Program-made: the position numbers and the translations under genes | Notes under the pieces: model-generated | Seen by the model: only the letters and a program-made list of their open reading frames with translations | Database searches by the model: none | What the model was told of the DNA's origin: nothing | Source: Candidatus Uhrbacteria bacterium | GTDB lineage: Bacteria; Patescibacteriota; Patescibacteriia; UBA9934; GWF2-40-263 | DNA length: 64,000 nt | Direction: 5' to 3' | Assembly: GCA_026395055.1 (NCBI GenBank) | Contig: JAPLZK010000003.1 | Span: 99,855 to 163,854 of the forward strand | In this document: positions 1 to 64,000 of the stretch, piece after piece | How the letters are laid out: each line of letters opens with the position of its first letter | Position numbering within the stretch: position 1 is the first letter of the stretch

Positions 1-813
1 CTCCTTGGGCGCATCTTAATTGCGAAAGAGGGAATCAATGGAACGGTTGAGGGGCTTGTTGAGAATATTCGCGAGTATGAACGTCGCATGCATACATTTG
101 ATGGGAAACCCGGAACATTCGGTGATTTCTCAGATGTCTGGTTTAAAGGAAGTCCTTCGAATGGAGGTGCGTTTGAGAAGCTCAAGGTGAAGGCACGAAC
201 AGAGATTGTGGCAACGGGATTATCGGATGAAGAAGAACTTGATCCAAACCAAATTACGGGAACACATATTGAAGCAGAGGAATTAAAGCAATGGATTGAA
301 CGTGGAGAAGAATTTGAGATTATCGACATGCGTAATGACTATGAACATGCGGTCGGGCATTTCTCCGGATCTCGTGACAGCGGAATGAAAAACTTCCGAG
401 ATCTTCCAAATATTGCTTCGCTTCATGAAGATATCAAAGAGAAAAAAGTCTTAACGGTTTGTACGTATGGAGTGCGCTGTGAAAAAGCGTCTGGGTATCT
501 GAAACAGAAGGGTTTCAAAAATGTGTATCAATTGCACGGGGGCATTGGTACGTATATGAAGAAATACCCTGGCCAAGATTTTCTTGGATCTCTCTATGTA
601 TTTGATGACCGCATGACGGAACAATTCACAGATCACTATCAAAAGATTGGAACATGTGTGGTCTGTGCCGCTACCAGTGAACGATTCGGAAATTGTGCCT
701 GGTCAGACTGTCACAAACAGCTCATTATTTGCGAGGCGTGTGCGCCAAACAAAACGACCATTTATTGCGGAAAAGACTGCGAATTATCGCACATGAAGGG
801 GGTTGCCAAATAA
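1..813 (+). CDS. trhO: rhodanese-domain tRNA uridine(34) hydroxylase TrhO/YceA family (UPF0176), 5' end cut by window edge
   Basis: ORF 88..813 stays open in frame back to position 1 (LLGRILIAKEGINGTVEG... precedes first Met); rhodanese-like core plus C-terminal Cys-rich tail (CVVCAATSERFGNCAWSDCH...CEAC). Confidence 0.65.
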   Translation, partial: LLGRILIAKEGINGTVEGLVENIREYERRMHTFDGKPGTFGDFSDVWFKGSPSNGGAFEKLKVKARTEIVATGLSDEEELDPNQITGTHIEAEELKQWIERGEEFEIIDMRNDYEHAVGHFSGSRDSGMKNFRDLPNIASLHEDIKEKKVLTVCTYGVRCEKASGYLKQKGFKNVYQLHGGIGTYMKKYPGQDFLGSLYVFDDRMTEQFTDHYQKIGTCVVCAATSERFGNCAWSDCHKQLIICEACAPNKTTIYCGKDCELSHMKGVAK

Positions 814-910
814 CCCTTTTTTTGTTACACTTCCGGCGTCCTTGAGGATTGATGTATTTCAACAATCAAGACAATGGCGCCCTTTCTAATTCACCTAACC
901 GATCTCACCT

Positions 911-1159
911 ATGATGCTTTTTTTCATTGGTCTTGTTGAAATGGTCATTGCGACCACTTGGACAAGATTTGTATCACGGGGACAATTGTTCGCAAGTTCG
1001 TTTATTACGTTTGTGAACATCCTGATCTGGTATTATGTCCTGCGACAAATCATTTCTGATTTGGGCGACTGGTCCATTATCGTGCTTTATGCCGCCGGTT
1101 GCGCAACCGGAACCCTCTTGGCCATGTATTTCCTTGACCGAAATCCGCTCAAAGAATAA
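911..1159 (+). CDS. small hydrophobic membrane protein, function unknown
   Basis: 82-aa ORF with two predicted TM helices; no recognised motif. Confidence 0.35.
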   Translation: MMLFFIGLVEMVIATTWTRFVSRGQLFASSFITFVNILIWYYVLRQIISDLGDWSIIVLYAAGCATGTLLAMYFLDRNPLKE

Positions 1160-1248
1160 TCGCTCCAGAAGTGAATACCTGTTGGACACTTTATGAATCC
1201 AGAACAATCTGCAGACCCTGAGCCCACATAAAAAGACCACTTCAAGCG

Positions 1249-1719
1249 TTAGCGATGAGTGGTCTTTTTGTTTTTCTTTGTGCAGGCTTTGCAGATTCCA
1301 AAGAGTTCCATGGCATGTTCGTGAATAGACGCGAACTTTTTTGTTTGTTTCAAAACACGTTTGATGATCTTCTCAGTTTCACATTCTTCAAAATTTTCGA
1401 CGAGGCCGCAAGAGACGCAGACGAGGTGATGGTGATCGTCTTCATCACGAGCGAGTTCGTAATCGATGTGGCCGTGGCGGAGATTCACCTCACGAATGAT
1501 GCCGGCTTCGAGGAAAGATTGGATAATTCGATAAATAGTTGCTTGATTCGCAACCTGATTGTCGATGCTGTCACAAATTTCTTGGGAGCTGATCGGATGA
1601 ACGATTCCTTTTAACAGAGAAAGAACAGCAAAGCGTGGTTGAGTAATCTTAAAACCATGAAGATTTAAGATTTGTGCTTCAATACTGTCCATGTCCAAAA
1701 GTGGGGAAGCTGATTTCAT
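1249..1719 (-). CDS. zur: Fur-family metalloregulator, probably zinc uptake regulator Zur
   Basis: ORF 1249..1818 trimmed to Met34 (MKSASPLLDMDSIEAQILN...); winged-helix N-terminus, HHHLVCVSCG and C-terminal CxxC metal sites; divergent from znuABC. Confidence 0.75.
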   Translation of the reverse strand: MKSASPLLDMDSIEAQILNLHGFKITQPRFAVLSLLKGIVHPISSQEICDSIDNQVANQATIYRIIQSFLEAGIIREVNLRHGHIDYELARDEDDHHHLVCVSCGLVENFEECETEKIIKRVLKQTKKFASIHEHAMELFGICKACTKKNKKTTHR

Positions 1720-1755
1720 AGTTGACGATATCCTATCAACTGCTATCATATTTGT

Positions 1756-1776
1756 AAATGCGAATGATTCGCATTT
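1756..1776. promoter_or_regulatory. candidate Zur/Fur operator
   Basis: 21-bp palindrome AAATGCGAAT-G-ATTCGCATTT, perfect 10-bp arms, about 37 bp upstream of zur start and in the zur/znuA divergent region. Confidence 0.5.
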
Positions 1777-1953
1777 AGAAAAAGTGCTTTTCGAACAAGA
1801 TACACACAACGATCGCATTTAGTCTCCCTCTTTTTCTATTTTTGATCTAAGCAGATACCCGCCGTTTCAGAACAAACGTCATCGACGTAACAACGATTCT
1901 TTTCTTTTATAAGGCTGTGGCCTTCGCCCCTTCTCGTTCACTAAAAATCTCCT

Positions 1954-2892
1954 ATGAAAAAAAATACAATCGTCATCATGATCCTTTTATGTGTTGCCAG
2001 CCTCTTTATCTGGTTGCTTGCGTCACATCCAACTCCAACACAACACCAAACATCTTTAGAGGCAAAAATACACATCGTCGCCAGCTTTTATCCTGTCGCA
2101 GAATTTGCGCGTGCCGTTGGAGGGGAACTTGTTGATGTAACAACCATTACACCGGCCGGGACAGAGCCCCATGACTACGAACCAAATGCGCAACAGGTCT
2201 CCTCTGTTTATTCATCTGATATTTTTCTGTACAATGGTGGGGGAGTAGACGCATGGGCAACACGCATTGCGTCTGATGTTGCATTACACAGGAGTACTGT
2301 TGTTGAGTTAAGCAAAACAATTCCTGTTGTTCAGCCGGCCGCAGGCAGTGAAGATCCAAATGCAGTCTTCGATCCACACTTCTGGCTTGATCCCGTTCTT
2401 GCTCAGAAAGAAGTTTTGTTGATTGAACAAACACTTGCACAGAAAGATGCATTGCATGCAGAACTCTATAAAAAAAATGCGGACGACTACGTGGCAAAAT
2501 TGATCGAACTCGATCAGTCATACAAGACAGGACTCTCTTCCTGTAAAAATAACACGGTTGTCACATCGCACGCAGCATTTGCTTATCTTGCAAAAGAGTA
2601 TGACTTTGAAGTGATTCCCATTAGCGGATTTTCCCCTGAGGAAGAACCGTCTGCAGGGAGATTAGCGGAGATTGCAAAGCTTGCGAAACAAAAGAACATA
2701 AAATATATCTATTTTGAAACACTTGCGAGTCCAAAACTTTCCGAAACAATTGCGCGAGAGATCGGGGCGAAGACCCTTGTCTTTAATCCGCTTGAGGGTG
2801 TGTCTGCGGAAGATCAAGCACTTGGAAAGAATTATCTGACAATCATGCAGGAGAATTTAACAAATCTTAAAACAGGAATGGTGTGCCAGTAA
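1954..2892 (+). CDS. znuA: ABC transporter periplasmic metal-binding protein, ZnuA/TroA family
   Basis: N-terminal signal/TM, conserved HDYEP motif, TroA-like fold signature. Confidence 0.8.
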   Translation: MKKNTIVIMILLCVASLFIWLLASHPTPTQHQTSLEAKIHIVASFYPVAEFARAVGGELVDVTTITPAGTEPHDYEPNAQQVSSVYSSDIFLYNGGGVDAWATRIASDVALHRSTVVELSKTIPVVQPAAGSEDPNAVFDPHFWLDPVLAQKEVLLIEQTLAQKDALHAELYKKNADDYVAKLIELDQSYKTGLSSCKNNTVVTSHAAFAYLAKEYDFEVIPISGFSPEEEPSAGRLAEIAKLAKQKNIKYIYFETLASPKLSETIAREIGAKTLVFNPLEGVSAEDQALGKNYLTIMQENLTNLKTGMVCQ

Positions 2893-3644
2893 AAAAGAAA
2901 TCGCCAATTATCGCCGTGCATAATTTAACGTTTGAGCGTGGACAAGAACATGTCATCCACGATTTTTCGTTTGAGATTCATGCAGGAGATTACGTTGGGG
3001 TCATTGGGCCAAACGGAGGGGGAAAAACAACCCTTCTGCGTTTGTTGCTCGGACTTTTGGTCCCACATCATGGAGAGATTACTATTTTGGGTGGACGCCC
3101 AACAGACAGATCTGTGCGCAGACAAGTTGGGTATGTTGCACAGCGCGGCGGAAGTATTGATCCGCAATTTCCCGCAACCGTTGAAGAAGTTGTTCGTTCA
3201 GGGAGAACGGCACAGCACGGATTGTTTGGACGCATCGGAAAAAAAGACGAGGCTGCCATTCAACACGCCATTAAAATGATGGGAATTGAACCACTCTTAC
3301 ACAGATCCATTGGAAAACTTTCTGGTGGGGAACGGCAAAAGGTTTTACTTGCACGTGCCCTTGCCGGTGAACCAAAGATTTTATTTCTCGATGAACCTGT
3401 GGATGGTTTAGATCCCACTTCACGTGATGAATTTTACGCACTGCTCAGAAAACTCAACAAAGATGGGCTTACAATCATCTCGGTTTCACATGATGTCCAT
3501 ACCGTTTCACAAGAAGCACGATCTGCGATTTGTTTGAAACACCAACTCGTTTGTCATGGATCAAAGGCGTGTCTCATCGGACAAGAAGAATTAAGAGATC
3601 TTTTTCACAAGGATCGCAAAGAGTTGTTACATCATCACCACTAA
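2883..3644 (+). CDS. znuC: zinc/manganese ABC transporter ATP-binding protein
   Basis: Walker A GPNGGGKTT, signature LSGGERQ, Walker B LFLDEP, His-rich C-terminus. Confidence 0.85.
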   Translation: MPVKKKSPIIAVHNLTFERGQEHVIHDFSFEIHAGDYVGVIGPNGGGKTTLLRLLLGLLVPHHGEITILGGRPTDRSVRRQVGYVAQRGGSIDPQFPATVEEVVRSGRTAQHGLFGRIGKKDEAAIQHAIKMMGIEPLLHRSIGKLSGGERQKVLLARALAGEPKILFLDEPVDGLDPTSRDEFYALLRKLNKDGLTIISVSHDVHTVSQEARSAICLKHQLVCHGSKACLIGQEELRDLFHKDRKELLHHHH

Positions 3645-3645
3645 T

Positions 3646-4449
3646 ATGCTCGAAATTCTTACCTTAGAGTTTATGCGTCGAGCATTTGCCGTCGGACTCG
3701 TGGTGGCACTTGTTGCGCCAACGATCGGCTTATTTTTTGTCGTACGCCGTTACAGTGCGATTGCAGATACGCTTGCGCACATGTCCCTTGCGGGTGTTGC
3801 TCTTGCGCTTGTTACCGGTCTTGCAGCAATCCCAACAGCGCTTGTTGTTTCAGTTGTATCCGTACTTGGAATAGAAAAAATGCGTGAACGGAAAACCCTT
3901 CCGGCAGAAACAATCGTTTCTTTGTTTTTATTTGGTGGTTTGGCTGTTGGTGTTGTTCTTCTTGGTCTTGCTCGAGGAAAAAATGTGAACGTCATGAATT
4001 ATCTTTTCGGAAATATCGTAACGGTTACGAACGCGGATATTCTCTCGGTCAGCATGATTGGGGGAGCGGCGTTTTTCATCGCCCTCATCTTGTGGCGATC
4101 CTTATTTGCGGTTTCCATTGATGAAGACACGGCAGAAGCAAATGGAATTCCTGTGAAGTGGTTGAATCGAATTTTGGCAATCTTGGGGGCGGCAACCATC
4201 GCGATCTCCATGAATGTCGTGGGTGTTCTCTTGATTGGTGCACTTATGGTGATCCCCGTCCTTGCAGCCATGCAATTCAAACAAGGATTTCATACAACAT
4301 GGGTTATTTCTCTTTGTGTTTCCATTCTTTCTGTTGTGAGTGGACTTCTTGCCTCGTATTATTACGATCTCGCAAGCGGAGGAACAATCGTTCTTGGAAC
4401 CATTGCGTGTTTTATTCTTGCTTCCATTTTTTCTAAAGCATCGGTATGA
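3646..4449 (+). CDS. znuB: ABC-3 family metal transporter permease
   Basis: 267 aa polytopic membrane protein directly after znuC; ABC-3 permease-like. Confidence 0.8.
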   Translation: MLEILTLEFMRRAFAVGLVVALVAPTIGLFFVVRRYSAIADTLAHMSLAGVALALVTGLAAIPTALVVSVVSVLGIEKMRERKTLPAETIVSLFLFGGLAVGVVLLGLARGKNVNVMNYLFGNIVTVTNADILSVSMIGGAAFFIALILWRSLFAVSIDEDTAEANGIPVKWLNRILAILGAATIAISMNVVGVLLIGALMVIPVLAAMQFKQGFHTTWVISLCVSILSVVSGLLASYYYDLASGGTIVLGTIACFILASIFSKASV

Positions 4450-4853
4450 AATTTCAAACCGCGTTTGTAGCAATCTTGACGGTTTACCTTGTGAACCAGG
4501 TGTTGAACTCCTTTGGGGTGTATGGGTTTTTTCCAAACATCGATATCCCCATGCATTTCCTTGGCGGTTTTACCATGAGCATGCTTGGTTACGCGCTGTA
4601 TCAGAAGGGAATCAAGAAACAAAAATTACCAGAATGGTTCGCATATCTGTTCATTGTCAGCTTTGGTTTGTTCATCGGAGTCTTCTGGGAAATTCATGAA
4701 TGGATTTTGGATCACACGATTCACACATGGCGACATGTGGCGTTTTCACAGAGTTCAAATGATGACACGATGAAAGATCTATTAGATGATTGGCTTGGTG
4801 CGAGTGTTTCCTATCTCACGTTTCGAAAAAGCAAAATACAGAAACAGCCTTGA
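4446..4853 (+). CDS. hypothetical membrane protein
   Basis: ATGA overlap with znuB; 4 predicted TM helices. Confidence 0.4.
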   Translation: MKFQTAFVAILTVYLVNQVLNSFGVYGFFPNIDIPMHFLGGFTMSMLGYALYQKGIKKQKLPEWFAYLFIVSFGLFIGVFWEIHEWILDHTIHTWRHVAFSQSSNDDTMKDLLDDWLGASVSYLTFRKSKIQKQP

Positions 4854-4936
4854 GGGGCTGTTTTAGCCTGGGAATTCTCGATTGCACAGCATAGCTTGTC
4901 AGATGAAGACGAGACCGCTATACTCACCCCGGTTCA

Positions 4937-5299
4937 TTGACGGAGGAGCTCATGCCGCACGCGCTTAATCTTGTTGTGATCTATACGGCAAAGCTTGAGG
5001 AGGTAAAGGCATTTTACGAAAAGCTTGGGATTAAGTTCGTGGCGGAAAAACATGGGAATGGTCCAGAACATTTCTCCGCCACGTTTGCGAATCGTGTTCT
5101 GTTTGAGATCTACCCTGGGAAGAAAAGCAAGGGCGGTATCGGATTTGAGACGATTCGATACAATGAACTCTCGCTTCGCGTCATCACAGAAGCTATGACG
5201 CCAACATTCGAAATCCACCACGGTCGTCGTTATGTGATCTTGCATGATCCAGATGGCCGCCGCGTTCAGATTGTTGAATCAATATCTTCACCGCGCTAA
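4937..5299 (+). CDS. VOC (glyoxalase/bleomycin-resistance) family protein
   Basis: single betaalphabetabetabeta module, ...VILHDPDGRRVQIVE C-terminus. Confidence 0.55.
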   Translation: MTEELMPHALNLVVIYTAKLEEVKAFYEKLGIKFVAEKHGNGPEHFSATFANRVLFEIYPGKKSKGGIGFETIRYNELSLRVITEAMTPTFEIHHGRRYVILHDPDGRRVQIVESISSPR

Positions 5300-5325
5300 C
5301 TCACCCGAAAGGATGAGTTTTTTCT
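5298..5325 (+). terminator. weak intrinsic terminator after VOC gene
   Basis: stem AACTCA/TGAGTT with 10-nt loop followed by TTTTTTC. Confidence 0.3.
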
Positions 5326-5367
5326 TATCTTTTCTTTGAGGAAAAAACGTGTTAGCATTTCCCTAAC

Positions 5368-5700
5368 ATGAAACATCTTACACTCATGATTCTCGCCGCA
5401 ATCCTCTTTGTTGGACTTACCTATGCAGGGAAGTCGCTTTTTGGCATGGATGACGGAATGCAGATGGGGAATATTGAGTGTGTGAATCACTGTATTGATA
5501 CGTCTGTATTTCCAAGTGTTCCCTCAACAGCGCTCCCGGTTCTCTTGTTCGTTCTTGTATTTCTTGCGCGCGAGATTCTTCGCTGCGCTCAGAATGACAC
5601 AAGTGGACGTTTCAATACGGCACAATATGTCCGTCTGACCGAACCAATACGCCTTTCTCTTCGTGGGAACACATTTTCTCCTGTCATGATCCGAGATTAG
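5368..5700 (+). CDS. hypothetical small secreted/membrane protein (doubtful)
   Basis: 110-aa ORF with N-terminal signal-like and one internal hydrophobic segment; no SD; low support. Confidence 0.2.
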   Translation: MKHLTLMILAAILFVGLTYAGKSLFGMDDGMQMGNIECVNHCIDTSVFPSVPSTALPVLLFVLVFLAREILRCAQNDTSGRFNTAQYVRLTEPIRLSLRGNTFSPVMIRD

Positions 5701-5749
5701 ACCAAACATCTGATTTGTTTTAAGTCATGTATTGTTTGGTTTTTGTTTT

Positions 5750-6808
5750 ATGCAAAGTTTTACGTTTATTTCCGCTCTTTTACTTGGGTTTGTTGCAGGA
5801 AGTTCGTCCTGTCTTGCTGTCTCTGGTGGATTGTTGTTATCCATGATTGGAAAGTCACATGACAGACTAGGCGCCATGTCAAAAAGTGCACGCATGCGTT
5901 TTACGTGGTCTTTTGTGATCGGACGTATTGCGGCGTACACCATTCTTGGTGGAGTGATTGGCATCATTGGCTCCTCGTTTACCTTTTCCCCTTGGGTAAC
6001 CGGTGTGATCACCCTTCTTGCTGCGGCGTACATGATTATCGCTGGACTCGAAATGCTGCAGATGGCGCCGAACTGGTTGAAATGCGCGATTCCACGTCCG
6101 CCAAAGTGGTTGTCGAATAAAATTCTGGATAGTGATGGAAACCCAAATCCATTCGCGCCATTCTTGCTTGGTGCCGCAACATTTTTCTTGCCATGTGGAT
6201 TCACACAATCCTTACAAATTTACGCACTGACGACGGCAAGTTTTACAACAGGCGCTTTGATTCTTGGAGCGTTTGCCATTGGAACCGCGCCTGCACTTCT
6301 TGCGCTTGGATTTGCTTCTGGTGCATTGAACGGAAAAACAGGGAAGTTTGTTCTGAAAATTGCGGGTGTCTTTATTTTATATCTTGCGATGGGAAATATT
6401 CAGAATGGACTCACGCTCCTTGGGCACCCAATCTCATTTGCCTCAGCTGCGCCTTCTGCCGGATACCGTGTCACGTCCACTGGAATTGACGCAGGATCTC
6501 CAACCACAAATACCCAAGCACCCATCTTGGAACAAAATGGTGTTCAACAGTTGCGTCTCGCCATAACAGACACAGCACCTTTTTATGCTCCATCAAATCA
6601 ACTGACCGCAACCGCTGGGAAACCGGTTCATCTTGAAATTGATGGTGTTGCAGGTGGTTGCCGTAGTGTCTTTCAAATTCCAGGCGTTGGAGTTCAAATG
6701 TTATTGAATCAAGAAAAAAATGTTGTCGATTTTACTCCAACAAAACCAGGGTCTTATCCCTTTAGTTGTTCCATGGGTATGTATCGTGGAACGTTAAACG
6801 TACTCTAA
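5750..6808 (+). CDS. polytopic permease (TauE/SafE- or CcdA-like fold, family uncertain) with C-terminal cupredoxin-like domain
   Basis: ORF 5732 (TTG) trimmed to ATG 5750; N-terminal ~230 aa multi-TM with LPCGF motif; C-terminal ~110 aa beta-rich domain ending GSYPFSCSMGMYRGTLNV; immediately upstream of copA. Confidence 0.5.
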   Translation: MQSFTFISALLLGFVAGSSSCLAVSGGLLLSMIGKSHDRLGAMSKSARMRFTWSFVIGRIAAYTILGGVIGIIGSSFTFSPWVTGVITLLAAAYMIIAGLEMLQMAPNWLKCAIPRPPKWLSNKILDSDGNPNPFAPFLLGAATFFLPCGFTQSLQIYALTTASFTTGALILGAFAIGTAPALLALGFASGALNGKTGKFVLKIAGVFILYLAMGNIQNGLTLLGHPISFASAAPSAGYRVTSTGIDAGSPTTNTQAPILEQNGVQQLRLAITDTAPFYAPSNQLTATAGKPVHLEIDGVAGGCRSVFQIPGVGVQMLLNQEKNVVDFTPTKPGSYPFSCSMGMYRGTLNVL

Positions 6809-6809
6809 T

Positions 6810-9116
6810 ATGTCCACCAAAAAAACAGTCGCGATTCGCGGCATGCATTGTGCAAGCTGCTCTCTTACGATTGAACGCGCACTCAAAAAAATGGAAGGGG
6901 TTGAATCAGCAGAGGTAAGTTATGGCACAGAAAAAGCCAAGATTGTTTTTGATGAATTGAAGGTGGATATTGCAAAGATGTCCAAAGTTATTGATCCACT
7001 TGGTTACACGCTCGTTGAAGAACAACCAGCTGCCGCGTCTATGAACATGTCTGCGGAATCCATGGGGATGTCGGAGAGTGAACATGCAGCGCATCTTGGA
7101 TTGAATCAAACCAAAAAAGAAAAGCTTGCAGAGCTTCATCAAATGAAGGTCATGTTGTTTTCTGTCATTCCACTTGCGATTGTTAGCCTCTTTCTCATGG
7201 GTTGGGATCTTTTTGCGCAATTGAAACTTGTTGCGGAGATGTCTTATGCAACAAAAGAATTCTTTCATCATCTGATGCCACTTTTTGCTACGTACACACT
7301 GTTCGTAGTTGGAAAGCCCTATCTTCTCGGATTATATCGATTTATCCGATATGGCAAGGCAAACATGGACACGCTTATTGGAATGGGAACGCTCGCGGCA
7401 TTTATTTATAGTTTTGTCGTGACGGCATTTGAAGAACAGTTGCGTCCATTTTTGAATGTGGATGTGACGTATTACGATGTAACGATTGTTGTAATCGCAT
7501 TCATTGCTCTCGGGAAGTATCTCGAGGTTCGATCTAAGTTGAAGACGGGAGATGCGATTGAGGCGTTGCTGACATTACAGGCAAAGACCGCGCTTGTTGT
7601 TCGAGATGGAATGGAAATGGAGCTTCCGCTCGACCAAGTTGTTCACGGAGATATTCTTATTGTAAAACCCGCAGGAAAGATTCCTGTCGACGGCATCGTT
7701 CTTGAGGGAGCATCGTACGTGGATGAGGCAATGATCACGGGAGAACCGATTCCTGTTTCGAAATCTGTAAACGATCGCGTGATTGCGGGAACGATGAACA
7801 CAACCGGATCAGTTACCATGCGCGCCACAAAGATTGGTGCAGAGACCATGCTCGCGAGAATTATCCAAATGGTAGAGGACGCGCAGGGAAGTAAGGCGCC
7901 TATTCAAGCGCTTGCCGACAAGATCTCTGGTGTGTTTGTTCCGATTGTTCTTGTGATTGCATTTGTCTCGCTCGGTCTTTGGCTTATCCTCGGCACGCGT
8001 GCAATTGGATTCTCACAAGCTCTGTCGATCGGCCTTACGTGTTTTGTAGGTGTGCTTGTCATTGCTTGTCCGTGTGCGCTCGGTCTTGCGACACCAACAG
8101 CAATCATTGTTGGTGTTGGCAAAGGTGCACGCGAAGGAATTCTGATTAAGGATGCTGCTACACTCGAGAAACTGCACCAAGTGAATGTGGTTGTGGTCGA
8201 TAAGACCGGAACGATTACAAAAGGAAAACCTGAGGTTGTTGGAGGAACATCTGATCACGATCATCTTTCAATTCTCGCATCTCTCGAATCAAAGTCTGAG
8301 CATCCTATCGCGACCGCAATCATTGCGCATGCGAAGGCGAACAACATTGGTGTTCAAGCTGTGACGGACTTCGAAGTCATAAAGGGGAAAGGACTTCGTG
8401 GACAGATTGTGGGAAAAGAATATTTTGCTGGGAATACAAAGCTGATGGAAGATTTGAAGTTGCTTCTCGAACGACAATTGATCGAAGCAGCAACGCTCGA
8501 GGGAAAGACGCCCGTTATTCTCGCGACACGTTCCGAGATTCTCGGAATCGTTTACGTTGCGGATGCGATTAAGCCTGAAGCGATTGAAGCCGTTCGTGCA
8601 CTGCACAAACGTGGAATCAAGGTTGTTATGCTCACGGGTGATCATCACAACACCGCACAGTTTATTGCAACACAAGCGGGCATTGATGATGTTGTGTCTG
8701 AAGTTATGCCAGCTGATAAACTTGTGAAGATCAAAGAATTGCAATCACTAGGGAACGTTGTCGCCATGGCGGGCGATGGAATCAATGATGCTCCCGCACT
8801 CGCACAAGCAGATGTCGGGATCGCGATGGGAACGGGAACCGATGTTGCGATCGAATCATCGGGAATCACATTGCTCGGCGGCGACCTCTCGAAGCTTGTG
8901 AAAGCCATTCGTCTTTCCGAGATCACGATGCGAGGAATCAAACAGAATTTATTCTGGGCATTCTTTTATAACATTGTTGGCATCCCACTTGCGGCCGGAT
9001 TATTCTACCCATTCTTCGGATTATTACTGAACCCAATTTTTGCAGGTGCAGCAATGGCATTCTCGAGCGTGAGTGTTGTAGGAAACTCCCTTCGACTAAA
9101 AACAAAAAAACTTTAG
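6810..9116 (+). CDS. copA: copper-translocating P1B-type ATPase
   Basis: N-terminal HMA GMHCASC, TM CPC motif (IACPCALGLATP), DKTGTIT phosphorylation site, GDGINDAP. Confidence 0.9.
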   Translation: MSTKKTVAIRGMHCASCSLTIERALKKMEGVESAEVSYGTEKAKIVFDELKVDIAKMSKVIDPLGYTLVEEQPAAASMNMSAESMGMSESEHAAHLGLNQTKKEKLAELHQMKVMLFSVIPLAIVSLFLMGWDLFAQLKLVAEMSYATKEFFHHLMPLFATYTLFVVGKPYLLGLYRFIRYGKANMDTLIGMGTLAAFIYSFVVTAFEEQLRPFLNVDVTYYDVTIVVIAFIALGKYLEVRSKLKTGDAIEALLTLQAKTALVVRDGMEMELPLDQVVHGDILIVKPAGKIPVDGIVLEGASYVDEAMITGEPIPVSKSVNDRVIAGTMNTTGSVTMRATKIGAETMLARIIQMVEDAQGSKAPIQALADKISGVFVPIVLVIAFVSLGLWLILGTRAIGFSQALSIGLTCFVGVLVIACPCALGLATPTAIIVGVGKGAREGILIKDAATLEKLHQVNVVVVDKTGTITKGKPEVVGGTSDHDHLSILASLESKSEHPIATAIIAHAKANNIGVQAVTDFEVIKGKGLRGQIVGKEYFAGNTKLMEDLKLLLERQLIEAATLEGKTPVILATRSEILGIVYVADAIKPEAIEAVRALHKRGIKVVMLTGDHHNTAQFIATQAGIDDVVSEVMPADKLVKIKELQSLGNVVAMAGDGINDAPALAQADVGIAMGTGTDVAIESSGITLLGGDLSKLVKAIRLSEITMRGIKQNLFWAFFYNIVGIPLAAGLFYPFFGLLLNPIFAGAAMAFSSVSVVGNSLRLKTKKL

Positions 9117-9120
9117 AAAC

Positions 9121-9142
9121 AAAAAACCGCATGAGGATGCGG
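9121..9142 (-). terminator. intrinsic terminator for minus-strand gene 9148..9639 (hairpin also follows copA)
   Basis: CCGCAT-GAGG-ATGCGG hairpin with A6 on + side (T-run on minus strand). Confidence 0.45.
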
Positions 9143-9147
9143 ACAGA

Positions 9148-9639
9148 TCAGTGCATGTCTTGCTCCAGAGAGGAGAAGTTCATGAGTTCTGGTTGAAGAA
9201 AGTTCGTAGCGTAGAAGGTGATACAGAAATCATTGGGACGATTCCTGTTTTTGTGATGCGTTGAGACAACAATTGTTAACTGTTGGTTCCACGCGTCTTC
9301 AAGTTCTCGCATGTATGCTTTCAAGCTCGTGAATCGTCCTTGTCCGAATCGTTTTCGAATCATGTACGGCTCTACGAAAACCCGGTTCCCTAAACCTTGC
9401 AAGGTGTTGTCGACGACGTGTGAAAGAAACGGAGGGAGTTGCCACCAATAGTTTGGTCCATCAAATTCAAGCCAGTTCTGAGAACGGGCGAATCGAACGA
9501 GATGTGGTGGCATGGCGAGAAGAAGATCTCGAGCCAGGTTTTCCCAAAGCCGTCTGTCAAAACCGTTGCGTTCACGATAGGTTGCGTCTGTCTCAAGGAG
9601 CGAAAAGGTGCGTTCAAGTGGTCGCGTTGCAAGGAACAT
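9148..9639 (-). CDS. hypothetical protein
   Basis: ORF 9148..10257 trimmed to Met207 so that it does not overlap the ABC-F gene; no recognised domain. Confidence 0.3.
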   Translation of the reverse strand: MFLATRPLERTFSLLETDATYRERNGFDRRLWENLARDLLLAMPPHLVRFARSQNWLEFDGPNYWWQLPPFLSHVVDNTLQGLGNRVFVEPYMIRKRFGQGRFTSLKAYMRELEDAWNQQLTIVVSTHHKNRNRPNDFCITFYATNFLQPELMNFSSLEQDMH

Positions 9640-9705
9640 GAGAACCCCCAAAGCGAGTGTGTCTGTATCGTAAGAACATTCGATTGATTCGTCAATGAAA
9701 AAAGA

Positions 9706-11535
9706 TTGCGGTATGATGTCGCAACAAAACCTATGGCTGTTCCGCTCCTCGAGGTGAACCACCTCAACAAATCTTACGGAAAACAAATCGTCGTAAAAGA
9801 CGTCTCTTTTGTGGTAACAGAAGGCCAAAAGATCGCTCTGATTGGACGAAACGGTTCTGGGAAGACAACGCTCATGAATATGCTTACGGGCGCAGAAGAG
9901 CGAGATTCTGGTGATTTCAAAGTATTCGATCGTACACGCGTCGGCGTTATCCGTCAGCATGAAGTGTTGCCAAGCGACGTCTCGGTCGCGATGTTTCTTG
10001 AACAACGAACCGGCAAGCCTGTTTGGACGATCGCGAAACTTGCATCCGAGTTCGGATTGCACACGGATCATCTCGAGAAAACAGCAGCGCAACTCTCGGG
10101 TGGTTATCAAATGCGTGTGAAGATTGTGGCCATGCTTCTTGAAGAACCAAACCTGCTTCTTCTCGACGAACCAGTGAACTATCTCGACTTGAATACGTTG
10201 CTTCTCCTCGAGCACTTCTTGAAATCGTATAAAGGAAGTTTCATTCTCGTCGCTCACGACCGCGAGTTCCTTGAAAACACCTGTACAACAACGTTCGAGC
10301 TAGAACGTGGCGAACTTACAACATACTCGGGGACGGTCGAGAATTATTTGGTGTTCAAGGAAGAGCAGCGGGAATATGCGCTCAGAACAAACAAGAAGCT
10401 TGCGCGCGAGATTGAACATCACCAAGAGTTCGTTGATCGATTTGGTGCGAAAGCAACAATGGCGTCACGCGCACAAAGCAAATCAAAGCACATTGCAAAA
10501 CTGCGAAAGAAAATTGCGGGTGTACATGCAGATCTTGCAACAACAAAGATTAAAATTTCTTGCCCAATGGTTCCGCCAGGAACGGCTGTGTATGCAGAGG
10601 AGGTTTCGGTTGGATATGGCGAGAAAGTGATCGTCGACAAAATCAATTTCCACATCAATCGTGGAGACAAGGTTGTGATTGCCGGAGAGAACGGTCAGGG
10701 AAAGACGACATTGTTGAAGACGCTCGCAGGAATTCTCGAGCCGCTTTCGGGAAAGTTAAAGTGGTGGCATCACGCGGACATTGGTTACTACGATCAGAAA
10801 GTAGACGCGACATTAATCGCAAACGAGACGGTCTTGAATTACTTGATGCGCATGGCGCCGCATATCTCGAGCGGCGAACGCATTCTCATGATGGCGGGAA
10901 ACTTTTTGTTTCGCGATGACGATCTCGAAAAGCCTACGAGCGTATTATCGGGAGGCGAACGTGCACGATTGTGTCTCGCGGGTATTTTGCTCCACGAACA
11001 TTCCGTGCTGCTTCTCGATGAGCCTACAAACCATTTAGATGTTGAAACGGCCGAAGCTCTTGCGATCGCTCTGAAACACTATGAAGGAACCGTCATCTTT
11101 GTTTCTCACGCTCGTACGTTCGTAAACGCGCTTTGCGATAAGGTTCTCGAAATCCGATTCGGTACGCTCAGAAACTATCCTGGACCGTATGAGGAGTATG
11201 TAGCGGATCTGGCTGAGTTGATGGCGATGGAAGCGGGTGACTCAAGAACCCCCTCCTTCGTCAAGGAGGGGGCAGGGGGTGGTCGTGCGCAGGAACGTAT
11301 CGAGAAGGCGGAGGCTCGCGCAAAGCTCAAAGAACTCCAGCGTGCTGTCGAGCGTCTCGAAAAGCTCATGAAAGTCCTGGACCGTGAGCGCAGTGAGATT
11401 CTCCAGTTCTATTTCGACAATCCAACCGAGTACGCGCCAGAAAAGGCAACGCGCCTTGGTGAACTTGATGAAGAGTACAAACAAAAAGAAGATGAGTGGT
11501 TCAAATTACAGGAACAGATTGAGGGGTTGTCATAA
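9706..11535 (+). CDS. ABC-F family ATPase (two ABC domains, C-terminal coiled coil)
   Basis: two Walker A (GRNGSGKTT, GENGQGKTT), two LSGG signatures, no TM domain; alternative start Met10 at 9733. Confidence 0.85.
   Translation: MRYDVATKPMAVPLLEVNHLNKSYGKQIVVKDVSFVVTEGQKIALIGRNGSGKTTLMNMLTGAEERDSGDFKVFDRTRVGVIRQHEVLPSDVSVAMFLEQRTGKPVWTIAKLASEFGLHTDHLEKTAAQLSGGYQMRVKIVAMLLEEPNLLLLDEPVNYLDLNTLLLLEHFLKSYKGSFILVAHDREFLENTCTTTFELERGELTTYSGTVENYLVFKEEQREYALRTNKKLAREIEHHQEFVDRFGAKATMASRAQSKSKHIAKLRKKIAGVHADLATTKIKISCPMVPPGTAVYAEEVSVGYGEKVIVDKINFHINRGDKVVIAGENGQGKTTLLKTLAGILEPLSGKLKWWHHADIGYYDQKVDATLIANETVLNYLMRMAPHISSGERILMMAGNFLFRDDDLEKPTSVLSGGERARLCLAGILLHEHSVLLLDEPTNHLDVETAEALAIALKHYEGTVIFVSHARTFVNALCDKVLEIRFGTLRNYPGPYEEYVADLAELMAMEAGDSRTPSFVKEGAGGGRAQERIEKAEARAKLKELQRAVERLEKLMKVLDRERSEILQFYFDNPTEYAPEKATRLGELDEEYKQKEDEWFKLQEQIEGLS
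11249..11272. repeat. GC-rich palindromic element CCCCCTCCTT-CGTC-AAGGAGGGGG, in frame inside ABC-F CDS
   Basis: perfect 10-bp inverted arms; encodes ...PSFVKEGAGGG...; near-identical copy at 34286. Confidence 0.5.
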
Positions 11536-11591
11536 ACCGCTCTTTTTGTTAGGGTCACTTTCGCAAACGCGTGTTTGCTTTGGGGTTTGAA

Positions 11592-12299
11592 ATGCAGAAA
11601 CGTATCGTTCTTGCTGCGGATGAGTTGTCTGTCGAACAATTGTTGCCGTTGTTGAAGCGTGTTGCTTCGCGACTGTACGCTGTGAAGATTCATGATTTGT
11701 ACGATGAACATGGTCCGCAGATCGTTGGTTGGCTCAAGAACTATGACGTGAAAGTTTGGGTGGATGCAAAGTTGCACGACATTCCAGCTACGGTTGCACG
11801 TCGAGCGACTGCATTCAAGAAAGCAGGTGCGGATATTCTCAGTGTGCATGCGTCGGGTCATGTTGACATGATGATGGAGGCGGTCGCATTTGGGCCGGAA
11901 GAAATCTTTGCCATCACCGTCCTGACTTCGTTGAATGAAACAAAGACGAAATCTGTTTATGCACGCAGTGTGCAGGAAACGGTTTCAGATCTCGCACAAA
12001 TGGCCGGATTTTTCAACGGGATCAAGGGGATCGTTTGTTCCCCAAATGAACTTGCGTATCTCAAAGGTCATGAGGATCTGGATCCGCACATGAAATTTGT
12101 CACGCCCGGCATTCGTTCGCTTGGAAAAGACGCACACGATCAACAGCGTATTGCAACGCCAGGTCAAGCGATTCTGAATGGCTCGTCACTTCTCGTGATT
12201 GGTCGTCAGATCACGCAGTCGAAGGATCCGTTGCATGAGATCGAACTTATCGAAGCGGAAATTGAACAAGCTCTTCTTCAAAAAGGAGTGTGGTCATGA
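11592..12299 (+). CDS. pyrF: orotidine 5'-phosphate decarboxylase
   Basis: ORF 11571 trimmed to MQKRIVLAAD; DAKLHDIPATV and VTPGIR motifs. Confidence 0.8.
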   Translation: MQKRIVLAADELSVEQLLPLLKRVASRLYAVKIHDLYDEHGPQIVGWLKNYDVKVWVDAKLHDIPATVARRATAFKKAGADILSVHASGHVDMMMEAVAFGPEEIFAITVLTSLNETKTKSVYARSVQETVSDLAQMAGFFNGIKGIVCSPNELAYLKGHEDLDPHMKFVTPGIRSLGKDAHDQQRIATPGQAILNGSSLLVIGRQITQSKDPLHEIELIEAEIEQALLQKGVWS

Positions 12300-13072
12300 C
12301 GATCATGCAACACATGCCAATTCTTGAGGCAGATCTCAACTATTTGCGTAAGATCCGGTTTGTAGAGTTTCCAACAAGTCCGAATCGTCATCGATCCATC
12401 ACAGATGAAGAATTTGATCACATTTTCCGAACATGTGACGCGCTCTGGCTGCATTCGGGCGATCCGAAAGATCCGCATGCGGAACTGACGTCCGGAAAAT
12501 GTTCGAATGGATTCGTGGATACATTGCGCGTGCTTCGGTACACAGCTCTTTGCAAACTCATGGCAGAGCAGCTCAAGCGTCGCATGATTCAGGAAATGGC
12601 AAAGATTGCTCCGCCAAGTTTCCTGGATCTCAAATCGGATTTCACGTTTGATTGGGCAATCGGCTCAGATCATGCGAGCGCCGTCTTCGCATACGAGATT
12701 GTTCGAAATTGGGAATGCCAATACGACTTTACGGAAAAGGGTGATGGCAAAACGCAAGTGTGGCAACGGTTTCTCATTCAGCCGAACGAAGTCGTTTTGC
12801 AGATTGAGGAACTCGTGACGACCTTGAAGACACTTACGGAAGTGCGCAAAGGTATTCGTGCCGGAACGCCGACTCCCGTGAAATTCGCTCCGTTCGTCTT
12901 TGCGCTCGTGCATCGATCACACGAATACGAATTCGAGGGAACGCCGATTCATTACGTCCGCCACTACGACATCAACTCGTGGGACCAAAAGGATTGTCCG
13001 CTCTGCGCAGCTGGTTCAGAGCGCATCAAGCCGAAGGCAAACTGGGCTAAGCTCACAGGCAAAGCCAAGTAA
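12290..13072 (+). CDS. phosphoribosyltransferase-like protein resembling Thermus-type orotate phosphoribosyltransferase (PyrE) with degenerate PRPP motif
   Basis: LHSGDPKDPHAELTSGKCSNGFVD N-terminal motif, IEELVTTLKT in place of VEDVVTTGES, C-terminal CPLC; follows pyrF. Confidence 0.45.
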   Translation: MVMTIMQHMPILEADLNYLRKIRFVEFPTSPNRHRSITDEEFDHIFRTCDALWLHSGDPKDPHAELTSGKCSNGFVDTLRVLRYTALCKLMAEQLKRRMIQEMAKIAPPSFLDLKSDFTFDWAIGSDHASAVFAYEIVRNWECQYDFTEKGDGKTQVWQRFLIQPNEVVLQIEELVTTLKTLTEVRKGIRAGTPTPVKFAPFVFALVHRSHEYEFEGTPIHYVRHYDINSWDQKDCPLCAAGSERIKPKANWAKLTGKAK

Positions 13073-13076
13073 TCTT

Positions 13077-13103
13077 ACAGACACTTCACGTGTCTGTTTT
13101 TTG
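13077..13103 (+). terminator. intrinsic terminator after pyrE-like gene
   Basis: ACAGACAC-TTCAC-GTGTCTGT followed by TTTTTTGTTTT. Confidence 0.55.
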
Positions 13104-13124
13104 TTTTCTGTTTCTGTTACGATG

Positions 13125-13152
13125 GCGCATGGACGGACAGGTCGCGACCTGT
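13125..13152 (+). promoter_or_regulatory. conserved 5'-UTR stem-loop GGACAGGTCGCGACCTGTCC + CTACAGAC immediately upstream of rluB start
   Basis: perfect 20-nt palindrome; near-identical element upstream of ABC-F gene at 19817..19848 (minus strand); preceded by TGTTACGAT extended -10 at ~13107. Confidence 0.45.
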
Positions 13153-13165
13153 CCCTACAGACGTT

Positions 13166-13909
13166 ATGAAAACACGCATCAATAAATACCTCGCTGACCG
13201 CGGGGTCTGCTCACGCCGCAAAGCCGATGATCTTATTTCATCTGGCAAGGTTGTTGTAAACGGAACGGTTGCTGAACTTGGATTGAAAGTAGACGATTCA
13301 GATGATGTTGTGGTAAACGGCAGCAAACTCATCGTCGACAAGCCAAAAGAAGTTTATCTTGCGTATAACAAGCCGGTTGGGATTATCACATCTGTTGATC
13401 CGAATGCGCATGATAACGTCATTCAACAAATCAATTATCCAGAGCGCGTCTTTCCGATTGGACGACTCGACGTTGCATCTTGTGGACTTTTGTTGCTCAC
13501 AAACGACGGCCGTCTCTCTGAGCGCATCACACATCCGCGCTATGATCACGATAAGGAATATGTCGTCACAGTCGATAAGCTAATTGCGGATAAGGATCTT
13601 GAAACCATGCGACGCGGACTTGTGATCCTCGGCTCCATGACAAAGCCTGCGATCGTTACGCGATCTTCGGACGATACGTTTCACATCACGCTCACAGAAG
13701 GACGTAATCGTCAGATTCGCCGTATGTGTGAAGAGCTTGGTTATGATGTTCGAAAGCTGATGCGTATTCGTGTGATGAACATCGAACTTGGCAATCTCAT
13801 CGTCGGACAGTATCGAGAACTCACGAACACAGAAGTTGCTCAACTGAAAAAGAGTGTAAACATGGATAAGCCTCTTGAAGAATCCGAGAAAAGAATTTCA
13901 TTTGAATAA
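13166..13909 (+). CDS. rluB: 23S rRNA pseudouridine synthase, RsuA/RluB family
   Basis: N-terminal S4 domain, catalytic FPIGRLDVASCGLLLLTNDG. Confidence 0.8.
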   Translation: MKTRINKYLADRGVCSRRKADDLISSGKVVVNGTVAELGLKVDDSDDVVVNGSKLIVDKPKEVYLAYNKPVGIITSVDPNAHDNVIQQINYPERVFPIGRLDVASCGLLLLTNDGRLSERITHPRYDHDKEYVVTVDKLIADKDLETMRRGLVILGSMTKPAIVTRSSDDTFHITLTEGRNRQIRRMCEELGYDVRKLMRIRVMNIELGNLIVGQYRELTNTEVAQLKKSVNMDKPLEESEKRISFE

Positions 13910-13918
13910 AATTTTTCT

Positions 13919-15364
13919 ATGCGCTTCCTTCATCCTTCTGACGCAGAAAAAGAGCTGACGTATCAAGATGTCTTTCTCATGCCGCAATATTCGGATGTTG
14001 TTTCGCGCATGAACGTCGATCTTTCACCACAGGACGGAACGGGAATGACATTACCGATCATTGTTTCGAACATGACGGCGGTTGCAGGAAAGCGTATGTC
14101 TGAAGCGGTGACGCGCAGAGGTGGACTTGTAGTGCTTACACAGGATATGTCGCTTGAGCGTATTGAGGAGATTGTAAAGGCAACCAAAGTTTGCCATCCT
14201 GTTTTTGAAACGCCGATTGTTCTCGACGAACAGGAGTCTGTGCAAACCGCACTCAACTTGATTAACAAACGCGCTCATCGCGCGGTGATTATTGTTGATA
14301 AACAAAATAAGCCTGTAGGAATTTTTACGGAAAAGGACGCGTATCGCCGCGATCGCTATAATCGATTGGTGGATGCGATGACGCGTGATCTGATTACCGT
14401 GCCAAGTTCCATGTCCCCAAAAGAAATTTTTAAAACCTTACATGATCGCAGGCTTTCAATCGTTCCAGTAGTGAATCTCGACGGAAGTCTCGCGGGAGTC
14501 ATGACAAAGAAAGGGTGCGTTCGTGCCGTGCAATACAAACCCGCTTTGAACGCAAGTGGTCACTTGCTTACAGCTGTGGCAGTTCGAATTAGATCAGGTC
14601 TCGACGAAACACTTGATCGACTCAATCAGATTGGCGTAGATATGATCGTTCTCGACACAGCACACGGACATCAGAAGATGATGATTGATGCGGTAAAGAA
14701 GGCTCGATCACTGGTCGGTTCTTCAAAACCTATTATGGCCGGCAATATCGTTGGCGAAGCAGCGGCAAAGGATTTGATTGATGCGGGTGCAACACATTTA
14801 AAAGTGGGAGTTGGCCCGGGGGGTGCGTGTAAAACACGTATGACCACCGGAGTTGGACGTCCACAGTTCTCGGCGGTGTCCGAAGTAGCAAAGTATGCGC
14901 GTGCACATGGTGCATATGTTTGCGCAGACGGTGGCGTAAAGCATCCTCGTGATGTTGCGCTCGCACTTGCGGCCGGCGCACACTCGGTCATGATCGGAAC
15001 TTGGTTCGCGGGAACGTACGAGAGTCCAGCCGATGTTCAGTTCGACGAGAGCGGAAGAATGTATAAAGAACAATTCGGAATGGCATCTCGACGAGCTGTA
15101 ACAAATCGCACTGAGAATACGGATCCATTTGAACAGGCGCAAAAAGAATTTTTTGAAGAAGGAGTGAGTCAGACTCGGATGTATTTGAATCTCGGTCAGG
15201 AAAGCGTTGAAGATATTATCGACGAGATTACTGCGGGAGTTCGCAGTGCATGCACCTACTCGGGCGCGCGTACGCTCGATGAGTTTCACGACAAAGCAAT
15301 CATTGGAGTGCAGACCGCGTCAGGGTATGAAGAAGGGAAGCCGGTAACAAAAAGCTGGACGTAA
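13919..15364 (+). CDS. guaB: IMP dehydrogenase family protein with CBS pair
   Basis: TIM-barrel motifs, CBS domains, catalytic-loop GVGPGGACKTR, GGVKHPRDVALALAAGA. Confidence 0.75.
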   Translation: MRFLHPSDAEKELTYQDVFLMPQYSDVVSRMNVDLSPQDGTGMTLPIIVSNMTAVAGKRMSEAVTRRGGLVVLTQDMSLERIEEIVKATKVCHPVFETPIVLDEQESVQTALNLINKRAHRAVIIVDKQNKPVGIFTEKDAYRRDRYNRLVDAMTRDLITVPSSMSPKEIFKTLHDRRLSIVPVVNLDGSLAGVMTKKGCVRAVQYKPALNASGHLLTAVAVRIRSGLDETLDRLNQIGVDMIVLDTAHGHQKMMIDAVKKARSLVGSSKPIMAGNIVGEAAAKDLIDAGATHLKVGVGPGGACKTRMTTGVGRPQFSAVSEVAKYARAHGAYVCADGGVKHPRDVALALAAGAHSVMIGTWFAGTYESPADVQFDESGRMYKEQFGMASRRAVTNRTENTDPFEQAQKEFFEEGVSQTRMYLNLGQESVEDIIDEITAGVRSACTYSGARTLDEFHDKAIIGVQTASGYEEGKPVTKSWT

Positions 15365-15379
15365 TGTCCAGCTTTTTTG
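15353..15379 (+). terminator. intrinsic terminator of guaB (stop codon in loop)
   Basis: AGCTGGAC-GTAAT-GTCCAGCT followed by TTTTTTG. Confidence 0.55.
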
Positions 15380-15381
15380 TT

Positions 15382-15403
15382 CCACTCCTTCACAAGGAGT
15401 GGG
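15382..15403. repeat. palindromic element CCACTCCTT-CACA-AGGAGTGG, intergenic relative of the CTCCTT-N4-AAGGAG family
   Basis: 9-bp perfect arms, same core as elements at 11249 and 34286. Confidence 0.4.
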
Positions 15404-15419
15404 TTAGGAGGTGGTCGCA

Positions 15420-15932
15420 TCACTTCACCTCGAGAATCGTATAAATCAATTCGTCTCCATGCGTCACAACCGAAATCGTTTCGCCGGCTGTGTGGCCAAT
15501 GAGGTGCGAGCCGAGTGGGGAGAGGTGTGAGATTCTTCCGCGCACCGGGTTTGCCTCTTGTGGCCCCACGATCTCAAACGTAAGTGTGTGATCATTCATG
15601 TTCAGCACAACCGTTGATCCGAGTTGAATACGATCTTTATCGTTTTCATCTTTTTCAATCACGACAACGTTTTTCAATTTCTCTTTAATGATGGTCATGC
15701 GCGACGCCAGGTTGCGCATGCGGTGTTTTGCTTCTTGATATTCGGCATTTTCCGAAAAGTCCCCGAGTTCACCCGTTGTCTGTGTGTCTTTTACCGCCTG
15801 TTTGTGTTGAATTTCAAAATCAATCAACTGATGGTTGAGTTTCTCAAGTCCAGCTTTTGTGAGGTAAACAGGCCCGTCATCGCCCTTAAGCTGATTGTTA
15901 TCGAGTTCTTTTTGTCGGGTTGGGAGACGCAT
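15420..15932 (-). CDS. greA: transcription elongation factor GreA
   Basis: GDFSENAEY motif, C-terminal FKBP-like ISHLSPLGSHLIGHTAGE. Confidence 0.85.
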   Translation of the reverse strand: MRLPTRQKELDNNQLKGDDGPVYLTKAGLEKLNHQLIDFEIQHKQAVKDTQTTGELGDFSENAEYQEAKHRMRNLASRMTIIKEKLKNVVVIEKDENDKDRIQLGSTVVLNMNDHTLTFEIVGPQEANPVRGRISHLSPLGSHLIGHTAGETISVVTHGDELIYTILEVK

Positions 15933-15982
15933 ATGCGGGAAGTATAGCAGGGGAACGGGGTTCGGGGCTAGGGATTAGGAAT

Positions 15983-16005
15983 AAAAAAAGACCCAAGATG
16001 GGTCT
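15983..16005 (-). terminator. intrinsic terminator after acidic-protein gene (minus strand)
   Basis: AGACCCA-AGA-TGGGTCT hairpin overlapping stop, A7 on + side = T-run on minus. Confidence 0.45.
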
Positions 16006-16846
16006 AGACGGGAAGGTTGGCGATGAGAGGCTTCGGAGGATCCTCGTAGCTGGGTTTGGCCCAGGTGTCGAAGACGTAGAAGAAGTCTTCTTCCTTATCT
16101 TCTCCATTTGGGGTGAAACTTGCCGGGAAGACCATGATGAAGATGTCTGAACCTTTGCAGTGCTCAGCGCAGTCATAATCACAGCGAGGGAAGTCTGAGA
16201 TGTAAAAACGGACGTTGTTGCCAAATGCGGCAATGATTTTTGCTACGCGTTCGAGAACACGTGTAGGAACAGGTTCGTCGTATAGTCGGCTGCTCCAGTC
16301 ATTTGAATCGTAATCGTCGTTGCCCCATTCTTGTTCGTTCATTCGATCGAAACTACGCAGTGGGCGCCAGTACCAACCGGATGAATCATCGAAGTACATG
16401 TTTTCCGTCAGCCAATCAATGACGTCCTTGCTTTCCGCGACCCCGATTTGTTCTTGGTTGAAGTAATTGACGAGTTTCGGGTATACCTGTTCAGGCGTAG
16501 CGCAACCAATCGACATCGCGAGGGCGGTGTTTGCTTCCGTTCCTGGAACGGTGACATTTTTGACTGGAACAGTAAATTTGGGAAAAGGCAAATTGTCTTC
16601 CACCGTTTCTTCTTCCTCCTCCTCTTCGTCATCGTCGACATTCTCTTCGTCTTCATCCGTTTCTGGCTCATCATCGTCCACAGCGTCTCGAATCGTGGCG
16701 ACGGATTGAACGCGTGGAATTGGATGATGGACAGGTTCGGTGTGTTGAGTCGTGCTTGGTGCCCGCAGTGCGGACGTTGGTTGATACGCCTCGAGTTGCA
16801 GTGGTGCTTTTCGATTATCTCCCCAGGTCCAGAATCTCCAATTCAT
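16004..16846 (-). CDS. hypothetical acidic protein with poly-Asp/Glu tract
   Basis: 280 aa; DDDEPETDEDEENVDDDEEEEEEETVED run then a Trp/Tyr/Asp-rich C-terminal region; no recognised domain. Confidence 0.45.
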   Translation of the reverse strand: MNWRFWTWGDNRKAPLQLEAYQPTSALRAPSTTQHTEPVHHPIPRVQSVATIRDAVDDDEPETDEDEENVDDDEEEEEEETVEDNLPFPKFTVPVKNVTVPGTEANTALAMSIGCATPEQVYPKLVNYFNQEQIGVAESKDVIDWLTENMYFDDSSGWYWRPLRSFDRMNEQEWGNDDYDSNDWSSRLYDEPVPTRVLERVAKIIAAFGNNVRFYISDFPRCDYDCAEHCKGSDIFIMVFPASFTPNGEDKEEDFFYVFDTWAKPSYEDPPKPLIANLPV

Positions 16847-16952
16847 CGTTTCCTCCTCTTGGATGGTTGTTCCAAGAAAAGGATTCTAAGCGAAAATAGC
16901 GAAAATGTCAATATTCGTCCCCAAACAACCCTTGACAGATTTTCTGGAACCA

Positions 16953-16981
16953 TTGACAAATTTCGGTATTTGGTGTATAGT
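16953..16981 (+). promoter_or_regulatory. sigma70-like promoter of csp (TTGACA-17-TGTATAGT)
   Basis: consensus -35, 17-bp spacer, TG-extended -10; leaves ~80-nt 5' UTR typical of cold-shock genes. Confidence 0.5.
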
Positions 16982-17060
16982 GCAGCCAAGCAAAAGTAAG
17001 CCACACAAACGCGGAGATTCGTCGAATTTCGCAAAGCGGCCATATTTGCGGATAAATAAC

Positions 17061-17273
17061 ATGATGTCAAACATTATGATGGGAACCATCAAAACAATGA
17101 CAGAAAAGGGATTTGGATTCATCACACCAGACGATGGTGGTAAGGATCTTTTCTTTCACTCTTCTGCATTAGTTGACGTTCAATACAATGATCTCTCTGT
17201 AGGAGACAAAGTTTCTTTCGAAACTGAAGCTTCAGACAAGGGACCACGTGCTGTAAACGTTCAACAAGCGTAA
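17061..17273 (+). CDS. cspA: cold-shock protein CspA family
   Basis: KGFGFI RNP1 motif, FFHSSAL RNP2-like; start could also be 17076/17079. Confidence 0.85.
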   Translation: MMSNIMMGTIKTMTEKGFGFITPDDGGKDLFFHSSALVDVQYNDLSVGDKVSFETEASDKGPRAVNVQQA

Positions 17274-17290
17274 TAGCTTGAAAACAAAAA

Positions 17291-17320
17291 CACCTGATTC
17301 GTCAGGTGTTTTTGTTTTTG
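17291..17320 (+). terminator. intrinsic terminator after csp
   Basis: CACCTGA-TTCG-TCAGGTG followed by TTTTTGTTTTTG. Confidence 0.6.
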
Positions 17321-17335
17321 TTATACTTTACTCAT

Positions 17336-18301
17336 ATGCCTACTCCAACAAAACATTACACTGCAGCCAAAGATGTGTTTTCCTATTTACTCATGATCAT
17401 CATGCTCTATATTGGTGTCATTAGTTTTACCGCCATGATCTGGCAGTACATCAATGTTGGGTTCCCAGACACACTCAATCAAGCGTACGGAGCGTATGAC
17501 ATTATTCGTAACTTCATTTCGTGTCTGGTCATTGTGTGGCCCGTCCTCATTTTGGTTTCCTGGATGATTGGGAAAGATTTACGTAAGGAGAAAGAGAAAC
17601 AAAATATTTGGGTCAGAAAATGGCTCATGTACCTCACACTCTTTATTGCATCCATGACCATTATTATTGATCTTATTACGCTCTTAAATAGTTTTTTGAG
17701 CGGAGAGGTCACAACACGATTTATTTTAAAAACTTTGGTTATCTTGATTGTTGCCGCTTTCGTTTTTGGATATTACCTTTGGGACCTCAGACGTGATGCT
17801 TGGAAAAAAACAACGATTTGTCTCATTGTTGCGATTGCAACAAGCGTTCTCATCATCGGATCAATCATTGGAGGATTTTTCCTTGTTGGTTCTCCTGCAC
17901 ATCAACGCACCATCCGAATGGATAATCAGCGCGTTTCTGATTTACAAAATATCCAATCGCAAGTGATTAACTATTGGACACAAAAAAGTTCCGTTCCAAA
18001 AGTCCTTACAGATCTGCAAGATCCAATTAGTGGATTCATTGTTCCAACGGACCCTGTCACAAAAAATGCGTACACGTATCGCGTCAAAGATGTGCATGCG
18101 TTCGAGCTGTGTGCCACATTCACAGAAGCATCTGTGAATGAAGTGGGCGCTGGTTATACGACACCATCATATCCATCTCGCGCCGGAGCGACAGATGTTT
18201 GGACACATAATAAAGGCGAAGTGTGTTTTGAACGAACCATTGATCCAGAATTATACAAACCAAATTCTCAACCCGTGCCTGCACCTGTCATGATCAAATA
18301 G
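17336..18301 (+). CDS. DUF5671-like membrane protein
   Basis: ORF 17306 trimmed to MPTPTKHY; N-terminal AKDVFSYLLM...YINVGFPDTL pattern and 4 TM helices resemble DUF5671; C-terminal soluble domain. Confidence 0.5.
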   Translation: MPTPTKHYTAAKDVFSYLLMIIMLYIGVISFTAMIWQYINVGFPDTLNQAYGAYDIIRNFISCLVIVWPVLILVSWMIGKDLRKEKEKQNIWVRKWLMYLTLFIASMTIIIDLITLLNSFLSGEVTTRFILKTLVILIVAAFVFGYYLWDLRRDAWKKTTICLIVAIATSVLIIGSIIGGFFLVGSPAHQRTIRMDNQRVSDLQNIQSQVINYWTQKSSVPKVLTDLQDPISGFIVPTDPVTKNAYTYRVKDVHAFELCATFTEASVNEVGAGYTTPSYPSRAGATDVWTHNKGEVCFERTIDPELYKPNSQPVPAPVMIK

Positions 18302-18310
18302 AAATAAAAA

Positions 18311-18340
18311 ATCCTCGAGTTGAACTCGAGGATTTTTTTG
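18311..18340. terminator. bidirectional intrinsic terminator (DUF5671 gene / ABC-F 2)
   Basis: ATCCTCGAG-TTGAA-CTCGAGGAT flanked by A-run and T-run. Confidence 0.6.
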
Positions 18341-19816
18341 TTACGCAGACAATGCTTTTTTACGAAGGGCTCCGAGGTCCAGTTCATTATTGAATGAAAT
18401 AGATTTGAGAAACTCCGTGTCGTGACTGACCACAATCATGGCTCCCTTATAATTCTGTAAGGCTTGCGCAATGACTGGCAAGTGACGGAAGTTCACATGG
18501 TTTGTTGGCTCGTCCAAGATCAACAGGTTTGGTTTTTGAATGACGAATCGGGCGAAACAGAGAAGGGCTTTTTGTCCTTCCGAGAGGGAGCCAACGCGGT
18601 TTTGCATGGTTTCTCCTCGGAGAAGAAAACGACCAGCCGTTCCGTAAACCGTTTCGTCATCTCCGACCGCCATGACAGACTTCAGGGATTCAAACGTTGT
18701 TTGTGAGAAATCTAATCCAGAAAAATCTTGTTCGTAATATCCAATGATAACGTCAGCTGGAATGAGAACGCCTTCTTCTGTTCTGGTTGCAAGACGTTTC
18801 AGAAGTGTGGTCTTTCCAATTCCGTTCGGTCCTTTCAAGAGTAATCGATCGCCACGACGGAGTTTGAGGTTCACCGGACAATGAATGGCTTCACCTTGAT
18901 TCCAGACACCAACGGAAGAAACATCACAAATTGCGTCTTTGTATTCTGTTGCTTCAATGTCGAAACGTACGATGGTTTTATCATCTTGTTTCACGTCCAC
19001 CATGTTTGATTCGTCTTCTTCGATTTCTTCTTTCAGCTTTGCGGCAAGCTTACGCATTTTTCCTCCTTTGTTGGCAAAGAAGTTTACCTTTTCTTTTCTG
19101 TCCTGAATATTTTTAAGAAGCTGTGCGTTCTTTCGTTCTTCTGCATCAATACGAGCTTTGATCTGTTCTGTCACGTCGTAATAGTCTCCTTGGTATGCGT
19201 CAACTTCTTGTTTTTGCGCATCGAGATATAACACGGAGTCTGTAAACGTGTTTAAGAAATCTGCATCGTGAGAAATGACGATAACGGTTTTCTCATACAT
19301 CATGAGGAACGTAATGAGGTGACCAATTCCGTCTTCGTCCAAATTGTTGGTAGGCTCGTCGAGCAAAAGAATGTCTGGCTTTTGGATGAGGGCGTAGGCA
19401 AGAAGTAATCGAGCTTGTTGTCCGCCAGAAAGACGATTGAGGGTGATTTTGTGATCAAGCGGATAGTTTACTGCCTCAAGAGCTTGATCAATAAGTAATG
19501 GAAGGTTGCGTGGTCGTTCTGCAAAAGCGGTTGCAAAGTAATCCTCGACGGTTAACTCGAGATACGCACGATCCATGACTTGTTTTGCAATTCCAATTTT
19601 TGCTCCCTGCTTTAAGTGAATTTCTCCCTTAACCGGCTTTGCGTCGCCCATGATCAAATGAAAGATGGTGGATTTTCCGGCACCGTTTTGTCCCATGAGC
19701 GTAACTTTTGCGTTTTCACGAATAGAAAAATTCACGTCTTTGAGAAGCGTGTTTTTATCATGATATCCAAATGTGACATTTTGGAATCGAACAATGACGT
19801 TACCGTGTTCTGCCAT
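18341..19816 (-). CDS. ABC-F family ATPase (second copy)
   Basis: two Walker A (GQNGAGKST, GPNGIGKTT), two LSGG/LSEGQ signatures, no TM. Confidence 0.85.
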   Translation of the reverse strand: MAEHGNVIVRFQNVTFGYHDKNTLLKDVNFSIRENAKVTLMGQNGAGKSTIFHLIMGDAKPVKGEIHLKQGAKIGIAKQVMDRAYLELTVEDYFATAFAERPRNLPLLIDQALEAVNYPLDHKITLNRLSGGQQARLLLAYALIQKPDILLLDEPTNNLDEDGIGHLITFLMMYEKTVIVISHDADFLNTFTDSVLYLDAQKQEVDAYQGDYYDVTEQIKARIDAEERKNAQLLKNIQDRKEKVNFFANKGGKMRKLAAKLKEEIEEDESNMVDVKQDDKTIVRFDIEATEYKDAICDVSSVGVWNQGEAIHCPVNLKLRRGDRLLLKGPNGIGKTTLLKRLATRTEEGVLIPADVIIGYYEQDFSGLDFSQTTFESLKSVMAVGDDETVYGTAGRFLLRGETMQNRVGSLSEGQKALLCFARFVIQKPNLLILDEPTNHVNFRHLPVIAQALQNYKGAMIVVSHDTEFLKSISFNNELDLGALRKKALSA

Positions 19817-19848
19817 AGGTTTGTAGGGAAGGGTCGTGACCCTTCCGC
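19817..19848 (-). promoter_or_regulatory. conserved 5'-UTR stem-loop (minus strand GGAAGGGTCACGACCCTTCC + CTACAAAC) abutting ABC-F 2 start
   Basis: near-identical to element at 13125..13152 upstream of rluB. Confidence 0.4.
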
Positions 19849-19867
19849 TTAGAAGATTTGTATTTAA

Positions 19868-19895
19868 ATTCGTTCGAAGTATAACGGAATTCAGC
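19868..19895 (-). promoter_or_regulatory. sigma70-like promoter for ABC-F 2 (minus strand TTGACT-16-TATACT)
   Basis: read on minus strand: cattgacttttcgctgaattccgttatact. Confidence 0.4.
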
Positions 19896-19936
19896 GAAAA
19901 GTCAATGATTGCAGAGAAACAAAAACACAGCCTTTG

Positions 19937-20920
19937 TTAGACTGCGTAAAGAAGTTGAATTTCTGGTCCGTACGTCAATGTGAGTGTTCGAAGTGGTAGT
20001 GCGTCATCCATTGGCGTTGGCCATTTGTGGAGATCACCATCTAAGAGAAGACGAGGATCTTTTGTCTTGATTTCAACACGTTTGGCGTTATCGTTGAACG
20101 TGTGAAGGTCTGTAAGTGGGGAAGCCCAGCCGTTCCAAATCATGGGAACGCTTGCTGCGAGTGCAGCGAAATTACCCCAGTAAACGTAAAGCGGAAACGA
20201 ATCAGTTCCAGGACTCTTGAGAAATGGACGACATTTTGGCAAAAACTCCGGAACTGTTGCTGCCATGAAGGCCGCATATTGGTCAAAGCCAAGCATATTG
20301 CCGTCGATCGCAACCTTCCCATCAATGGGTTTGATGCGTCCGTGCCGTCCCTGAATCATGTTTTTGGCAAAGTCGCCAATAACCGTTCCAATTAGTTTCA
20401 GGACATCAAAGAGATCTCCTTTGCCAGCTTCTTCATACCATTCAACAAAATCACAAAGGATTCCATTTCCGATCACTGCGCCGTAACGGCGCTCGCCTGA
20501 AAGTGAATCGGTGACACAGACGGGGCGCCATGCCTTTGCCTTGAGCGTGACGCGTCCTGAATCGATGGCGGCAAGATTGACCGCAGGGTCTGTGCTTTTC
20601 AGCCCAACGAACTTACACATGAAGTTGAATTGTCCGCCGCCGACAGGAATCAGTTTAGGACGTTTTTCAACGGGCTGTGTGAGCGCCCAGTTCAACATTT
20701 GATTGAATGTACCGTCTCCGCCAACCACGTAGACTTTTGTGTTCGTAAGCGACTTCTGTGATTTTGCAATCAGCTCAAGGGCTTCGATCACATCCGCCAC
20801 AGTGTCTGCCTCAACGATGGTGCGTTTTCTGCGTCTGATAATTGAGATCAATCGTGCTCGAAGGGTTTTGTCTACGCGTAAACTTCTTGCGTATTGGTTC
20901 ATGATGACAATGTCGTTCAC
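19937..20920 (-). CDS. diacylglycerol/lipid kinase catalytic-domain protein (YegS/DAGK family)
   Basis: YVVGGDGTFNQM nucleotide-binding motif. Confidence 0.7.
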   Translation of the reverse strand: MNDIVIMNQYARSLRVDKTLRARLISIIRRRKRTIVEADTVADVIEALELIAKSQKSLTNTKVYVVGGDGTFNQMLNWALTQPVEKRPKLIPVGGGQFNFMCKFVGLKSTDPAVNLAAIDSGRVTLKAKAWRPVCVTDSLSGERRYGAVIGNGILCDFVEWYEEAGKGDLFDVLKLIGTVIGDFAKNMIQGRHGRIKPIDGKVAIDGNMLGFDQYAAFMAATVPEFLPKCRPFLKSPGTDSFPLYVYWGNFAALAASVPMIWNGWASPLTDLHTFNDNAKRVEIKTKDPRLLLDGDLHKWPTPMDDALPLRTLTLTYGPEIQLLYAV

Positions 20921-20975
20921 GTGTGTCTCCTTCAGGAAAGAACTGGTGAGAGGTTAGGTGTTTTTTGTGAATATG

Positions 20976-21461
20976 TCAATGGCGAGGTGCAGGGCAAATA
21001 TCAATTCCGCCATGTTTTTCAACATAGTTTTGATGGTACTCTTCTGCTGGATAAAATGTTTTTGCTGGGACAATCTCGGTTGCGATGGGGTTTTGAAAGA
21101 GGTGTGTATGCTCGAGTGTGTGCCGAGATGATTCCGCGACTTGTTTTTGATCCTCGTTGTGAAAAAAAATAACGGATCTGTATTGAGAACCTACATCAGG
21201 ACCTTGGCGATTCACTTGTGTTGGGTCATGAAGCTTCCAGAATGCGTCCACAAGTTCTGAATACGAAATGTGTTCAGGGTCAAATACAACCTCAACGGCT
21301 TCTGCATGACCCGTGTTTCCACGACAGACATTTTCGTACGTTGGATTCTCGAGCGTCCCGCCGGTATAACCCGCTCGCGTTGAGACGACGCCGGGAAGTG
21401 CATTAAAAATATATTGCACATGCCAAAAACATCCGGCGGCGAAGGTGGCGAGAGAAGTCAT
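20976..21461 (-). CDS. msrA: peptide methionine sulfoxide reductase MsrA
   Basis: ORF 21515 trimmed to Met19; ATFAAGCFWHVQ active site. Confidence 0.85.
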   Translation of the reverse strand: MTSLATFAAGCFWHVQYIFNALPGVVSTRAGYTGGTLENPTYENVCRGNTGHAEAVEVVFDPEHISYSELVDAFWKLHDPTQVNRQGPDVGSQYRSVIFFHNEDQKQVAESSRHTLEHTHLFQNPIATEIVPAKTFYPAEEYHQNYVEKHGGIDICPAPRH

Positions 21462-21462
21462 A

Positions 21463-21547
21463 TCAAGAAGTCGAGTAGTCAAGTTTATTAATCCTGAGTA
21501 AAATAATCGTAGCATTTTTTCTTTAACTCAACTACTCGACTTCTTGA
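21463..21547. promoter_or_regulatory. 17-bp perfect inverted repeat TCAAGAAGTCGAGTAGT ... ACTACTCGACTTCTTGA bracketing the msrA/msrB divergent start region
   Basis: arms at ~21463-21479 and ~21531-21547, 51-bp AT-rich spacer; each arm lies within 10 bp of one start codon. Confidence 0.45.
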
Positions 21548-21554
21548 CTCCTCG

Positions 21555-21941
21555 ATGACTCATATGTCCCAACCTCTCAATCAAAACCTTACACCTGAAC
21601 AAAAGAATATTTGTTTCTTGAAAGGGACAGAGCCGCCATTCTCGGGCAAGTATGTGGACTTCCATGAGAACGGAATGTTTACCTGCGTGAATTGTGGACA
21701 GACGCTTTTTTCCTCGAGTACAAAGTTTGATTCCGGTTCTGGTTGGCCAAGTTTTTCAGATATTGGGGATCAAGGGCATGTGAAATTGTCGGATGACACC
21801 TCAATTGGCATGCATCGAACAGAAGTAACGTGTGCGAATTGCGGAGCTCATCTCGGGCACGTGTTTGATGATGGGCCAACGCCAACAAGAAAGCGTTATT
21901 GTATCAATTCACTCGCGCTCGATTTTAAAAAGAAGGAATAA
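21555..21941 (+). CDS. msrB: peptide methionine-R-sulfoxide reductase MsrB
   Basis: two CxxC zinc motifs (CVNCGQ, CANCGAH) and RTEVTC active-site region. Confidence 0.85.
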
Positions 21942-21947
21942 AACAAA

Positions 21948-21977
21948 ATCCTCAAGCGTGTGCTTGAGGATTTTTTG
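21948..21977. terminator. bidirectional intrinsic terminator (msrB / DEAD-box helicase)
   Basis: ATCCTCAAGC-GTGT-GCTTGAGGAT followed by TTTTTTG. Confidence 0.6.
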
Positions 21978-23486
21978 TTATCCATGATTCATTGGTCTTG
22001 GATTGTGACCTTGATACCCTTGGCCACCGCCTTGGCGCTTTCGGTCGAAAGGCTTTGAAGCGGTACGTGATTGACTAGAGGTAGTTGATGGACTAGATGA
22101 TGAAGCGCCATCCTTTTTGATATCTTTGTATTGGAATACTTTTTCTTTTGGTTTTCCGCCGTAGGAGCTGTCTTTGGATTTTCCGTAAGAGTTTCCTCCA
22201 CGTGAAGTTCCGTAAGAGCCTCCCTGCCTGCCGGCAGGCGAGGCGCTGCGTGATCCACCTCCGCTGCCGTATCCGCCGCTGCGTCCACCTTTTTGATAAG
22301 ATCCACGACCTCCGCGACGATCATCGCGTTCTGGTTCGTAAACTGGTGCTGCACGGTGAGCGGGTAATTCTGGAAGAGGGGAAACGTTAATCTTTGTACG
22401 AATCAAGCGTTCAATGATTTGCAAATCACGCTTTTGATCTGGTGTTGCAAACGAAATAGCTTTTCCGGTTCGTCCTGCGCGACCTGTTCGACCAATACGG
22501 TGAACGTAATCTTCCGCTTGGTCTGGCAAATCAAAGTTGATAACGAGTTCAATATTTGTGACGTCAATTCCGCGAGATGCAATGTCTGTTGCAACGAGGA
22601 CGCGCGTTCTTCCAGATTTAAATCCAGCGAGCGCCATCTTGCGTTGGTTCAAAGATTTGTTTGAGTGAATTTCGGAAACGGTATGTCCCATTTTCTCAAT
22701 CACGGTTGTGATCTTTTTTGCGCCGTGTTTTGTTCGGCTAAAGACCAAAACAGATCCTTTATAATCGCTAAGTATTTTATCAAGGAGACGCAACTTGTCG
22801 CCTTTTCCAACCATGAAGAATTCTTGTTCCACGTTTGCGTTCGCTGTTCCTTGGCGAGCCATTTCAATACGAAGTGGCTTTTTCATGTATTTTTCTGCGA
22901 TTTGAGAAATCTTTTCTGGCATGGTTGCAGAGAACAACATGGTTTGGCGTTCTTTTGGTACTGCCGCAAGAATCTTTTTGATTTGTGGTTCAAATCCCAT
23001 GTCGAGCATTCGATCTGCTTCATCAAGGACCAAAACTTTTACGTTTTGCAAACCAAGAATTTTTTGCTCCATGTGATCAAGTAAACGACCTGGAGTTGCA
23101 ACAATAACATGTGGCTTATTGCGAAGTGCTTTGATCTGCAAACTCATGGCAGCTCCACCAATAAGAACAGCGGTTCTGAGACCAAATGGTTTTGAAAGCT
23201 TTTGAAGGGTTTCTTCAACTTGAAGCGCAAGTTCACGTGTAGGAAGCAAAATAAGCCCCTGACCTTTGTTCACGGAAATTTGCTGCATCATTGGAATAGA
23301 AAACGCAAGTGTTTTTCCGGTTCCTGTTTGGGCGATTCCGATAAGGTCTTCACCTGTTACTCCGATTGGAATCGCTTTTTCTTGAATAGGGGTTGGATTG
23401 TGAAATCCAAGTTTACTCAAGTGGGTAAGAAGATCTGGAAAGATCCCGAGTCCGTCAAAAGACGGTTTTTTTTCTGTCTCTGTCAT
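21978..23486 (-). CDS. DEAD-box ATP-dependent RNA helicase with Gly/Arg/Ser-rich C-terminal tail
   Basis: Q-motif, AQTGTGKT, PTRELA, DEAD, SAT, HRIGRTGRAG; ~120-aa RGG/GS low-complexity tail. Confidence 0.85.
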   Translation of the reverse strand: MTETEKKPSFDGLGIFPDLLTHLSKLGFHNPTPIQEKAIPIGVTGEDLIGIAQTGTGKTLAFSIPMMQQISVNKGQGLILLPTRELALQVEETLQKLSKPFGLRTAVLIGGAAMSLQIKALRNKPHVIVATPGRLLDHMEQKILGLQNVKVLVLDEADRMLDMGFEPQIKKILAAVPKERQTMLFSATMPEKISQIAEKYMKKPLRIEMARQGTANANVEQEFFMVGKGDKLRLLDKILSDYKGSVLVFSRTKHGAKKITTVIEKMGHTVSEIHSNKSLNQRKMALAGFKSGRTRVLVATDIASRGIDVTNIELVINFDLPDQAEDYVHRIGRTGRAGRTGKAISFATPDQKRDLQIIERLIRTKINVSPLPELPAHRAAPVYEPERDDRRGGRGSYQKGGRSGGYGSGGGSRSASPAGRQGGSYGTSRGGNSYGKSKDSSYGGKPKEKVFQYKDIKKDGASSSSPSTTSSQSRTASKPFDRKRQGGGQGYQGHNPRPMNHG

Positions 23487-23763
23487 AAGATAAGGCAGCC
23501 AAAGACGCTTATGGAAACCAAAAGGTGACCAAAGGCCATGGAAGCGTTAAAAAAATTACGACCCGTTTTTCCATCAGGTCGTAATACAGACAAGAGGCCA
23601 CGAGTCATGCTCGAATGATGTCGAGCGAAATTATGTTGAAAGACTATCAGGAAAAGCCCGCTCTGTCAATGAATCGAGGTGAATCCAGAGTAATCATTGA
23701 CATTATGCGCCTTTTGACGTAGGTTCATCTCTTCATCATTGGTGGTGAAGACGTGAGGAACAT

Positions 23764-24153
23764 ATGAAAAAGGCTTGGATTGCTGGTGCGATTGTTCTCA
23801 TCACTGCGGGCGTGAGCCTGTGGAGCTATAATAAAGCGGTCGGACTCGCAGTATTTGTGGGCTCCAAGGCGGATGCCGAGGAGAATTTGGCAACGTACGC
23901 GAAGGACATGAACGTCAAAGTGGTGGGCAAGAGCTGCGCGGAGACGGATTCGGATGGAGATCACTACATTTCCTGCACGGCACGTTTTCAGGAAACCGAT
24001 GGCGGACCTGTGACGGAGCGCTATCTCGAATGTGGTTCTGGCGCATGGGGTGCGCGTACGGGCGGGTGTAAGCCCAAGCTTGGCGCTTACCCAATGATGC
24101 CTGCTCCCGCAGCGGTTGCTCCGGCACCTGTGCCGCCATCCGCGCAGAAGTAA
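23764..24153 (+). CDS. small Cys-rich exported protein, paralog A (TM-anchored), DSDGD motif
   Basis: N-terminal TM; C-x12-C-x18-C-x11-C pattern with TDSDGDHYISC; paralogous to 24592..24939. Confidence 0.5.
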   Translation: MKKAWIAGAIVLITAGVSLWSYNKAVGLAVFVGSKADAEENLATYAKDMNVKVVGKSCAETDSDGDHYISCTARFQETDGGPVTERYLECGSGAWGARTGGCKPKLGAYPMMPAPAAVAPAPVPPSAQK

Positions 24154-24156
24154 GTC

Positions 24157-24462
24157 ATGAGAAGTCTCGTCATTTTTCTTCTCGTTCTCGTAAGTTGCGG
24201 AAAACCTCGGTCTTCGAATGAAACCGCCCATTCAAATATTCACCGTTACGTTCATGGGACCCATCTGCAGATCAACATGATCAACTGTAATGAAGAAGGT
24301 CCAACGAACGATGATCATGTTTACTGTGTTGCGATGGTTCGCGATGAAATCGAAGGAAGCGAATCTGAGGTTCATCTCAAATGTGATCAGACACGCATGG
24401 TCGGATCCAAATATCGTCAACGCCACGAATCAACGGGCTGCGTTCTCAATATGCCGCCTTAG
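24157..24462 (+). CDS. small Cys-rich lipoprotein, divergent paralog B
   Basis: signal peptide with lipobox LVSC; same C-x12-C-x18-C spacing as neighbours. Confidence 0.45.
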   Translation: MRSLVIFLLVLVSCGKPRSSNETAHSNIHRYVHGTHLQINMINCNEEGPTNDDHVYCVAMVRDEIEGSESEVHLKCDQTRMVGSKYRQRHESTGCVLNMPP

Positions 24463-24471
24463 TCTTTCTCA

Positions 24472-24498
24472 ATCGAGCAGATGCTCGATTTTTTGTTT
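24472..24498 (+). terminator. intrinsic terminator after paralog B
   Basis: ATCGAGCA-GA-TGCTCGAT followed by TTTTTTG. Confidence 0.5.
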
Positions 24499-24504
24499 GA
24501 TCTC

Positions 24505-24533
24505 TTGACAATTTGGGATATTTCAGGTATATT
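24505..24533 (+). promoter_or_regulatory. sigma70-like promoter (TTGACA-17-TATATT) for pilin-like gene
   Basis: consensus -35, 17-bp spacer, -10 TATATT; AGGAGG SD 5 nt before GTG start. Confidence 0.5.
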
Positions 24534-24591
24534 CCGACGTCTGAATCGTGAGCAGTTTGCGAGGAGGACGTGGTTTTTTCAGGAGGTTCCC

Positions 24592-24939
24592 GTGAAGAAA
24601 GGTTTTACGCTGATCGAACTCATGATCGTTCTTGCGATCATCTCAATCCTTGCAGTCGTGGTGGGTGGCATGTTCCGTGGCTGTTCGGCTGTTTCCGGTA
24701 GCAAGCAGGAGGCCATGGCCACCATGCGCACCTACGCGACGGAAATGGGTTGGAAGATGGTTGGTGGCACGTGTGCCGACACCGATTCCGACGGTGACGG
24801 TTACATCAGCTGTACCATCAATGTCCAGGAAGTCGAAGGTGCGCCTCCGGTCGCAAAAGCCCTTCAGTGCGCTTCCGGCGCCGCGATTTCTCGTACGGGC
24901 GGCTGTAAGCTGGCCCAAGGTGTCTATCAGCAGCAGTAG
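24592..24939 (+). CDS. type IV pilin-like (prepilin N-terminal methylation motif) Cys-rich protein, paralog C
   Basis: GTG start after AGGAGG; KKGFTLIELMIVLAIISILA class III signal; C-terminal domain TDSDGDGYISC... paralogous to 23764 gene. Confidence 0.6.
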   Translation: MKKGFTLIELMIVLAIISILAVVVGGMFRGCSAVSGSKQEAMATMRTYATEMGWKMVGGTCADTDSDGDGYISCTINVQEVEGAPPVAKALQCASGAAISRTGGCKLAQGVYQQQ

Positions 24940-24971
24940 TTTCTCCGGCGATTCACTTCGCCAAACTCAAA

Positions 24972-24997
24972 ACGAGCTATCAGAGCTCGTTTTTTTC
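24972..24997. terminator. bidirectional intrinsic terminator (pilin-like / cfa)
   Basis: ACGAGCT-ATCAG-AGCTCGT flanked by A-run and T7. Confidence 0.6.
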
Positions 24998-24998
24998 T

Positions 24999-26117
24999 TT
25001 ATCGAATAGATTGATACCCACCAACAACGCCTTTTTTTGAAAGCACAATTTGCCACAACTGATTTCGTCGAGAGCGAAATGAAGCGGCGCATGTGAGGAG
25101 ATAAAATTTCCACATGCGGTAAAAACGTTCGCTGTATTGATCTTTTAGAAGTGGCCACGCGTTCTCAAAGTTCGCAAACCAATGCATGAGCGTCGTGTCG
25201 TAATCCGCACTGAAGTTGTGAATGTCTTCGATGATAAACAAGGGTTCAACGGTTTTTGTGATTTGCGCGAGCGAGGGAAGCATGGAGTTTGGAAAGATGT
25301 ATTTTTCTATCCATGGATCTGTTGATGTGACGGATTGTGTTGCACCAATTGTGTGAAGTAAAAAGAGTCCGTCATCTTTTAAACATCTGTTTGCAACTCG
25401 CATGTAGTCGCGATAATTTTTATATCCAACGTGTTCGAACATGCCAAGAGAAACAATGTGATCAAATTTTTCATCGACTTCACGGTAATCTTGATAGCGT
25501 AATTCAACATCTAGTCCCTCGCAAGATTTTTGTGCAAGGGCGAGTTGTTCTTGGGAAATGGTAATGCCGACTACATGCGCGCCATATTTTTCTGCGGCAA
25601 ATTTTGCAAAGCTGCCCCAACCACAGCCGATATCAAGAACACGATCACCAGCCTTTAATCCAATTTTTCGACAGACGAGATCTAGTTTTGCTTCTTGAGC
25701 AGAGTCAAGATCGGATGCATTTGGCCAGTATCCACAGGTATAGACCATTCGTTTGTCGAGCATGGCCTCATATAATTTATTTCCGACATCGTAATGCACT
25801 TCACCAACTTCGAATGCGCGTTTTTGCGATTGGCGATTGAGAAGAGATGATGCAAGCAAAAGCGCAATCTCTTTTCTGTTTTTTCGTAGTCTAGATTGAA
25901 CATCGATAGAAAAAATTCTGGTAATGAATTCGTCAATGGCTGCACATTCCCACCAGCCGTCCATGTAGCTTTCGCCGAGGCCAAGTGAACCTTGTGACAG
26001 AACACGGTTATAAAATCGTTCATTCAATACGTGAATATCCCAGGGATTATTTCCATTCATGGTAATTCCTGTTCCGAGAAGGAGTGTTTGAATTTGGGAT
26101 TGTGTTTTTGAAGACAT
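24999..26117 (-). CDS. cfa: cyclopropane-fatty-acyl-phospholipid synthase family SAM methyltransferase
   Basis: VLDIGCGWG SAM motif, CFA synthase-like length and C-terminal region. Confidence 0.8.
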   Translation of the reverse strand: MSSKTQSQIQTLLLGTGITMNGNNPWDIHVLNERFYNRVLSQGSLGLGESYMDGWWECAAIDEFITRIFSIDVQSRLRKNRKEIALLLASSLLNRQSQKRAFEVGEVHYDVGNKLYEAMLDKRMVYTCGYWPNASDLDSAQEAKLDLVCRKIGLKAGDRVLDIGCGWGSFAKFAAEKYGAHVVGITISQEQLALAQKSCEGLDVELRYQDYREVDEKFDHIVSLGMFEHVGYKNYRDYMRVANRCLKDDGLFLLHTIGATQSVTSTDPWIEKYIFPNSMLPSLAQITKTVEPLFIIEDIHNFSADYDTTLMHWFANFENAWPLLKDQYSERFYRMWKFYLLTCAASFRSRRNQLWQIVLSKKGVVGGYQSIR

Positions 26118-26211
26118 AAGAATGCTTAGTACAAGTACTCTAGCACATCTTGGCTAAATGCAACCATTCTAGGTAGAATACGATGTAATTGTTGAATGAA
26201 TAATTATTTAT

Positions 26212-27504
26212 ATGTCTTTATTTAAAAAAGAATTATTGAAAGAAGGAGACAATCGATCATTTTTGGTCGGACTCTTGGGTGGCGTCTGCGGAAGCGTTAT
26301 GACGTTTGTGCTTGTATTTATTGTCATGCACACAATGATCTCAAGATTTCAGCCGCTTTTTAACTCTGTCTCAAGACCAATTTCTTCGCTTCCCATGTTT
26401 GCAGGAACAAAAGAGTTGTCAAAGAATGTTTCAAAAAACGTAAAGCAATCACAAGACTCTGCAGGATTTCAGCACTCACCTGATGTGAGCGATATTGTGG
26501 CAAAGGTGAATCCAGCCGTTGTCTCTATTGTTATTTCAAAAGACGTTCCCGTCATGGAGCAATATTTTGTAAACCCGTTTGGAAGCAATAGCCCATTTGG
26601 AAATGTTCAAATTCCACAATACCGACAGCACGGTACACAATCCAAAGAGGTGGGGGGTGGTTCCGGGTTTATTATTTCCACAGATGGATACATTGTAAGT
26701 AATGCGCACGTCGTGAATGATCCAAATGCTAAGTACACCGTCTTTTTAAATGGGGGAAAAAAATATGACGCACAGGTAACGGCGTTAGACGACACGCTTG
26801 ATATCGCTCTTTTAAAAATTGATGCAAAAGATCTTCCGTACGTAGAATTTGGAAATTCAGATCAACTTAAGCTTGGGCAGTCCGTCATCGCAATCGGAAA
26901 TGCGCTCGGGGAATTTCGTAACACCGTCTCAACAGGCGTTGTCTCTGGTCTTGCTCGATCCATCACGGCACAAGACGGACAAGGTTCCGAGAATCTCGAC
27001 AATCTGATCCAAACGGATGCAGCTATTAATCCAGGAAACTCCGGTGGACCATTGTTGAATCTCGATGGCCAAGTTGTTGGGGTGGATGTGGCAATTGCAC
27101 AAGGTTCCGAGAACGTCGGATTTGCATTGCCAATCAACATGATTAAGTCCTCGATTGAATCCATGAAAACAAACGGACGAAGCATTCATCCATTCCTTGG
27201 CATCCGCTATATTCCAATCACGGCTGATTTGCAGAAACAAAATCATTTGAGTGTAGATTACGGAATCCTGGTTGTGCGCGGTGAACAACAAACGGACCTC
27301 GCCGTTGTTCCTGGTTCTCCAGCAAATAAGGCAGGAATTGTTGAATACGATATTATTTTAGAGGCAGATGGAAAAAAGATTGATGCTGATCATCCGCTCA
27401 CAACGCTCATGAGACAAAAGAAAGTGGGAGATCAACTTAAACTAAAAGTGGTCCACGGCGGAGTACAAAAGGATGTCGTGGTTACACTAGAGGAAGCAAA
27501 ATAA
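26212..27504 (+). CDS. htrA: HtrA/DegP family serine protease with PDZ domain
   Basis: N-terminal TM, catalytic H/D/S (GNSGGPLLN), C-terminal PDZ. Confidence 0.85.
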   Translation: MSLFKKELLKEGDNRSFLVGLLGGVCGSVMTFVLVFIVMHTMISRFQPLFNSVSRPISSLPMFAGTKELSKNVSKNVKQSQDSAGFQHSPDVSDIVAKVNPAVVSIVISKDVPVMEQYFVNPFGSNSPFGNVQIPQYRQHGTQSKEVGGGSGFIISTDGYIVSNAHVVNDPNAKYTVFLNGGKKYDAQVTALDDTLDIALLKIDAKDLPYVEFGNSDQLKLGQSVIAIGNALGEFRNTVSTGVVSGLARSITAQDGQGSENLDNLIQTDAAINPGNSGGPLLNLDGQVVGVDVAIAQGSENVGFALPINMIKSSIESMKTNGRSIHPFLGIRYIPITADLQKQNHLSVDYGILVVRGEQQTDLAVVPGSPANKAGIVEYDIILEADGKKIDADHPLTTLMRQKKVGDQLKLKVVHGGVQKDVVVTLEEAK

Positions 27505-27507
27505 AAA

Positions 27508-27532
27508 CCTCCAGATCATGATGATCCGGAGG
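27508..27532 (-). terminator. intrinsic terminator for minus-strand phosphatidyltransferase gene (hairpin also follows htrA)
   Basis: 25-nt palindrome CCTCCAGATCAT-G-ATGATCCGGAGG with T-run on minus side. Confidence 0.45.
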
Positions 27533-27551
27533 TAAGAAGAGAAAAAGCGAG

Positions 27552-28358
27552 TCAGGGTTCTGTTTTGTGAACAGTTCCTTTGCTACGCTTTTTTTCTTTG
27601 CGTGCAAGTCGTTTGGCAACACGCTTCACTTTCATGTCCGCGTATTTTGCGAGAAAGAGATGTGCAGAAAGCGAGAGGAATCCGAAGATCATTGCCCCAA
27701 CCAAGAGCGTGTTTGAGATGATCTGTGTTGTCTCGTTGTGAGGGACAAGGACGATCACCGCAACCACAGCCACTTCGATGAAGATTTTGTATTTGCCTGC
27801 GCGATTCGCGGCAGCATCGCCAATCTTGAAATAGCGTTTGATCGGACGAACGAGCGTGAGCGCAATCGCTGTTACGAAACTGATGATGATGAGTGTGGTT
27901 GAGACATAGCCCCAACCGCGTGTGAAAAGAGCGACGTAGTATTTCACTTTGTCGGCAAAGGGATCCAGTGCCGTACCAAGGTTTGATGAGCCTCTCAGGA
28001 AAAATCGACGCCAAATTGGGATGAGGCGCTCTTCTTCAAGCGAAAGCTTTTTGAGCCCGTACTTTTTGTCTTGATAGCGCGCAAGTGCTCCATCAAGCCA
28101 ATCGCACAGGAAACAGATGATGGTGATGACGGCACCAATCGCGGTCGAGAGCAAGTCTGTCTGGAGAAAGAAGTATGCCATCGGAAGGCATAAAACCATT
28201 CCAGTCATGGTAATGAGATTCGGCCTGGTCCAATCAAACCAGGAAGCTACGCGATTGGAAAATCCACTCACCTGCGAGAATTCAGGTTTTGAGAGCCATT
28301 CGGCAGCTTCGTGGACTTCAGGCGCGTCTAGCAAATCTTCGTTTTCATCTTGGGTCAT
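27552..28358 (-). CDS. CDP-alcohol phosphatidyltransferase family protein
   Basis: DG..AR ... G...D...D motif (DWLDGALAR ... GTALDPFAD), polytopic membrane protein. Confidence 0.65.
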   Translation of the reverse strand: MTQDENEDLLDAPEVHEAAEWLSKPEFSQVSGFSNRVASWFDWTRPNLITMTGMVLCLPMAYFFLQTDLLSTAIGAVITIICFLCDWLDGALARYQDKKYGLKKLSLEEERLIPIWRRFFLRGSSNLGTALDPFADKVKYYVALFTRGWGYVSTTLIIISFVTAIALTLVRPIKRYFKIGDAAANRAGKYKIFIEVAVVAVIVLVPHNETTQIISNTLLVGAMIFGFLSLSAHLFLAKYADMKVKRVAKRLARKEKKRSKGTVHKTEP

Positions 28359-28462
28359 GTTTGCCTCCTACCAAGGTTGGTAGAGTAGCAAAAAAGTGAT
28401 GAATTGTCAATGTTCGAAATCAAAAAAACGGAGTATACTCTGTGTATTCTTAACTTTTTCTT

Positions 28463-29242
28463 ATGTCCTTCTTTCCAATTTGGCAGGAAAACAAATTGTT
28501 TACCACCGTGCTATCGCTTGTGTGTCTCGCCCTGTTTGTTTTTCTTGGGGTCAAAACGTATTCTTCTGTTCAGGCAACGCGTCATCTTGATAAACCGGTT
28601 CCAGTGGAACACACGATCGTCATCGAGGGGCTTGGAAAGGCAAACATGTCCCCAGACATTGCCGTTATGACATTTGGTATTTCTTCAACCGCAAAGTCTG
28701 TTTCTGATGCGCAAAAGCAAAATACAGCGCTTATGAATACGCTGATTGCAAAAATTAAAGATGTTGGGATTGTTGACGCAGATTTGCAGACAAAAGATTA
28801 CAGCGCTTATGAGAAGACTGAGTGGAATGCTCAGACACAGAAATCAGAAAGTGCAGGTTGGATCGTCTCTCAGTCGCTTGATGTAAAGATTCGAGATGTA
28901 CAAAAAGTTTCAACAATCGTCGAGATTGGTGGTCAAAATGGATCAACCTCCATCAGTGGTCCTGTGTTTACCATCGATGACCAGACAGCCTATGAAGCAA
29001 CGGCTCGTCAAAAAGCTCTTGCGGACGCAAGACAAAAAGCAGACAGTATTGCGCAGTCACTTGGGTTGAAGATTGATCACGTTGTTAGTTACAACGAATA
29101 TAATGAAAGTACGGGAGGTCCGATGCCATATCTGAGTGCAAAAGACGTCGGGGGTGGAATCGCTGCCCCAGCCCCTATGATCCAATCGGGAACTCAAGAA
29201 TTACGTCTTCACTCCACCGTCACGTATCTTCTTTCAAACTAG
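28463..29242 (+). CDS. SIMPL/DUF541 family periplasmic protein
   Basis: N-terminal TM then SIMPL-like pattern. Confidence 0.65.
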   Translation: MSFFPIWQENKLFTTVLSLVCLALFVFLGVKTYSSVQATRHLDKPVPVEHTIVIEGLGKANMSPDIAVMTFGISSTAKSVSDAQKQNTALMNTLIAKIKDVGIVDADLQTKDYSAYEKTEWNAQTQKSESAGWIVSQSLDVKIRDVQKVSTIVEIGGQNGSTSISGPVFTIDDQTAYEATARQKALADARQKADSIAQSLGLKIDHVVSYNEYNESTGGPMPYLSAKDVGGGIAAPAPMIQSGTQELRLHSTVTYLLSN

Positions 29243-29251
29243 GTTTAAAAA

Positions 29252-29276
29252 AGACTCCATTTTTGGAGTCTTTTTG
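29252..29276 (+). terminator. intrinsic terminator after SIMPL gene
   Basis: AGACTCCA-TTTT-TGGAGTCT followed by TTTTG. Confidence 0.55.
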
Positions 29277-29369
29277 TTATTCGCATCAAAAACAGGTTGT
29301 GCTATACTGTCGGACACTCGGGAAGGAGACGGTTTGAAAAGGAAGAAATAGAATAAATGAACTATTGCT

Positions 29370-29960
29370 ATGAAACGTATTTCAAAGTGGATCGGATTGT
29401 TCGGACTTATTGCTGTGCTGGGATTTGGATGTGTAAACACGGCAAAACCAACAACAGAACAAAAACAAGTGATTGATCGTTCTCAAATTTTGCTTGATGC
29501 AAAAAGTCAGGGGCTTATTATGGATTCAGGTGAAATTGAACACATGAAAGATCCTTCCATTTTGATTGCAGATGATAAGAAAGAAACTGCCCCTATTTTT
29601 TCAACGTATGCGGCAGCGGATTTTAAAACCTGGCACGCAGCTGCTCTTGCAGATGTGACAGGTGGAACAAGTTATGGTCTCGCGTATCTCAAGCTATCTA
29701 CAGGAACCTTCCAGATTGCTGCAACACTTGGTGATTTACCAAAGACCACAGATGGATCTTCGTATAATGTATGGTTAGTTAAAAGAGGGGATGGAATGAA
29801 AGTCTTGAATCTTGGGCAAGTGACCCCAGCAGATAAACTTATGACATTCACCTATTCATCTAAGACGGATTTAAGTGAGTATGATTTCTTTGTTGTTACG
29901 CTCCAGGCGCCAAGTACAACAACTCCTGGAGAGCATTTACTGGAGGGAATGATTCGTTAA
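29370..29960 (+). CDS. hypothetical exported (possibly lipo)protein
   Basis: signal peptide with Cys at +21 (AVLGFGC); beta-rich; no recognised domain. Confidence 0.45.
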   Translation: MKRISKWIGLFGLIAVLGFGCVNTAKPTTEQKQVIDRSQILLDAKSQGLIMDSGEIEHMKDPSILIADDKKETAPIFSTYAAADFKTWHAAALADVTGGTSYGLAYLKLSTGTFQIAATLGDLPKTTDGSSYNVWLVKRGDGMKVLNLGQVTPADKLMTFTYSSKTDLSEYDFFVVTLQAPSTTTPGEHLLEGMIR

Positions 29961-30007
29961 ATGAATCATGGAAACAAAAAAGCCCGACGTACAGTCAGGG
30001 CTTTTTT

Positions 30008-30120
30008 TATTTTGTTGCGGCAGCCTTTGCAAGACGAACGGCTTTCTGCTTGCGATTGCTTGCAAGTTGAACTTTGCGTTCTGCCTTCCATTTGGTGCGA
30101 ATCATTTTTCGTTTTGCCAT
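30008..30120 (-). CDS. very basic 37-aa protein (ribosomal-protein-like composition), unassigned
   Basis: MAKRKMIRTKWKAERKVQLASNRKQKAVRLAKAAATK; stop abuts bidirectional hairpin+T-run at ~29975-30007. Confidence 0.3.
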
Positions 30121-30240
30121 AGGATGGGTTCAAGGATTGGAAAGGATTGATAACAGGAGAAGGATACGATTTATCAAATAGTTTGTCAAGAAATTGGGGA
30201 TGTGTGCGTAAAGCGGATTGATGATGTATAATTTTTGCAT

Positions 30241-30696
30241 ATGCACGGCTATTTTCTTACCGCACAACCCTTTTTACGTATTTTTTTTCTTGAGCCGGGC
30301 GCAATCCTGTTTGGATGCTTGCTTATGCTCATGAGCGCCACGCTTGTTCTTGCGTTTCTTGTAAAACAAAGTTCCTCTATTACGAGTGCACTTATTGGAA
30401 GTTTAGTCACTGTCCATTTGATTCTAGATGGAATTTTAGCGTTTGATTTGGTGGGAAGCGTGAATCATGTTTATACAGATTCATCGTCAAGTGTGATCTC
30501 AGAACTTTTCTCCACGCATCGTTGGCTTTTGATCCAAGTACCAATTTTGTTTACCTTGATGGCAATTCTTCTTGCGCTTGTTTGTCGCGGTCATGAGCGA
30601 GAGACACACGCAAAGACGTATGTCTTTGCCGTGCAGTTTTGTGTTGTTGTGAGTTTTTTGACTGTTCTCCTCATTGGATACGAATCGCTGATCTAA
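30241..30696 (+). CDS. hypothetical membrane protein
   Basis: ORF 30235 (TTG) trimmed to ATG 30241; 4-5 TM; TGTATAAT -10 about 8 bp upstream (leaderless-like). Confidence 0.4.
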   Translation: MHGYFLTAQPFLRIFFLEPGAILFGCLLMLMSATLVLAFLVKQSSSITSALIGSLVTVHLILDGILAFDLVGSVNHVYTDSSSSVISELFSTHRWLLIQVPILFTLMAILLALVCRGHERETHAKTYVFAVQFCVVVSFLTVLLIGYESLI

Positions 30697-30700
30697 TTAT

Positions 30701-31051
30701 ATGCTTCATCTTTTTTCGAAAAATCGTTTTCATGAATCTGTTGCGTGTGCGGCATTGCTTGCAGGTTCCATCACACTTCAAGTGATGTGGATCGTGAATT
30801 TGCTGGTTGTGCGTATTCCTTTTATCGCGCAATTGTATTCAATCGTTCCTTCTGTTGGACCAATTTCTGGAATGTATCTCAAAGCCGTTTTGACGTTTGT
30901 TCTCGTTTTTCTTATTGCCGCCTTGTATTGGCGAGGGAAAGATTGTTCACATCACAGAACATCTCTCTTGAACTTCTTTCTTTTTTCTACGGTGATCTTT
31001 TTTGTCATGACACTCCCGTTTGTGTATTCGTTTTCTGTGATGTTTGAATAA
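30701..31051 (+). CDS. hypothetical membrane protein
   Basis: 116 aa, 3 TM; follows previous gene by 4 bp. Confidence 0.4.
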   Translation: MLHLFSKNRFHESVACAALLAGSITLQVMWIVNLLVVRIPFIAQLYSIVPSVGPISGMYLKAVLTFVLVFLIAALYWRGKDCSHHRTSLLNFFLFSTVIFFVMTLPFVYSFSVMFE

Positions 31052-31097
31052 TTTAAGGAACACAGGTAAGCTCGGACAAAGCTTATCTTTTTATTTT

Positions 31098-32588
31098 ATG
31101 GAAATACACATCCGAAAATCCGATTTGGTCTCAGAAACAAGTGATGTCCTTGTTTTAAGTGTTTATCAAGAAAAACAAACGTTTGCTTCTTCTGCGGCTG
31201 TGGAAAAACTCGACGCACGTCTTGGAGGTCTTTTGACGCAAATCGCAAAGGAAGAATCTTTCGTTGGAAAGGCGAATCAAACCATGTGGGCACGGATCCC
31301 AGATCAACTCGCCTCAAAGCGCATCTTGCTTGTTGGGCTCGGAAAAAAGGAAGAGTGTGATCTTGAGACTATTCGTTTAGCCGCAGCAACCGTTTTGAAC
31401 AGCATGAAACAAACAACCACACAATCCGTGAGCTGTTTATTGTTCGGTGAAACTTCGGAAGTTCGTGAGCGTGCGCATGCCATGATTGAAGGTGTTCGAT
31501 TGGCAGATTACGGATTTGGACGCTATAAGAAACAAAAGAAAATGCATTTGAAATCATTCGACCTTCTTCTTGAGGATGGACGAGATTTGGTTGCGGCAAA
31601 AAAGGGAGTGGAACAAGCAGAGCAATTTGCAAAAGGAACGCTCTTTGTTCGAGACTTGGTGAATACACCAGGACTTCACATGGCGCCACAACACCTCGTT
31701 GATGAAGCGAATAACATCGCGAAGAATAATAAGCAGATTAAAATAAAAGTTTATAATGAAGAGAAGCTTGCAAAGATGGGAGCTGGCGGAATTCTCGGCG
31801 TCTCACAAGGATCCGATCATCCATCGTTTCTTGTACACATGACGTATACGCCTGTAACGAAGTCAAAGAAACGCATTGCCCTTGTTGGGAAAGGAGTCAC
31901 GTTCGATTCTGGTGGACTTTCGCTCAAACCATCTGCATACATGGCAACCATGAAGTGTGATATGGCAGGAGCGGCTGACGTGCTTGGTGTTTTCTCGGTT
32001 CTTTCTGCGATTGCGCCAAAGGTTGAGGTTCACGGAATCTTCGCTGCGGTCGAGAATATGCCATCCGGAAAAGCCATGCGCCCAGGCGACATCATTGAAT
32101 TCATGAATAAAAAAACAGCAGAAGTGTTGGATACGGATGCGGAAGGCCGACTCATCCTTGCGGACGCACTTGTATACGCGACGCGACAGAAGCCAGATGC
32201 GATTATCGATCTTGCAACGCTCACAGGTGCTTGTGTTGTAGCTCTCGGAGAAGAAATCACCGGAGTCATGTCTAATACACCAGCACTTTCAAACGCATTA
32301 TTGAGTGCGGCCGCATCGGCGGGTGAAAAAATGTGGGAGTTGCCACTCGAGAAAAACTATCGCAAGCAAATTTCTGGAGACTTCTCTGATTTGAAAAATA
32401 TTGGACCACGTTACGGCGGCGCACTTACAGCGGGATTATTTCTCGAAGAGTTCGTCGACAAGACACCATGGGCACACCTAGACATCGCAGGCCCAGCATT
32501 TGCGGAGCGTGATTACAATGCATATGAAAAAAAAGGGGCAACGGGGCATGGGGTGCGCACATTGTTGAAATACCTCCTGTCCTTCTAG
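31098..32588 (+). CDS. pepA: leucyl aminopeptidase (M17 family)
   Basis: ORF 31044 trimmed to MEIHIRKS; NTPGLHMAP, VGKGVTFDSGG, NTDAEGRLILADAL motifs. Confidence 0.85.
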   Translation: MEIHIRKSDLVSETSDVLVLSVYQEKQTFASSAAVEKLDARLGGLLTQIAKEESFVGKANQTMWARIPDQLASKRILLVGLGKKEECDLETIRLAAATVLNSMKQTTTQSVSCLLFGETSEVRERAHAMIEGVRLADYGFGRYKKQKKMHLKSFDLLLEDGRDLVAAKKGVEQAEQFAKGTLFVRDLVNTPGLHMAPQHLVDEANNIAKNNKQIKIKVYNEEKLAKMGAGGILGVSQGSDHPSFLVHMTYTPVTKSKKRIALVGKGVTFDSGGLSLKPSAYMATMKCDMAGAADVLGVFSVLSAIAPKVEVHGIFAAVENMPSGKAMRPGDIIEFMNKKTAEVLDTDAEGRLILADALVYATRQKPDAIIDLATLTGACVVALGEEITGVMSNTPALSNALLSAAASAGEKMWELPLEKNYRKQISGDFSDLKNIGPRYGGALTAGLFLEEFVDKTPWAHLDIAGPAFAERDYNAYEKKGATGHGVRTLLKYLLSF

Positions 32589-32590
32589 AT

Positions 32591-32866
32591 ATGCGATTAT
32601 CAAACATTCAGTTTTCCAAACTCGTGCTGGTCTGCACAAACGAGCGCACGGATGGACGATCTTGCTGTGCGCATAAAGCATCACCTGAGTTTTATCATGC
32701 AATGAAAGTGGCAGTCGCAGGAATGGATCCGACCATTCGTGTGTCAAAGACAGGATGTCTTGGCAATTGTGAGTCTGGTGCAACTGTTGCGATCATGCCA
32801 AAAAATCTGTACCTCGGTGAGGTGAAGGAGAGTGATATTCCAGAGATTCTCGAAATGTTAAAGTAA
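32591..32866 (+). CDS. thioredoxin-like [2Fe-2S] ferredoxin
   Basis: LVCTNERTDGRSCC ... TGCLGNCESGATV Cys pattern. Confidence 0.65.
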   Translation: MRLSNIQFSKLVLVCTNERTDGRSCCAHKASPEFYHAMKVAVAGMDPTIRVSKTGCLGNCESGATVAIMPKNLYLGEVKESDIPEILEMLK

Positions 32867-32872
32867 ACAAAA

Positions 32873-32902
32873 ACATCGCGATCATATCGCGATGTTTTTT
32901 TG
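32873..32902. terminator. bidirectional intrinsic terminator (ferredoxin / peroxiredoxin)
   Basis: ACATCGCGAT-CAT-ATCGCGATGT flanked by A-run and T7. Confidence 0.6.
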
Positions 32903-32904
32903 TT

Positions 32905-33435
32905 TTACGCTTTTCCAAGCGTCTTTCCGCCTTCTGACCATTCTATTGGACAAAGTTCTCCGGTCTGCAGTGCCTTCAGAACGCGAATCGTCTCTGTAAC
33001 CGATCGACCGACCGATCCGGAACTAATCAATGCATATCGAATCACTCCTTCTGGATCAATGATGAAGCTGCCGCGTTCTGCGAGGCCATCGACTTCGTTG
33101 TAGACATCGTAAGCTTTTGCGATGTTGTGTGTGTTGTCAGCTAAGATTGGATAGTCAACATCTGGTAGATCTTTTTCGAACCAGTTTTTGTGTGACCATT
33201 CGGAATCCGTGGAACATGCAAGGACTTCTGCGTTCAAGGCTTCGAACTCTGCTTTATGTTGCGCAAAGCCTTTTAACTCTGTTGGACAGATGAATGTAAA
33301 GTCTCTTGGGTAAAAGAAGAACACGAGCCATTTGCCTTTGTAATCACCAAGACTAATTTTTACGAAATCGGGCGAACTTTTTTTATAAGCCGGCACATTC
33401 TCGAAAGAGGGTGCAAGTTGTGAAATGCGAATCAT
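32905..33435 (-). CDS. peroxiredoxin (AhpC/TSA family)
   Basis: FFFYPRDFTFICPTEL peroxidatic Cys motif. Confidence 0.85.
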   Translation of the reverse strand: MIRISQLAPSFENVPAYKKSSPDFVKISLGDYKGKWLVFFFYPRDFTFICPTELKGFAQHKAEFEALNAEVLACSTDSEWSHKNWFEKDLPDVDYPILADNTHNIAKAYDVYNEVDGLAERGSFIIDPEGVIRYALISSGSVGRSVTETIRVLKALQTGELCPIEWSEGGKTLGKA

Positions 33436-33462
33436 AGAATGACAGTTAATACGGAATCGAGT

Positions 33463-34086
33463 TTAGAGTGTATAGGTTTTTACCTTGTCGAACAAGGTAT
33501 TCGCTGCATCCCAGTTGAGGTTCTTCCAGAAGTCTGCAATGTACACAGGGCGATCTGATCCGTAATCTATAAAGTACGCATGTTCGTAGACATCAAGAAC
33601 AATAAGTGGAACACATCCCCAAATTCCACCTTGGTTATGAGAATCACATCCGTAGATTTTTAAACGACCAAGTTGTATGTCGAATCCAAGGACGACCCAT
33701 CCACGAACAGCCATTCCGGTTGCCGAGAAGAATGCGATGAATTTTTCGAGAGAACCGTATTTCTCGATAAGCGCATCGACAAGTGATCCACTTGCCGCAC
33801 CATCACCGCCGAGAACGTTGAAATAATATTCATGCAAATAAACTCCGTTCGTGGCAAACGATTCTCCCATACGAAGTGCGCGAAGATCAGAGTAGCTTTG
33901 GTTTGCTTTGTCGAGACCAACACCACTTTCATTCATTTCTTTTAGTTTTACCGCGATCTCTTTCATTTTATTTACGTAGCCGACATAAAGCTTGTCATGA
34001 TGAATGGCAATGGTTTTGTCTGAGATGCCTGTAAGCGATTTGTTGAAAGGGAGTGGCTTTGGTTCGTATTCAGTTGCAGAGGACAT
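33463..34086 (-). CDS. sodA: Fe/Mn superoxide dismutase
   Basis: metal ligand motifs incl. DVYEHAYFIDYG. Confidence 0.85.
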   Translation of the reverse strand: MSSATEYEPKPLPFNKSLTGISDKTIAIHHDKLYVGYVNKMKEIAVKLKEMNESGVGLDKANQSYSDLRALRMGESFATNGVYLHEYYFNVLGGDGAASGSLVDALIEKYGSLEKFIAFFSATGMAVRGWVVLGFDIQLGRLKIYGCDSHNQGGIWGCVPLIVLDVYEHAYFIDYGSDRPVYIADFWKNLNWDAANTLFDKVKTYTL

Positions 34087-34134
34087 AGGAAAATGTAAGG
34101 AATTAGGTTTCTCGCTACGAATTTATGGATAAGA

Positions 34135-34143
34135 TGTTACAAT
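34135..34143 (+). promoter_or_regulatory. extended -10 element TGTTACAAT upstream of DUF3179 gene
   Basis: same 9-mer precedes uvrD-like gene at ~59195; ~30 bp before ATG. Confidence 0.35.
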
Positions 34144-34173
34144 ATTATCCGATCAGAAAGGATCAAACAAGCT

Positions 34174-35145
34174 ATGCGAAACAAACGACCATTTCCAAAA
34201 ATTCCTGTGCTTTTGTGCCTGGTCGTCATTGCCGTGGTCGTTTTTCAGTATCGAGCCTATCGTTTGCCGTACGACCACCCCCTAACCCCCTCCTTGATGA
34301 AGGAGGGGGGAGTAGATCTGGTTTCCGGAATGCTGCTTCCAGACTCTGTTCCCGCCATTGATCATCCAAAATTTGAATCAACATCGGTTGCAGATCAATA
34401 TTTGAACAACGACGGGCTTGGAATCTCTGTTGAATCAAATGGAGCCTCACGATTTTATCCGTATCAGATTCTTGTCTGGCATCATGTTGTGAACGATGTT
34501 ATCTCTGGACAGCCTCTTCTTGTTTCATACAATCCGTTTGCGATGAGTGGGGCTGTGTATCAACGAACAACCCAAGGAACGGTTCTTGATTTCGGACTTT
34601 CTGATAAACTCGCAAACAGCAATCTTTTGTTGTATGATCGCGCCACGCATTCGCTTTGGGATCCGATGACGCATTCTGCGATCGATGGTGAGAAAAAAGG
34701 AACAGTGCTCGCGCGATATCCATCGACCGTGATGTTGTGGAATACGTACAAAACAGTTCATCCAGATGGTCAGGTCCTTTCTCGAGACACGGGCTTCTCG
34801 CGTGATTATACACACGACCCTTACGGAGATTATGTTTACAGCGAAAAAATTCTTTTTCCCGTAACACATAAAGACGATCGTCTCGCGTCAAAGGTTCTTG
34901 TGTACGGGATTGAATGGAATCAGAAACAGAAAGCGTATCCAATCATGCTTCTTGAGAAACAAAACACAGTCCGTGATTCGATTGACGGAGCGAATATATC
35001 CGTTGAGTATGATGCAAAGTCGCATGTTGTCCACGCTTATCAGCTCGACGCAAGTGGAAATCACCAAAACGAAATTCCCGTGACCGAATCATTTTGGTTT
35101 GCGTGGGTGGCAGGGTTTCCAAACACAGACCTTTATCATTCCTAA
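34174..35145 (+). CDS. DUF3179 family protein
   Basis: N-terminal TM, conserved ...SRFYPYQILVWHHVVND..., LLLYDRATHSLW, FWFAWVAGFPNTDLY pattern. Confidence 0.6.
   Translation: MRNKRPFPKIPVLLCLVVIAVVVFQYRAYRLPYDHPLTPSLMKEGGVDLVSGMLLPDSVPAIDHPKFESTSVADQYLNNDGLGISVESNGASRFYPYQILVWHHVVNDVISGQPLLVSYNPFAMSGAVYQRTTQGTVLDFGLSDKLANSNLLLYDRATHSLWDPMTHSAIDGEKKGTVLARYPSTVMLWNTYKTVHPDGQVLSRDTGFSRDYTHDPYGDYVYSEKILFPVTHKDDRLASKVLVYGIEWNQKQKAYPIMLLEKQNTVRDSIDGANISVEYDAKSHVVHAYQLDASGNHQNEIPVTESFWFAWVAGFPNTDLYHS
34286..34309. repeat. GC-rich palindromic element CCCCCTCCTT-GATG-AAGGAGGGGG, in frame inside DUF3179 CDS
   Basis: perfect 10-bp arms identical to copy at 11249; encodes ...PLTPSLMKEGGVD...; preceded by CCACCCCCTAACCCC tract. 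Confidence 0.5.
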
Positions 35146-35151
35146 TATTGT

Positions 35152-35835
35152 ATGCTCGGAAAACTTTTTATTGTTGGAACGCCGATTGGAAATCTTTCGG
35201 ATATCACGGATCGCGCAAAGCAGACGTTTGAACTCGTCGACGCGATTTTGTGCGAGGATACGCGTGTTACGCAAAATCTTTTGCGTTCCATCAATGTTAT
35301 AAAACCGCTTGTTGCATACCATCAACATTCGGATGATCTTCGCGTAAAAGATATTTCAAGGATGCTCGAGGAAGGAAAGTCTCTTGCGCTTGTAACGGAC
35401 GCCGGTACGCCAGGTATCTCAGATCCTGGTGGTAAGTTGGTCGAGGCGATGCTGAAGATGTTTGGTGACGAGCTCGAGATTATTCCCATTCCGGGAGCAA
35501 GTGCGGTGATTGCCGCACTCTCGATCAGTGGATTTCCTGCAGATGAGTTTCTCTTTCTCGGATTTCCTCCACACAAGAAGGGAAGACAAACCTATTTCAA
35601 ACGACTCAATACAATCACCTCAACGATCGCGTATTACGAGAGTACACACAGAATCGAGAAATCCATGCAGGAACTCGCAGATGTGATCGGAGATCGATCG
35701 GTTGTTGTCTGTCGTGAGTTGACCAAGATCTACGAAACCATTTATCGTGGGACAGCTCTCGAGATTCTCGCAAAACTTAAATCCACAAGCTTGAAAGGCG
35801 AATTTGTCGTCGTGATTGGACCGAAACGAAAATAA
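35152..35835 (+). CDS. rsmI: 16S rRNA (cytidine1402-2'-O)-methyltransferase
   Basis: LFIVGTPIGNLSDIT ... CEDTR tetrapyrrole-methylase fold motifs. Confidence 0.85.
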   Translation: MLGKLFIVGTPIGNLSDITDRAKQTFELVDAILCEDTRVTQNLLRSINVIKPLVAYHQHSDDLRVKDISRMLEEGKSLALVTDAGTPGISDPGGKLVEAMLKMFGDELEIIPIPGASAVIAALSISGFPADEFLFLGFPPHKKGRQTYFKRLNTITSTIAYYESTHRIEKSMQELADVIGDRSVVVCRELTKIYETIYRGTALEILAKLKSTSLKGEFVVVIGPKRK

Positions 35836-35836
35836 T

Positions 35837-37264
35837 ATGCCAAATAAATATTACATCACGACAACTCTGCCATACGTCAACGCAAAACCGCACATTGGCT
35901 TTGCGCTCGAGATTGTTCAGGCAGATATGATTGCACGTTATCGCCGCACACTTGGCGATGAAGTGATTTTTAATACGGGAACAGATGAGCACGGACAAAA
36001 GATTTATGAAAAGGCGATTGCGGAAGGAAAAGAGCCGCAAGCATACACTGATGAATACGCAGCGCAGTTTGATGATCTGAAGCGATCGCTGAATTTGAGT
36101 TACGATCATTTCATTCGTACAACAAATCCAAATCACAAAGCAGCGGCCCAAGAATTTTGGAAGCGTTGTCTCGCGAATGACGACATTTATAAAAAACAAT
36201 ATCAGGTGAAGTATTGTGTTGGGTGTGAACTCGAGAAAACAGATTCCGAACTTGTGAATGAGAAGTGTCCCATTCATCCAAACATGGATCTGCAATTCAT
36301 TGATGAAGAGAATTACTTTTTTCGTTTCTCGAAGTACCAACAACCTCTTCTTGATCTATATGCAAAGCGCCCAGATTTTGTCATGCCAGATTTTCGTTTG
36401 CACGAAATCAAAAACTTTGTCGAGGGCGGATTGAATGACTTTAGTATTTCAAGATTGAAAGAAAAAATGCCGTGGGGCGTTCCCGTTCCAGATGACGAAA
36501 ATCAAGTCATGTATGTTTGGTTTGATGCGCTCGTGAATTACATCTCAACCTTAGGGTGGCCTGATACTTCCGGTGAATTCTCGTTTTGGCCAGGTGTTCA
36601 GGTTGCGGGGAAAGATAACCTTCGCCAGCAGTCTGCGATGTGGCAGGCCATGCTCATGTCCGCAAAGATTGAACCATCACGACAGATCTTTATTCACGGA
36701 TTTATTACGGCAAATGGTCAAAAGATGAGTAAGAGTCTGGGAAATGTTGTAGATCCATTCGAGGAAGTAAAAGAATATGGAACAGACGCCATTCGGTATT
36801 ATCTTCTTCGCGAGATTCCTCCAGGAGACGATGGTGACTTCTCGCGCACTCGTCTTGAGGAACGCTATACCGAACTCGCAAACCGTTTAGGAAATTTGGT
36901 TGGTCGCGTCGCGGCCATGACGCAAAAATATTTCGCGGGTGATGTCGGATCGTTCGACTTTGAACACGCTTCGATCGAGAAAGAACTCGAGGTTTGCATG
37001 TCGACCTACAATTTTAAAGCGTACATCGATCGCGTGTTCATGATTGTTGACGAAGCGAATGAACTCATTGATAAGAAAGCTCCGTTCAAGTTGATTAAAG
37101 AAGACGAAGCTGCGGCAAAAGCAGTGCTTGCAGAAGCTTCCGAGATGATTCGCTTTGTTGCGCGTTCACTCACGTGTGTTCTTCCACAGGCGTCCGAGGA
37201 AATTTTGCGCCGATATGGTACGATAATCGAAACAGGGGATCCTTTATTTCCCCGTAGAGATTAA
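35837..37264 (+). CDS. metG: methionyl-tRNA synthetase
   Basis: ORF 35816 trimmed to MPNKYYITT; PYVNAKPHIGF (HIGH) and KMSKS motifs; CxxC zinc knuckle. Confidence 0.9.
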   Translation: MPNKYYITTTLPYVNAKPHIGFALEIVQADMIARYRRTLGDEVIFNTGTDEHGQKIYEKAIAEGKEPQAYTDEYAAQFDDLKRSLNLSYDHFIRTTNPNHKAAAQEFWKRCLANDDIYKKQYQVKYCVGCELEKTDSELVNEKCPIHPNMDLQFIDEENYFFRFSKYQQPLLDLYAKRPDFVMPDFRLHEIKNFVEGGLNDFSISRLKEKMPWGVPVPDDENQVMYVWFDALVNYISTLGWPDTSGEFSFWPGVQVAGKDNLRQQSAMWQAMLMSAKIEPSRQIFIHGFITANGQKMSKSLGNVVDPFEEVKEYGTDAIRYYLLREIPPGDDGDFSRTRLEERYTELANRLGNLVGRVAAMTQKYFAGDVGSFDFEHASIEKELEVCMSTYNFKAYIDRVFMIVDEANELIDKKAPFKLIKEDEAAAKAVLAEASEMIRFVARSLTCVLPQASEEILRRYGTIIETGDPLFPRRD

Positions 37265-37270
37265 TCTCGT

Positions 37271-37831
37271 ATGAACTACGCAGATATAGCGCTCATTATT
37301 ATCGTTGGAAGTTTTGTTGCGGGCGGAGTTTGGTATGGATTGTTTCGTTCCCTTGGATCCTTAGTTGGAACCATCGTTGCAGCAATTTTTACCGGGAGTG
37401 TCATTGACTTCATGACACACAAGTTCGGATTTTTATTTGGAGGAGGGGAAATCGCACGTGTGGTCATTTATTTGATCGTGTTCATGATTATCTCCCGTTT
37501 GGTCGGCTTGGTGTTCTGGATTATAAGTAAGTTACTTGGAATTGTTCTCTGGATGCCGTTTCTTAAAACCATTGATCATCTTCTTGGTGGGCTCTTTGGA
37601 TTCATTGAAGGAATCATTGTTGTGGGATTTGTTTTGCTTTACGCATCGCACATCTTCTCGCCAGAGCTCATGCACAAGTTACTCATCGATCATTCCGCGT
37701 TTGCAAAATATGTTTTGCAAACCGTAACAACACTCGAATTATTCTTGCCAGACATCATCCGAAATTTCATTTTCAAATACGCGAACGTGACAACAGACAC
37801 CATTTCAAAAGGAATTCCAAAAATGCCCTAG
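37271..37831 (+). CDS. CvpA family membrane protein
   Basis: 4 TM helices, CvpA-like pattern and size. Confidence 0.55.
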   Translation: MNYADIALIIIVGSFVAGGVWYGLFRSLGSLVGTIVAAIFTGSVIDFMTHKFGFLFGGGEIARVVIYLIVFMIISRLVGLVFWIISKLLGIVLWMPFLKTIDHLLGGLFGFIEGIIVVGFVLLYASHIFSPELMHKLLIDHSAFAKYVLQTVTTLELFLPDIIRNFIFKYANVTTDTISKGIPKMP

Positions 37832-37832
37832 T

Positions 37833-38699
37833 ATGTTTGTAGACTCTCATTGCCATGTGCATTTTCGCGCGTATAAAGATGAACAAGACGAACTCATAAA
37901 AAAAACCCTAGAGAGTGGGGTTTTTATGGTTACGGTTGGAACAGACAAGGAAACAAGTTGTGAGGCAATCGAATGTGCAGAGAAATACAATGGTGTGTTT
38001 GCGACCATTGGATTGCATCCAGAGCACGTCATTGATCAAACGTTTTTTGACGAGAATGAATCTGCCGAACATCATCCAGCCGAAACATTTGATCCAGATT
38101 TTTATCGAACACTCGCAAAAAGCAAAAAGTGTGTTGCGATCGGCGAATGTGGACTCGATTATTATCGCATGCCAGAAGGGATCGATCGGGATGCGGCGAT
38201 CATAAAGCAAAAACAAACGGTACGCGCACACTTTGACTTGGCAGACGAACTCGGTCTCCCTGTTGTCGTCCATTGTCGAGATGCGTACGCCGATCAACTT
38301 GCAATTAATCAAGAATATTTGGACGCAGGAAAATTAAAACGTCGCGGAGTGATTCATTGCTTCGCGGGTACGCTTGAGAATGCGCGAGCGTTTATTGCGC
38401 AAGGGTTTTATTTGGGATTTACAGGTGTGATTACATTTCCCGCTCGAAAAACAGATGTTCTTGTTGATGGACTTACAGAGACACAACAAATTATTCGTGA
38501 AATGCCGATTGATCAAATGTTCATTGAAACAGATTCGCCGTATCTCACACCTATTCCATTTCGTGGAAAACGCAACGAACCATCGTATGTAAAATACGTT
38601 GCGCAAAAGATTGCAGAGATTCGTGGTGTCTCAATAGAAGAAATAGAACATGCAACAACAGACAATGCAAAACGCCTTTTTCGCTTGGCGATAGAATAA
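37833..38699 (+). CDS. tatD: TatD family metal-dependent hydrolase
   Basis: MFVDSHCHVHF start, HxH/E/H/H/D TIM-barrel metal ligands. Confidence 0.85.
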   Translation: MFVDSHCHVHFRAYKDEQDELIKKTLESGVFMVTVGTDKETSCEAIECAEKYNGVFATIGLHPEHVIDQTFFDENESAEHHPAETFDPDFYRTLAKSKKCVAIGECGLDYYRMPEGIDRDAAIIKQKQTVRAHFDLADELGLPVVVHCRDAYADQLAINQEYLDAGKLKRRGVIHCFAGTLENARAFIAQGFYLGFTGVITFPARKTDVLVDGLTETQQIIREMPIDQMFIETDSPYLTPIPFRGKRNEPSYVKYVAQKIAEIRGVSIEEIEHATTDNAKRLFRLAIE

Positions 38700-38702
38700 A
38701 AA

Positions 38703-38724
38703 AACTCGAGAATCTTCTCGAGTT
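38703..38724. terminator. hairpin terminator shared by tatD (+) and hypothetical gene (-)
   Basis: AACTCGAGA-ATCT-TCTCGAGTT with A6 on + side. Confidence 0.45.
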
Positions 38725-39616
38725 AGGGGCCGACGTAGTAACGGATGTAGTCGGTGGATTTTGGATCTGCGCCGTTTAGGAGGTCGTAGATGCATTTCTG
38801 AAGGAGGCTTCCGTGCGGTTTGAATTCAGGACCTGTACAACCTTCTTTCTGTTCACGCGCACGACGTTTCCATCCCTCAAAGTGTTGTTCGCCCCATTTG
38901 CGTGTATCGGGATCTTCATCATCGCACGCGGCAAAGGCTTCTTCCATTTTCTGTCGTATCATTTGATAGTATTCGTCCTTGTGGAGTCTTTGAATCCAAA
39001 TGGGAACATTCAGATTTTTGACTACAGGAGGAACATCGATCACGAGTGGCTCGAAAGGGGGAGGTATCTCAAGATCTGGTGAGGGGCCGTCTGTGTCCTT
39101 ATCCGCCATGGTGGTCTTTTTTTTGCCCCCCGTTTTTGCGGCAGCGAGCATACCTTCCAGATTGGCTGGATTCACGGCACGAATATAGGGAACACGTCCT
39201 TCGTCACGCTCAGCATCTGTTTGAGGTTTGGGTATGACCATTTCAGGAATACCTCTCTGTGCTGCCCTGAGGGCATCAATATTGATTGTTCCTCCGGCGG
39301 GTTTGGCGATTTCCATCGGAATTGGTGGAGGCTCGGCCTCGGCTTCCGGTGGTTCTTCCAGCTCTTCCATAGATTCACTCTCGGTCAAGTCCGCAAGGAG
39401 TGCTTTCTGGGCTGTATGATCGAGGCTGTCGACGTATAGTGAACGATCTTCCGCAAAGGTGCGGTATCGATTTACGGCACTTTCCGCAATACTCATGAAT
39501 TGTTGATCATCCAGAGCATCAATGTTTTGATTTGCTTGGAAAAGCTCGAGAGCCTCCTGGGTTGCAAGACTTGGGTCGTCTCCAAAGAGCTGATTATATG
39601 CTTCTGCGAGTTCCAT
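38723..39616 (-). CDS. hypothetical acidic, Pro-rich protein
   Basis: ORF to 39664 trimmed to MELAEAYNQ; EELEEPPEAEAEPPPIP tracts; no recognised domain; divergent from P1. Confidence 0.4.
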   Translation of the reverse strand: MELAEAYNQLFGDDPSLATQEALELFQANQNIDALDDQQFMSIAESAVNRYRTFAEDRSLYVDSLDHTAQKALLADLTESESMEELEEPPEAEAEPPPIPMEIAKPAGGTINIDALRAAQRGIPEMVIPKPQTDAERDEGRVPYIRAVNPANLEGMLAAAKTGGKKKTTMADKDTDGPSPDLEIPPPFEPLVIDVPPVVKNLNVPIWIQRLHKDEYYQMIRQKMEEAFAACDDEDPDTRKWGEQHFEGWKRRAREQKEGCTGPEFKPHGSLLQKCIYDLLNGADPKSTDYIRYYVGP

Positions 39617-39748
39617 GGAACCTCCTGTAGGTGTGTTTGAGAAGCTTGTGAATATAGCATGCAAAACTCATTTTGTCAACGAAAAGTGACAGGTATTTGG
39701 AAATAATCATTCTGCTCTTTATTTGTCAGGACTTTACATCAATTTTTT

Positions 39749-39852
39749 TGCTAAAATGTCTTGACATTCTTTGAAATTCTTGTTAGTTTACCTCCTCAAA
39801 GTGGCAACGGTGTCGCGGAGAGAAGAGGGTTTTTTCGAGCGAGATCTCTCGC
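39749..39852 (+). promoter_or_regulatory. AT-rich control region of P1: TGCTAAAAT extended -10, TTGACA box and 14-bp palindrome GCGAGATCTCTCGC before SD GAGG
   Basis: 250-bp AT-rich intergenic; palindrome ends ~15 bp before ATG 39868. Confidence 0.35.
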
Positions 39853-39867
39853 TTGCGAGGTTAGACG

Positions 39868-41397
39868 ATGAGTCGTTTGAGCAAATTGCTTGCGGATCTT
39901 GGCATGAACATTCCGATCGTTGATGAAACGACGGGTACGAGTTCGAATACGGGCACGGCGCTTGCCATGCCACAGAAGAACGCTGCCGCAAAGCGCGTCA
40001 TTGACGAAGGGGTCGACATGGCCTCAATAGTATACGCGGACCTCCCTCCGGAGGTGGCGCGTAGCCGCATGCGCGAACGTCTCGTCGAAGTCGGCGAAAT
40101 GGTGATCTTCCCAATCGACTTCACTGCGGGTGTTGTGGAGAAGGAAGATGGTAGCCCGGATCTGAAGATCTATGCCACCATGAACATTCCGGGCGTTGGG
40201 CACGTGGAAGTGCAGCCGCTCATCACGCTTGGCGTGAATTACATCGGTCAGACGAAGGAAGGCAAGTTCCGGACGTTGCAAACGTTCCAGTGCTTGGTCT
40301 TCCGGCCGAGGTTCGTGGATCCGAAGAAGCCGAAGGAAAATCCGTACAAGGCGTTTCCGATCAACTTCCTCAGTCCGAGTGTCCTCGACACCTGGAATTT
40401 CATTGCGACCCAGATGCCGAGCCTGAATTGGCCAACGATTGATCACATTCCGAATACTCTCCGCAAGGCGGGAACGCGGACGCTCACGTTTGCGCCACGG
40501 TGTCTGAAGACGTTGTCGTTCACGAATGACAAGCGTGTGAAGCGCAAGGGTCAGTGGGTGAATGAGCCTGTGACGGATTCGTTCCGGATCGTGGGTTACC
40601 TCTTTGGCCAGATGCTGAAGTTGCACGCGTTGTCGGATGAACCGGTCACTCCCGCGCTCGACGCAGATGGAAAGCAGCGTGAGAACAAGGAAGGCTATCA
40701 GCTGGTCGAGCTCGATCGGCGGGAATACGTCTGGAGCGTGAAGCTTGGCGAAGGTTCGCTCGAGTTGTCGCTCATTGATCTCGCGGAGAACTACAAGGGT
40801 GACGCGCGCGTTCCGATCGTGGAAGTGCGCAATGAAATGGATCCGTTCGCGGTCCTTGGCACGACGCCGCTCAAGATGGACATCAATACGGTTGGTGATC
40901 TCACGCGTGCGTGGGTCATGCGTGTGTACGATGAAACGAATCCGCTGTACGTGTATGCACGTGACGCGGGTCTCGTGAACATTCAGGACTCGCAGGAGAC
41001 CATGCGGCCGATCATCGAAGATCTCGGCCGTACGGCTGTGGAAAAGGGAATTGAGGATATGAAGGCGACCTACGCCGAAGTTACCTCGCGTCTCTCGACC
41101 GCATCGGACAAGCCGAGTATTGAGGAAGTGTTGAATGGGCGCCTGCTCAAGGCGATCCTGTTTCGCATGAACAAGGACGATGCTGCGGCTACGTGGATTG
41201 ATTCCAAGATCGAAGGCAGCTTTGATCCGAAGAGTCCGTTCCACATGGCAGTACGTCGGTACGTGATCGAGATGATCGCGACGAAAGCGAATTACAAGGA
41301 TCCGGAGCCGAAGAAGCCCGAAGCTCCGAAACCTCCTGTGGTCGAAGCGGCAGTTCTGCCTCCTACGACCGAGAACGCGGCGACTCCGCCTGCGTAA
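39868..41397 (+). CDS. large conserved hypothetical protein P1 (paralog of 41519..43300)
   Basis: 509 aa; shared blocks with P2 (QCLVF...KAFP, NPLY, QTM..I.EDL, FDPKSP); Pro-rich C-terminal tail; no enzymatic motif recognised. Confidence 0.55.
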   Translation: MSRLSKLLADLGMNIPIVDETTGTSSNTGTALAMPQKNAAAKRVIDEGVDMASIVYADLPPEVARSRMRERLVEVGEMVIFPIDFTAGVVEKEDGSPDLKIYATMNIPGVGHVEVQPLITLGVNYIGQTKEGKFRTLQTFQCLVFRPRFVDPKKPKENPYKAFPINFLSPSVLDTWNFIATQMPSLNWPTIDHIPNTLRKAGTRTLTFAPRCLKTLSFTNDKRVKRKGQWVNEPVTDSFRIVGYLFGQMLKLHALSDEPVTPALDADGKQRENKEGYQLVELDRREYVWSVKLGEGSLELSLIDLAENYKGDARVPIVEVRNEMDPFAVLGTTPLKMDINTVGDLTRAWVMRVYDETNPLYVYARDAGLVNIQDSQETMRPIIEDLGRTAVEKGIEDMKATYAEVTSRLSTASDKPSIEEVLNGRLLKAILFRMNKDDAAATWIDSKIEGSFDPKSPFHMAVRRYVIEMIATKANYKDPEPKKPEAPKPPVVEAAVLPPTTENAATPPA

Positions 41398-41408
41398 GCA
41401 CATCTCTT

Positions 41409-41434
41409 ACTGATCCTAACCAGGTCAGTTTTTT
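41409..41434 (+). terminator. intrinsic terminator of P1
   Basis: CTGATCCT..AGGTCAG hairpin followed by TTTTTTGTTTTG. Confidence 0.45.
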
Positions 41435-41486
41435 GTTTTGTTCGACAACATCTTTTGAAGCCTCGGTGAAGAAGGATACAAACAAA

Positions 41487-41511
41487 GAAAAAACCGATCA
41501 AGTTGATCGGT
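41487..41511 (-). terminator. intrinsic terminator of P2 (minus strand)
   Basis: ACCGATCA-AGT-TGATCGGT preceded by A6 on + side. Confidence 0.45.
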
Positions 41512-41518
41512 TCGAGCG

Positions 41519-43300
41519 TTATTGTTTGTCTGTCCTGTATGCAACTTTGTATTCACCTCTATTCAGGATGGATCCGTGGTTCACACGCATGGGTGGGCCC
41601 GGATCATCCTCTCCTGCGGGTGGAATGACGCCATTCATTCCTGTCGGATCCCAAACGGTTGGATCAACGAATGGCAGTTCTTCATCGACGATGAGATCGA
41701 CGGTCGTCGCTTCTGCTTCGATGAACTCTTCGAGGTCATCGTCGCCCAAAATGATTTCTTCGTCGGCTGTATGCGGAACCGCTGTAGGTTTTGGCATTGG
41801 GACAAATGCATCGCTTGCGCGAAACGCCGGAGAACTTGATTCGCGATGACTCACGGGAAGTGAGGAGATCGGAATCTGTTTTGGAACGGGGGTGAGCTCT
41901 GGAATCAGGATGCTGACTTGAGAGATTTCTGGAATGGGTGGCGGTGTTACTCGTCCATACGAATTGATGAGCCATGAACGCAAGTGCATGAGCAGCGGAC
42001 TTTTTGGATCAAAGGGCATGTCGAGGACACGACTGATCCAAAGAGACGCAGCGTCTTCTGGTTGATTCATGCGCAGTGCGGCAACACGAATGTCTCTTCC
42101 GCCGAGCATGGCTTCTGCTGTTGGCTTATTTGGCGCAATCGTGAGCATGCGAATCATTTGAACAGAGGCTGCGGAGATTTGCAGTTTGATCTGTTTGATC
42201 GCGTCGAGCATCAGATCTTCAAGGATGGCATGCATGGTCTGCTGCGGATCACTCGGAAAGATCAGTTTCATTTCGATACCCGCAAGATACAACGGGTTTC
42301 GATGATCGAACGCTCGATTGAGATAGCCTCGCGCCGTTTGATCGATCGTTTTCCAATCAACCTTGAGCGGCGAGGTGTTGAGAACGGCGTATGGGTTGAT
42401 TGCGTCATGTACATCAAGAACGGCAAGACGCTGGTCTATTTTGACTTTGCCCTCTGGACCAAGCCAAAACACTTCAAGTGGACCTTCATTCAGTTTCACG
42501 CGGAAGATGTGTTTTGAAACGAATCGTTTTTCTCCATCCACGTCATCCGGTTCCGGAATTTGTGATTTGGAAGAGAGAAACAGCTTTTGTCCAAAGCGTG
42601 TTCCAATCAAGAGGCGTTTGCGAGATCCTCGTTCACGCTTGAACAATGGATCAAACGTTGGAATGAATTCAACAACGCGAACGCCGGGGCGCATCAAATT
42701 GTTGCGGATCACTTCAATGAGTGGCCAAAGCTCGTCTTTGTTTTTCGTAACGGCATTGCGACGTTTTGCAACGTCGTTCCAAACGTGAATTGTGCTTGGA
42801 TCCGCAAGTCCGAGCGGGAACGCTTTGAATGGCCCGGTCTTTGTGTTCGATTTGAAGACAAGACACTGGATGGAACCACCGCTTGTGTATTTCCCATTTT
42901 CGATCGCAATCAAATATTCGGGTCCGACATAGATGAGCGGAACGATTTCTTGTTCCGCGTCATAGCCGGGAAGGGTCGCTTTCGCGAATACGTGAACGTC
43001 CCCATTCGGTTGTTCACGACCTTCGAAGATGAGATTGGCAATATGTGCTCGACCATTCAATTCTCGCACAAGGCGTGCGCGCATGTCTGATCGTGCAGCT
43101 TCACGATTCGGATTTGGATCCACGAGTGCGGCGCGATTGATCGCGTCTGCGATCAATCGATTCGCTCCCGGAACACTGTCTGGGATCGCGGGAAGGTAAG
43201 CGCTTTTTCGGCCAGACAATTCTGGACTGATTTCCTGCACGTGCGGGATCGAAAGCCCGAGTTCGAGCAGGGTGACAGCGCTCAGCTGCGTCTCATCCAT
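41519..43300 (-). CDS. large conserved hypothetical protein P2 (paralog of P1) with long Pro/acidic C-terminal tail
   Basis: 593 aa; ~25% identity to P1 over ~450 aa; convergent orientation. Confidence 0.55.
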   Translation of the reverse strand: MDETQLSAVTLLELGLSIPHVQEISPELSGRKSAYLPAIPDSVPGANRLIADAINRAALVDPNPNREAARSDMRARLVRELNGRAHIANLIFEGREQPNGDVHVFAKATLPGYDAEQEIVPLIYVGPEYLIAIENGKYTSGGSIQCLVFKSNTKTGPFKAFPLGLADPSTIHVWNDVAKRRNAVTKNKDELWPLIEVIRNNLMRPGVRVVEFIPTFDPLFKRERGSRKRLLIGTRFGQKLFLSSKSQIPEPDDVDGEKRFVSKHIFRVKLNEGPLEVFWLGPEGKVKIDQRLAVLDVHDAINPYAVLNTSPLKVDWKTIDQTARGYLNRAFDHRNPLYLAGIEMKLIFPSDPQQTMHAILEDLMLDAIKQIKLQISAASVQMIRMLTIAPNKPTAEAMLGGRDIRVAALRMNQPEDAASLWISRVLDMPFDPKSPLLMHLRSWLINSYGRVTPPPIPEISQVSILIPELTPVPKQIPISSLPVSHRESSSPAFRASDAFVPMPKPTAVPHTADEEIILGDDDLEEFIEAEATTVDLIVDEELPFVDPTVWDPTGMNGVIPPAGEDDPGPPMRVNHGSILNRGEYKVAYRTDKQ

Positions 43301-43396
43301 CCGTTCCTCCTGTCTGATCTTTGGGTCTTCAATACACAGCGCATTGAAGGACAGAGGTTATCATACGATAATTCGGGGGTCAATTCAAAAAAACGA

Positions 43397-43425
43397 TTGA
43401 CCTCTTTTCAAAAAACCTATACACT
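43397..43425 (+). promoter_or_regulatory. candidate promoter of atp operon (TTGACC-17-TACACT)
   Basis: located 14-40 bp upstream of atpZ start. Confidence 0.4.
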
Positions 43426-43438
43426 ATCGGCGTCTTTT

Positions 43439-43678
43439 ATGAATACAGATGCGGCGTATTATCGCCTTGCGCTCCGAATCTTTGCCGACTTTAGCGGATC
43501 CATCGCGGTTCCGGCCGTTTTGGCCGCATTACTCGGTAAATGGCTAGATGATAAGCAGCAGACCGGCCCTAGATTTCTCATCCTTTTTCTTTTATTGGCG
43601 TTGTTGATGACGGCTTGGATGATCGTGAAGAAGGCAAAGAAGTACCAAAAAGCGTATGACGCTTTAAATAAAACGTAG
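43439..43678 (+). CDS. atpZ: AtpZ/AtpI-like small membrane protein of ATP synthase operon
   Basis: ORF 43241 trimmed to MNTDAAYY; 79 aa, 2 TM, first gene of operon. Confidence 0.45.
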   Translation: MNTDAAYYRLALRIFADFSGSIAVPAVLAALLGKWLDDKQQTGPRFLILFLLLALLMTAWMIVKKAKKYQKAYDALNKT

Positions 43679-43681
43679 ACT

Positions 43682-44521
43682 ATGCAATTTTCCATTCCTC
43701 CTGCTGCCGCTGAAACAATTTTCCATCTCGGGGGGTTTTCTGTTACAAATACCATTATCAACAGCTGGATTGCTGTTGTTTTTTTTGTCATCATCGTCAT
43801 GTTGCTTAACCGCAAGCAAACACGTGTTCCAAAAGGATTGCGCAACATTGCAGAAGGGTTAGTTGAGTTCATGCTCGCAGAAATTCAAAAAGTTACAGGA
43901 GATGCAAAGCGCTCACGACAGTTTTTGCCGATCGTGGGAACAATCTTCTTGTTTATTTTATTTTCAAACTGGATCGGACTTTTCCCTGGAGTTGGTTCCA
44001 TCGGAGTGTGGGAAATAAAAGAGGGGACAAAGGAATTTATTCCCTTGTTACGTTCTGCCGCATCTGATTTGAACTTAACGCTCGCGATTGCCGCTTTTGC
44101 TGTTTTTACGTCGCACTTCATTGGTTTGCGGTCCGTTGGGCTTGTGAATCACTTCAGCAAATTCTTTAACATTCGTGGAATTTGGCGTTCGCTTAAGAAA
44201 GGACCGATCGCCATCATTGTTGCGGTGATTGAATTTGGTGTTGGACTCATTGAAATCGTAAGTGAGCTCGCAAAAGTTGTTTCACTTTCTCTTCGTTTAT
44301 TCGGAAATGTCTTTGCGGGAGAAGTGCTCATGACCGTGATGCTCGGATTGTTTTCCTATTTCCTTCCAATTCCATTCATCTTTCTTGAAATTCTTGTTGG
44401 TGTTGTTCAAGCAACCGTCTTTGCCATGCTTACGCTTGCGTATCTCACGGTTGCAACAACTTCGCATGAAGAGCATGAAGAAGAACATCATGAACCAGAT
44501 CACGTCCGTGCCCACGCATAG
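43682..44521 (+). CDS. atpB: F0F1 ATP synthase subunit a
   Basis: RLFGNVFAGE motif with conserved Arg, 5-6 TM. Confidence 0.9.
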   Translation: MQFSIPPAAAETIFHLGGFSVTNTIINSWIAVVFFVIIVMLLNRKQTRVPKGLRNIAEGLVEFMLAEIQKVTGDAKRSRQFLPIVGTIFLFILFSNWIGLFPGVGSIGVWEIKEGTKEFIPLLRSAASDLNLTLAIAAFAVFTSHFIGLRSVGLVNHFSKFFNIRGIWRSLKKGPIAIIVAVIEFGVGLIEIVSELAKVVSLSLRLFGNVFAGEVLMTVMLGLFSYFLPIPFIFLEILVGVVQATVFAMLTLAYLTVATTSHEEHEEEHHEPDHVRAHA

Positions 44522-44613
44522 GTTCGCGCAGGGCGTTGCTCCTCGAGATTCTCGACGATCAACGTTCATCGCGAAACGATGGAATCAATTTATTTATTCT
44601 TAAGGAAACTTTT

Positions 44614-44832
44614 ATGGACGCAGCAAGCATCATTGCCCTTGCAAAAGGACTTACGATTGCGATCGGCGGATTTGGTCCAGCGATCGGAATTGGTTTAATT
44701 GGATTTAAAGCGATGGAAGCGATTGGTCGCAATCCAGAAGCTGCAGGAAAATTGTTCGTGCCAATGCTTCTTGGAATGGCCTTCGCAGAAGCCGTTGCTA
44801 TTTACGCCCTCGTTGTTTCGTTTACCCTTTAA
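44614..44832 (+). CDS. atpE: F0F1 ATP synthase subunit c
   Basis: ORF 44536 trimmed to MDAAS; hairpin GRNPEA loop, carboxylate E in helix 2 (AEAVAIY); no Na+ Q/ES/T signature. Confidence 0.9.
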   Translation: MDAASIIALAKGLTIAIGGFGPAIGIGLIGFKAMEAIGRNPEAAGKLFVPMLLGMAFAEAVAIYALVVSFTL

Positions 44833-44889
44833 ACGACGCATCACGACAGGTTGTCGAGATTCGACGACCTTTGTGAGTTGTTGTTTCGT

Positions 44890-44986
44890 GAGGGGTAAGG
44901 GGCTAGAGGCAAGGGACTAGATTGAAATAATTTTCGTTCTTGTACCACCCTTTGTCTCGTCCCTCGCCCCTTGCCCCTAACCCCTT
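44890..44986. repeat. long imperfect G-rich/C-rich inverted repeat in atpE-atpF intergenic spacer
   Basis: left arm GAGGGGTAAGGGGCTAGAGGCAAGGGAC, right arm GTCCCTCGCCCCTTGCCCCTAACCCCTT (23/28 complementary), ~40-nt loop. Confidence 0.45.
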
Positions 44987-44992
44987 TTCTAT

Positions 44993-45499
44993 ATGTCAGA
45001 ACCTACAGGTGGCATCGCCACACTCGGAATCAATGTGAATATTTTTATCGCGCAGCTCGTCAACTTTCTTGTTGTCTTGCTTGTGCTTTGGAAATTTGCG
45101 TACAAGCCACTCGTCAAAATTTTGGATGATCGATCACAAAAAATTGAAGACAGCCTGAAGCAATCTGATGCGGTTGAGCTTCGTGTGAAACAACTTGAGG
45201 TTGAGCAAAAACAAATTATTGCAACGGCAAAAGGTGAAGCCATGCAAATTCTCGAAACAGCAAAAGCAGATGCAGATGTTCGTAAGCAAGAATTGCTTGC
45301 AGCGGCAAAGAAAGAGGTTGAGCGCGTCGTTGCTCAAGGCAAAGAACAACTTCAGGCAGAGAAAGCACAAATGCTTCATGAAGCAAAAGCAGAACTCGTG
45401 AATATGGCGGTTAGCGCTACAAAGAAAATTCTTGAATCAGAGGTTGATGAAAAAGCATCACATAAGATTGCGACAGACGTTATTCAAAAAATGTCCTAG
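44993..45499 (+). CDS. atpF: F0F1 ATP synthase subunit b
   Basis: N-terminal TM then long coiled-coil (KQLEVEQKQ...). Confidence 0.8.
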   Translation: MSEPTGGIATLGINVNIFIAQLVNFLVVLLVLWKFAYKPLVKILDDRSQKIEDSLKQSDAVELRVKQLEVEQKQIIATAKGEAMQILETAKADADVRKQELLAAAKKEVERVVAQGKEQLQAEKAQMLHEAKAELVNMAVSATKKILESEVDEKASHKIATDVIQKMS

Positions 45500-45503
45500 G
45501 CGT

Positions 45504-45887
45504 ATGAACGTTTCACCTAAACAATTAGCACGCCTGTTCGTTGAATCTGTCGAAGACGCTTCAGAGAAGCATCTCGAAGAAGCCGCGACAGAATTGATTA
45601 CGTGGCTTCACGCTCGTGGTGAGTTGAAGAAGCTGAAGGACGTCATTCGCTCCATTGATCAAATTTGGAAAGAAAAACATGGAATGGCAACGCTTACGAT
45701 TGAAACTGCGCATCCACTTACAAAAACAATGAAAGACGCACTCACGAGTCTTGCGGCTGGCGCAGAGGTTCGAGAGGTTGTTGATCCGACATTGATTGGT
45801 GGCGCAAGACTTCGCATCGACGAGCGCATTATTGACGGATCCTTGAAAGGCGCCCTTGAACAACTTACACAAAAACTTTCACGATAA
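45504..45887 (+). CDS. atpH: F0F1 ATP synthase subunit delta (short, 127 aa)
   Basis: ORF 45432 trimmed to MNVSPKQ; OSCP-like C-terminal GGARLRIDERIIDGSLKG. Confidence 0.65.
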   Translation: MNVSPKQLARLFVESVEDASEKHLEEAATELITWLHARGELKKLKDVIRSIDQIWKEKHGMATLTIETAHPLTKTMKDALTSLAAGAEVREVVDPTLIGGARLRIDERIIDGSLKGALEQLTQKLSR

Positions 45888-45896
45888 TTTTACAAC

Positions 45897-45940
45897 GCGA
45901 GAAAAGATTGCTTCGTCGATGACTCCTCGCAATGACAAAA
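45897..45940. repeat. intergenic repeat AAAGATTGCTTCGTCG..ACTCCTCGCAATGACAA before atpA
   Basis: near-identical copy before atpG (47497..47541). Confidence 0.4.
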
Positions 45941-45944
45941 CTTT

Positions 45945-47447
45945 ATGAATACTAAAACAGATATCGTCGACGCGCTTAAAAAGTCGCTCGAAACATTTCA
46001 AACAAGCACGTCTGAAGAACAAGTAGGAACTGTTCTCTCTGTTTCTGATGGAACCGCTCGCATGAGTGGACTTTCGAATGCAAAATCATCCGAGATGCTT
46101 GAATTTCCTGGCGGAGTCTTTGGCGTGGTGTTGAACCTCGAAGAAGATACGGTCGGAGCTGTTATTCTTGGAGACACAACAAAAATTAAAGAAGGGGACA
46201 CGGTTCGTGCCCTTGGACGTATTCTTTCTGTTCCTGTATCAGATGAGATTATTGGACGCGTCGTAGATCCACTTGGAAATCCCATTGATGGCAAAGGAGC
46301 ATTTCGTGCTTCTACATTTTTTCCGATTGAAAAAGTTGCTCCAGGTGTTATGACACGTAAATCCGTTGGAGTTCCACTTCAAACGGGAATTAAAGCGATT
46401 GATGCCCTTATTCCAATCGGTCGTGGTCAGCGTGAGCTCATCATCGGAGATCGCCAAGTGGGAAAGACGGCAATTGCCATCGACACAATCATCAACCAAA
46501 AAGGACAGGGGGTGAAATGTATTTATGTTGCGATTGGTCAAAAGGAATCTAAGATCGCAAAGATTGTTGCAAAGCTCGAAGAAGCAGGTGCTATGGAATA
46601 CACAACCGTTGTTGTGGCTGGTGCATCTGATCCAGCAGCGCTTTCTTACATCGCTCCGTACACTGGTTGTACGATTGGAGAATACTTCATGGCAAAGGGC
46701 GAAGATGCGCTCGTTGTGTATGACGATTTGTCGAAACACGCTTGGGCTTATCGTGAAATTTCTCTTCTTCTTCGCCGCCCACCAGGACGTGAAGCGTATC
46801 CAGGAGATGTTTTTTATCTTCACTCTCGTTTGCTTGAACGCGCAGCGCGTTTGAATGAAGAGAATGGTGGAGGATCACTTACAGCTTTGCCGATCATCGA
46901 AACACAAGCGGGTGATGTGTCTGCTTACATTCCAACAAACGTTATTTCTATTACAGACGGACAGATTTATCTTGAAAGCGATTTATTCTATCGTGGAATT
47001 CGCCCAGCGCTCAACGTTGGTCTCTCTGTTTCTCGTGTGGGATCCGCTGCGCAAACAAAGGCTATGAAAAAAGTGGCGGGAAAGTTGCGTCTCGACCTTG
47101 CGCAATTCCGTGAGCTCGAAGCGTTCGCACAATTTGCGACGGACCTCGATGCAGGAACGCGTGCACAAATTGAACTTGGACGCCGCACAACAGAATTGCT
47201 CAAGCAATTGCAGTACCAACCACTTCCATTCGAGGAACAAGTTGCGGTGATCTTTTCGGTAACAAACGGGTTCTTGAATGCGGTCGCCATCGAAAAAGTT
47301 GTGCAATGGGAAACAGATTTTCGTTCCTATATGAACTCGGTCGGCGCAGATGTTTTGAAGTCATTGCGTGACGAGAAAGCCCTTACAGATGAAATTGTTG
47401 TATCGCTTAAAGAAGCCATTACAGGATTTAATGAACAGTGGAAATAA
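45945..47447 (+). CDS. atpA: F0F1 ATP synthase subunit alpha
   Basis: GDRQVGKT Walker A, full-length alpha. Confidence 0.95.
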
Positions 47448-47452
47448 GTTTT

Positions 47453-47541
47453 GTGTCATTGCGAGCGAAGCGCGGCAATCTTTCTAGGGAGTTTATCTCA
47501 AGGAAAAAGATTGCTTCGTCGTCGAACTCCTCGTAATGACA
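47453..47541. repeat. intergenic hairpin/repeat before atpG (TTGTCATTGCGAG...GCAATCTTT // AAAGATTGCTTCGTCGTCGAACTCCTCGTAATGACAA)
   Basis: outer and inner inverted arms; right half repeats the element before atpA. Confidence 0.4.
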
Positions 47542-47551
47542 ATAAAAATAT

Positions 47552-49856
<2,305 letters not shown>

Positions 49857-49945
49857 ATAATAAATCCGAATATCGAATAACGAAATTCGAAAACAGAGTA
49901 AGGTTTTCGACATTCGGATTTTGTCTTCATTTCGAATTTTATCTT
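49857..49945. repeat. 7-bp periodic CGAAnnn repeat element between atpD and atpC
   Basis: TCCGAAT ATCGAAT AACGAAA TTCGAAA ... TTTTCGACATTCGGATTT ... ATTTCGAATTTTAT; homologous copy at 62144..62234. Confidence 0.45.
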
Positions 49946-50371
49946 ATGTATTTGAATTTAAAGATCGTCACCCCAGAACGCATTGTCTATGAAGACGATG
50001 TTGATTCTGTTTCTCTCATGACAGAAATGGGTGAAGTCACGATTTTGCCAAATCACGTTCCCTTGGTATCAAATCTTCGCGCGGGTGAAGTTCGATTGAA
50101 AAAGAATGGGGAAGAGTCACATCTTGTTGCGTCAACTGGATTTCTCGAGGTGCGTCCCGGAAATCAGGTCGTGATCCTCGCAGACACAGCAGAACGTTCA
50201 GAAGAACTTGAACTCGAGAAGATTGAGGAAGCAAAGGAACGTGCTCGTAAATTCCTTACGGAAACCAAGCATAAAGACGACGTGGCGTTTGCGGATGCGG
50301 CAGTTCACCTAGAAAGAGAGCTCGCCCGATATCACGTTGCGCTTAAACGAAAGAAATCACATAAAAACTAG
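49946..50371 (+). CDS. atpC: F0F1 ATP synthase subunit epsilon
   Basis: N-terminal beta-sandwich pattern LKIVTPERIVYEDDV, C-terminal helices. Confidence 0.85.
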   Translation: MYLNLKIVTPERIVYEDDVDSVSLMTEMGEVTILPNHVPLVSNLRAGEVRLKKNGEESHLVASTGFLEVRPGNQVVILADTAERSEELELEKIEEAKERARKFLTETKHKDDVAFADAAVHLERELARYHVALKRKKSHKN

Positions 50372-50501
50372 AAAAAGATATCCACCGCTGAACGCGGTGG
50401 ATTTTTATTTAGCCTTGACGGAAAGGATGACTGGAGGTATCATCGTGTTCTCCAAGTGAGTATTTGGAGACGTTCTTTGATCGTAAACCCTTACAAGGAG
50501 T

Positions 50502-51143
50502 TTGCCCATGCCGAATCGTGCAGAAGATGTGCGTCTTATTCGCCTCTTGCGTGAAGCCAATGTTCTCGTCAATGTTGACGGACACAAACTGCATGCGCCA
50601 AATGGTGTCATTCCCGTCGTCTGTCCTGATTGCGATCAAGTCGATGACATCGATAACCATATCCGCAAGTTGCTCGATGAGTCCGGTGGGAGAATTCGTC
50701 CGCACATGCTGAAGCAGCACGGTGGAGGCATGCTCATTTCTGAAGCGTGTCCGCTCGATCGCGAATTCAACATCGACAGGTACCTGTTGAAGCACATCGG
50801 TATCGCGCGCAACTTGAAGGATATCAATACGATCATTCTGTACGTGCACGCGCCGTGTGGTGCTGCACAACTTGAAGGACTGAACGTTGTCGAGATTCTG
50901 TATCACGTTGTGGAAGCAAAGAAGCGCGTCAAGGCCATGTGGCCCACGGATCGCATCAGTTGCTACATCCACGTGGACTACGCAAACGAAAAGAAGCGCA
51001 CGTACTTTCTGAGTCGTGAAGCATTCGAACGTTGGTTTCACGACAACAACGGCGAACAATATGTGAAGCACATGAACAAAGGGAACGGATCCAGTCCTGA
51101 TCACAAGACTGAGTTTGAACCTGCTGCCCCTGCGTCTTCGTAG
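50502..51143 (+). CDS. hypothetical protein P56 (paralog of 58555..59151)
   Basis: shared blocks RLI.LL.EA.VL, L..LHGG, KKRTYFLSREAFERWFHDN vs NRTYTLQINTPEFHAWYNDY; alternative start 50508. Confidence 0.5.
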   Translation: MPMPNRAEDVRLIRLLREANVLVNVDGHKLHAPNGVIPVVCPDCDQVDDIDNHIRKLLDESGGRIRPHMLKQHGGGMLISEACPLDREFNIDRYLLKHIGIARNLKDINTIILYVHAPCGAAQLEGLNVVEILYHVVEAKKRVKAMWPTDRISCYIHVDYANEKKRTYFLSREAFERWFHDNNGEQYVKHMNKGNGSSPDHKTEFEPAAPASS

Positions 51144-51152
51144 ATCCTCTAA

Positions 51153-51175
51153 CCGGACTTACCTCCGGTTTTTTA
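51153..51175 (+). terminator. intrinsic terminator after P56
   Basis: CCGGA-CTTACC-TCCGG followed by TTTTTTATTTTG. Confidence 0.45.
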
Positions 51176-51316
51176 TTTTGCTTCACAGCAAAATAACCAC
51201 CCATAGCTCGCACCGAGCAACGGATGGTCCATCTTGTGAACGCATGTATCTGTGCAAAAAGAACCTTGACGCTCTTTCATGCCAGGAGTAAATTATCCGA
51301 GATCAATTAATATCAT

Positions 51317-51856
51317 ATGAGCTTTCCAAAATTACTGAAGCGACTTTTTCTTGGACCACGTGTTACTGAAAAACAGGAATCTTTTTTAAAAACAGATAAA
51401 GAATTTGAAGCTGTCGGCGCGGAATTAAAATCCATCGTGCAATCTTTATATGGAGGACGATCCCTTCGTATTCGTGCGGTTGATGGAGGTTCAACAAATG
51501 CAGAAGAGAACGAGCTCACCGCTCTTAGCAATGCCTACTACGATATTGATCGTTTTGGGTTGAGTTTCGTTGCGTCTCCACGTCATGCAGACATGGTTTG
51601 GGTAACAGGTTGTGTGACGCGCAACCTTGAGCGTGCGGTGAAAACAACCTATGAAGCCGCACCAGAGCCATGCATTGTTGTCGCCATTGGTGACGGAGCT
51701 TGCACGGGAGGAATCTGGAAAGATTCTTATGCGGTAGTTGGAGCTCTTGAAAATGTTATTCCGGTTCACATCAAGATTCCTGGAGATCCGCCAACGCCAA
51801 CGCAAATCTTGCGTGGAGTTTTAAACGCGCTCAAACAATCATCCTCAAAATCTTAA
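51317..51856 (+). CDS. NuoB/HycG-like small subunit lacking three of four N2 cluster cysteines
   Basis: aligns to NuoB SPRxAD...GxCAxxGG...PGCPP but CCxxE -> GGSTNAEE and PGCPP -> PGDPP; only GDGACTGG Cys retained. Confidence 0.75.
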   Translation: MSFPKLLKRLFLGPRVTEKQESFLKTDKEFEAVGAELKSIVQSLYGGRSLRIRAVDGGSTNAEENELTALSNAYYDIDRFGLSFVASPRHADMVWVTGCVTRNLERAVKTTYEAAPEPCIVVAIGDGACTGGIWKDSYAVVGALENVIPVHIKIPGDPPTPTQILRGVLNALKQSSSKS

Positions 51857-51857
51857 T

Positions 51858-53840
51858 ATGAATCTTTCGTTTTTTGTTGTGCTGTCTTTGTCTGGAGTAT
51901 TCCTTTCTGCACTTATTTCATTTATCAGCGCAAAAGGGCAGGGGCACCGCGCAGTCGTGACGCTCCTCGCGTTGTCTACGGGACTTGGAGCCTTTTCAAG
52001 TGCGGCTTTTTTGTTGAGTGGTCAATCTCAACTCACAATCACTCAATCTGCGTGGCTTTTTGGAACACCATTCGTTTTATCTGTTCTCTCAGCACTATTC
52101 TTTTTTCTTTTAAACACAGTCGCTTGTCTCGCATCTGTTTACGCCATGAAGTATGTGGAACAGTATACGGAAGTCTATAACGTTCGCGTTCTCGATGGTC
52201 TCATGGCTATTTTCGTGCTCGGCATGCAAGGCGTCCTTCTTGCGGGCACACCGTTTGGATTTCTTGTGTTCTGGGAAATCATGTCGCTGTCATCCTTCTT
52301 TCTTGTCATGGCAGACAAAGAAGCGGCATCCGTTCGCGCAGCGCTCTTTTATCTCATCATGACACATCTTGGGGCAGGAGCGATCCTTGCTGGATTTATG
52401 ATCCTCTCGAACGGATCATTACTTGAATCATTCACGCGCCTCGCCATTCTCGCGCAACATCTTCCACCTTCAACACTGTTTGGTGTATTTCTTTTATTTC
52501 TCTTTGGCTTTGGCTCAAAGGCGGGACTTGTTCCGTTTCATGTCTGGCTTCCAGAAGCTCACCCACAAGCTCCATCGCACATTTCCGCACTCATGTCTGG
52601 AGTGATGTTAAAAATGGCGCTTTACGGTTTTTTGGTAATGACCTTCACTGTCCTTCCAATCGGAAGCTCGACCGCAGCCCTTATTGTGATTGCGCTTGGA
52701 CTTCTCTCGGCTGTTTACGGAGTGATTTACGCCGTGATTGAACGTGATGTGAAGCGTGTCCTTGCGTTTAGTAGTATTGAAAACATGGGAATTATTTTCA
52801 CCATGCTTGGTGTTGCCATGCTCACACAATCACAAGGAATGTCTGCATTCTCACACGTTGCCCTCGGCGCAGCGTTGTTGTTTGCCATTGCACACGCCTT
52901 TTTTAAGTCCGGATTGTTTATGGGGGCTGGAGTCATGGTTCATGCCGCACATTCGAGATCGCTCGAAGTGATGGGGGGATTATCAAAGCGTATGCCAGCA
53001 TTTTCTGGCGCAATGCTCATCCTTGCGCTTGCAGCCGCAGCACTTCCTCCATTCTCCGCATTTATGGCGGAATGGACGTTTGTGCAAAATCTCGTTGCAA
53101 ATTTGTCGACCATGTCGCCATTTATTCAGGGTGTTCTTGTCTTGGTTCTTGTGACCATGGCACTTGTTGGGGGTCTCGCGTTATTCGCCATGATCAAGTT
53201 GTTCGGGATCGGATTCCTTGCTGAGCCTCGTTCAGAACATGTTGCACACGCTAAAGCTCCTGGAAAACTCATCGCAATTCCAATTTATCTTCTTGCAGCC
53301 TGTTCCGTTCTGGTCGGACTTCTTGCACCAGCGATTTTAAGAACGATCGGATACGGGGATCTCACGGTTAATTACGACTTGCACACAAACATAGTTCTTG
53401 GAGGAGGATCCATGAATCCAGGTAAACTCCTCGCGCTTCTTGTCGCAACGTTCTTCCTCGTTCTTCTTTTACGTCGTGTGCTCTCGAACGTTAAGCACGA
53501 ACGTGAATATCACACGTGGGACTGCGGACAGCCAATCACTCCAGGAATGGAATTCACCGCAACAGCTTTCTCCGCATCGATTCGATTCTTCTTCCGTGTG
53601 ATTACACGCACAAAAAAGAATGTGATTACAACTCCGATCATTGCAAGTAATCCATGGATTGCAAGCCGAACATTCTCTCTCGAGCTTCGACAAATTTGGT
53701 ACGACGATCTTTACGTGCCAATCCAAAACGCGTGTCTCTGGACGTCTACCCAAGTTCGTAAACTCCAAAACGGTGTCATTCAATTCTATATCGCCCTTAT
53801 CTTCATTGCCCTCGTAGTAACGCTCGCGATCGCCCTATGA
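51858..53840 (+). CDS. NuoL/MrpA/HyfB-like antiporter-type membrane subunit
   Basis: 660 aa, ~16 TM, conserved proton-pumping-subunit core. Confidence 0.75.
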   Translation: MNLSFFVVLSLSGVFLSALISFISAKGQGHRAVVTLLALSTGLGAFSSAAFLLSGQSQLTITQSAWLFGTPFVLSVLSALFFFLLNTVACLASVYAMKYVEQYTEVYNVRVLDGLMAIFVLGMQGVLLAGTPFGFLVFWEIMSLSSFFLVMADKEAASVRAALFYLIMTHLGAGAILAGFMILSNGSLLESFTRLAILAQHLPPSTLFGVFLLFLFGFGSKAGLVPFHVWLPEAHPQAPSHISALMSGVMLKMALYGFLVMTFTVLPIGSSTAALIVIALGLLSAVYGVIYAVIERDVKRVLAFSSIENMGIIFTMLGVAMLTQSQGMSAFSHVALGAALLFAIAHAFFKSGLFMGAGVMVHAAHSRSLEVMGGLSKRMPAFSGAMLILALAAAALPPFSAFMAEWTFVQNLVANLSTMSPFIQGVLVLVLVTMALVGGLALFAMIKLFGIGFLAEPRSEHVAHAKAPGKLIAIPIYLLAACSVLVGLLAPAILRTIGYGDLTVNYDLHTNIVLGGGSMNPGKLLALLVATFFLVLLLRRVLSNVKHEREYHTWDCGQPITPGMEFTATAFSASIRFFFRVITRTKKNVITTPIIASNPWIASRTFSLELRQIWYDDLYVPIQNACLWTSTQVRKLQNGVIQFYIALIFIALVVTLAIAL

Positions 53841-54772
53841 ATTCCTTTCTCCTAACTCTCGTCCAATTCATCGCTGTCATTCTCGTCGCACCATTCGTGA
53901 CGGGGCTGGTTCGCATGTGCAAGGCGCGATTCCAAGGCCGACACGGTGCTTCACCATTTTTGCCGTACATCACGTATGCAACACTTCTCAAGAAACAAAT
54001 GGTTATTTCGAAAAGCACCTCTTGGGTTTTTCGTTTGGTTCCATTTGTTGTTCTTGCGACGACGTTGTTTCTTGTTTGCGTTTTACCACTTCTTGTTTTC
54101 GGCGGAGCCTTTGTATCACTCGGTCACTTCATGATTGTTGCCGGTGTTCTCGCACTCGGTGCGGCATTTCTTGTTATGGGTGGACTTGAAAGTGCAAGTG
54201 CATTCGGAGGAATGGGCGCATCTCGTGAAATGACGTTAGCGTCCCTCGTCGAGCCAGCCATGATCGCAACATTCGCAACATTTTCCATCGTCACCGGCGC
54301 ATTCACCGTCGACGCGATGTTTGCAAACGCGCATATTCTCACTTCACCCGCATTGATTCCAGCAATCGCTGCGCTTATCATGGTCGCGCTTGCGGAGAAT
54401 GCGCGTTATCCGGTCGACAACCCAGCAACACACCTTGAACTTACAATGGTTCACGAGGCGATGGTTCTTGAATACTCTGGACCTTATCTTGCGATGCTTG
54501 AATACGCATCCGCAGTGAAACTCACCATTTTTTCTTTGCTTGTTGCAAACATCTTGTTTCCCATGACTCTTGCGGTTGATGCAACTCTTGTTGCGATCTT
54601 GATTACGATTGCGTACATGATCGTGAAAGTCATCGTTGTTTCATTCTTGCTCGCGCTGCTTGAATCATTGATTGCCAAAATGCGTTTTTATAGAATGCAA
54701 GAATACATGACCATTGCGTTCTTCTTTGCGCTTGCTGGCCTTGTCTTTGCTCTCATCCACATCACCCTATGA
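53837..54772 (+). CDS. NuoH/HycD/HyfC-like membrane subunit
   Basis: GLVRMCKARFQGRHGASPFLPY and AENARYPVDNPATHLELTMVHEA correspond to NuoH conserved loops. Confidence 0.65.
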   Translation: MNSFLLTLVQFIAVILVAPFVTGLVRMCKARFQGRHGASPFLPYITYATLLKKQMVISKSTSWVFRLVPFVVLATTLFLVCVLPLLVFGGAFVSLGHFMIVAGVLALGAAFLVMGGLESASAFGGMGASREMTLASLVEPAMIATFATFSIVTGAFTVDAMFANAHILTSPALIPAIAALIMVALAENARYPVDNPATHLELTMVHEAMVLEYSGPYLAMLEYASAVKLTIFSLLVANILFPMTLAVDATLVAILITIAYMIVKVIVVSFLLALLESLIAKMRFYRMQEYMTIAFFFALAGLVFALIHITL

Positions 54773-55398
54773 TCTCACTTTCTCTTTGGAATAATATCTT
54801 CATGGGCGGAACGCTTTTGTTTGCGATCGTCATGATGGGAATGCCACGGCTCCCAGCGATGCTTCGCTTCTTCGCGTTGTCCTCACTTTGTCTCGCGGGA
54901 CTCATTGTCACGTCATCTCTCATGAAAGGGGATGAACAGCCGTACGCAATCGCGATCATCAATATTGTGTTCAAGGTAATCCTTGCTCCAAGCATTTTGT
55001 TTTTTGCTGCACGCAAGGTTCGCGCATCCATGGCGCTCAAGTTTTATTTGCGTCCAACCGCAACCTACTTCGCTGCGCTCCTCGTGTTGCTCATCTCTGT
55101 ATTCGTTTCGTTGCGCATGCCGGGCGTTCCATATCTTTCGATCGCCCTTGTTCTTCTTGGGCTCGTATTCATGATGGTTCGAAAAGATTTGTACTCACAA
55201 ATCATTGGATTCATGACCATGGAAAATGGAATTGCCGCTTACGGTGTACTCATGATTGGCGGTTTTCCCTTCATGATTGAAACAGGAATCTTGTTCGTTG
55301 TGATCACCGGAGCAATCTTGATGGCAATCTTAAGTCGTCATGTGCAAGAGCTCTACGCAACGGGCGACACGGAATCCTTAACCGAGCTCACCGAATAA
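54769..55398 (+). CDS. HyfE/NuoK-like small membrane subunit
   Basis: 209 aa, 6 TM, C-terminal MENGIAAYG...ETGI NuoK-like segment. Confidence 0.5.
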   Translation: MISLSLWNNIFMGGTLLFAIVMMGMPRLPAMLRFFALSSLCLAGLIVTSSLMKGDEQPYAIAIINIVFKVILAPSILFFAARKVRASMALKFYLRPTATYFAALLVLLISVFVSLRMPGVPYLSIALVLLGLVFMMVRKDLYSQIIGFMTMENGIAAYGVLMIGGFPFMIETGILFVVITGAILMAILSRHVQELYATGDTESLTELTE

Positions 55399-55399
55399 T

Positions 55400-56857
55400 A
55401 TGCCAACTATTTTCATCCTATTTCTTTTTGCAGCCGCAAGCGCATACATTGCTCGAACGGAAAAACAGATTCGTGTAAGCGCACTCGTGTTTGCGATTCT
55501 TGGTGGTGGTTCAAGTCTTTACCTCGCAGTCATGAGACTTCTTGTAAGTCCATACACACCCGTCTCAGGTTGGTTTCGTGCGGACATGTACACCTGGTTC
55601 ATGATTGCGCTTGTTTCATTTGTGTATATCACTGCAACGATTGCGAGCGTTCGCTATACAGGCGAGGAATCTCGCGAAGGATTGCTTACGATCGAGAAAC
55701 TCCGTGTCTACTTTTTCTCCATTCCACTCTTTATCCTTGCCATGCTTGTTTCTGTTCTCGCAAACCACCTTGGTTTGCTTTGGATTGGACTTGAAGGCAC
55801 AACTCTTACGACAACCTTGCTCGTTGCGCTGTATCGTAAGGATGCATCCATTGAGGCGGCTTGGAAGTTCATCATGCTCTGCTCCATTGGTATCGGACTT
55901 GGAATGATTGGAATGCTCATGTTTGTGCACGCCGGAGTTGTCGCTGGACTCAACGTGTTTGATGCGTTCTCATACTCAACGCTTCGAACGAGTGCACATC
56001 TTCTTGACCCAGCATCGATGAAGCTCGCTTTCGTCTTTCTTCTCGTTGGAATTGGAACCAAAGTTGGTTTTGTCCCAATGCACACATGGCTTCCGGATGC
56101 TCACAGTAAAACTCCCTCGCCAATTAGCGCACTTCTTTCAGGGGTACTCTTGAACGTTGCGTTCTTTGTCTTGCTACGTTGCAAAGTTCTCACCGATCTT
56201 TCGATCGGAAGTTCTGCATGGTCTGATCACCTTATGATCGGCTTTGGCGTGCTCTCCGTTGTTGTTGCCGCATTTTTCTTACTCCAACAACGCAACTACA
56301 AGCGCATGCTTGCGTATTCGAGTGTTGAACACATGGGACTCATGGGCTTTGCGTCTGGACTCGGTCCTGTTGGAATGCTGGCACTTACGATCCATGCTGT
56401 CTTTCACACCCTTACAAAATCCGCATTGTTCTTCACATCGGGTGAAATTTTGCTTTCTCAAAAAACAACAAAGATTGCCGGAATCAAAAATTTGATGAAG
56501 AAAACTCCGATCACGGCAACGTTGTTCCTCCTCGGCATTCTTGCGATCATCGCCGTCCCACCATCCGGACTCTTTACGAGTGAGTTCATGATTGTCGGTG
56601 CTGGACTCCAATCCGCTCGCGGGCTCACACTCGTCCTGCTTCTCGCTCTCACCATGATTGCGTTTAGTATGTTGAAGAGTACGACGTCCATGCTTTACAC
56701 AGCAGATGATGGAGTCGTCGAACATACACATAAAGAAAAATGGACGCTCACACACGCGGTCGTCATCGTTCAGTTGATTCTGATCGTTGTGCTCGGACTT
56801 TTCATCACCACCGCGCCAGTCCTCGACTTTTTCAAGTCAATTTCACAATCGATCTAA
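55400..56857 (+). CDS. NuoN/NuoM/HyfF-like antiporter-type membrane subunit
   Basis: 485 aa, ~14 TM, conserved core of complex I antiporter subunits. Confidence 0.7.
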   Translation: MPTIFILFLFAAASAYIARTEKQIRVSALVFAILGGGSSLYLAVMRLLVSPYTPVSGWFRADMYTWFMIALVSFVYITATIASVRYTGEESREGLLTIEKLRVYFFSIPLFILAMLVSVLANHLGLLWIGLEGTTLTTTLLVALYRKDASIEAAWKFIMLCSIGIGLGMIGMLMFVHAGVVAGLNVFDAFSYSTLRTSAHLLDPASMKLAFVFLLVGIGTKVGFVPMHTWLPDAHSKTPSPISALLSGVLLNVAFFVLLRCKVLTDLSIGSSAWSDHLMIGFGVLSVVVAAFFLLQQRNYKRMLAYSSVEHMGLMGFASGLGPVGMLALTIHAVFHTLTKSALFFTSGEILLSQKTTKIAGIKNLMKKTPITATLFLLGILAIIAVPPSGLFTSEFMIVGAGLQSARGLTLVLLLALTMIAFSMLKSTTSMLYTADDGVVEHTHKEKWTLTHAVVIVQLILIVVLGLFITTAPVLDFFKSISQSI

Positions 56858-56858
56858 T

Positions 56859-58415
56859 ATGAACGCACAAGAAATTCTTCACACTATCAAATTGTCCGGC
56901 CACACCCATGGCTCTCTTGTGACGCTTGAGTCTGTTTCACCGGAATGGTTCACCCCGTTGTGCAATCGATTGTCCGCTGAGTTCAAACTTCCGCTTTCTT
57001 TGTTGTATGCAACAGATGATCGCAAAGAGGGAAAGGGGTTCGGTATTCATGTGTTGTTTGCGCTTGATGCGTCACACGAGTGGCTGCTTGTTGAGACAAC
57101 ATTGTCCGAAGAGAACCCAAGTTATGAATCTCTGACAAAAACAATCATGGAAGCGCATTGGTATGAGCGTTATGCCATGGATATGTTTGGCATTAAGGCA
57201 GAAGGTCATCCAGATCCACGTCGTTTGGTTCATCATGAGAACGTTCCGGCAAACACACATCCACTTCGTAAAGATTTTGCGTGGAATACAAAGATGGAGC
57301 ATGCAAATGAACCTTATCCAATGCATCACATTGAAGGCGAAGGAATCTTTGAGATTCCGGTCGGTCCAATTCACGCAGGTGTGATTGAGCCCGGACATTT
57401 TCGCTTTAACGTTGCGGGTGAACGTATTATTACCCTCGAAGGAAAGTTGTTCTTCACACACAAGGGTGTTGAGAAACTCCTTGAAGGAAAGACAGTTGCA
57501 CAAGCACTTCCATTCATTGAACGTATCTCAGGCGACATGTCTGCGTCACACACACTTGCATTTGCTCAAGCGATCGAGCAGATCTCAAGCGTGACGGTTC
57601 CAAAGCGTGCGCAAGAACTGCGTGTACTGATTACAGAACTTGAACGCATTACAATGCATACATTCGACATTGGAAACATGGCGGGAAACGGAACCGGATT
57701 TACGGTTGAAGCAGCTCATGGATTCCGTGTGAAAGAAAAAATCATGCGATTGTCTGAACGTGTGTTCGGAAATCGTTTTTGGCGCGGATTCGTTGTGCCG
57801 GGCGGAGTCTCGAAGACGTTGTCACAAGAAGAACTTCTCGATATTGTAAAAACAACAAAGGAAGTTGTTCAAGAGATGGAAGATCTCTTTCAGCTTGGTC
57901 GACACTCAGATGGACTTCGCGAGCGTCTCGAGACAACAGGTGTCCTCGCAAAAGAAGTCGCCGTAGCATTTGGTGCGCTTGGACTTCCAGCTCGTGGATC
58001 TGGAGTGGATCGTGACGTTCGTCGTGATCATCCTTATGCAGCGTATGCCGAGATGCAACCGGAAGTATTCACCTTTGAGAAAGGCGATGTCTATGCACGT
58101 TGGAAACTGCGCGCACTTGAGATGGTCGAATCAATGAAGCTCATCGAAAAGATTTGTGCCTCAAAGAACGACGGCTCTGTGCGTGTCGACGTACACGTAA
58201 AAGACGGCATGGCGATCGGTGCGGTCGAATCATGGCGTGGTGAGCTATTGAACGTGGTCTACGTCAGGAATGGTGTGATTGCACGCTGCGTTCCACGTGA
58301 TCCATCCTTCTGCAACTGGGCGCTCTTTGGAGCGATTGGCCCTGGAAACATCATTCCGGACTTTCCCTTGTGTAACAAATCATTGAACTTAAGTTATTCC
58401 GGAACCGATTTGTAA
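56859..58415 (+). CDS. fused NuoC-NuoD / HycE-like large subunit lacking NiFe-ligand cysteines
   Basis: ORF 56787 trimmed to MNAQEIL; NuoC-like WYERYAMDMFGI..GHPD; GPIHAGVIEPGHFRF; L1 motif RxCGxCxxxH replaced by RISGDMSASH; C-terminal DPCxxC replaced by DPSFCN. Confidence 0.8.
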   Translation: MNAQEILHTIKLSGHTHGSLVTLESVSPEWFTPLCNRLSAEFKLPLSLLYATDDRKEGKGFGIHVLFALDASHEWLLVETTLSEENPSYESLTKTIMEAHWYERYAMDMFGIKAEGHPDPRRLVHHENVPANTHPLRKDFAWNTKMEHANEPYPMHHIEGEGIFEIPVGPIHAGVIEPGHFRFNVAGERIITLEGKLFFTHKGVEKLLEGKTVAQALPFIERISGDMSASHTLAFAQAIEQISSVTVPKRAQELRVLITELERITMHTFDIGNMAGNGTGFTVEAAHGFRVKEKIMRLSERVFGNRFWRGFVVPGGVSKTLSQEELLDIVKTTKEVVQEMEDLFQLGRHSDGLRERLETTGVLAKEVAVAFGALGLPARGSGVDRDVRRDHPYAAYAEMQPEVFTFEKGDVYARWKLRALEMVESMKLIEKICASKNDGSVRVDVHVKDGMAIGAVESWRGELLNVVYVRNGVIARCVPRDPSFCNWALFGAIGPGNIIPDFPLCNKSLNLSYSGTDL

Positions 58416-58428
58416 AGCTCCAAATCAA

Positions 58429-58471
58429 AAATCCCAAATTCCAAATGATTGGAGCTTGGGATTTTCTTTTT
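58429..58471 (+). terminator. hairpin cluster/terminator after large subunit gene
   Basis: AAATCCCA..TGGGATTT stem followed by TCTTTTTGG; overlapping AGCTCCAA..TTGGAGCT stem. Confidence 0.35.
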
Positions 58472-58554
58472 GGTGCTTTACGCTTGACGCTCGCGTCATT
58501 CTCGAGTAGTCTCTCCACATCGTCACCTCAACTTCGACGATACAAGGATAGCTC

Positions 58555-59151
58555 ATGCCCGTTTCTCCTCTCTCTTTTGGTGATCAACGTTTGATCGAGT
58601 TGCTGTACGAAGCGCGTGTCTTGTACGAAAAGAAATTGGAATTCGATCTTTCGAAAACACTCGTTGTCACAGATCTTGCAAATCCAAATCCGGAAATTTC
58701 CGTAAACACGCAAGTCGAGCCCGCTCAGATCCTGCGGGTTTTGCACGGTGGCTGTGCCTTGCACACCGTGACATCCAACGTGAATCACGAAGAACGGCGT
58801 GAACGCATCATTGAGAGAATGAAGACGTTGTTGTTCGGCTCATTCATTCAGACGATTGCTCTCGTTGCGGCTGCACCTTCCCTTGATCCGCCGCTTTCGC
58901 TCGTCGACACCATCGACTATCTGCGTTCGGCAGAAGAGTACGTCTGTCTGATGTTCGGAAAGAAATTGCAGGTGTACAACTTCATCTGCGTGAAATTTCC
59001 AGACAATCGAACGTACACGTTGCAGATCAACACTCCCGAATTTCACGCGTGGTACAACGACTACGAACGCGATGTGCTTGGACGTGATGACCGCGCTGTA
59101 GAAGACGACAGCGATGGCATCGACGGCCGTAGTGGTATGACGATTCCGTAG
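58555..59151 (+). CDS. hypothetical protein P58 (paralog of P56)
   Basis: 198 aa; ~25% identity with P56 across full length; acidic C-terminus. Confidence 0.5.
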   Translation: MPVSPLSFGDQRLIELLYEARVLYEKKLEFDLSKTLVVTDLANPNPEISVNTQVEPAQILRVLHGGCALHTVTSNVNHEERRERIIERMKTLLFGSFIQTIALVAAAPSLDPPLSLVDTIDYLRSAEEYVCLMFGKKLQVYNFICVKFPDNRTYTLQINTPEFHAWYNDYERDVLGRDDRAVEDDSDGIDGRSGMTIP

Positions 59152-59156
59152 ACCCT

Positions 59157-59183
59157 GACACTCATTTGAGTGTCTTTTTTGTT
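59157..59183 (+). terminator. intrinsic terminator after P58
   Basis: GACACTCA-TT-TGAGTGTC followed by TTTTTTG. Confidence 0.5.
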
Positions 59184-59194
59184 TCCGAAACCCC

Positions 59195-59203
59195 TGTTAC
59201 AAT
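59195..59203 (+). promoter_or_regulatory. extended -10 element TGTTACAAT ~9 bp upstream of helicase-nuclease ATG (leaderless-type)
   Basis: identical 9-mer upstream of DUF3179 gene; TGTTACGAT variant upstream of rluB. Confidence 0.35.
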
Positions 59204-59212
59204 GGCGCCAAT

Positions 59213-62143
59213 ATGAATCTCCTTGAAGACCTGAATCCAGAACAAATCTCCGCTGTAACCCACACGACAGGGCCGCTTATGATTGTGGCTGGGGCCGGAA
59301 CAGGGAAGACAACGGTGGTAACCAAACGTATTGCATGGCTTATCGAACAAGGGCTCGCAAAACCTGAGCAGATTCTTTCGCTTACATTTACGGACAAGGC
59401 GGCCGGTGAAATGGAAGAGCGTGTTGATCTGTTGTTGCCGTATGGGTATGTAGATCTTCAGATATCGACCTTCCACGCGTTTTGTGAACGTCTGCTTAGA
59501 GAATATGGAGCGGAAATTGGACTCGCACGCGACTTTAAGCTTTCGACAGAACTCGACACCTGGCTTTTGATGCGTCAGCATTTTGATAAGTTCATTCTCG
59601 ATTACTATCGTCCACTCGGAAACCCAACCAAGTATCTCAAGGGTTTCCTTTCACATTTTTCGAGATTAAAGGATCAAGCCATTGATCCGGATTTTTATCT
59701 TAAGTTCGTCGAAGAGCATGTTCTCGACAAGGATGACAAACAATCTGATGAAGATATCGAATCGGAAATGAAACGTTTAAGTGAGCTTGCGAATGCGTAT
59801 CAGACACATCAATCTATTCTTCAAGAGCACGATGCGCTCGACTTTGGTGATCTTATTTTGTATGCATTGAAACTCCTCCGTGATCGACCACGTATTTTAA
59901 AACTCGTTCGTGACAAGTTTCGTTTCGTGCTTGTCGATGAGTTTCAGGACACAAACCACGCGCAGTATGAACTCGTAAAACTGATCGCGGCGCCAAGCAA
60001 TAACCTGACCATTGTTGGAGATGATGATCAATCGATCTATCATTTTCGAGGTGCGTCCCTCGAGAATATCTTACGTTTTGAAACAGACTTCCCAGATACC
60101 GTTCGAGTTGTACTAACCAAGAACTACCGATCCACTCAATCTATTCTCGATCACGCGCACACCTTCATCCAGATGAACAATCCATACCGTCTTGAGACAA
60201 GAAGCGGATTAACCAAACGTTTAATCGCACATTCTGAGAAGACGGGAACGATTGAACACATTCATTGCTCAACACTTGAAGACGAAGTTCTCTCTGTTGT
60301 GAAGAAGATCGATGAGCTAAAAGAACAAGATCCCAATTTAGGTTGGGACGATTTTGCGATTCTCGTCCGATCAAACAGTGCTGGCGACGATTTTGCAACC
60401 GCATTTGATCGTCACGGAATCCCATTTCAGTTTCTGGCTCTCTCAGGACTTTATACAAAGCCGGTCATTCTCGACCTGCTCGCGTTCATGCAGGTGATTG
60501 ATCGACCATTTGAGAGCCCAAGCTTCTATCGTGTCCTCACGTCGCCCATGTACGGAATCGATGCGCGTTCAATCGCCGAACTAAATCTTCTTGCTCAAAT
60601 GAAGGGGAAGTCACTTTTCGAGGCATGTGAAATGGCTTCGTCGATCTCTGCGCTTACACCTGAGATTCTCGAGAAACTTCGAACGATCCTCACGCAACTA
60701 AATGAACTTAGAACTTCCTTGAAAGGAAAGCCTGCAACAGAATGTTTTAAACAACTCGTTCGAAAGCTTGGTTATATTGAATATCTGAGCGCACGACCAG
60801 AGGCGGAGAAAATGGAGTCTTTTCGTTATCTCAATCAATTCCTAGAACGTGTAAAATCGTTTGAAACGCGTAACGATCAAAAGACGTTGCACGCTTTTCT
60901 TGAAGAGTTTGCACACGAGCGTGATGCGGGTGAGGAAGGCTCGCTCTCGGTTGATTTTGAAACAGGGCCAGAACTTGTACGCATCATGACGGTTCATGCT
61001 TCAAAAGGTCTTGAGTTTAAACACGTATTCATCGTAAATCTTGTTGACAGAAGATTCCCAGCGCAGGCACGTGGGGAAACGATTCCGATTCCGGATGGGC
61101 TCTTCGAGAACGCAAACGAACATGACGATGCGCACATACACGAGGAGCGCCGGTTATTTTATGTTGCGATGACACGTGCCAAAGAAGGATTGTATTTCAC
61201 TTCTGCGGATGATTATGGCGGATCGAGGGCGCGTAAGCTATCAAGATTCCTTCACGAACTCGGGTACGAGAAACCGGATGGAAAGGATCGCTCGCTCGTG
61301 CACTTGTTTGACGAGGATCGGGGGGAACAAGAGGAGCACATTTCGAAAACCGAGATTTCCATTCCGGTACCAAAACAATTCTCGTTTACACAACTTGCTG
61401 CATTTAAAACGTGTCCGTATCAATACAAATTCGCCCATATTCTGAAAGTGCCCGTCTTTGGTCGCTGGACGTTTTCATTTGGAAAAACCATGCACAACAC
61501 GCTGCAAAACTTTTTTACGCTTTGGCTTGAACGTACGGGGATGAAGCAAGCGTCATTGTTCGGTACAACCTCGAATGCAACAAATCCAATACCTGTCACA
61601 GAAAAGGACCTTCTCGACCTTTATACACATGCTTGGATTGATGATTGGTATGAAGATGATAGACAACGTGAAGAGTATCGCACAAAAGGAAAAGAGTCTC
61701 TGCTTGCGTATTTCCGATCGTTTGCCGAGCATCGACCAAGTCCGCTCTTTCTCGAACAAGGATTCACCCTGAAGTTCGGCGATGTTGTGTTGAAAGGACG
61801 GATCGACCGTATGGATGCGTTTGAAGATGGGGTTGAGATTATTGATTATAAAACAGGTTCACCAAAGACGGAGAAGACGCTGAAACCGGAAGATCGCGAA
61901 CAGTTGTATTTGTATCAAATGGCTGCAATCGACGTGCTCGGACTCAAGCCAATGAAACTCACGTATCACTATCTTGAAGACAACTCAGACGTTTCGTTTA
62001 TTGGAACAGACGATCAGCTTGCTGTTTTGCGACAAAACATTATTGATCGCGTCCAAATGATTCGCAAAAGCCAATTCGAAGCGACTCCGGGTTTTCATTG
62101 TCGTTTTTGTGACTTCGCGGATATTTGTGAATTCAGACAGTAG
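59213..62143 (+). CDS. UvrD/PcrA-type SF1 helicase fused to C-terminal Cas4/AddB-like PD-(D/E)xK nuclease with Fe-S cysteines
   Basis: GAGTGKT Walker A, helicase motifs I-VI; C-terminal ...TCPYQYKF...DRMD...IIDYKTG...CRFCDFADIC (4 Cys). Confidence 0.85.
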   Translation: MNLLEDLNPEQISAVTHTTGPLMIVAGAGTGKTTVVTKRIAWLIEQGLAKPEQILSLTFTDKAAGEMEERVDLLLPYGYVDLQISTFHAFCERLLREYGAEIGLARDFKLSTELDTWLLMRQHFDKFILDYYRPLGNPTKYLKGFLSHFSRLKDQAIDPDFYLKFVEEHVLDKDDKQSDEDIESEMKRLSELANAYQTHQSILQEHDALDFGDLILYALKLLRDRPRILKLVRDKFRFVLVDEFQDTNHAQYELVKLIAAPSNNLTIVGDDDQSIYHFRGASLENILRFETDFPDTVRVVLTKNYRSTQSILDHAHTFIQMNNPYRLETRSGLTKRLIAHSEKTGTIEHIHCSTLEDEVLSVVKKIDELKEQDPNLGWDDFAILVRSNSAGDDFATAFDRHGIPFQFLALSGLYTKPVILDLLAFMQVIDRPFESPSFYRVLTSPMYGIDARSIAELNLLAQMKGKSLFEACEMASSISALTPEILEKLRTILTQLNELRTSLKGKPATECFKQLVRKLGYIEYLSARPEAEKMESFRYLNQFLERVKSFETRNDQKTLHAFLEEFAHERDAGEEGSLSVDFETGPELVRIMTVHASKGLEFKHVFIVNLVDRRFPAQARGETIPIPDGLFENANEHDDAHIHEERRLFYVAMTRAKEGLYFTSADDYGGSRARKLSRFLHELGYEKPDGKDRSLVHLFDEDRGEQEEHISKTEISIPVPKQFSFTQLAAFKTCPYQYKFAHILKVPVFGRWTFSFGKTMHNTLQNFFTLWLERTGMKQASLFGTTSNATNPIPVTEKDLLDLYTHAWIDDWYEDDRQREEYRTKGKESLLAYFRSFAEHRPSPLFLEQGFTLKFGDVVLKGRIDRMDAFEDGVEIIDYKTGSPKTEKTLKPEDREQLYLYQMAAIDVLGLKPMKLTYHYLEDNSDVSFIGTDDQLAVLRQNIIDRVQMIRKSQFEATPGFHCRFCDFADICEFRQ

Positions 62144-62234
62144 AAATAAAGACGAGTATCGAAAGACGAAATCCGAAAACCAGTCTTCGATTTTCGATAT
62201 TCTGATTTCGAATTTTATGTTATCCTTTCTGCGT
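62144..62234. repeat. 7-bp periodic CGAnnnn repeat element (second copy) between helicase-nuclease and DUF721 genes
   Basis: CGAGTAT CGAAAGA CGAAATC CGAAAAC CAGTCTT CGATTTT CGATATT CTGATTT CGAATTT; ~75% identical to 49857..49945. Confidence 0.45.
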
Positions 62235-62558
62235 ATGGGAATGTCTTCAATGAAACAGTTGGTTCGACGACAAATCACAAGAAAACAATTTGGAACTGCC
62301 ATCACTTCGTCACAGATTGTTGGATGGGGGAATGAGTTTTTGCGCGATGTCTTGCCGTTTGATAAAGATGCAGATGCTCGAGTAGTGTCTTACAAAGACG
62401 GCATGCTAAAAATTGTGACAAAGAGCGGTTCCACAACACAATACCTAAAGGAGTTTGAGGAAGAACTCAGAAATCGGATGATGGAAAAATTTCAAGATAC
62501 GAAGCTAGATAAAATTATTTTCCAAATCAATCGCGCTCTCCTAGAAGAATCTCTATGA
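62235..62558 (+). CDS. DUF721 (DciA-like) family protein
   Basis: ORF 62109 trimmed to MGMSSMKQ; pattern ...QIVGWGNEFLRDVLPF...GMLKIVTKSGSTTQYLKEFEEEL... resembles DUF721. Confidence 0.45.
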   Translation: MGMSSMKQLVRRQITRKQFGTAITSSQIVGWGNEFLRDVLPFDKDADARVVSYKDGMLKIVTKSGSTTQYLKEFEEELRNRMMEKFQDTKLDKIIFQINRALLEESL

Positions 62559-62935
62559 GTTTACGTCTGTACCTTATTATCATGGCTCTTGTAAGCATCT
62601 GTGCCTGGATCGCCTGGTTCATTGTGATCCACGCGATTGATCCAACCAAGTCTGGATTTCTTGGATTCTTTTTATTTTTTGTTACGCTTGCCGTCTCTTT
62701 CCTATCAAGTGTAACACTGCTTGGAACGCTTGTTCGTGTCTGGCTCAAAAAAGATCAGGTTGTTTATAGACATGTTATACGTTCCCTTAGACAGGGGATC
62801 ATTCTCACATCGCTCTTTTTAGTTGCAATCATCTTGTCAGGGGTGGGTCTTTTGGTCTGGTGGGTACTCATGCTTCTTGTCCTTATTGCGACGGTTTTAG
62901 AGCTTATCTTTCTTGGTTCCACAGAACCTTCTTGA
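62555..62935 (+). CDS. hypothetical membrane protein
   Basis: 126 aa, 4 TM, ATGA overlap with previous gene. Confidence 0.4.
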   Translation: MSLRLYLIIMALVSICAWIAWFIVIHAIDPTKSGFLGFFLFFVTLAVSFLSSVTLLGTLVRVWLKKDQVVYRHVIRSLRQGIILTSLFLVAIILSGVGLLVWWVLMLLVLIATVLELIFLGSTEPS

Positions 62936-63022
62936 ACACGAAAATTATCGTTGATGTGTCTTGATGGATCCGCCAATATTTTGTAAAATAGATGAACAAA
63001 TGTCATCTTTTTTGTTCTCACT

Positions 63023-64000
63023 ATGTTTGATAAATTCTTCGGACAATTCTCAAGAGATCTTGGAATTGATCTTGGTACATCGCACACACTTGTTTATTCA
63101 AAAGAAGGTGGAATCATTATTAATGAACCATCCATTGTTGCGGTAAACACAAGAACAGATCAAATTTTAGCCGTGGGAAAAGATGCAAAGGACATGCTTG
63201 GAAAAACTCCGCCACACATCTCCATCACAAAACCATTGCAAAAAGGAGTCATCTCAGATTTTGAAGTCACAGAAAAGATGTTGAAGTATTTTATTGATAA
63301 AGCCTACACGGATTCTTTTACGTTCGTTCCGCGTCCACGTATTGTTATCGGTGTTCCTCTTGAAACAACAGAGGTTGAACGCAAGGCTGTTGAAGATGCA
63401 GCGTTGTCAGCCGGAGCGCGTAAAGTGTATCTCGTTGAAAATCCCATGCTTGCAGCTCTTGGTGCGCGTCTCCCACTTTCTGAATCTATCGGAATGATGA
63501 TTGTAGACCTAGGCGGGGGAACAACAGAAATTGCGGTCATGTCGCTTGCAGGAATTGTAACCTGGAAATCTTTAGACATTGCCGGAGACGAGTTGAATAA
63601 AAATATTATTCAATACGCGAGAGACATGTTTAATCTTTTACTTGGAGAACGCGTGGCAGAAAAAGTGAAGATGCGTATTGGTTCTGCAATTCCACAAGAA
63701 ACACCGCTTGTCATGGAAATGCGCGGTCGTGACCTTATTACAGGTCTTCCAAAAGAAATCATCGTGACAGACACGCAGATTCGTGAAGCCATGGATCGTT
63801 CCATTCGCACCATTATTGAACAAATCAAAGCAACACTTGAAAAAACCCCACCGGAACTTGTGGCGGATATTTATGAGCGGGGAATTGTCCTCACGGGTGG
63901 CGGTGCACTTTTGCGGGGATTAGACGTGCTTATTAGTCGTCACGCAGAAATTCCCGTACGTGTTGCAGAAGATCCTGTTACATCTGTTGTTCGCGGAGCG
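63023..64000 (+). CDS. mreB: rod-shape determining actin homolog MreB (3' end beyond window)
   Basis: not in ORF track because no stop in window; ATG ~63023; DLGTSHTLVY, LVENPMLAALGA, DLGGGTTEIAV, LTGGGALL motifs. Confidence 0.85.
   Translation, partial: MFDKFFGQFSRDLGIDLGTSHTLVYSKEGGIIINEPSIVAVNTRTDQILAVGKDAKDMLGKTPPHISITKPLQKGVISDFEVTEKMLKYFIDKAYTDSFTFVPRPRIVIGVPLETTEVERKAVEDAALSAGARKVYLVENPMLAALGARLPLSESIGMMIVDLGGGTTEIAVMSLAGIVTWKSLDIAGDELNKNIIQYARDMFNLLLGERVAEKVKMRIGSAIPQETPLVMEMRGRDLITGLPKEIIVTDTQIREAMDRSIRTIIEQIKATLEKTPPELVADIYERGIVLTGGGALLRGLDVLISRHAEIPVRVAEDPVTSVVRGA

Follow-up and report, generated by a model that had tools for sequence, protein, structure and literature searches.

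Genes at the locus

We analyzed a window of 64,000 nucleotides from Candidatus Uhrbacteria, an ultra-small bacterium of the CPR (assembly GCA_026395055.1, contig JAPLZK010000003.1, positions 99,855 to 163,854 of the forward strand). Positions 51317 to 58415 of this window contain six plus-strand genes that are translationally coupled, with start/stop overlaps or gaps of 1 to 2 nt. From 5' to 3', they encode a NuoB/HycG/MbhJ-like small subunit (S; 51317 to 51856; Pfam Oxidored_q6, 4e-22), an antiporter-type HyfB/NuoL-like subunit of 660 aa (B; 51858 to 53840; hydrogenase-4 subunit B NF005086, 7e-150, and PF00361), a NuoH/HycD-like subunit (H; 53837 to 54772; NADHdh PF00146, 4e-28), a HyfE-like subunit whose C-terminal half is NuoK-like (E; 54769 to 55398; NF008556, 1e-17, and PF00420), an antiporter-type HyfF/NuoN-like subunit (F; 55400 to 56857; NF005045, 4e-115), and a NuoC plus NuoD/HycE-like fusion (CD; 56859 to 58415; Complex1_30kDa and Complex1_49kDa). 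These profile matches confirmed all six assignments of the original prediction, and with them its gene order. S scored below all NCBIfam NuoB cut-offs despite its match to Oxidored_q6. The ATG at 56859 that starts CD agrees with database protein P0001 (518 aa, 100%).

An F1Fo ATP synthase operon, recognized from its open reading frames and from Pfam ATP-synt_A and ATP-synt_DE_N, lies directly upstream on the plus strand (43682 to 50371). It encodes subunits a (43682 to 44521), c (about 44614 to 44832), b (44993 to 45499), delta (to 45887), alpha (45945 to 47447), gamma (47552 to 48466), beta (to 49856), and epsilon (49946 to 50371). The enzyme is probably H+ coupled because neither helix 1 (GIGLIG) nor helix 2 (AFAEAVAIY) of the c subunit contains a Na+ motif.

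Two further plus-strand genes flank the module. P56 (50502 to 51143) encodes a divergent beta-carbonic-anhydrase-like protein with the zinc signature CxDxD...HxxCG, in which C41, H116, and C119 are the proposed zinc ligands, with D43 and D45 close by. Its beta-carbonic anhydrase fold gave a weak match with Foldseek (best E, 1.5e-3), and the database protein begins at M3. P58 (58555 to 59151) had no similarity to P56 with BLASTP (E = 15) versus a probability of 90% (E, 1.5e-6) in the hhalign profile-profile comparison, which identifies the two proteins as distant paralogs. P58 is degenerate: its H-x-P-C-G motif is replaced by AAAPS, so that the metal-binding His and Cys are lost. It also evolves faster (dN/dS, 0.19 to 0.30) and is present in only three loci (the window, L001, and L045). 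The earlier hunch that these flanking paralogs might work with the module was productive in that P56 is carbonic anhydrase-like; it did not carry over to the degenerate P58.

Consensus scans for transcription signals indicated a strong intrinsic-terminator-like hairpin after atpC (50380 to 50402; 9-bp stem with six G-C pairs, followed by a T-run), a second hairpin of this type after P56 (51151 to 51170), a promoter-like site (51266 to 51294), and another terminator-like hairpin after P58 (59157 to 59174), all on the plus strand. In the window, the predicted terminators separate the ATP synthase operon, P56, and the module from each other. P58 is possibly cotranscribed with the module.

Loss of redox sites and retention of proton pathways

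The closest solved relatives of S are MbhJ (1e-25) and HycG (2e-24). In ungapped phmmer alignments with MbhJ (6cfw_J) and HycG (7z0s_G), the four cysteines that ligate the N2 [4Fe-4S] cluster correspond to T60, E63, G127, and D157, the last in place of the cysteine of PGCPP. S has no cysteine at all in residues 1 to 98. C129, in the sequence GDGAC, is two residues past the third ligand column, and 14 of 70 relatives have Ile, Val, or Ala at the same position. C129 is therefore off-register and variable, and none of the four N2 ligand positions is a cysteine; the original prediction was right that the CCxxE and PGCPP ligands are gone but wrong that one of the four remains. The replacements are themselves conserved, with E63 invariant in all 70 relatives and D157 found in 63 of them. 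S is the most conserved of the six subunits (56 to 94% identity; dN/dS, 0.03). In this respect the locus is no exception. Small subunits without these ligands recur in the clade: of the nearest 150 clusters at 50% identity, about 25 are like this, including Acidobacteriota and Chloroflexota versions with an identical six-gene layout.

CD is most similar to HycE (7z0s_E, 3e-59) and MbhL (5e-45) among solved structures. S224, M227, S512, and G515 occupy its four NiFe ligand columns. The L1 motif RVCGICGFAH of HycE aligns with RISGDMSASH, as originally reported. The counterpart of the L2 motif SLDPCYSCTD is SLNLSYSGTD at the extreme C terminus, and no protease-cleaved C-terminal extension follows. 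DPSFCN, first taken for L2, aligns instead with AATYAN of HycE, about 25 residues upstream, so the earlier alignment was mistaken even though its conclusion that the NiFe cysteines are absent stands. S224, D226, S512, and G515 were invariant among 120 sequences. CD keeps GPIHAG.IEPGHFRF, E.WRGE, and RDPSFCNW, and the position of the quinone-binding Tyr of NuoD is a Gly.

Electron-input subunits are likewise absent, as had been claimed. A scan of roughly 38 open reading frames in the window detected no Fe-S, hyp, or NuoEFG genes. The window has a single loose match to CxxCxxCxxxCP, which is off-frame, and this motif was absent from all stop-to-stop open reading frames of at least 50 aa in 80 related loci. 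The sequences thus show that electron transfer cannot power the module, which has lost the N2 cluster and the NiFe site as well as its ferredoxin subunit and the Tyr that binds quinone.

The membrane subunits, whose highest model scores are to HyfB, HyfE, and HyfF, present a different picture. Conserved residues include E140, K221, K252, H346, K350, and E405 of B (each in at least 95% of sequences), E132 in TM5, K221 in TM7, H332/H336/K340, and E395 in TM12 of F, and both NuoK-type glutamates of E (E152 and E171). Thus, both antiporter-like subunits have a near-invariant Glu in TM5 and in TM12, Lys in TM7, and His/Lys in TM8, and the loop ENARYPVDNPATHLELTMVHEAM.L.YSG (187 to 215) of H is near-invariant as well. 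The alignments show that the residues checked in the canonical proton pathways of complex I are retained.

The possibility that the module is a functionless remnant of a decaying Hyf-type hydrogenase operon might be entertained because no catalytic metal ligand is left and three of the Hyf subunits (A, D, and H) are gone. However, in the window, as in every examined locus with the module fully inside the contig, all six open reading frames are uninterrupted and translationally coupled, dN/dS is 0.03 to 0.11 (0.024 for atpD), the replacement residues are invariant, and the family comprises 7,094 proteins at E <= 1e-3. These conservation data effectively refute decay, which we consider to have almost no chance of being correct. 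The conserved replacements, the low dN/dS, and the near-invariant proton-pathway residues indicate that the module is a functional Ehr family member that works without cofactors.

Carbonic anhydrase genes beside related modules

The adjacency to the ATP synthase operon that was first seen in the window is conserved. Of 48 non-Acidobacteriota loci, 37 have atpC upstream of the module and on its strand, 18 of them within 300 bp, and synteny links the operon functionally to the module.

Carbonic anhydrase genes are also frequent neighbors. The module abuts one in 34 of the 45 CPR loci for which both flanks were available; the remaining 11 had no adjacent carbonic anhydrase. In 40 loci there are 41 such genes, each no more than 900 bp from an end of the module and 38 of them on its strand; the remaining 460 kb of flanking DNA contained none (P about 2e-19). 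They belong to four families: P56-type (12 genes), CsoSCA-like (18), Pro_CA_2 (5), and gamma-carbonic anhydrase (6). Independent loci show the same pattern: L093 has atpC, the module after 11 bp, and then CsoSCA_cat, and in L094 a P56-family gene follows the module; E is fused to H in both. In a tree of CD, the carbonic anhydrase types are interleaved among close relatives, which suggests that they were repeatedly replaced beside the module. The association appears to belong to the module itself, because 7 of the 11 loci without an upstream atpC still have an adjoining carbonic anhydrase. By inspection of their sequences, the partners are small and apparently soluble, with no obvious hydrophobic N terminus.

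The association is not universal. No carbonic anhydrase adjoins the module in any of the 10 Acidobacteriota loci, in the Chloroflexota locus (L081), or in loci L082, L083, and L084. Carbonic anhydrases also stand without a module (P0309, L090, and L092), and in L091 a CsoSCA-like gene follows the ATP synthase operon with no module. Hence, the carbonic anhydrase might be connected with the ATP synthase or with acid-base balance in general. In Nitrosomonas and Thiobacillus, members of the same CsoSCA-like family are beside clusters of DabA and four antiporter-like genes, with RuBisCO genes nearby in Thiobacillus.

Possible function of the module

In cyanobacteria, NDH-1MS (NDH-1_3/4) with CupA/CupB combines a complex I-like, L-shaped scaffold with a CO2-hydrating protein, and proton removal makes hydration directional. 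Unlike the module, NDH-1MS is driven by electron flow from ferredoxin to plastoquinone and keeps N2 and NdhI, and CupA is unrelated to the carbonic anhydrases beside the module. DAB2, with which NDH-1MS has been contrasted, is a redox-independent, proton-gradient-driven carbonic anhydrase on a NuoL-like subunit (PMC13144422). The inorganic-carbon pumps DAB2 (DabA/DabB) and MpsAB, known as "vectorial carbonic anhydrases," resemble the locus in pairing a beta-carbonic anhydrase-like protein with complex I-type antiporter-like subunits, independently of redox chemistry, and the proton gradient has been proposed to drive them. However, the module lacks a DabA (PF10070) homolog, its scaffold consists of six subunits, among them what is left of a NuoB/NuoCD/NuoH "Q-module," instead of a single membrane subunit, and its partner is small, soluble, and interchangeable among four families.

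The closest solved relatives overall, the Escherichia coli formate hydrogenlyase/hydrogenase-4 (Hyc/Hyf; 7Z0S) and Pyrococcus MBH (6CFW), share the second-sphere motifs, but the module has no NiFe site, proximal cluster, C-terminal processing extension, HycF/HyfH or HyfA ferredoxin subunit, HyfD, or formate dehydrogenase partner. Ehr complexes, such as EhrA-D,L,S of Geobacter sulfurreducens (GSU0739-45) and Desru_3260-3265 of Desulfotomaculum ruminis, are of unknown function (PMC3569383, PMC7894505, PMC6349859). They have the same six types of genes (hydrogenase-like small and large, NuoH-like, HyfE-like, and two NuoL/N-like) and a large subunit without NiFe cysteines, the Geobacter set being compared by published description rather than by sequence. 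The ISGD...SYSG large-subunit signature is also found in L084, a cluster in Ehr gene order. The module differs in having the small subunit first and in the replacement of the four N2 ligands by conserved T/E/G/D, a loss of which we found no mention in the Ehr literature cited here. Synteny with ATP synthase and carbonic anhydrase genes is likewise not reported for Ehr.

Given the absent redox ligands and electron input and the strong purifying selection, the original suggestion fits best: an ion-translocating scaffold that has been reused for non-redox coupling. More specifically, there is about an even chance that the module is a proton-gradient-coupled "vectorial carbonic anhydrase" on an Ehr scaffold, like DAB or NDH-1MS. 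The complex would be shaped like complex I, with HyfB-, HyfF-, HyfE-, and NuoH-like subunits in the membrane arm and NuoB- and NuoC-NuoD-like subunits in the cytoplasmic arm. It would serve as an energy-coupling platform on which a cytoplasmic carbonic anhydrase docks: P56 here and a CsoSCA-like, Pro_CA_2, or gamma-class enzyme in relatives. Proton flow through the antiporter-like subunits would gate or pull CO2 + H2O -> HCO3- + H+, making hydration directional, a mechanism also proposed for DAB2 and, under redox drive, for NDH-1MS/CupA. Without a respiratory chain, the gradient could come from the neighboring F1Fo ATPase running on fermentative ATP, which would explain the conserved neighborhood of ATP synthase, carbonic anhydrase, and module genes. 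Gradient-consuming hydration is the preferred direction, although no other step of the proposal is less secure than this one. The conserved, cofactor-free peripheral arm (E63, D157, S224, and D226) is left unexplained; DAB and NDH-1MS place a carbonic anhydrase on an antiporter-like subunit with no need for a NuoB/NuoD arm. Nor would a nonautotrophic CPR cell have an evident need for energized bicarbonate trapping. The terminators predicted in the window, the weak Foldseek match of P56, and the loci in which the module and carbonic anhydrase occur apart also weigh against this reading.

It is less likely, but deserves consideration, that the module is an Mrp-like secondary cation/proton antiporter or pH homeostasis device without direct coupling to carbonic anhydrase, the peripheral arm being a structural or regulatory cap and the neighboring genes part of a shared acid-base and membrane-energization island. 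Like Mrp Na+/H+ antiporters, the module has two MrpA/D-type PF00361 subunits with intact Lys/Glu pathways, a NuoK/MrpC-like element, and no redox input; E63 and D157 might form a cation site. The stand-alone modules of Acidobacteriota, Chloroflexota, and a basal clade, and the carbonic anhydrase of L091, fit this explanation. However, homologs of MrpB, MrpE, MrpF, and MrpG were not found among the six proteins, and Mrp has no NuoH-, NuoB-, or NuoCD-like subunits. Neither the repeated recruitment of four carbonic anhydrase families nor the strong conservation of the former hydrogenase pocket is explained, and relatives of the same carbonic anhydrase family accompany DAB-type pumps.

Operation in reverse appears improbable. 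In this scheme, HCO3- + H+ -> CO2 near the former NiFe/quinone pocket, with a proton consumption that imitates hydrogenase and complex I chemistry, would drive outward proton pumping for ATP synthesis. The preserved second-sphere residues (IEPGH and WRGE), the new polar or acidic residues where the metals were once bound, and the apparent single ATP synthase-module-carbonic anhydrase operon in some genomes, such as L093, are consistent with it, as is the lack of a known proton-gradient generator in CPR bacteria (PMC7507113, title). Yet the thermodynamics are weak unless CO2 and HCO3- are steadily kept out of equilibrium and bicarbonate is imported, and none of this was seen in the loci. Furthermore, the carbonic anhydrase is a separate protein outside the pocket, and known vectorial carbonic anhydrases hydrate CO2 and consume energy (PMC13144422). 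We similarly doubt that the classical Ehr idea of a cryptic redox enzyme applies to the module. In this idea, an unlinked partner, for example a formate dehydrogenase or a ferredoxin, and cofactors that are novel or not ligated by cysteine would still pass electrons through S and CD to power ion pumping. Oxidoreductase partners have been proposed for Ehr (PMC6349859), and Geobacter Ehr subunits increase with formate (PMC7894505). A sister form with the identical six genes (L082) keeps all four N2 cysteines, C477, C485, and C505 of CD are conserved, and CbiM-type Co/Ni uptake genes are downstream of the module in seven Acidobacteriota loci. Against this, none of the eight canonical ligand positions is a cysteine, and Thr, Glu, Gly, and Asp fit no Fe-S ligation pattern known to us. 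The motif scan found no Fe-S protein within 10 kb of the module in 80 loci, hyp or other maturation genes were not found, CD has no C-terminal extension, and CPR genomes are not known to encode electron transport chains.

What is new here is that P56 is beta-carbonic anhydrase-like and that four carbonic anhydrase families flank an Ehr-type module in CPR. Since the module has kept its pumping parts and has carbonic anhydrase and ATP synthase genes as neighbors, synteny and homology suggest that its probable role is to link the conversion between CO2 and bicarbonate to the proton gradient across the membrane.

Module genes and missing redox ligands

The six genes S, B, H, E, F, and CD (51317-58415, + strand) are joined by stop/start overlaps or separated by gaps of 1-2 nt. 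They encode a NuoB/HycG-like protein (S; Pfam Oxidored_q6, 4e-22, under every NCBIfam NuoB cut-off), HyfB-like (B; 7e-150), NuoH/HycD-like (H; 4e-28), HyfE-like (E; 1e-17), and HyfF-like (F; 4e-115) proteins, and a fusion of NuoC with NuoD/HycE (CD; assigned by Pfam and NCBIfam), all on the + strand. All scores against the NCBIfam NuoB and NuoD models were under the cut-offs. The nearest solved relatives of S and CD were HycE (3e-59) and HycG of formate hydrogenlyase and MbhL and MbhJ of Pyrococcus, indicating that the module descended from a group 4 hydrogenase of the Hyf/Hyc type. An NCBI protein encoded on a 367-kb contig of a Candidatus Uhrbacteria (CPR/Patescibacteria) metagenome-assembled genome matches CD at 100% identity. 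The order S-B-H-E-F-CD was kept in all 80 related loci of the main comparison set. In two further loci of the Falkowbacteria type (L093, 6938-8530; L094, 6961-8541), one fused gene encoding 526 to 530 aa takes the place of the NuoH-like and HyfE-like pair, yielding a five-gene module.

The remaining window genes that were scanned are housekeeping genes, and no RNA genes turned up when the window was searched with Rfam and for tRNAs. Shortly before the atp operon, on its upstream side, two convergent paralogs (39868-41397, +; 41519-43300, -; 31% identical across 472 aa, E = 8e-65), neither with a Pfam match, occupy the one part of the window that is GC-rich (54% versus ~45%). The gene at 5732-6808 encodes a DsbD-like membrane protein with a fused cupredoxin-like domain, and the next gene, directly after it (6810-9116), encodes an HMA-domain P-type ATPase for heavy metals; these are probably a copper-handling pair.

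The original prediction that the module lacks metal-cluster ligands and electron-input subunits held, with two details corrected. Group 4 [NiFe]-hydrogenases (Hyf/Hyc/Mbh/Ech) have a proximal [4Fe-4S] cluster held by four cysteines, but in ungapped HMMER alignments these four columns are T60, E63, G127, and D157 in S. There are no cysteines in residues 1-98 of S, and PGDPP replaces PGCPP. The single N2 cysteine of S thought to remain, C129, is in fact 2 residues off-register, and 14 of 70 relatives have Ile, Val, or Ala there. A substitute Fe-S site built from other cysteines of S is unlikely, with C129 off-register (Ile in 12 of the 70) and C119 lying ~8 residues up a beta strand.

Group 4 hydrogenases also have four NiFe cysteines, in the motifs L1 (RxCGxCxxxH) and L2 (DPCxxC), whereas the module has none. 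The cysteine-free L1 reads as predicted (RISGDMSASH versus RVCGICGFAH in HycE; i.e., RxCGxC has become RISGDM). The absence of cysteines from L2 was likewise correct but had been placed at DPSFCN, a separate conserved motif ~25 residues upstream of the true counterpart, the C-terminal SLNLSYSGTD (SLDPCYSCTD in HycE). CD stops one residue past this sequence and therefore lacks an extension that a maturation protease could cleave. Two other cysteines of CD, C477 and C485, are conserved. The module also differs from complex I (Nuo/Nqo/Ndh), which has N2 in NuoB and a quinone-binding Tyr in NuoD; it lacks both, and the column of that Tyr (RLDY) is Gly (G225) in CD.

Group 4 hydrogenase operons include a ferredoxin-type subunit (HycF/HyfH/MbhN/EchF), but, in agreement with the earlier claim, no such 2x[4Fe-4S] subunit was found in the operon, in the window, or in a motif scan of the 80 related loci. 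The CxxCxxCxxxCP motif was absent from the ORFs of those loci, with flanks of up to 10 kb per side, and from the window in frame, where the single loose match (6136-6486) was out of frame with the real gene. Neither the operon nor the scanned window ORFs include NuoI, NuoA, NuoJ, NuoEFG, or equivalents. Judged at the level of sequence, these results show that an electron path through the module is absent.

Ehr membership, conservation, and selection

Energy-converting-hydrogenase-related (Ehr) complexes, on record since 2005, have yet to be assigned a function. They were first found in Geobacter, and six-gene clusters occur elsewhere, none with a known function (PMC6349859, PMC7894505, PMC3569383). 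The module is a member of this known kind: its predicted group 4-like subunits and cysteine-less large subunit fit the Ehr definition. Pfam and NCBIfam recovered large and small hydrogenase-like subunits together with NuoH-, NuoL/M/N-, and HyfE-like subunits, and the large subunit lacks both of the CxxC NiFe motifs. The assignment was made by definition and through a proxy, with the signature of locus L084 standing in for a direct comparison with Geobacter EhrL/EhrS. L084 has the Geobacter-like (Ehr) gene order and has the large-subunit signature ISGD/SYSG in common with the module; its small subunit reads DADN.

Loss of the N2 ligands recurs beyond this locus. Among the 150 nearest small-subunit clusters at 50% identity, 94 have all four cysteines, ~10 share the x-E-G-D pattern of the window, and ~12, including Chloroflexota proteins, show another pattern without cysteines, D-x-[A/D/E]-[D/S]. 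The same six-gene order is found in Acidobacteriota (CD identity of 58%) and in the Chloroflexota locus L081, where the small subunit reads DAAD. A sister form with this order (L082, 7356-14666; L083, 6883-14193) keeps the four N2 cysteines (SCNGCELE, GDCA, PGCPP), and its large subunit is already cysteine-less (ISGD/SYSG), making it an apparent intermediate. Together with the cysteine-less L081 and L084, this form suggests that the NiFe ligands were lost first and N2 later, with N2 possibly lost more than once.

The residues that replace the ligands are conserved. Across 70 small subunits, E63, E64, E66, D126, and G127 of S are invariant and D157 is present in 63; across 120 large subunits, S224, D226, S512, and G515 of CD are present in every one and position 227 is M or A. 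CD still contains the hydrogenase second-sphere motifs GPIHAG.IEPGHFRF, E.WRGE, and RDPSFCNW. In the membrane subunits, B and F both keep the TM5 Glu, TM7 Lys, TM8 His/Lys, and TM12 Glu, the HyfE-like subunit retains two NuoK-type Glu, and the NuoH-type loop ENARYPVDNPATHLELTMVHEAM.L.YSG is nearly invariant. These residues show the predicted proton path of the module to be intact. The C-terminal extension of B (residues ~549-600) carries a near-invariant patch, R549 ... W-D-C-G (554-557) ... R576 ... K587, which could be a docking surface.

Pseudogenized remnants, an outcome that would have undone the original prediction, are ruled out by intact ORFs and low dN/dS. Against two relatives, dN/dS was 0.03 for S, 0.07-0.11 for the other five genes, and 0.024 for atpD, values that are approximate because dS, at 1-1.8, is near saturation. 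We infer that the complex is functional and that selection keeps its proton-translocating machinery.

Carbonic anhydrases and ATP synthase beside the module

The flanking gene P56 (50502-51143) has no Pfam or NCBIfam match. Foldseek searches with its AlphaFold2 model (pLDDT 82, pTM 0.81) returned weak matches (best E, 1.5e-3), of which 47 of the top 50 were beta-carbonic anhydrases (beta-CAs), and the modeled fold matches that of a beta-CA. Two motifs, C41-x-D43-x-D45-Q and H116-x-P-C119-G, are invariant in the P56 family, and in the model both sit after a beta strand and before a helix, an arrangement that we take to fit the CxDxR...HxxCG zinc site of beta-CAs. P58 (58555-59151), on the other side of the module, is a distant paralog of P56 that has lost the His and Cys (hhalign probability, 90%); the relationship is seen only by profile-profile comparison, and BLASTP found no similarity (E = 15).

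Clustering of the genes directly flanking the module across the 80 loci revealed three more CA families: a CsoSCA-like family of ~340 aa (18 loci; Pfam CsoSCA_cat above threshold, conserved CxDxR...H...C), a Pro_CA_2 family (5 loci; CxDxR...HxDCG), and a gamma-class family (6 loci; best matches to CcmM and Cam models, 1e-36 to 2e-49). These match CsoSCA_cat, Pro_CA_2, or gamma-CA models, not DabA/CupA. The four CA types were treated as distinct families; hhalign comparisons among them were not significant (probability of ≤6%), even though their ligand motifs line up. In locus L035, a 336-aa ORF that ends 14 bp before S (3384-4391) has a strict beta-CA signature (CSDGR ... HDECG) and no Pfam or NCBIfam match, and may represent a fifth CA-like family; this locus also has a gamma-CA gene downstream of CD.

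The CA genes are concentrated at the module. All 41 CA-like genes, which occur in 40 of the 68 non-Acidobacteriota loci, are ≤900 bp from the start of S or the end of CD, and there are none in the other 460 kb of flanks (P ~2e-19). Most (38 of 41) are on the module strand, and a CA adjoins the module in 34 of the 45 loci with both flanks present. CA types are interleaved among close relatives on the CD tree, indicating repeated replacement. Two loci fetched by a separate route have the same arrangements, atpC-(11 bp)-module-CsoSCA_cat in L093 and the module followed by a P56-family gene in L094. An adjoining CA is absent from 11 of the 45 fully flanked CPR loci, from a basal clade, and from every version in Acidobacteriota and Chloroflexota. 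Read from CA to module, the association is only partial, since the CA families also have stand-alone members, and no obligate partnership is claimed.

A search for CA genes near the Acidobacteriota modules found none; CbiM/PDGLE genes are often there instead. Seven Acidobacteriota loci (L077, 11550-12800; L046, L034, L049, L051, L052, and L059) have a CbiM + PDGLE gene, for the substrate component of an ECF transporter of Co/Ni, on the same strand and 0 to ~5 kb downstream of the module, which may hint at a metal requirement in Acidobacteriota.

Homologs of the CsoSCA-like family adjoin DabA and four antiporter-like genes in Nitrosomonas and Thiobacillus, with RuBisCO genes nearby in Thiobacillus, and the family thus has a record alongside complex-I-type inorganic-carbon pumps. 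The Nitrosomonas cluster (L088, 520-11053; GCA_900110385.1) has one Proton_antipo_M gene, DabA (~1080 aa), and three more Proton_antipo_M genes with the CsoSCA-like CA adjoining; the Thiobacillus locus (L089, 10001-21059; GCA_040080645.1) has the same four-antiporter DabA cluster and CsoSCA-like CA, beside cbbL-cbbS-cbbQ-cbbO. This DAB-type cluster with a second CA looks bigger than the two-gene DAB (PMC13144422).

The F1Fo ATP synthase operon (43682-50371) is the other recurrent neighbor: of 48 non-Acidobacteriota loci, 37 have a same-strand atpC upstream of the module, and in 18 of the 37 it is no more than 300 bp away. The window has a strong terminator 3' of atpC, weaker terminator-like hairpins 3' of P56 and P58, and promoter-like sites before P56 and S, and so the atp operon, P56, and the module are probably three transcription units here. 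The c subunit lacks Q...E-S/T, which we take to be the Na+-binding motif, and this suggests an H+-coupled ATP synthase. A CA nonetheless adjoins the module in 7 of the 11 loci that lack an upstream atpC, and thus the CA link is with the module. A CPR locus (L091, 2922-11095; on a 307-kb contig) has a full atp operon followed 23 bp on by a CsoSCA-like CA, and no Ehr-type module at that locus. The link between CA and ATP synthase can therefore stand alone, and all three pairwise associations exist.

Proposed function and its alternatives

The module resembles the vectorial CAs DAB, MpsAB, and NDH-1MS/CupA in having antiporter-like subunits with an apparently intact proton pathway and in having a CA with metal ligands encoded beside its membrane subunits (P56 here; 41 genes at ≤900 bp overall). 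Homology to DabA (PF10070) or CupA/ChpX was not found in its CAs. Vectorial CAs form a physical complex and hydrate CO2 in one direction in an energy-dependent manner; the likeness of the module to them is one of genes. We see about an even chance that the module is the energy-coupling platform of a vectorial CA. A cytoplasmic CA would pass the proton of CO2 hydration into the proton pathway of the complex, or be gated by that pathway, and the proton gradient would give hydration its direction. The same principle, with redox drive, has been proposed for NDH-1MS/CupA. It has also been proposed for DAB2, a redox-independent complex driven by the gradient (PMC13144422). In a cell without respiration, the source of the gradient would be the adjacent F1Fo ATPase, hydrolyzing ATP. 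The coupling direction and the role of the conserved, cofactor-free peripheral arm are uncertain.

It is less likely that the module is an Mrp-like antiporter or pH-homeostasis device to which the CAs are linked merely indirectly. L091, in which the CA follows the atp operon without the module, is what such an indirect link would look like. However, Mrp antiporters have MrpA/D together with a set of MrpB, C, E, F, and G, and the module has just two proteins matching PF00361 plus a weak match to Oxidored_q2 (MrpC/NuoK-like), with no MrpE, MrpF, or MrpG. We doubt the reverse direction of coupling, in which the module generates the proton gradient. A further version is similarly improbable: that ATP synthase, CA, and module form a CO2/bicarbonate-based chemiosmotic circuit in which inorganic-carbon acid-base chemistry at the old hydrogenase/quinone pocket would replace electrons, so that CPR bacteria, which do not respire, could build up a proton gradient as well as spend it, and make ATP. 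If true, it would be a third way to drive a complex-I-type machine and the first function for the Ehr family, an orphan for 20 years.

We give little credence to a cryptic redox enzyme whose partner is encoded elsewhere, which would have to operate with no cysteine at any of the four N2 and four NiFe columns and no ferredoxin motif in 80 loci. The idea of a relic is effectively refuted by the invariant replacement residues, in addition to the low dN/dS and intact ORFs.

In the literature searched, which extended to papers other than the founding Ehr papers, there was no mention of N2-ligand-free small subunits, CPR Ehr complexes, or a link between CAs and Ehr; an earlier description is possible. 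Three aspects go undescribed in that literature: a peripheral arm that is fully cofactor-free and has acidic residues conserved in place of the ligands, four CA families recruited beside the module, and the conserved neighborhood with ATP synthase in CPR bacteria. The conserved Glu/Asp at the old N2 site and Ser/Asp at the old NiFe site are targets for mutagenesis.

The results bear on two questions, the function of Ehr complexes and how CPR/Patescibacteria energize their membranes without a respiratory chain, and offer a testable hypothesis: a redox-stripped complex-I-type machine kept for proton coupling and repeatedly paired with CAs and F1Fo ATPase. If confirmed, the vectorial CA platform would be a third architecture beside NDH-1MS and DAB/MpsAB. 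It would also mean that the NuoB/NuoD/NuoH coupling module needs no electron transfer to work, a point relevant to the debate over how complex I is coupled, and that very abundant groundwater bacteria have an unrecognized system for handling inorganic carbon or pH.
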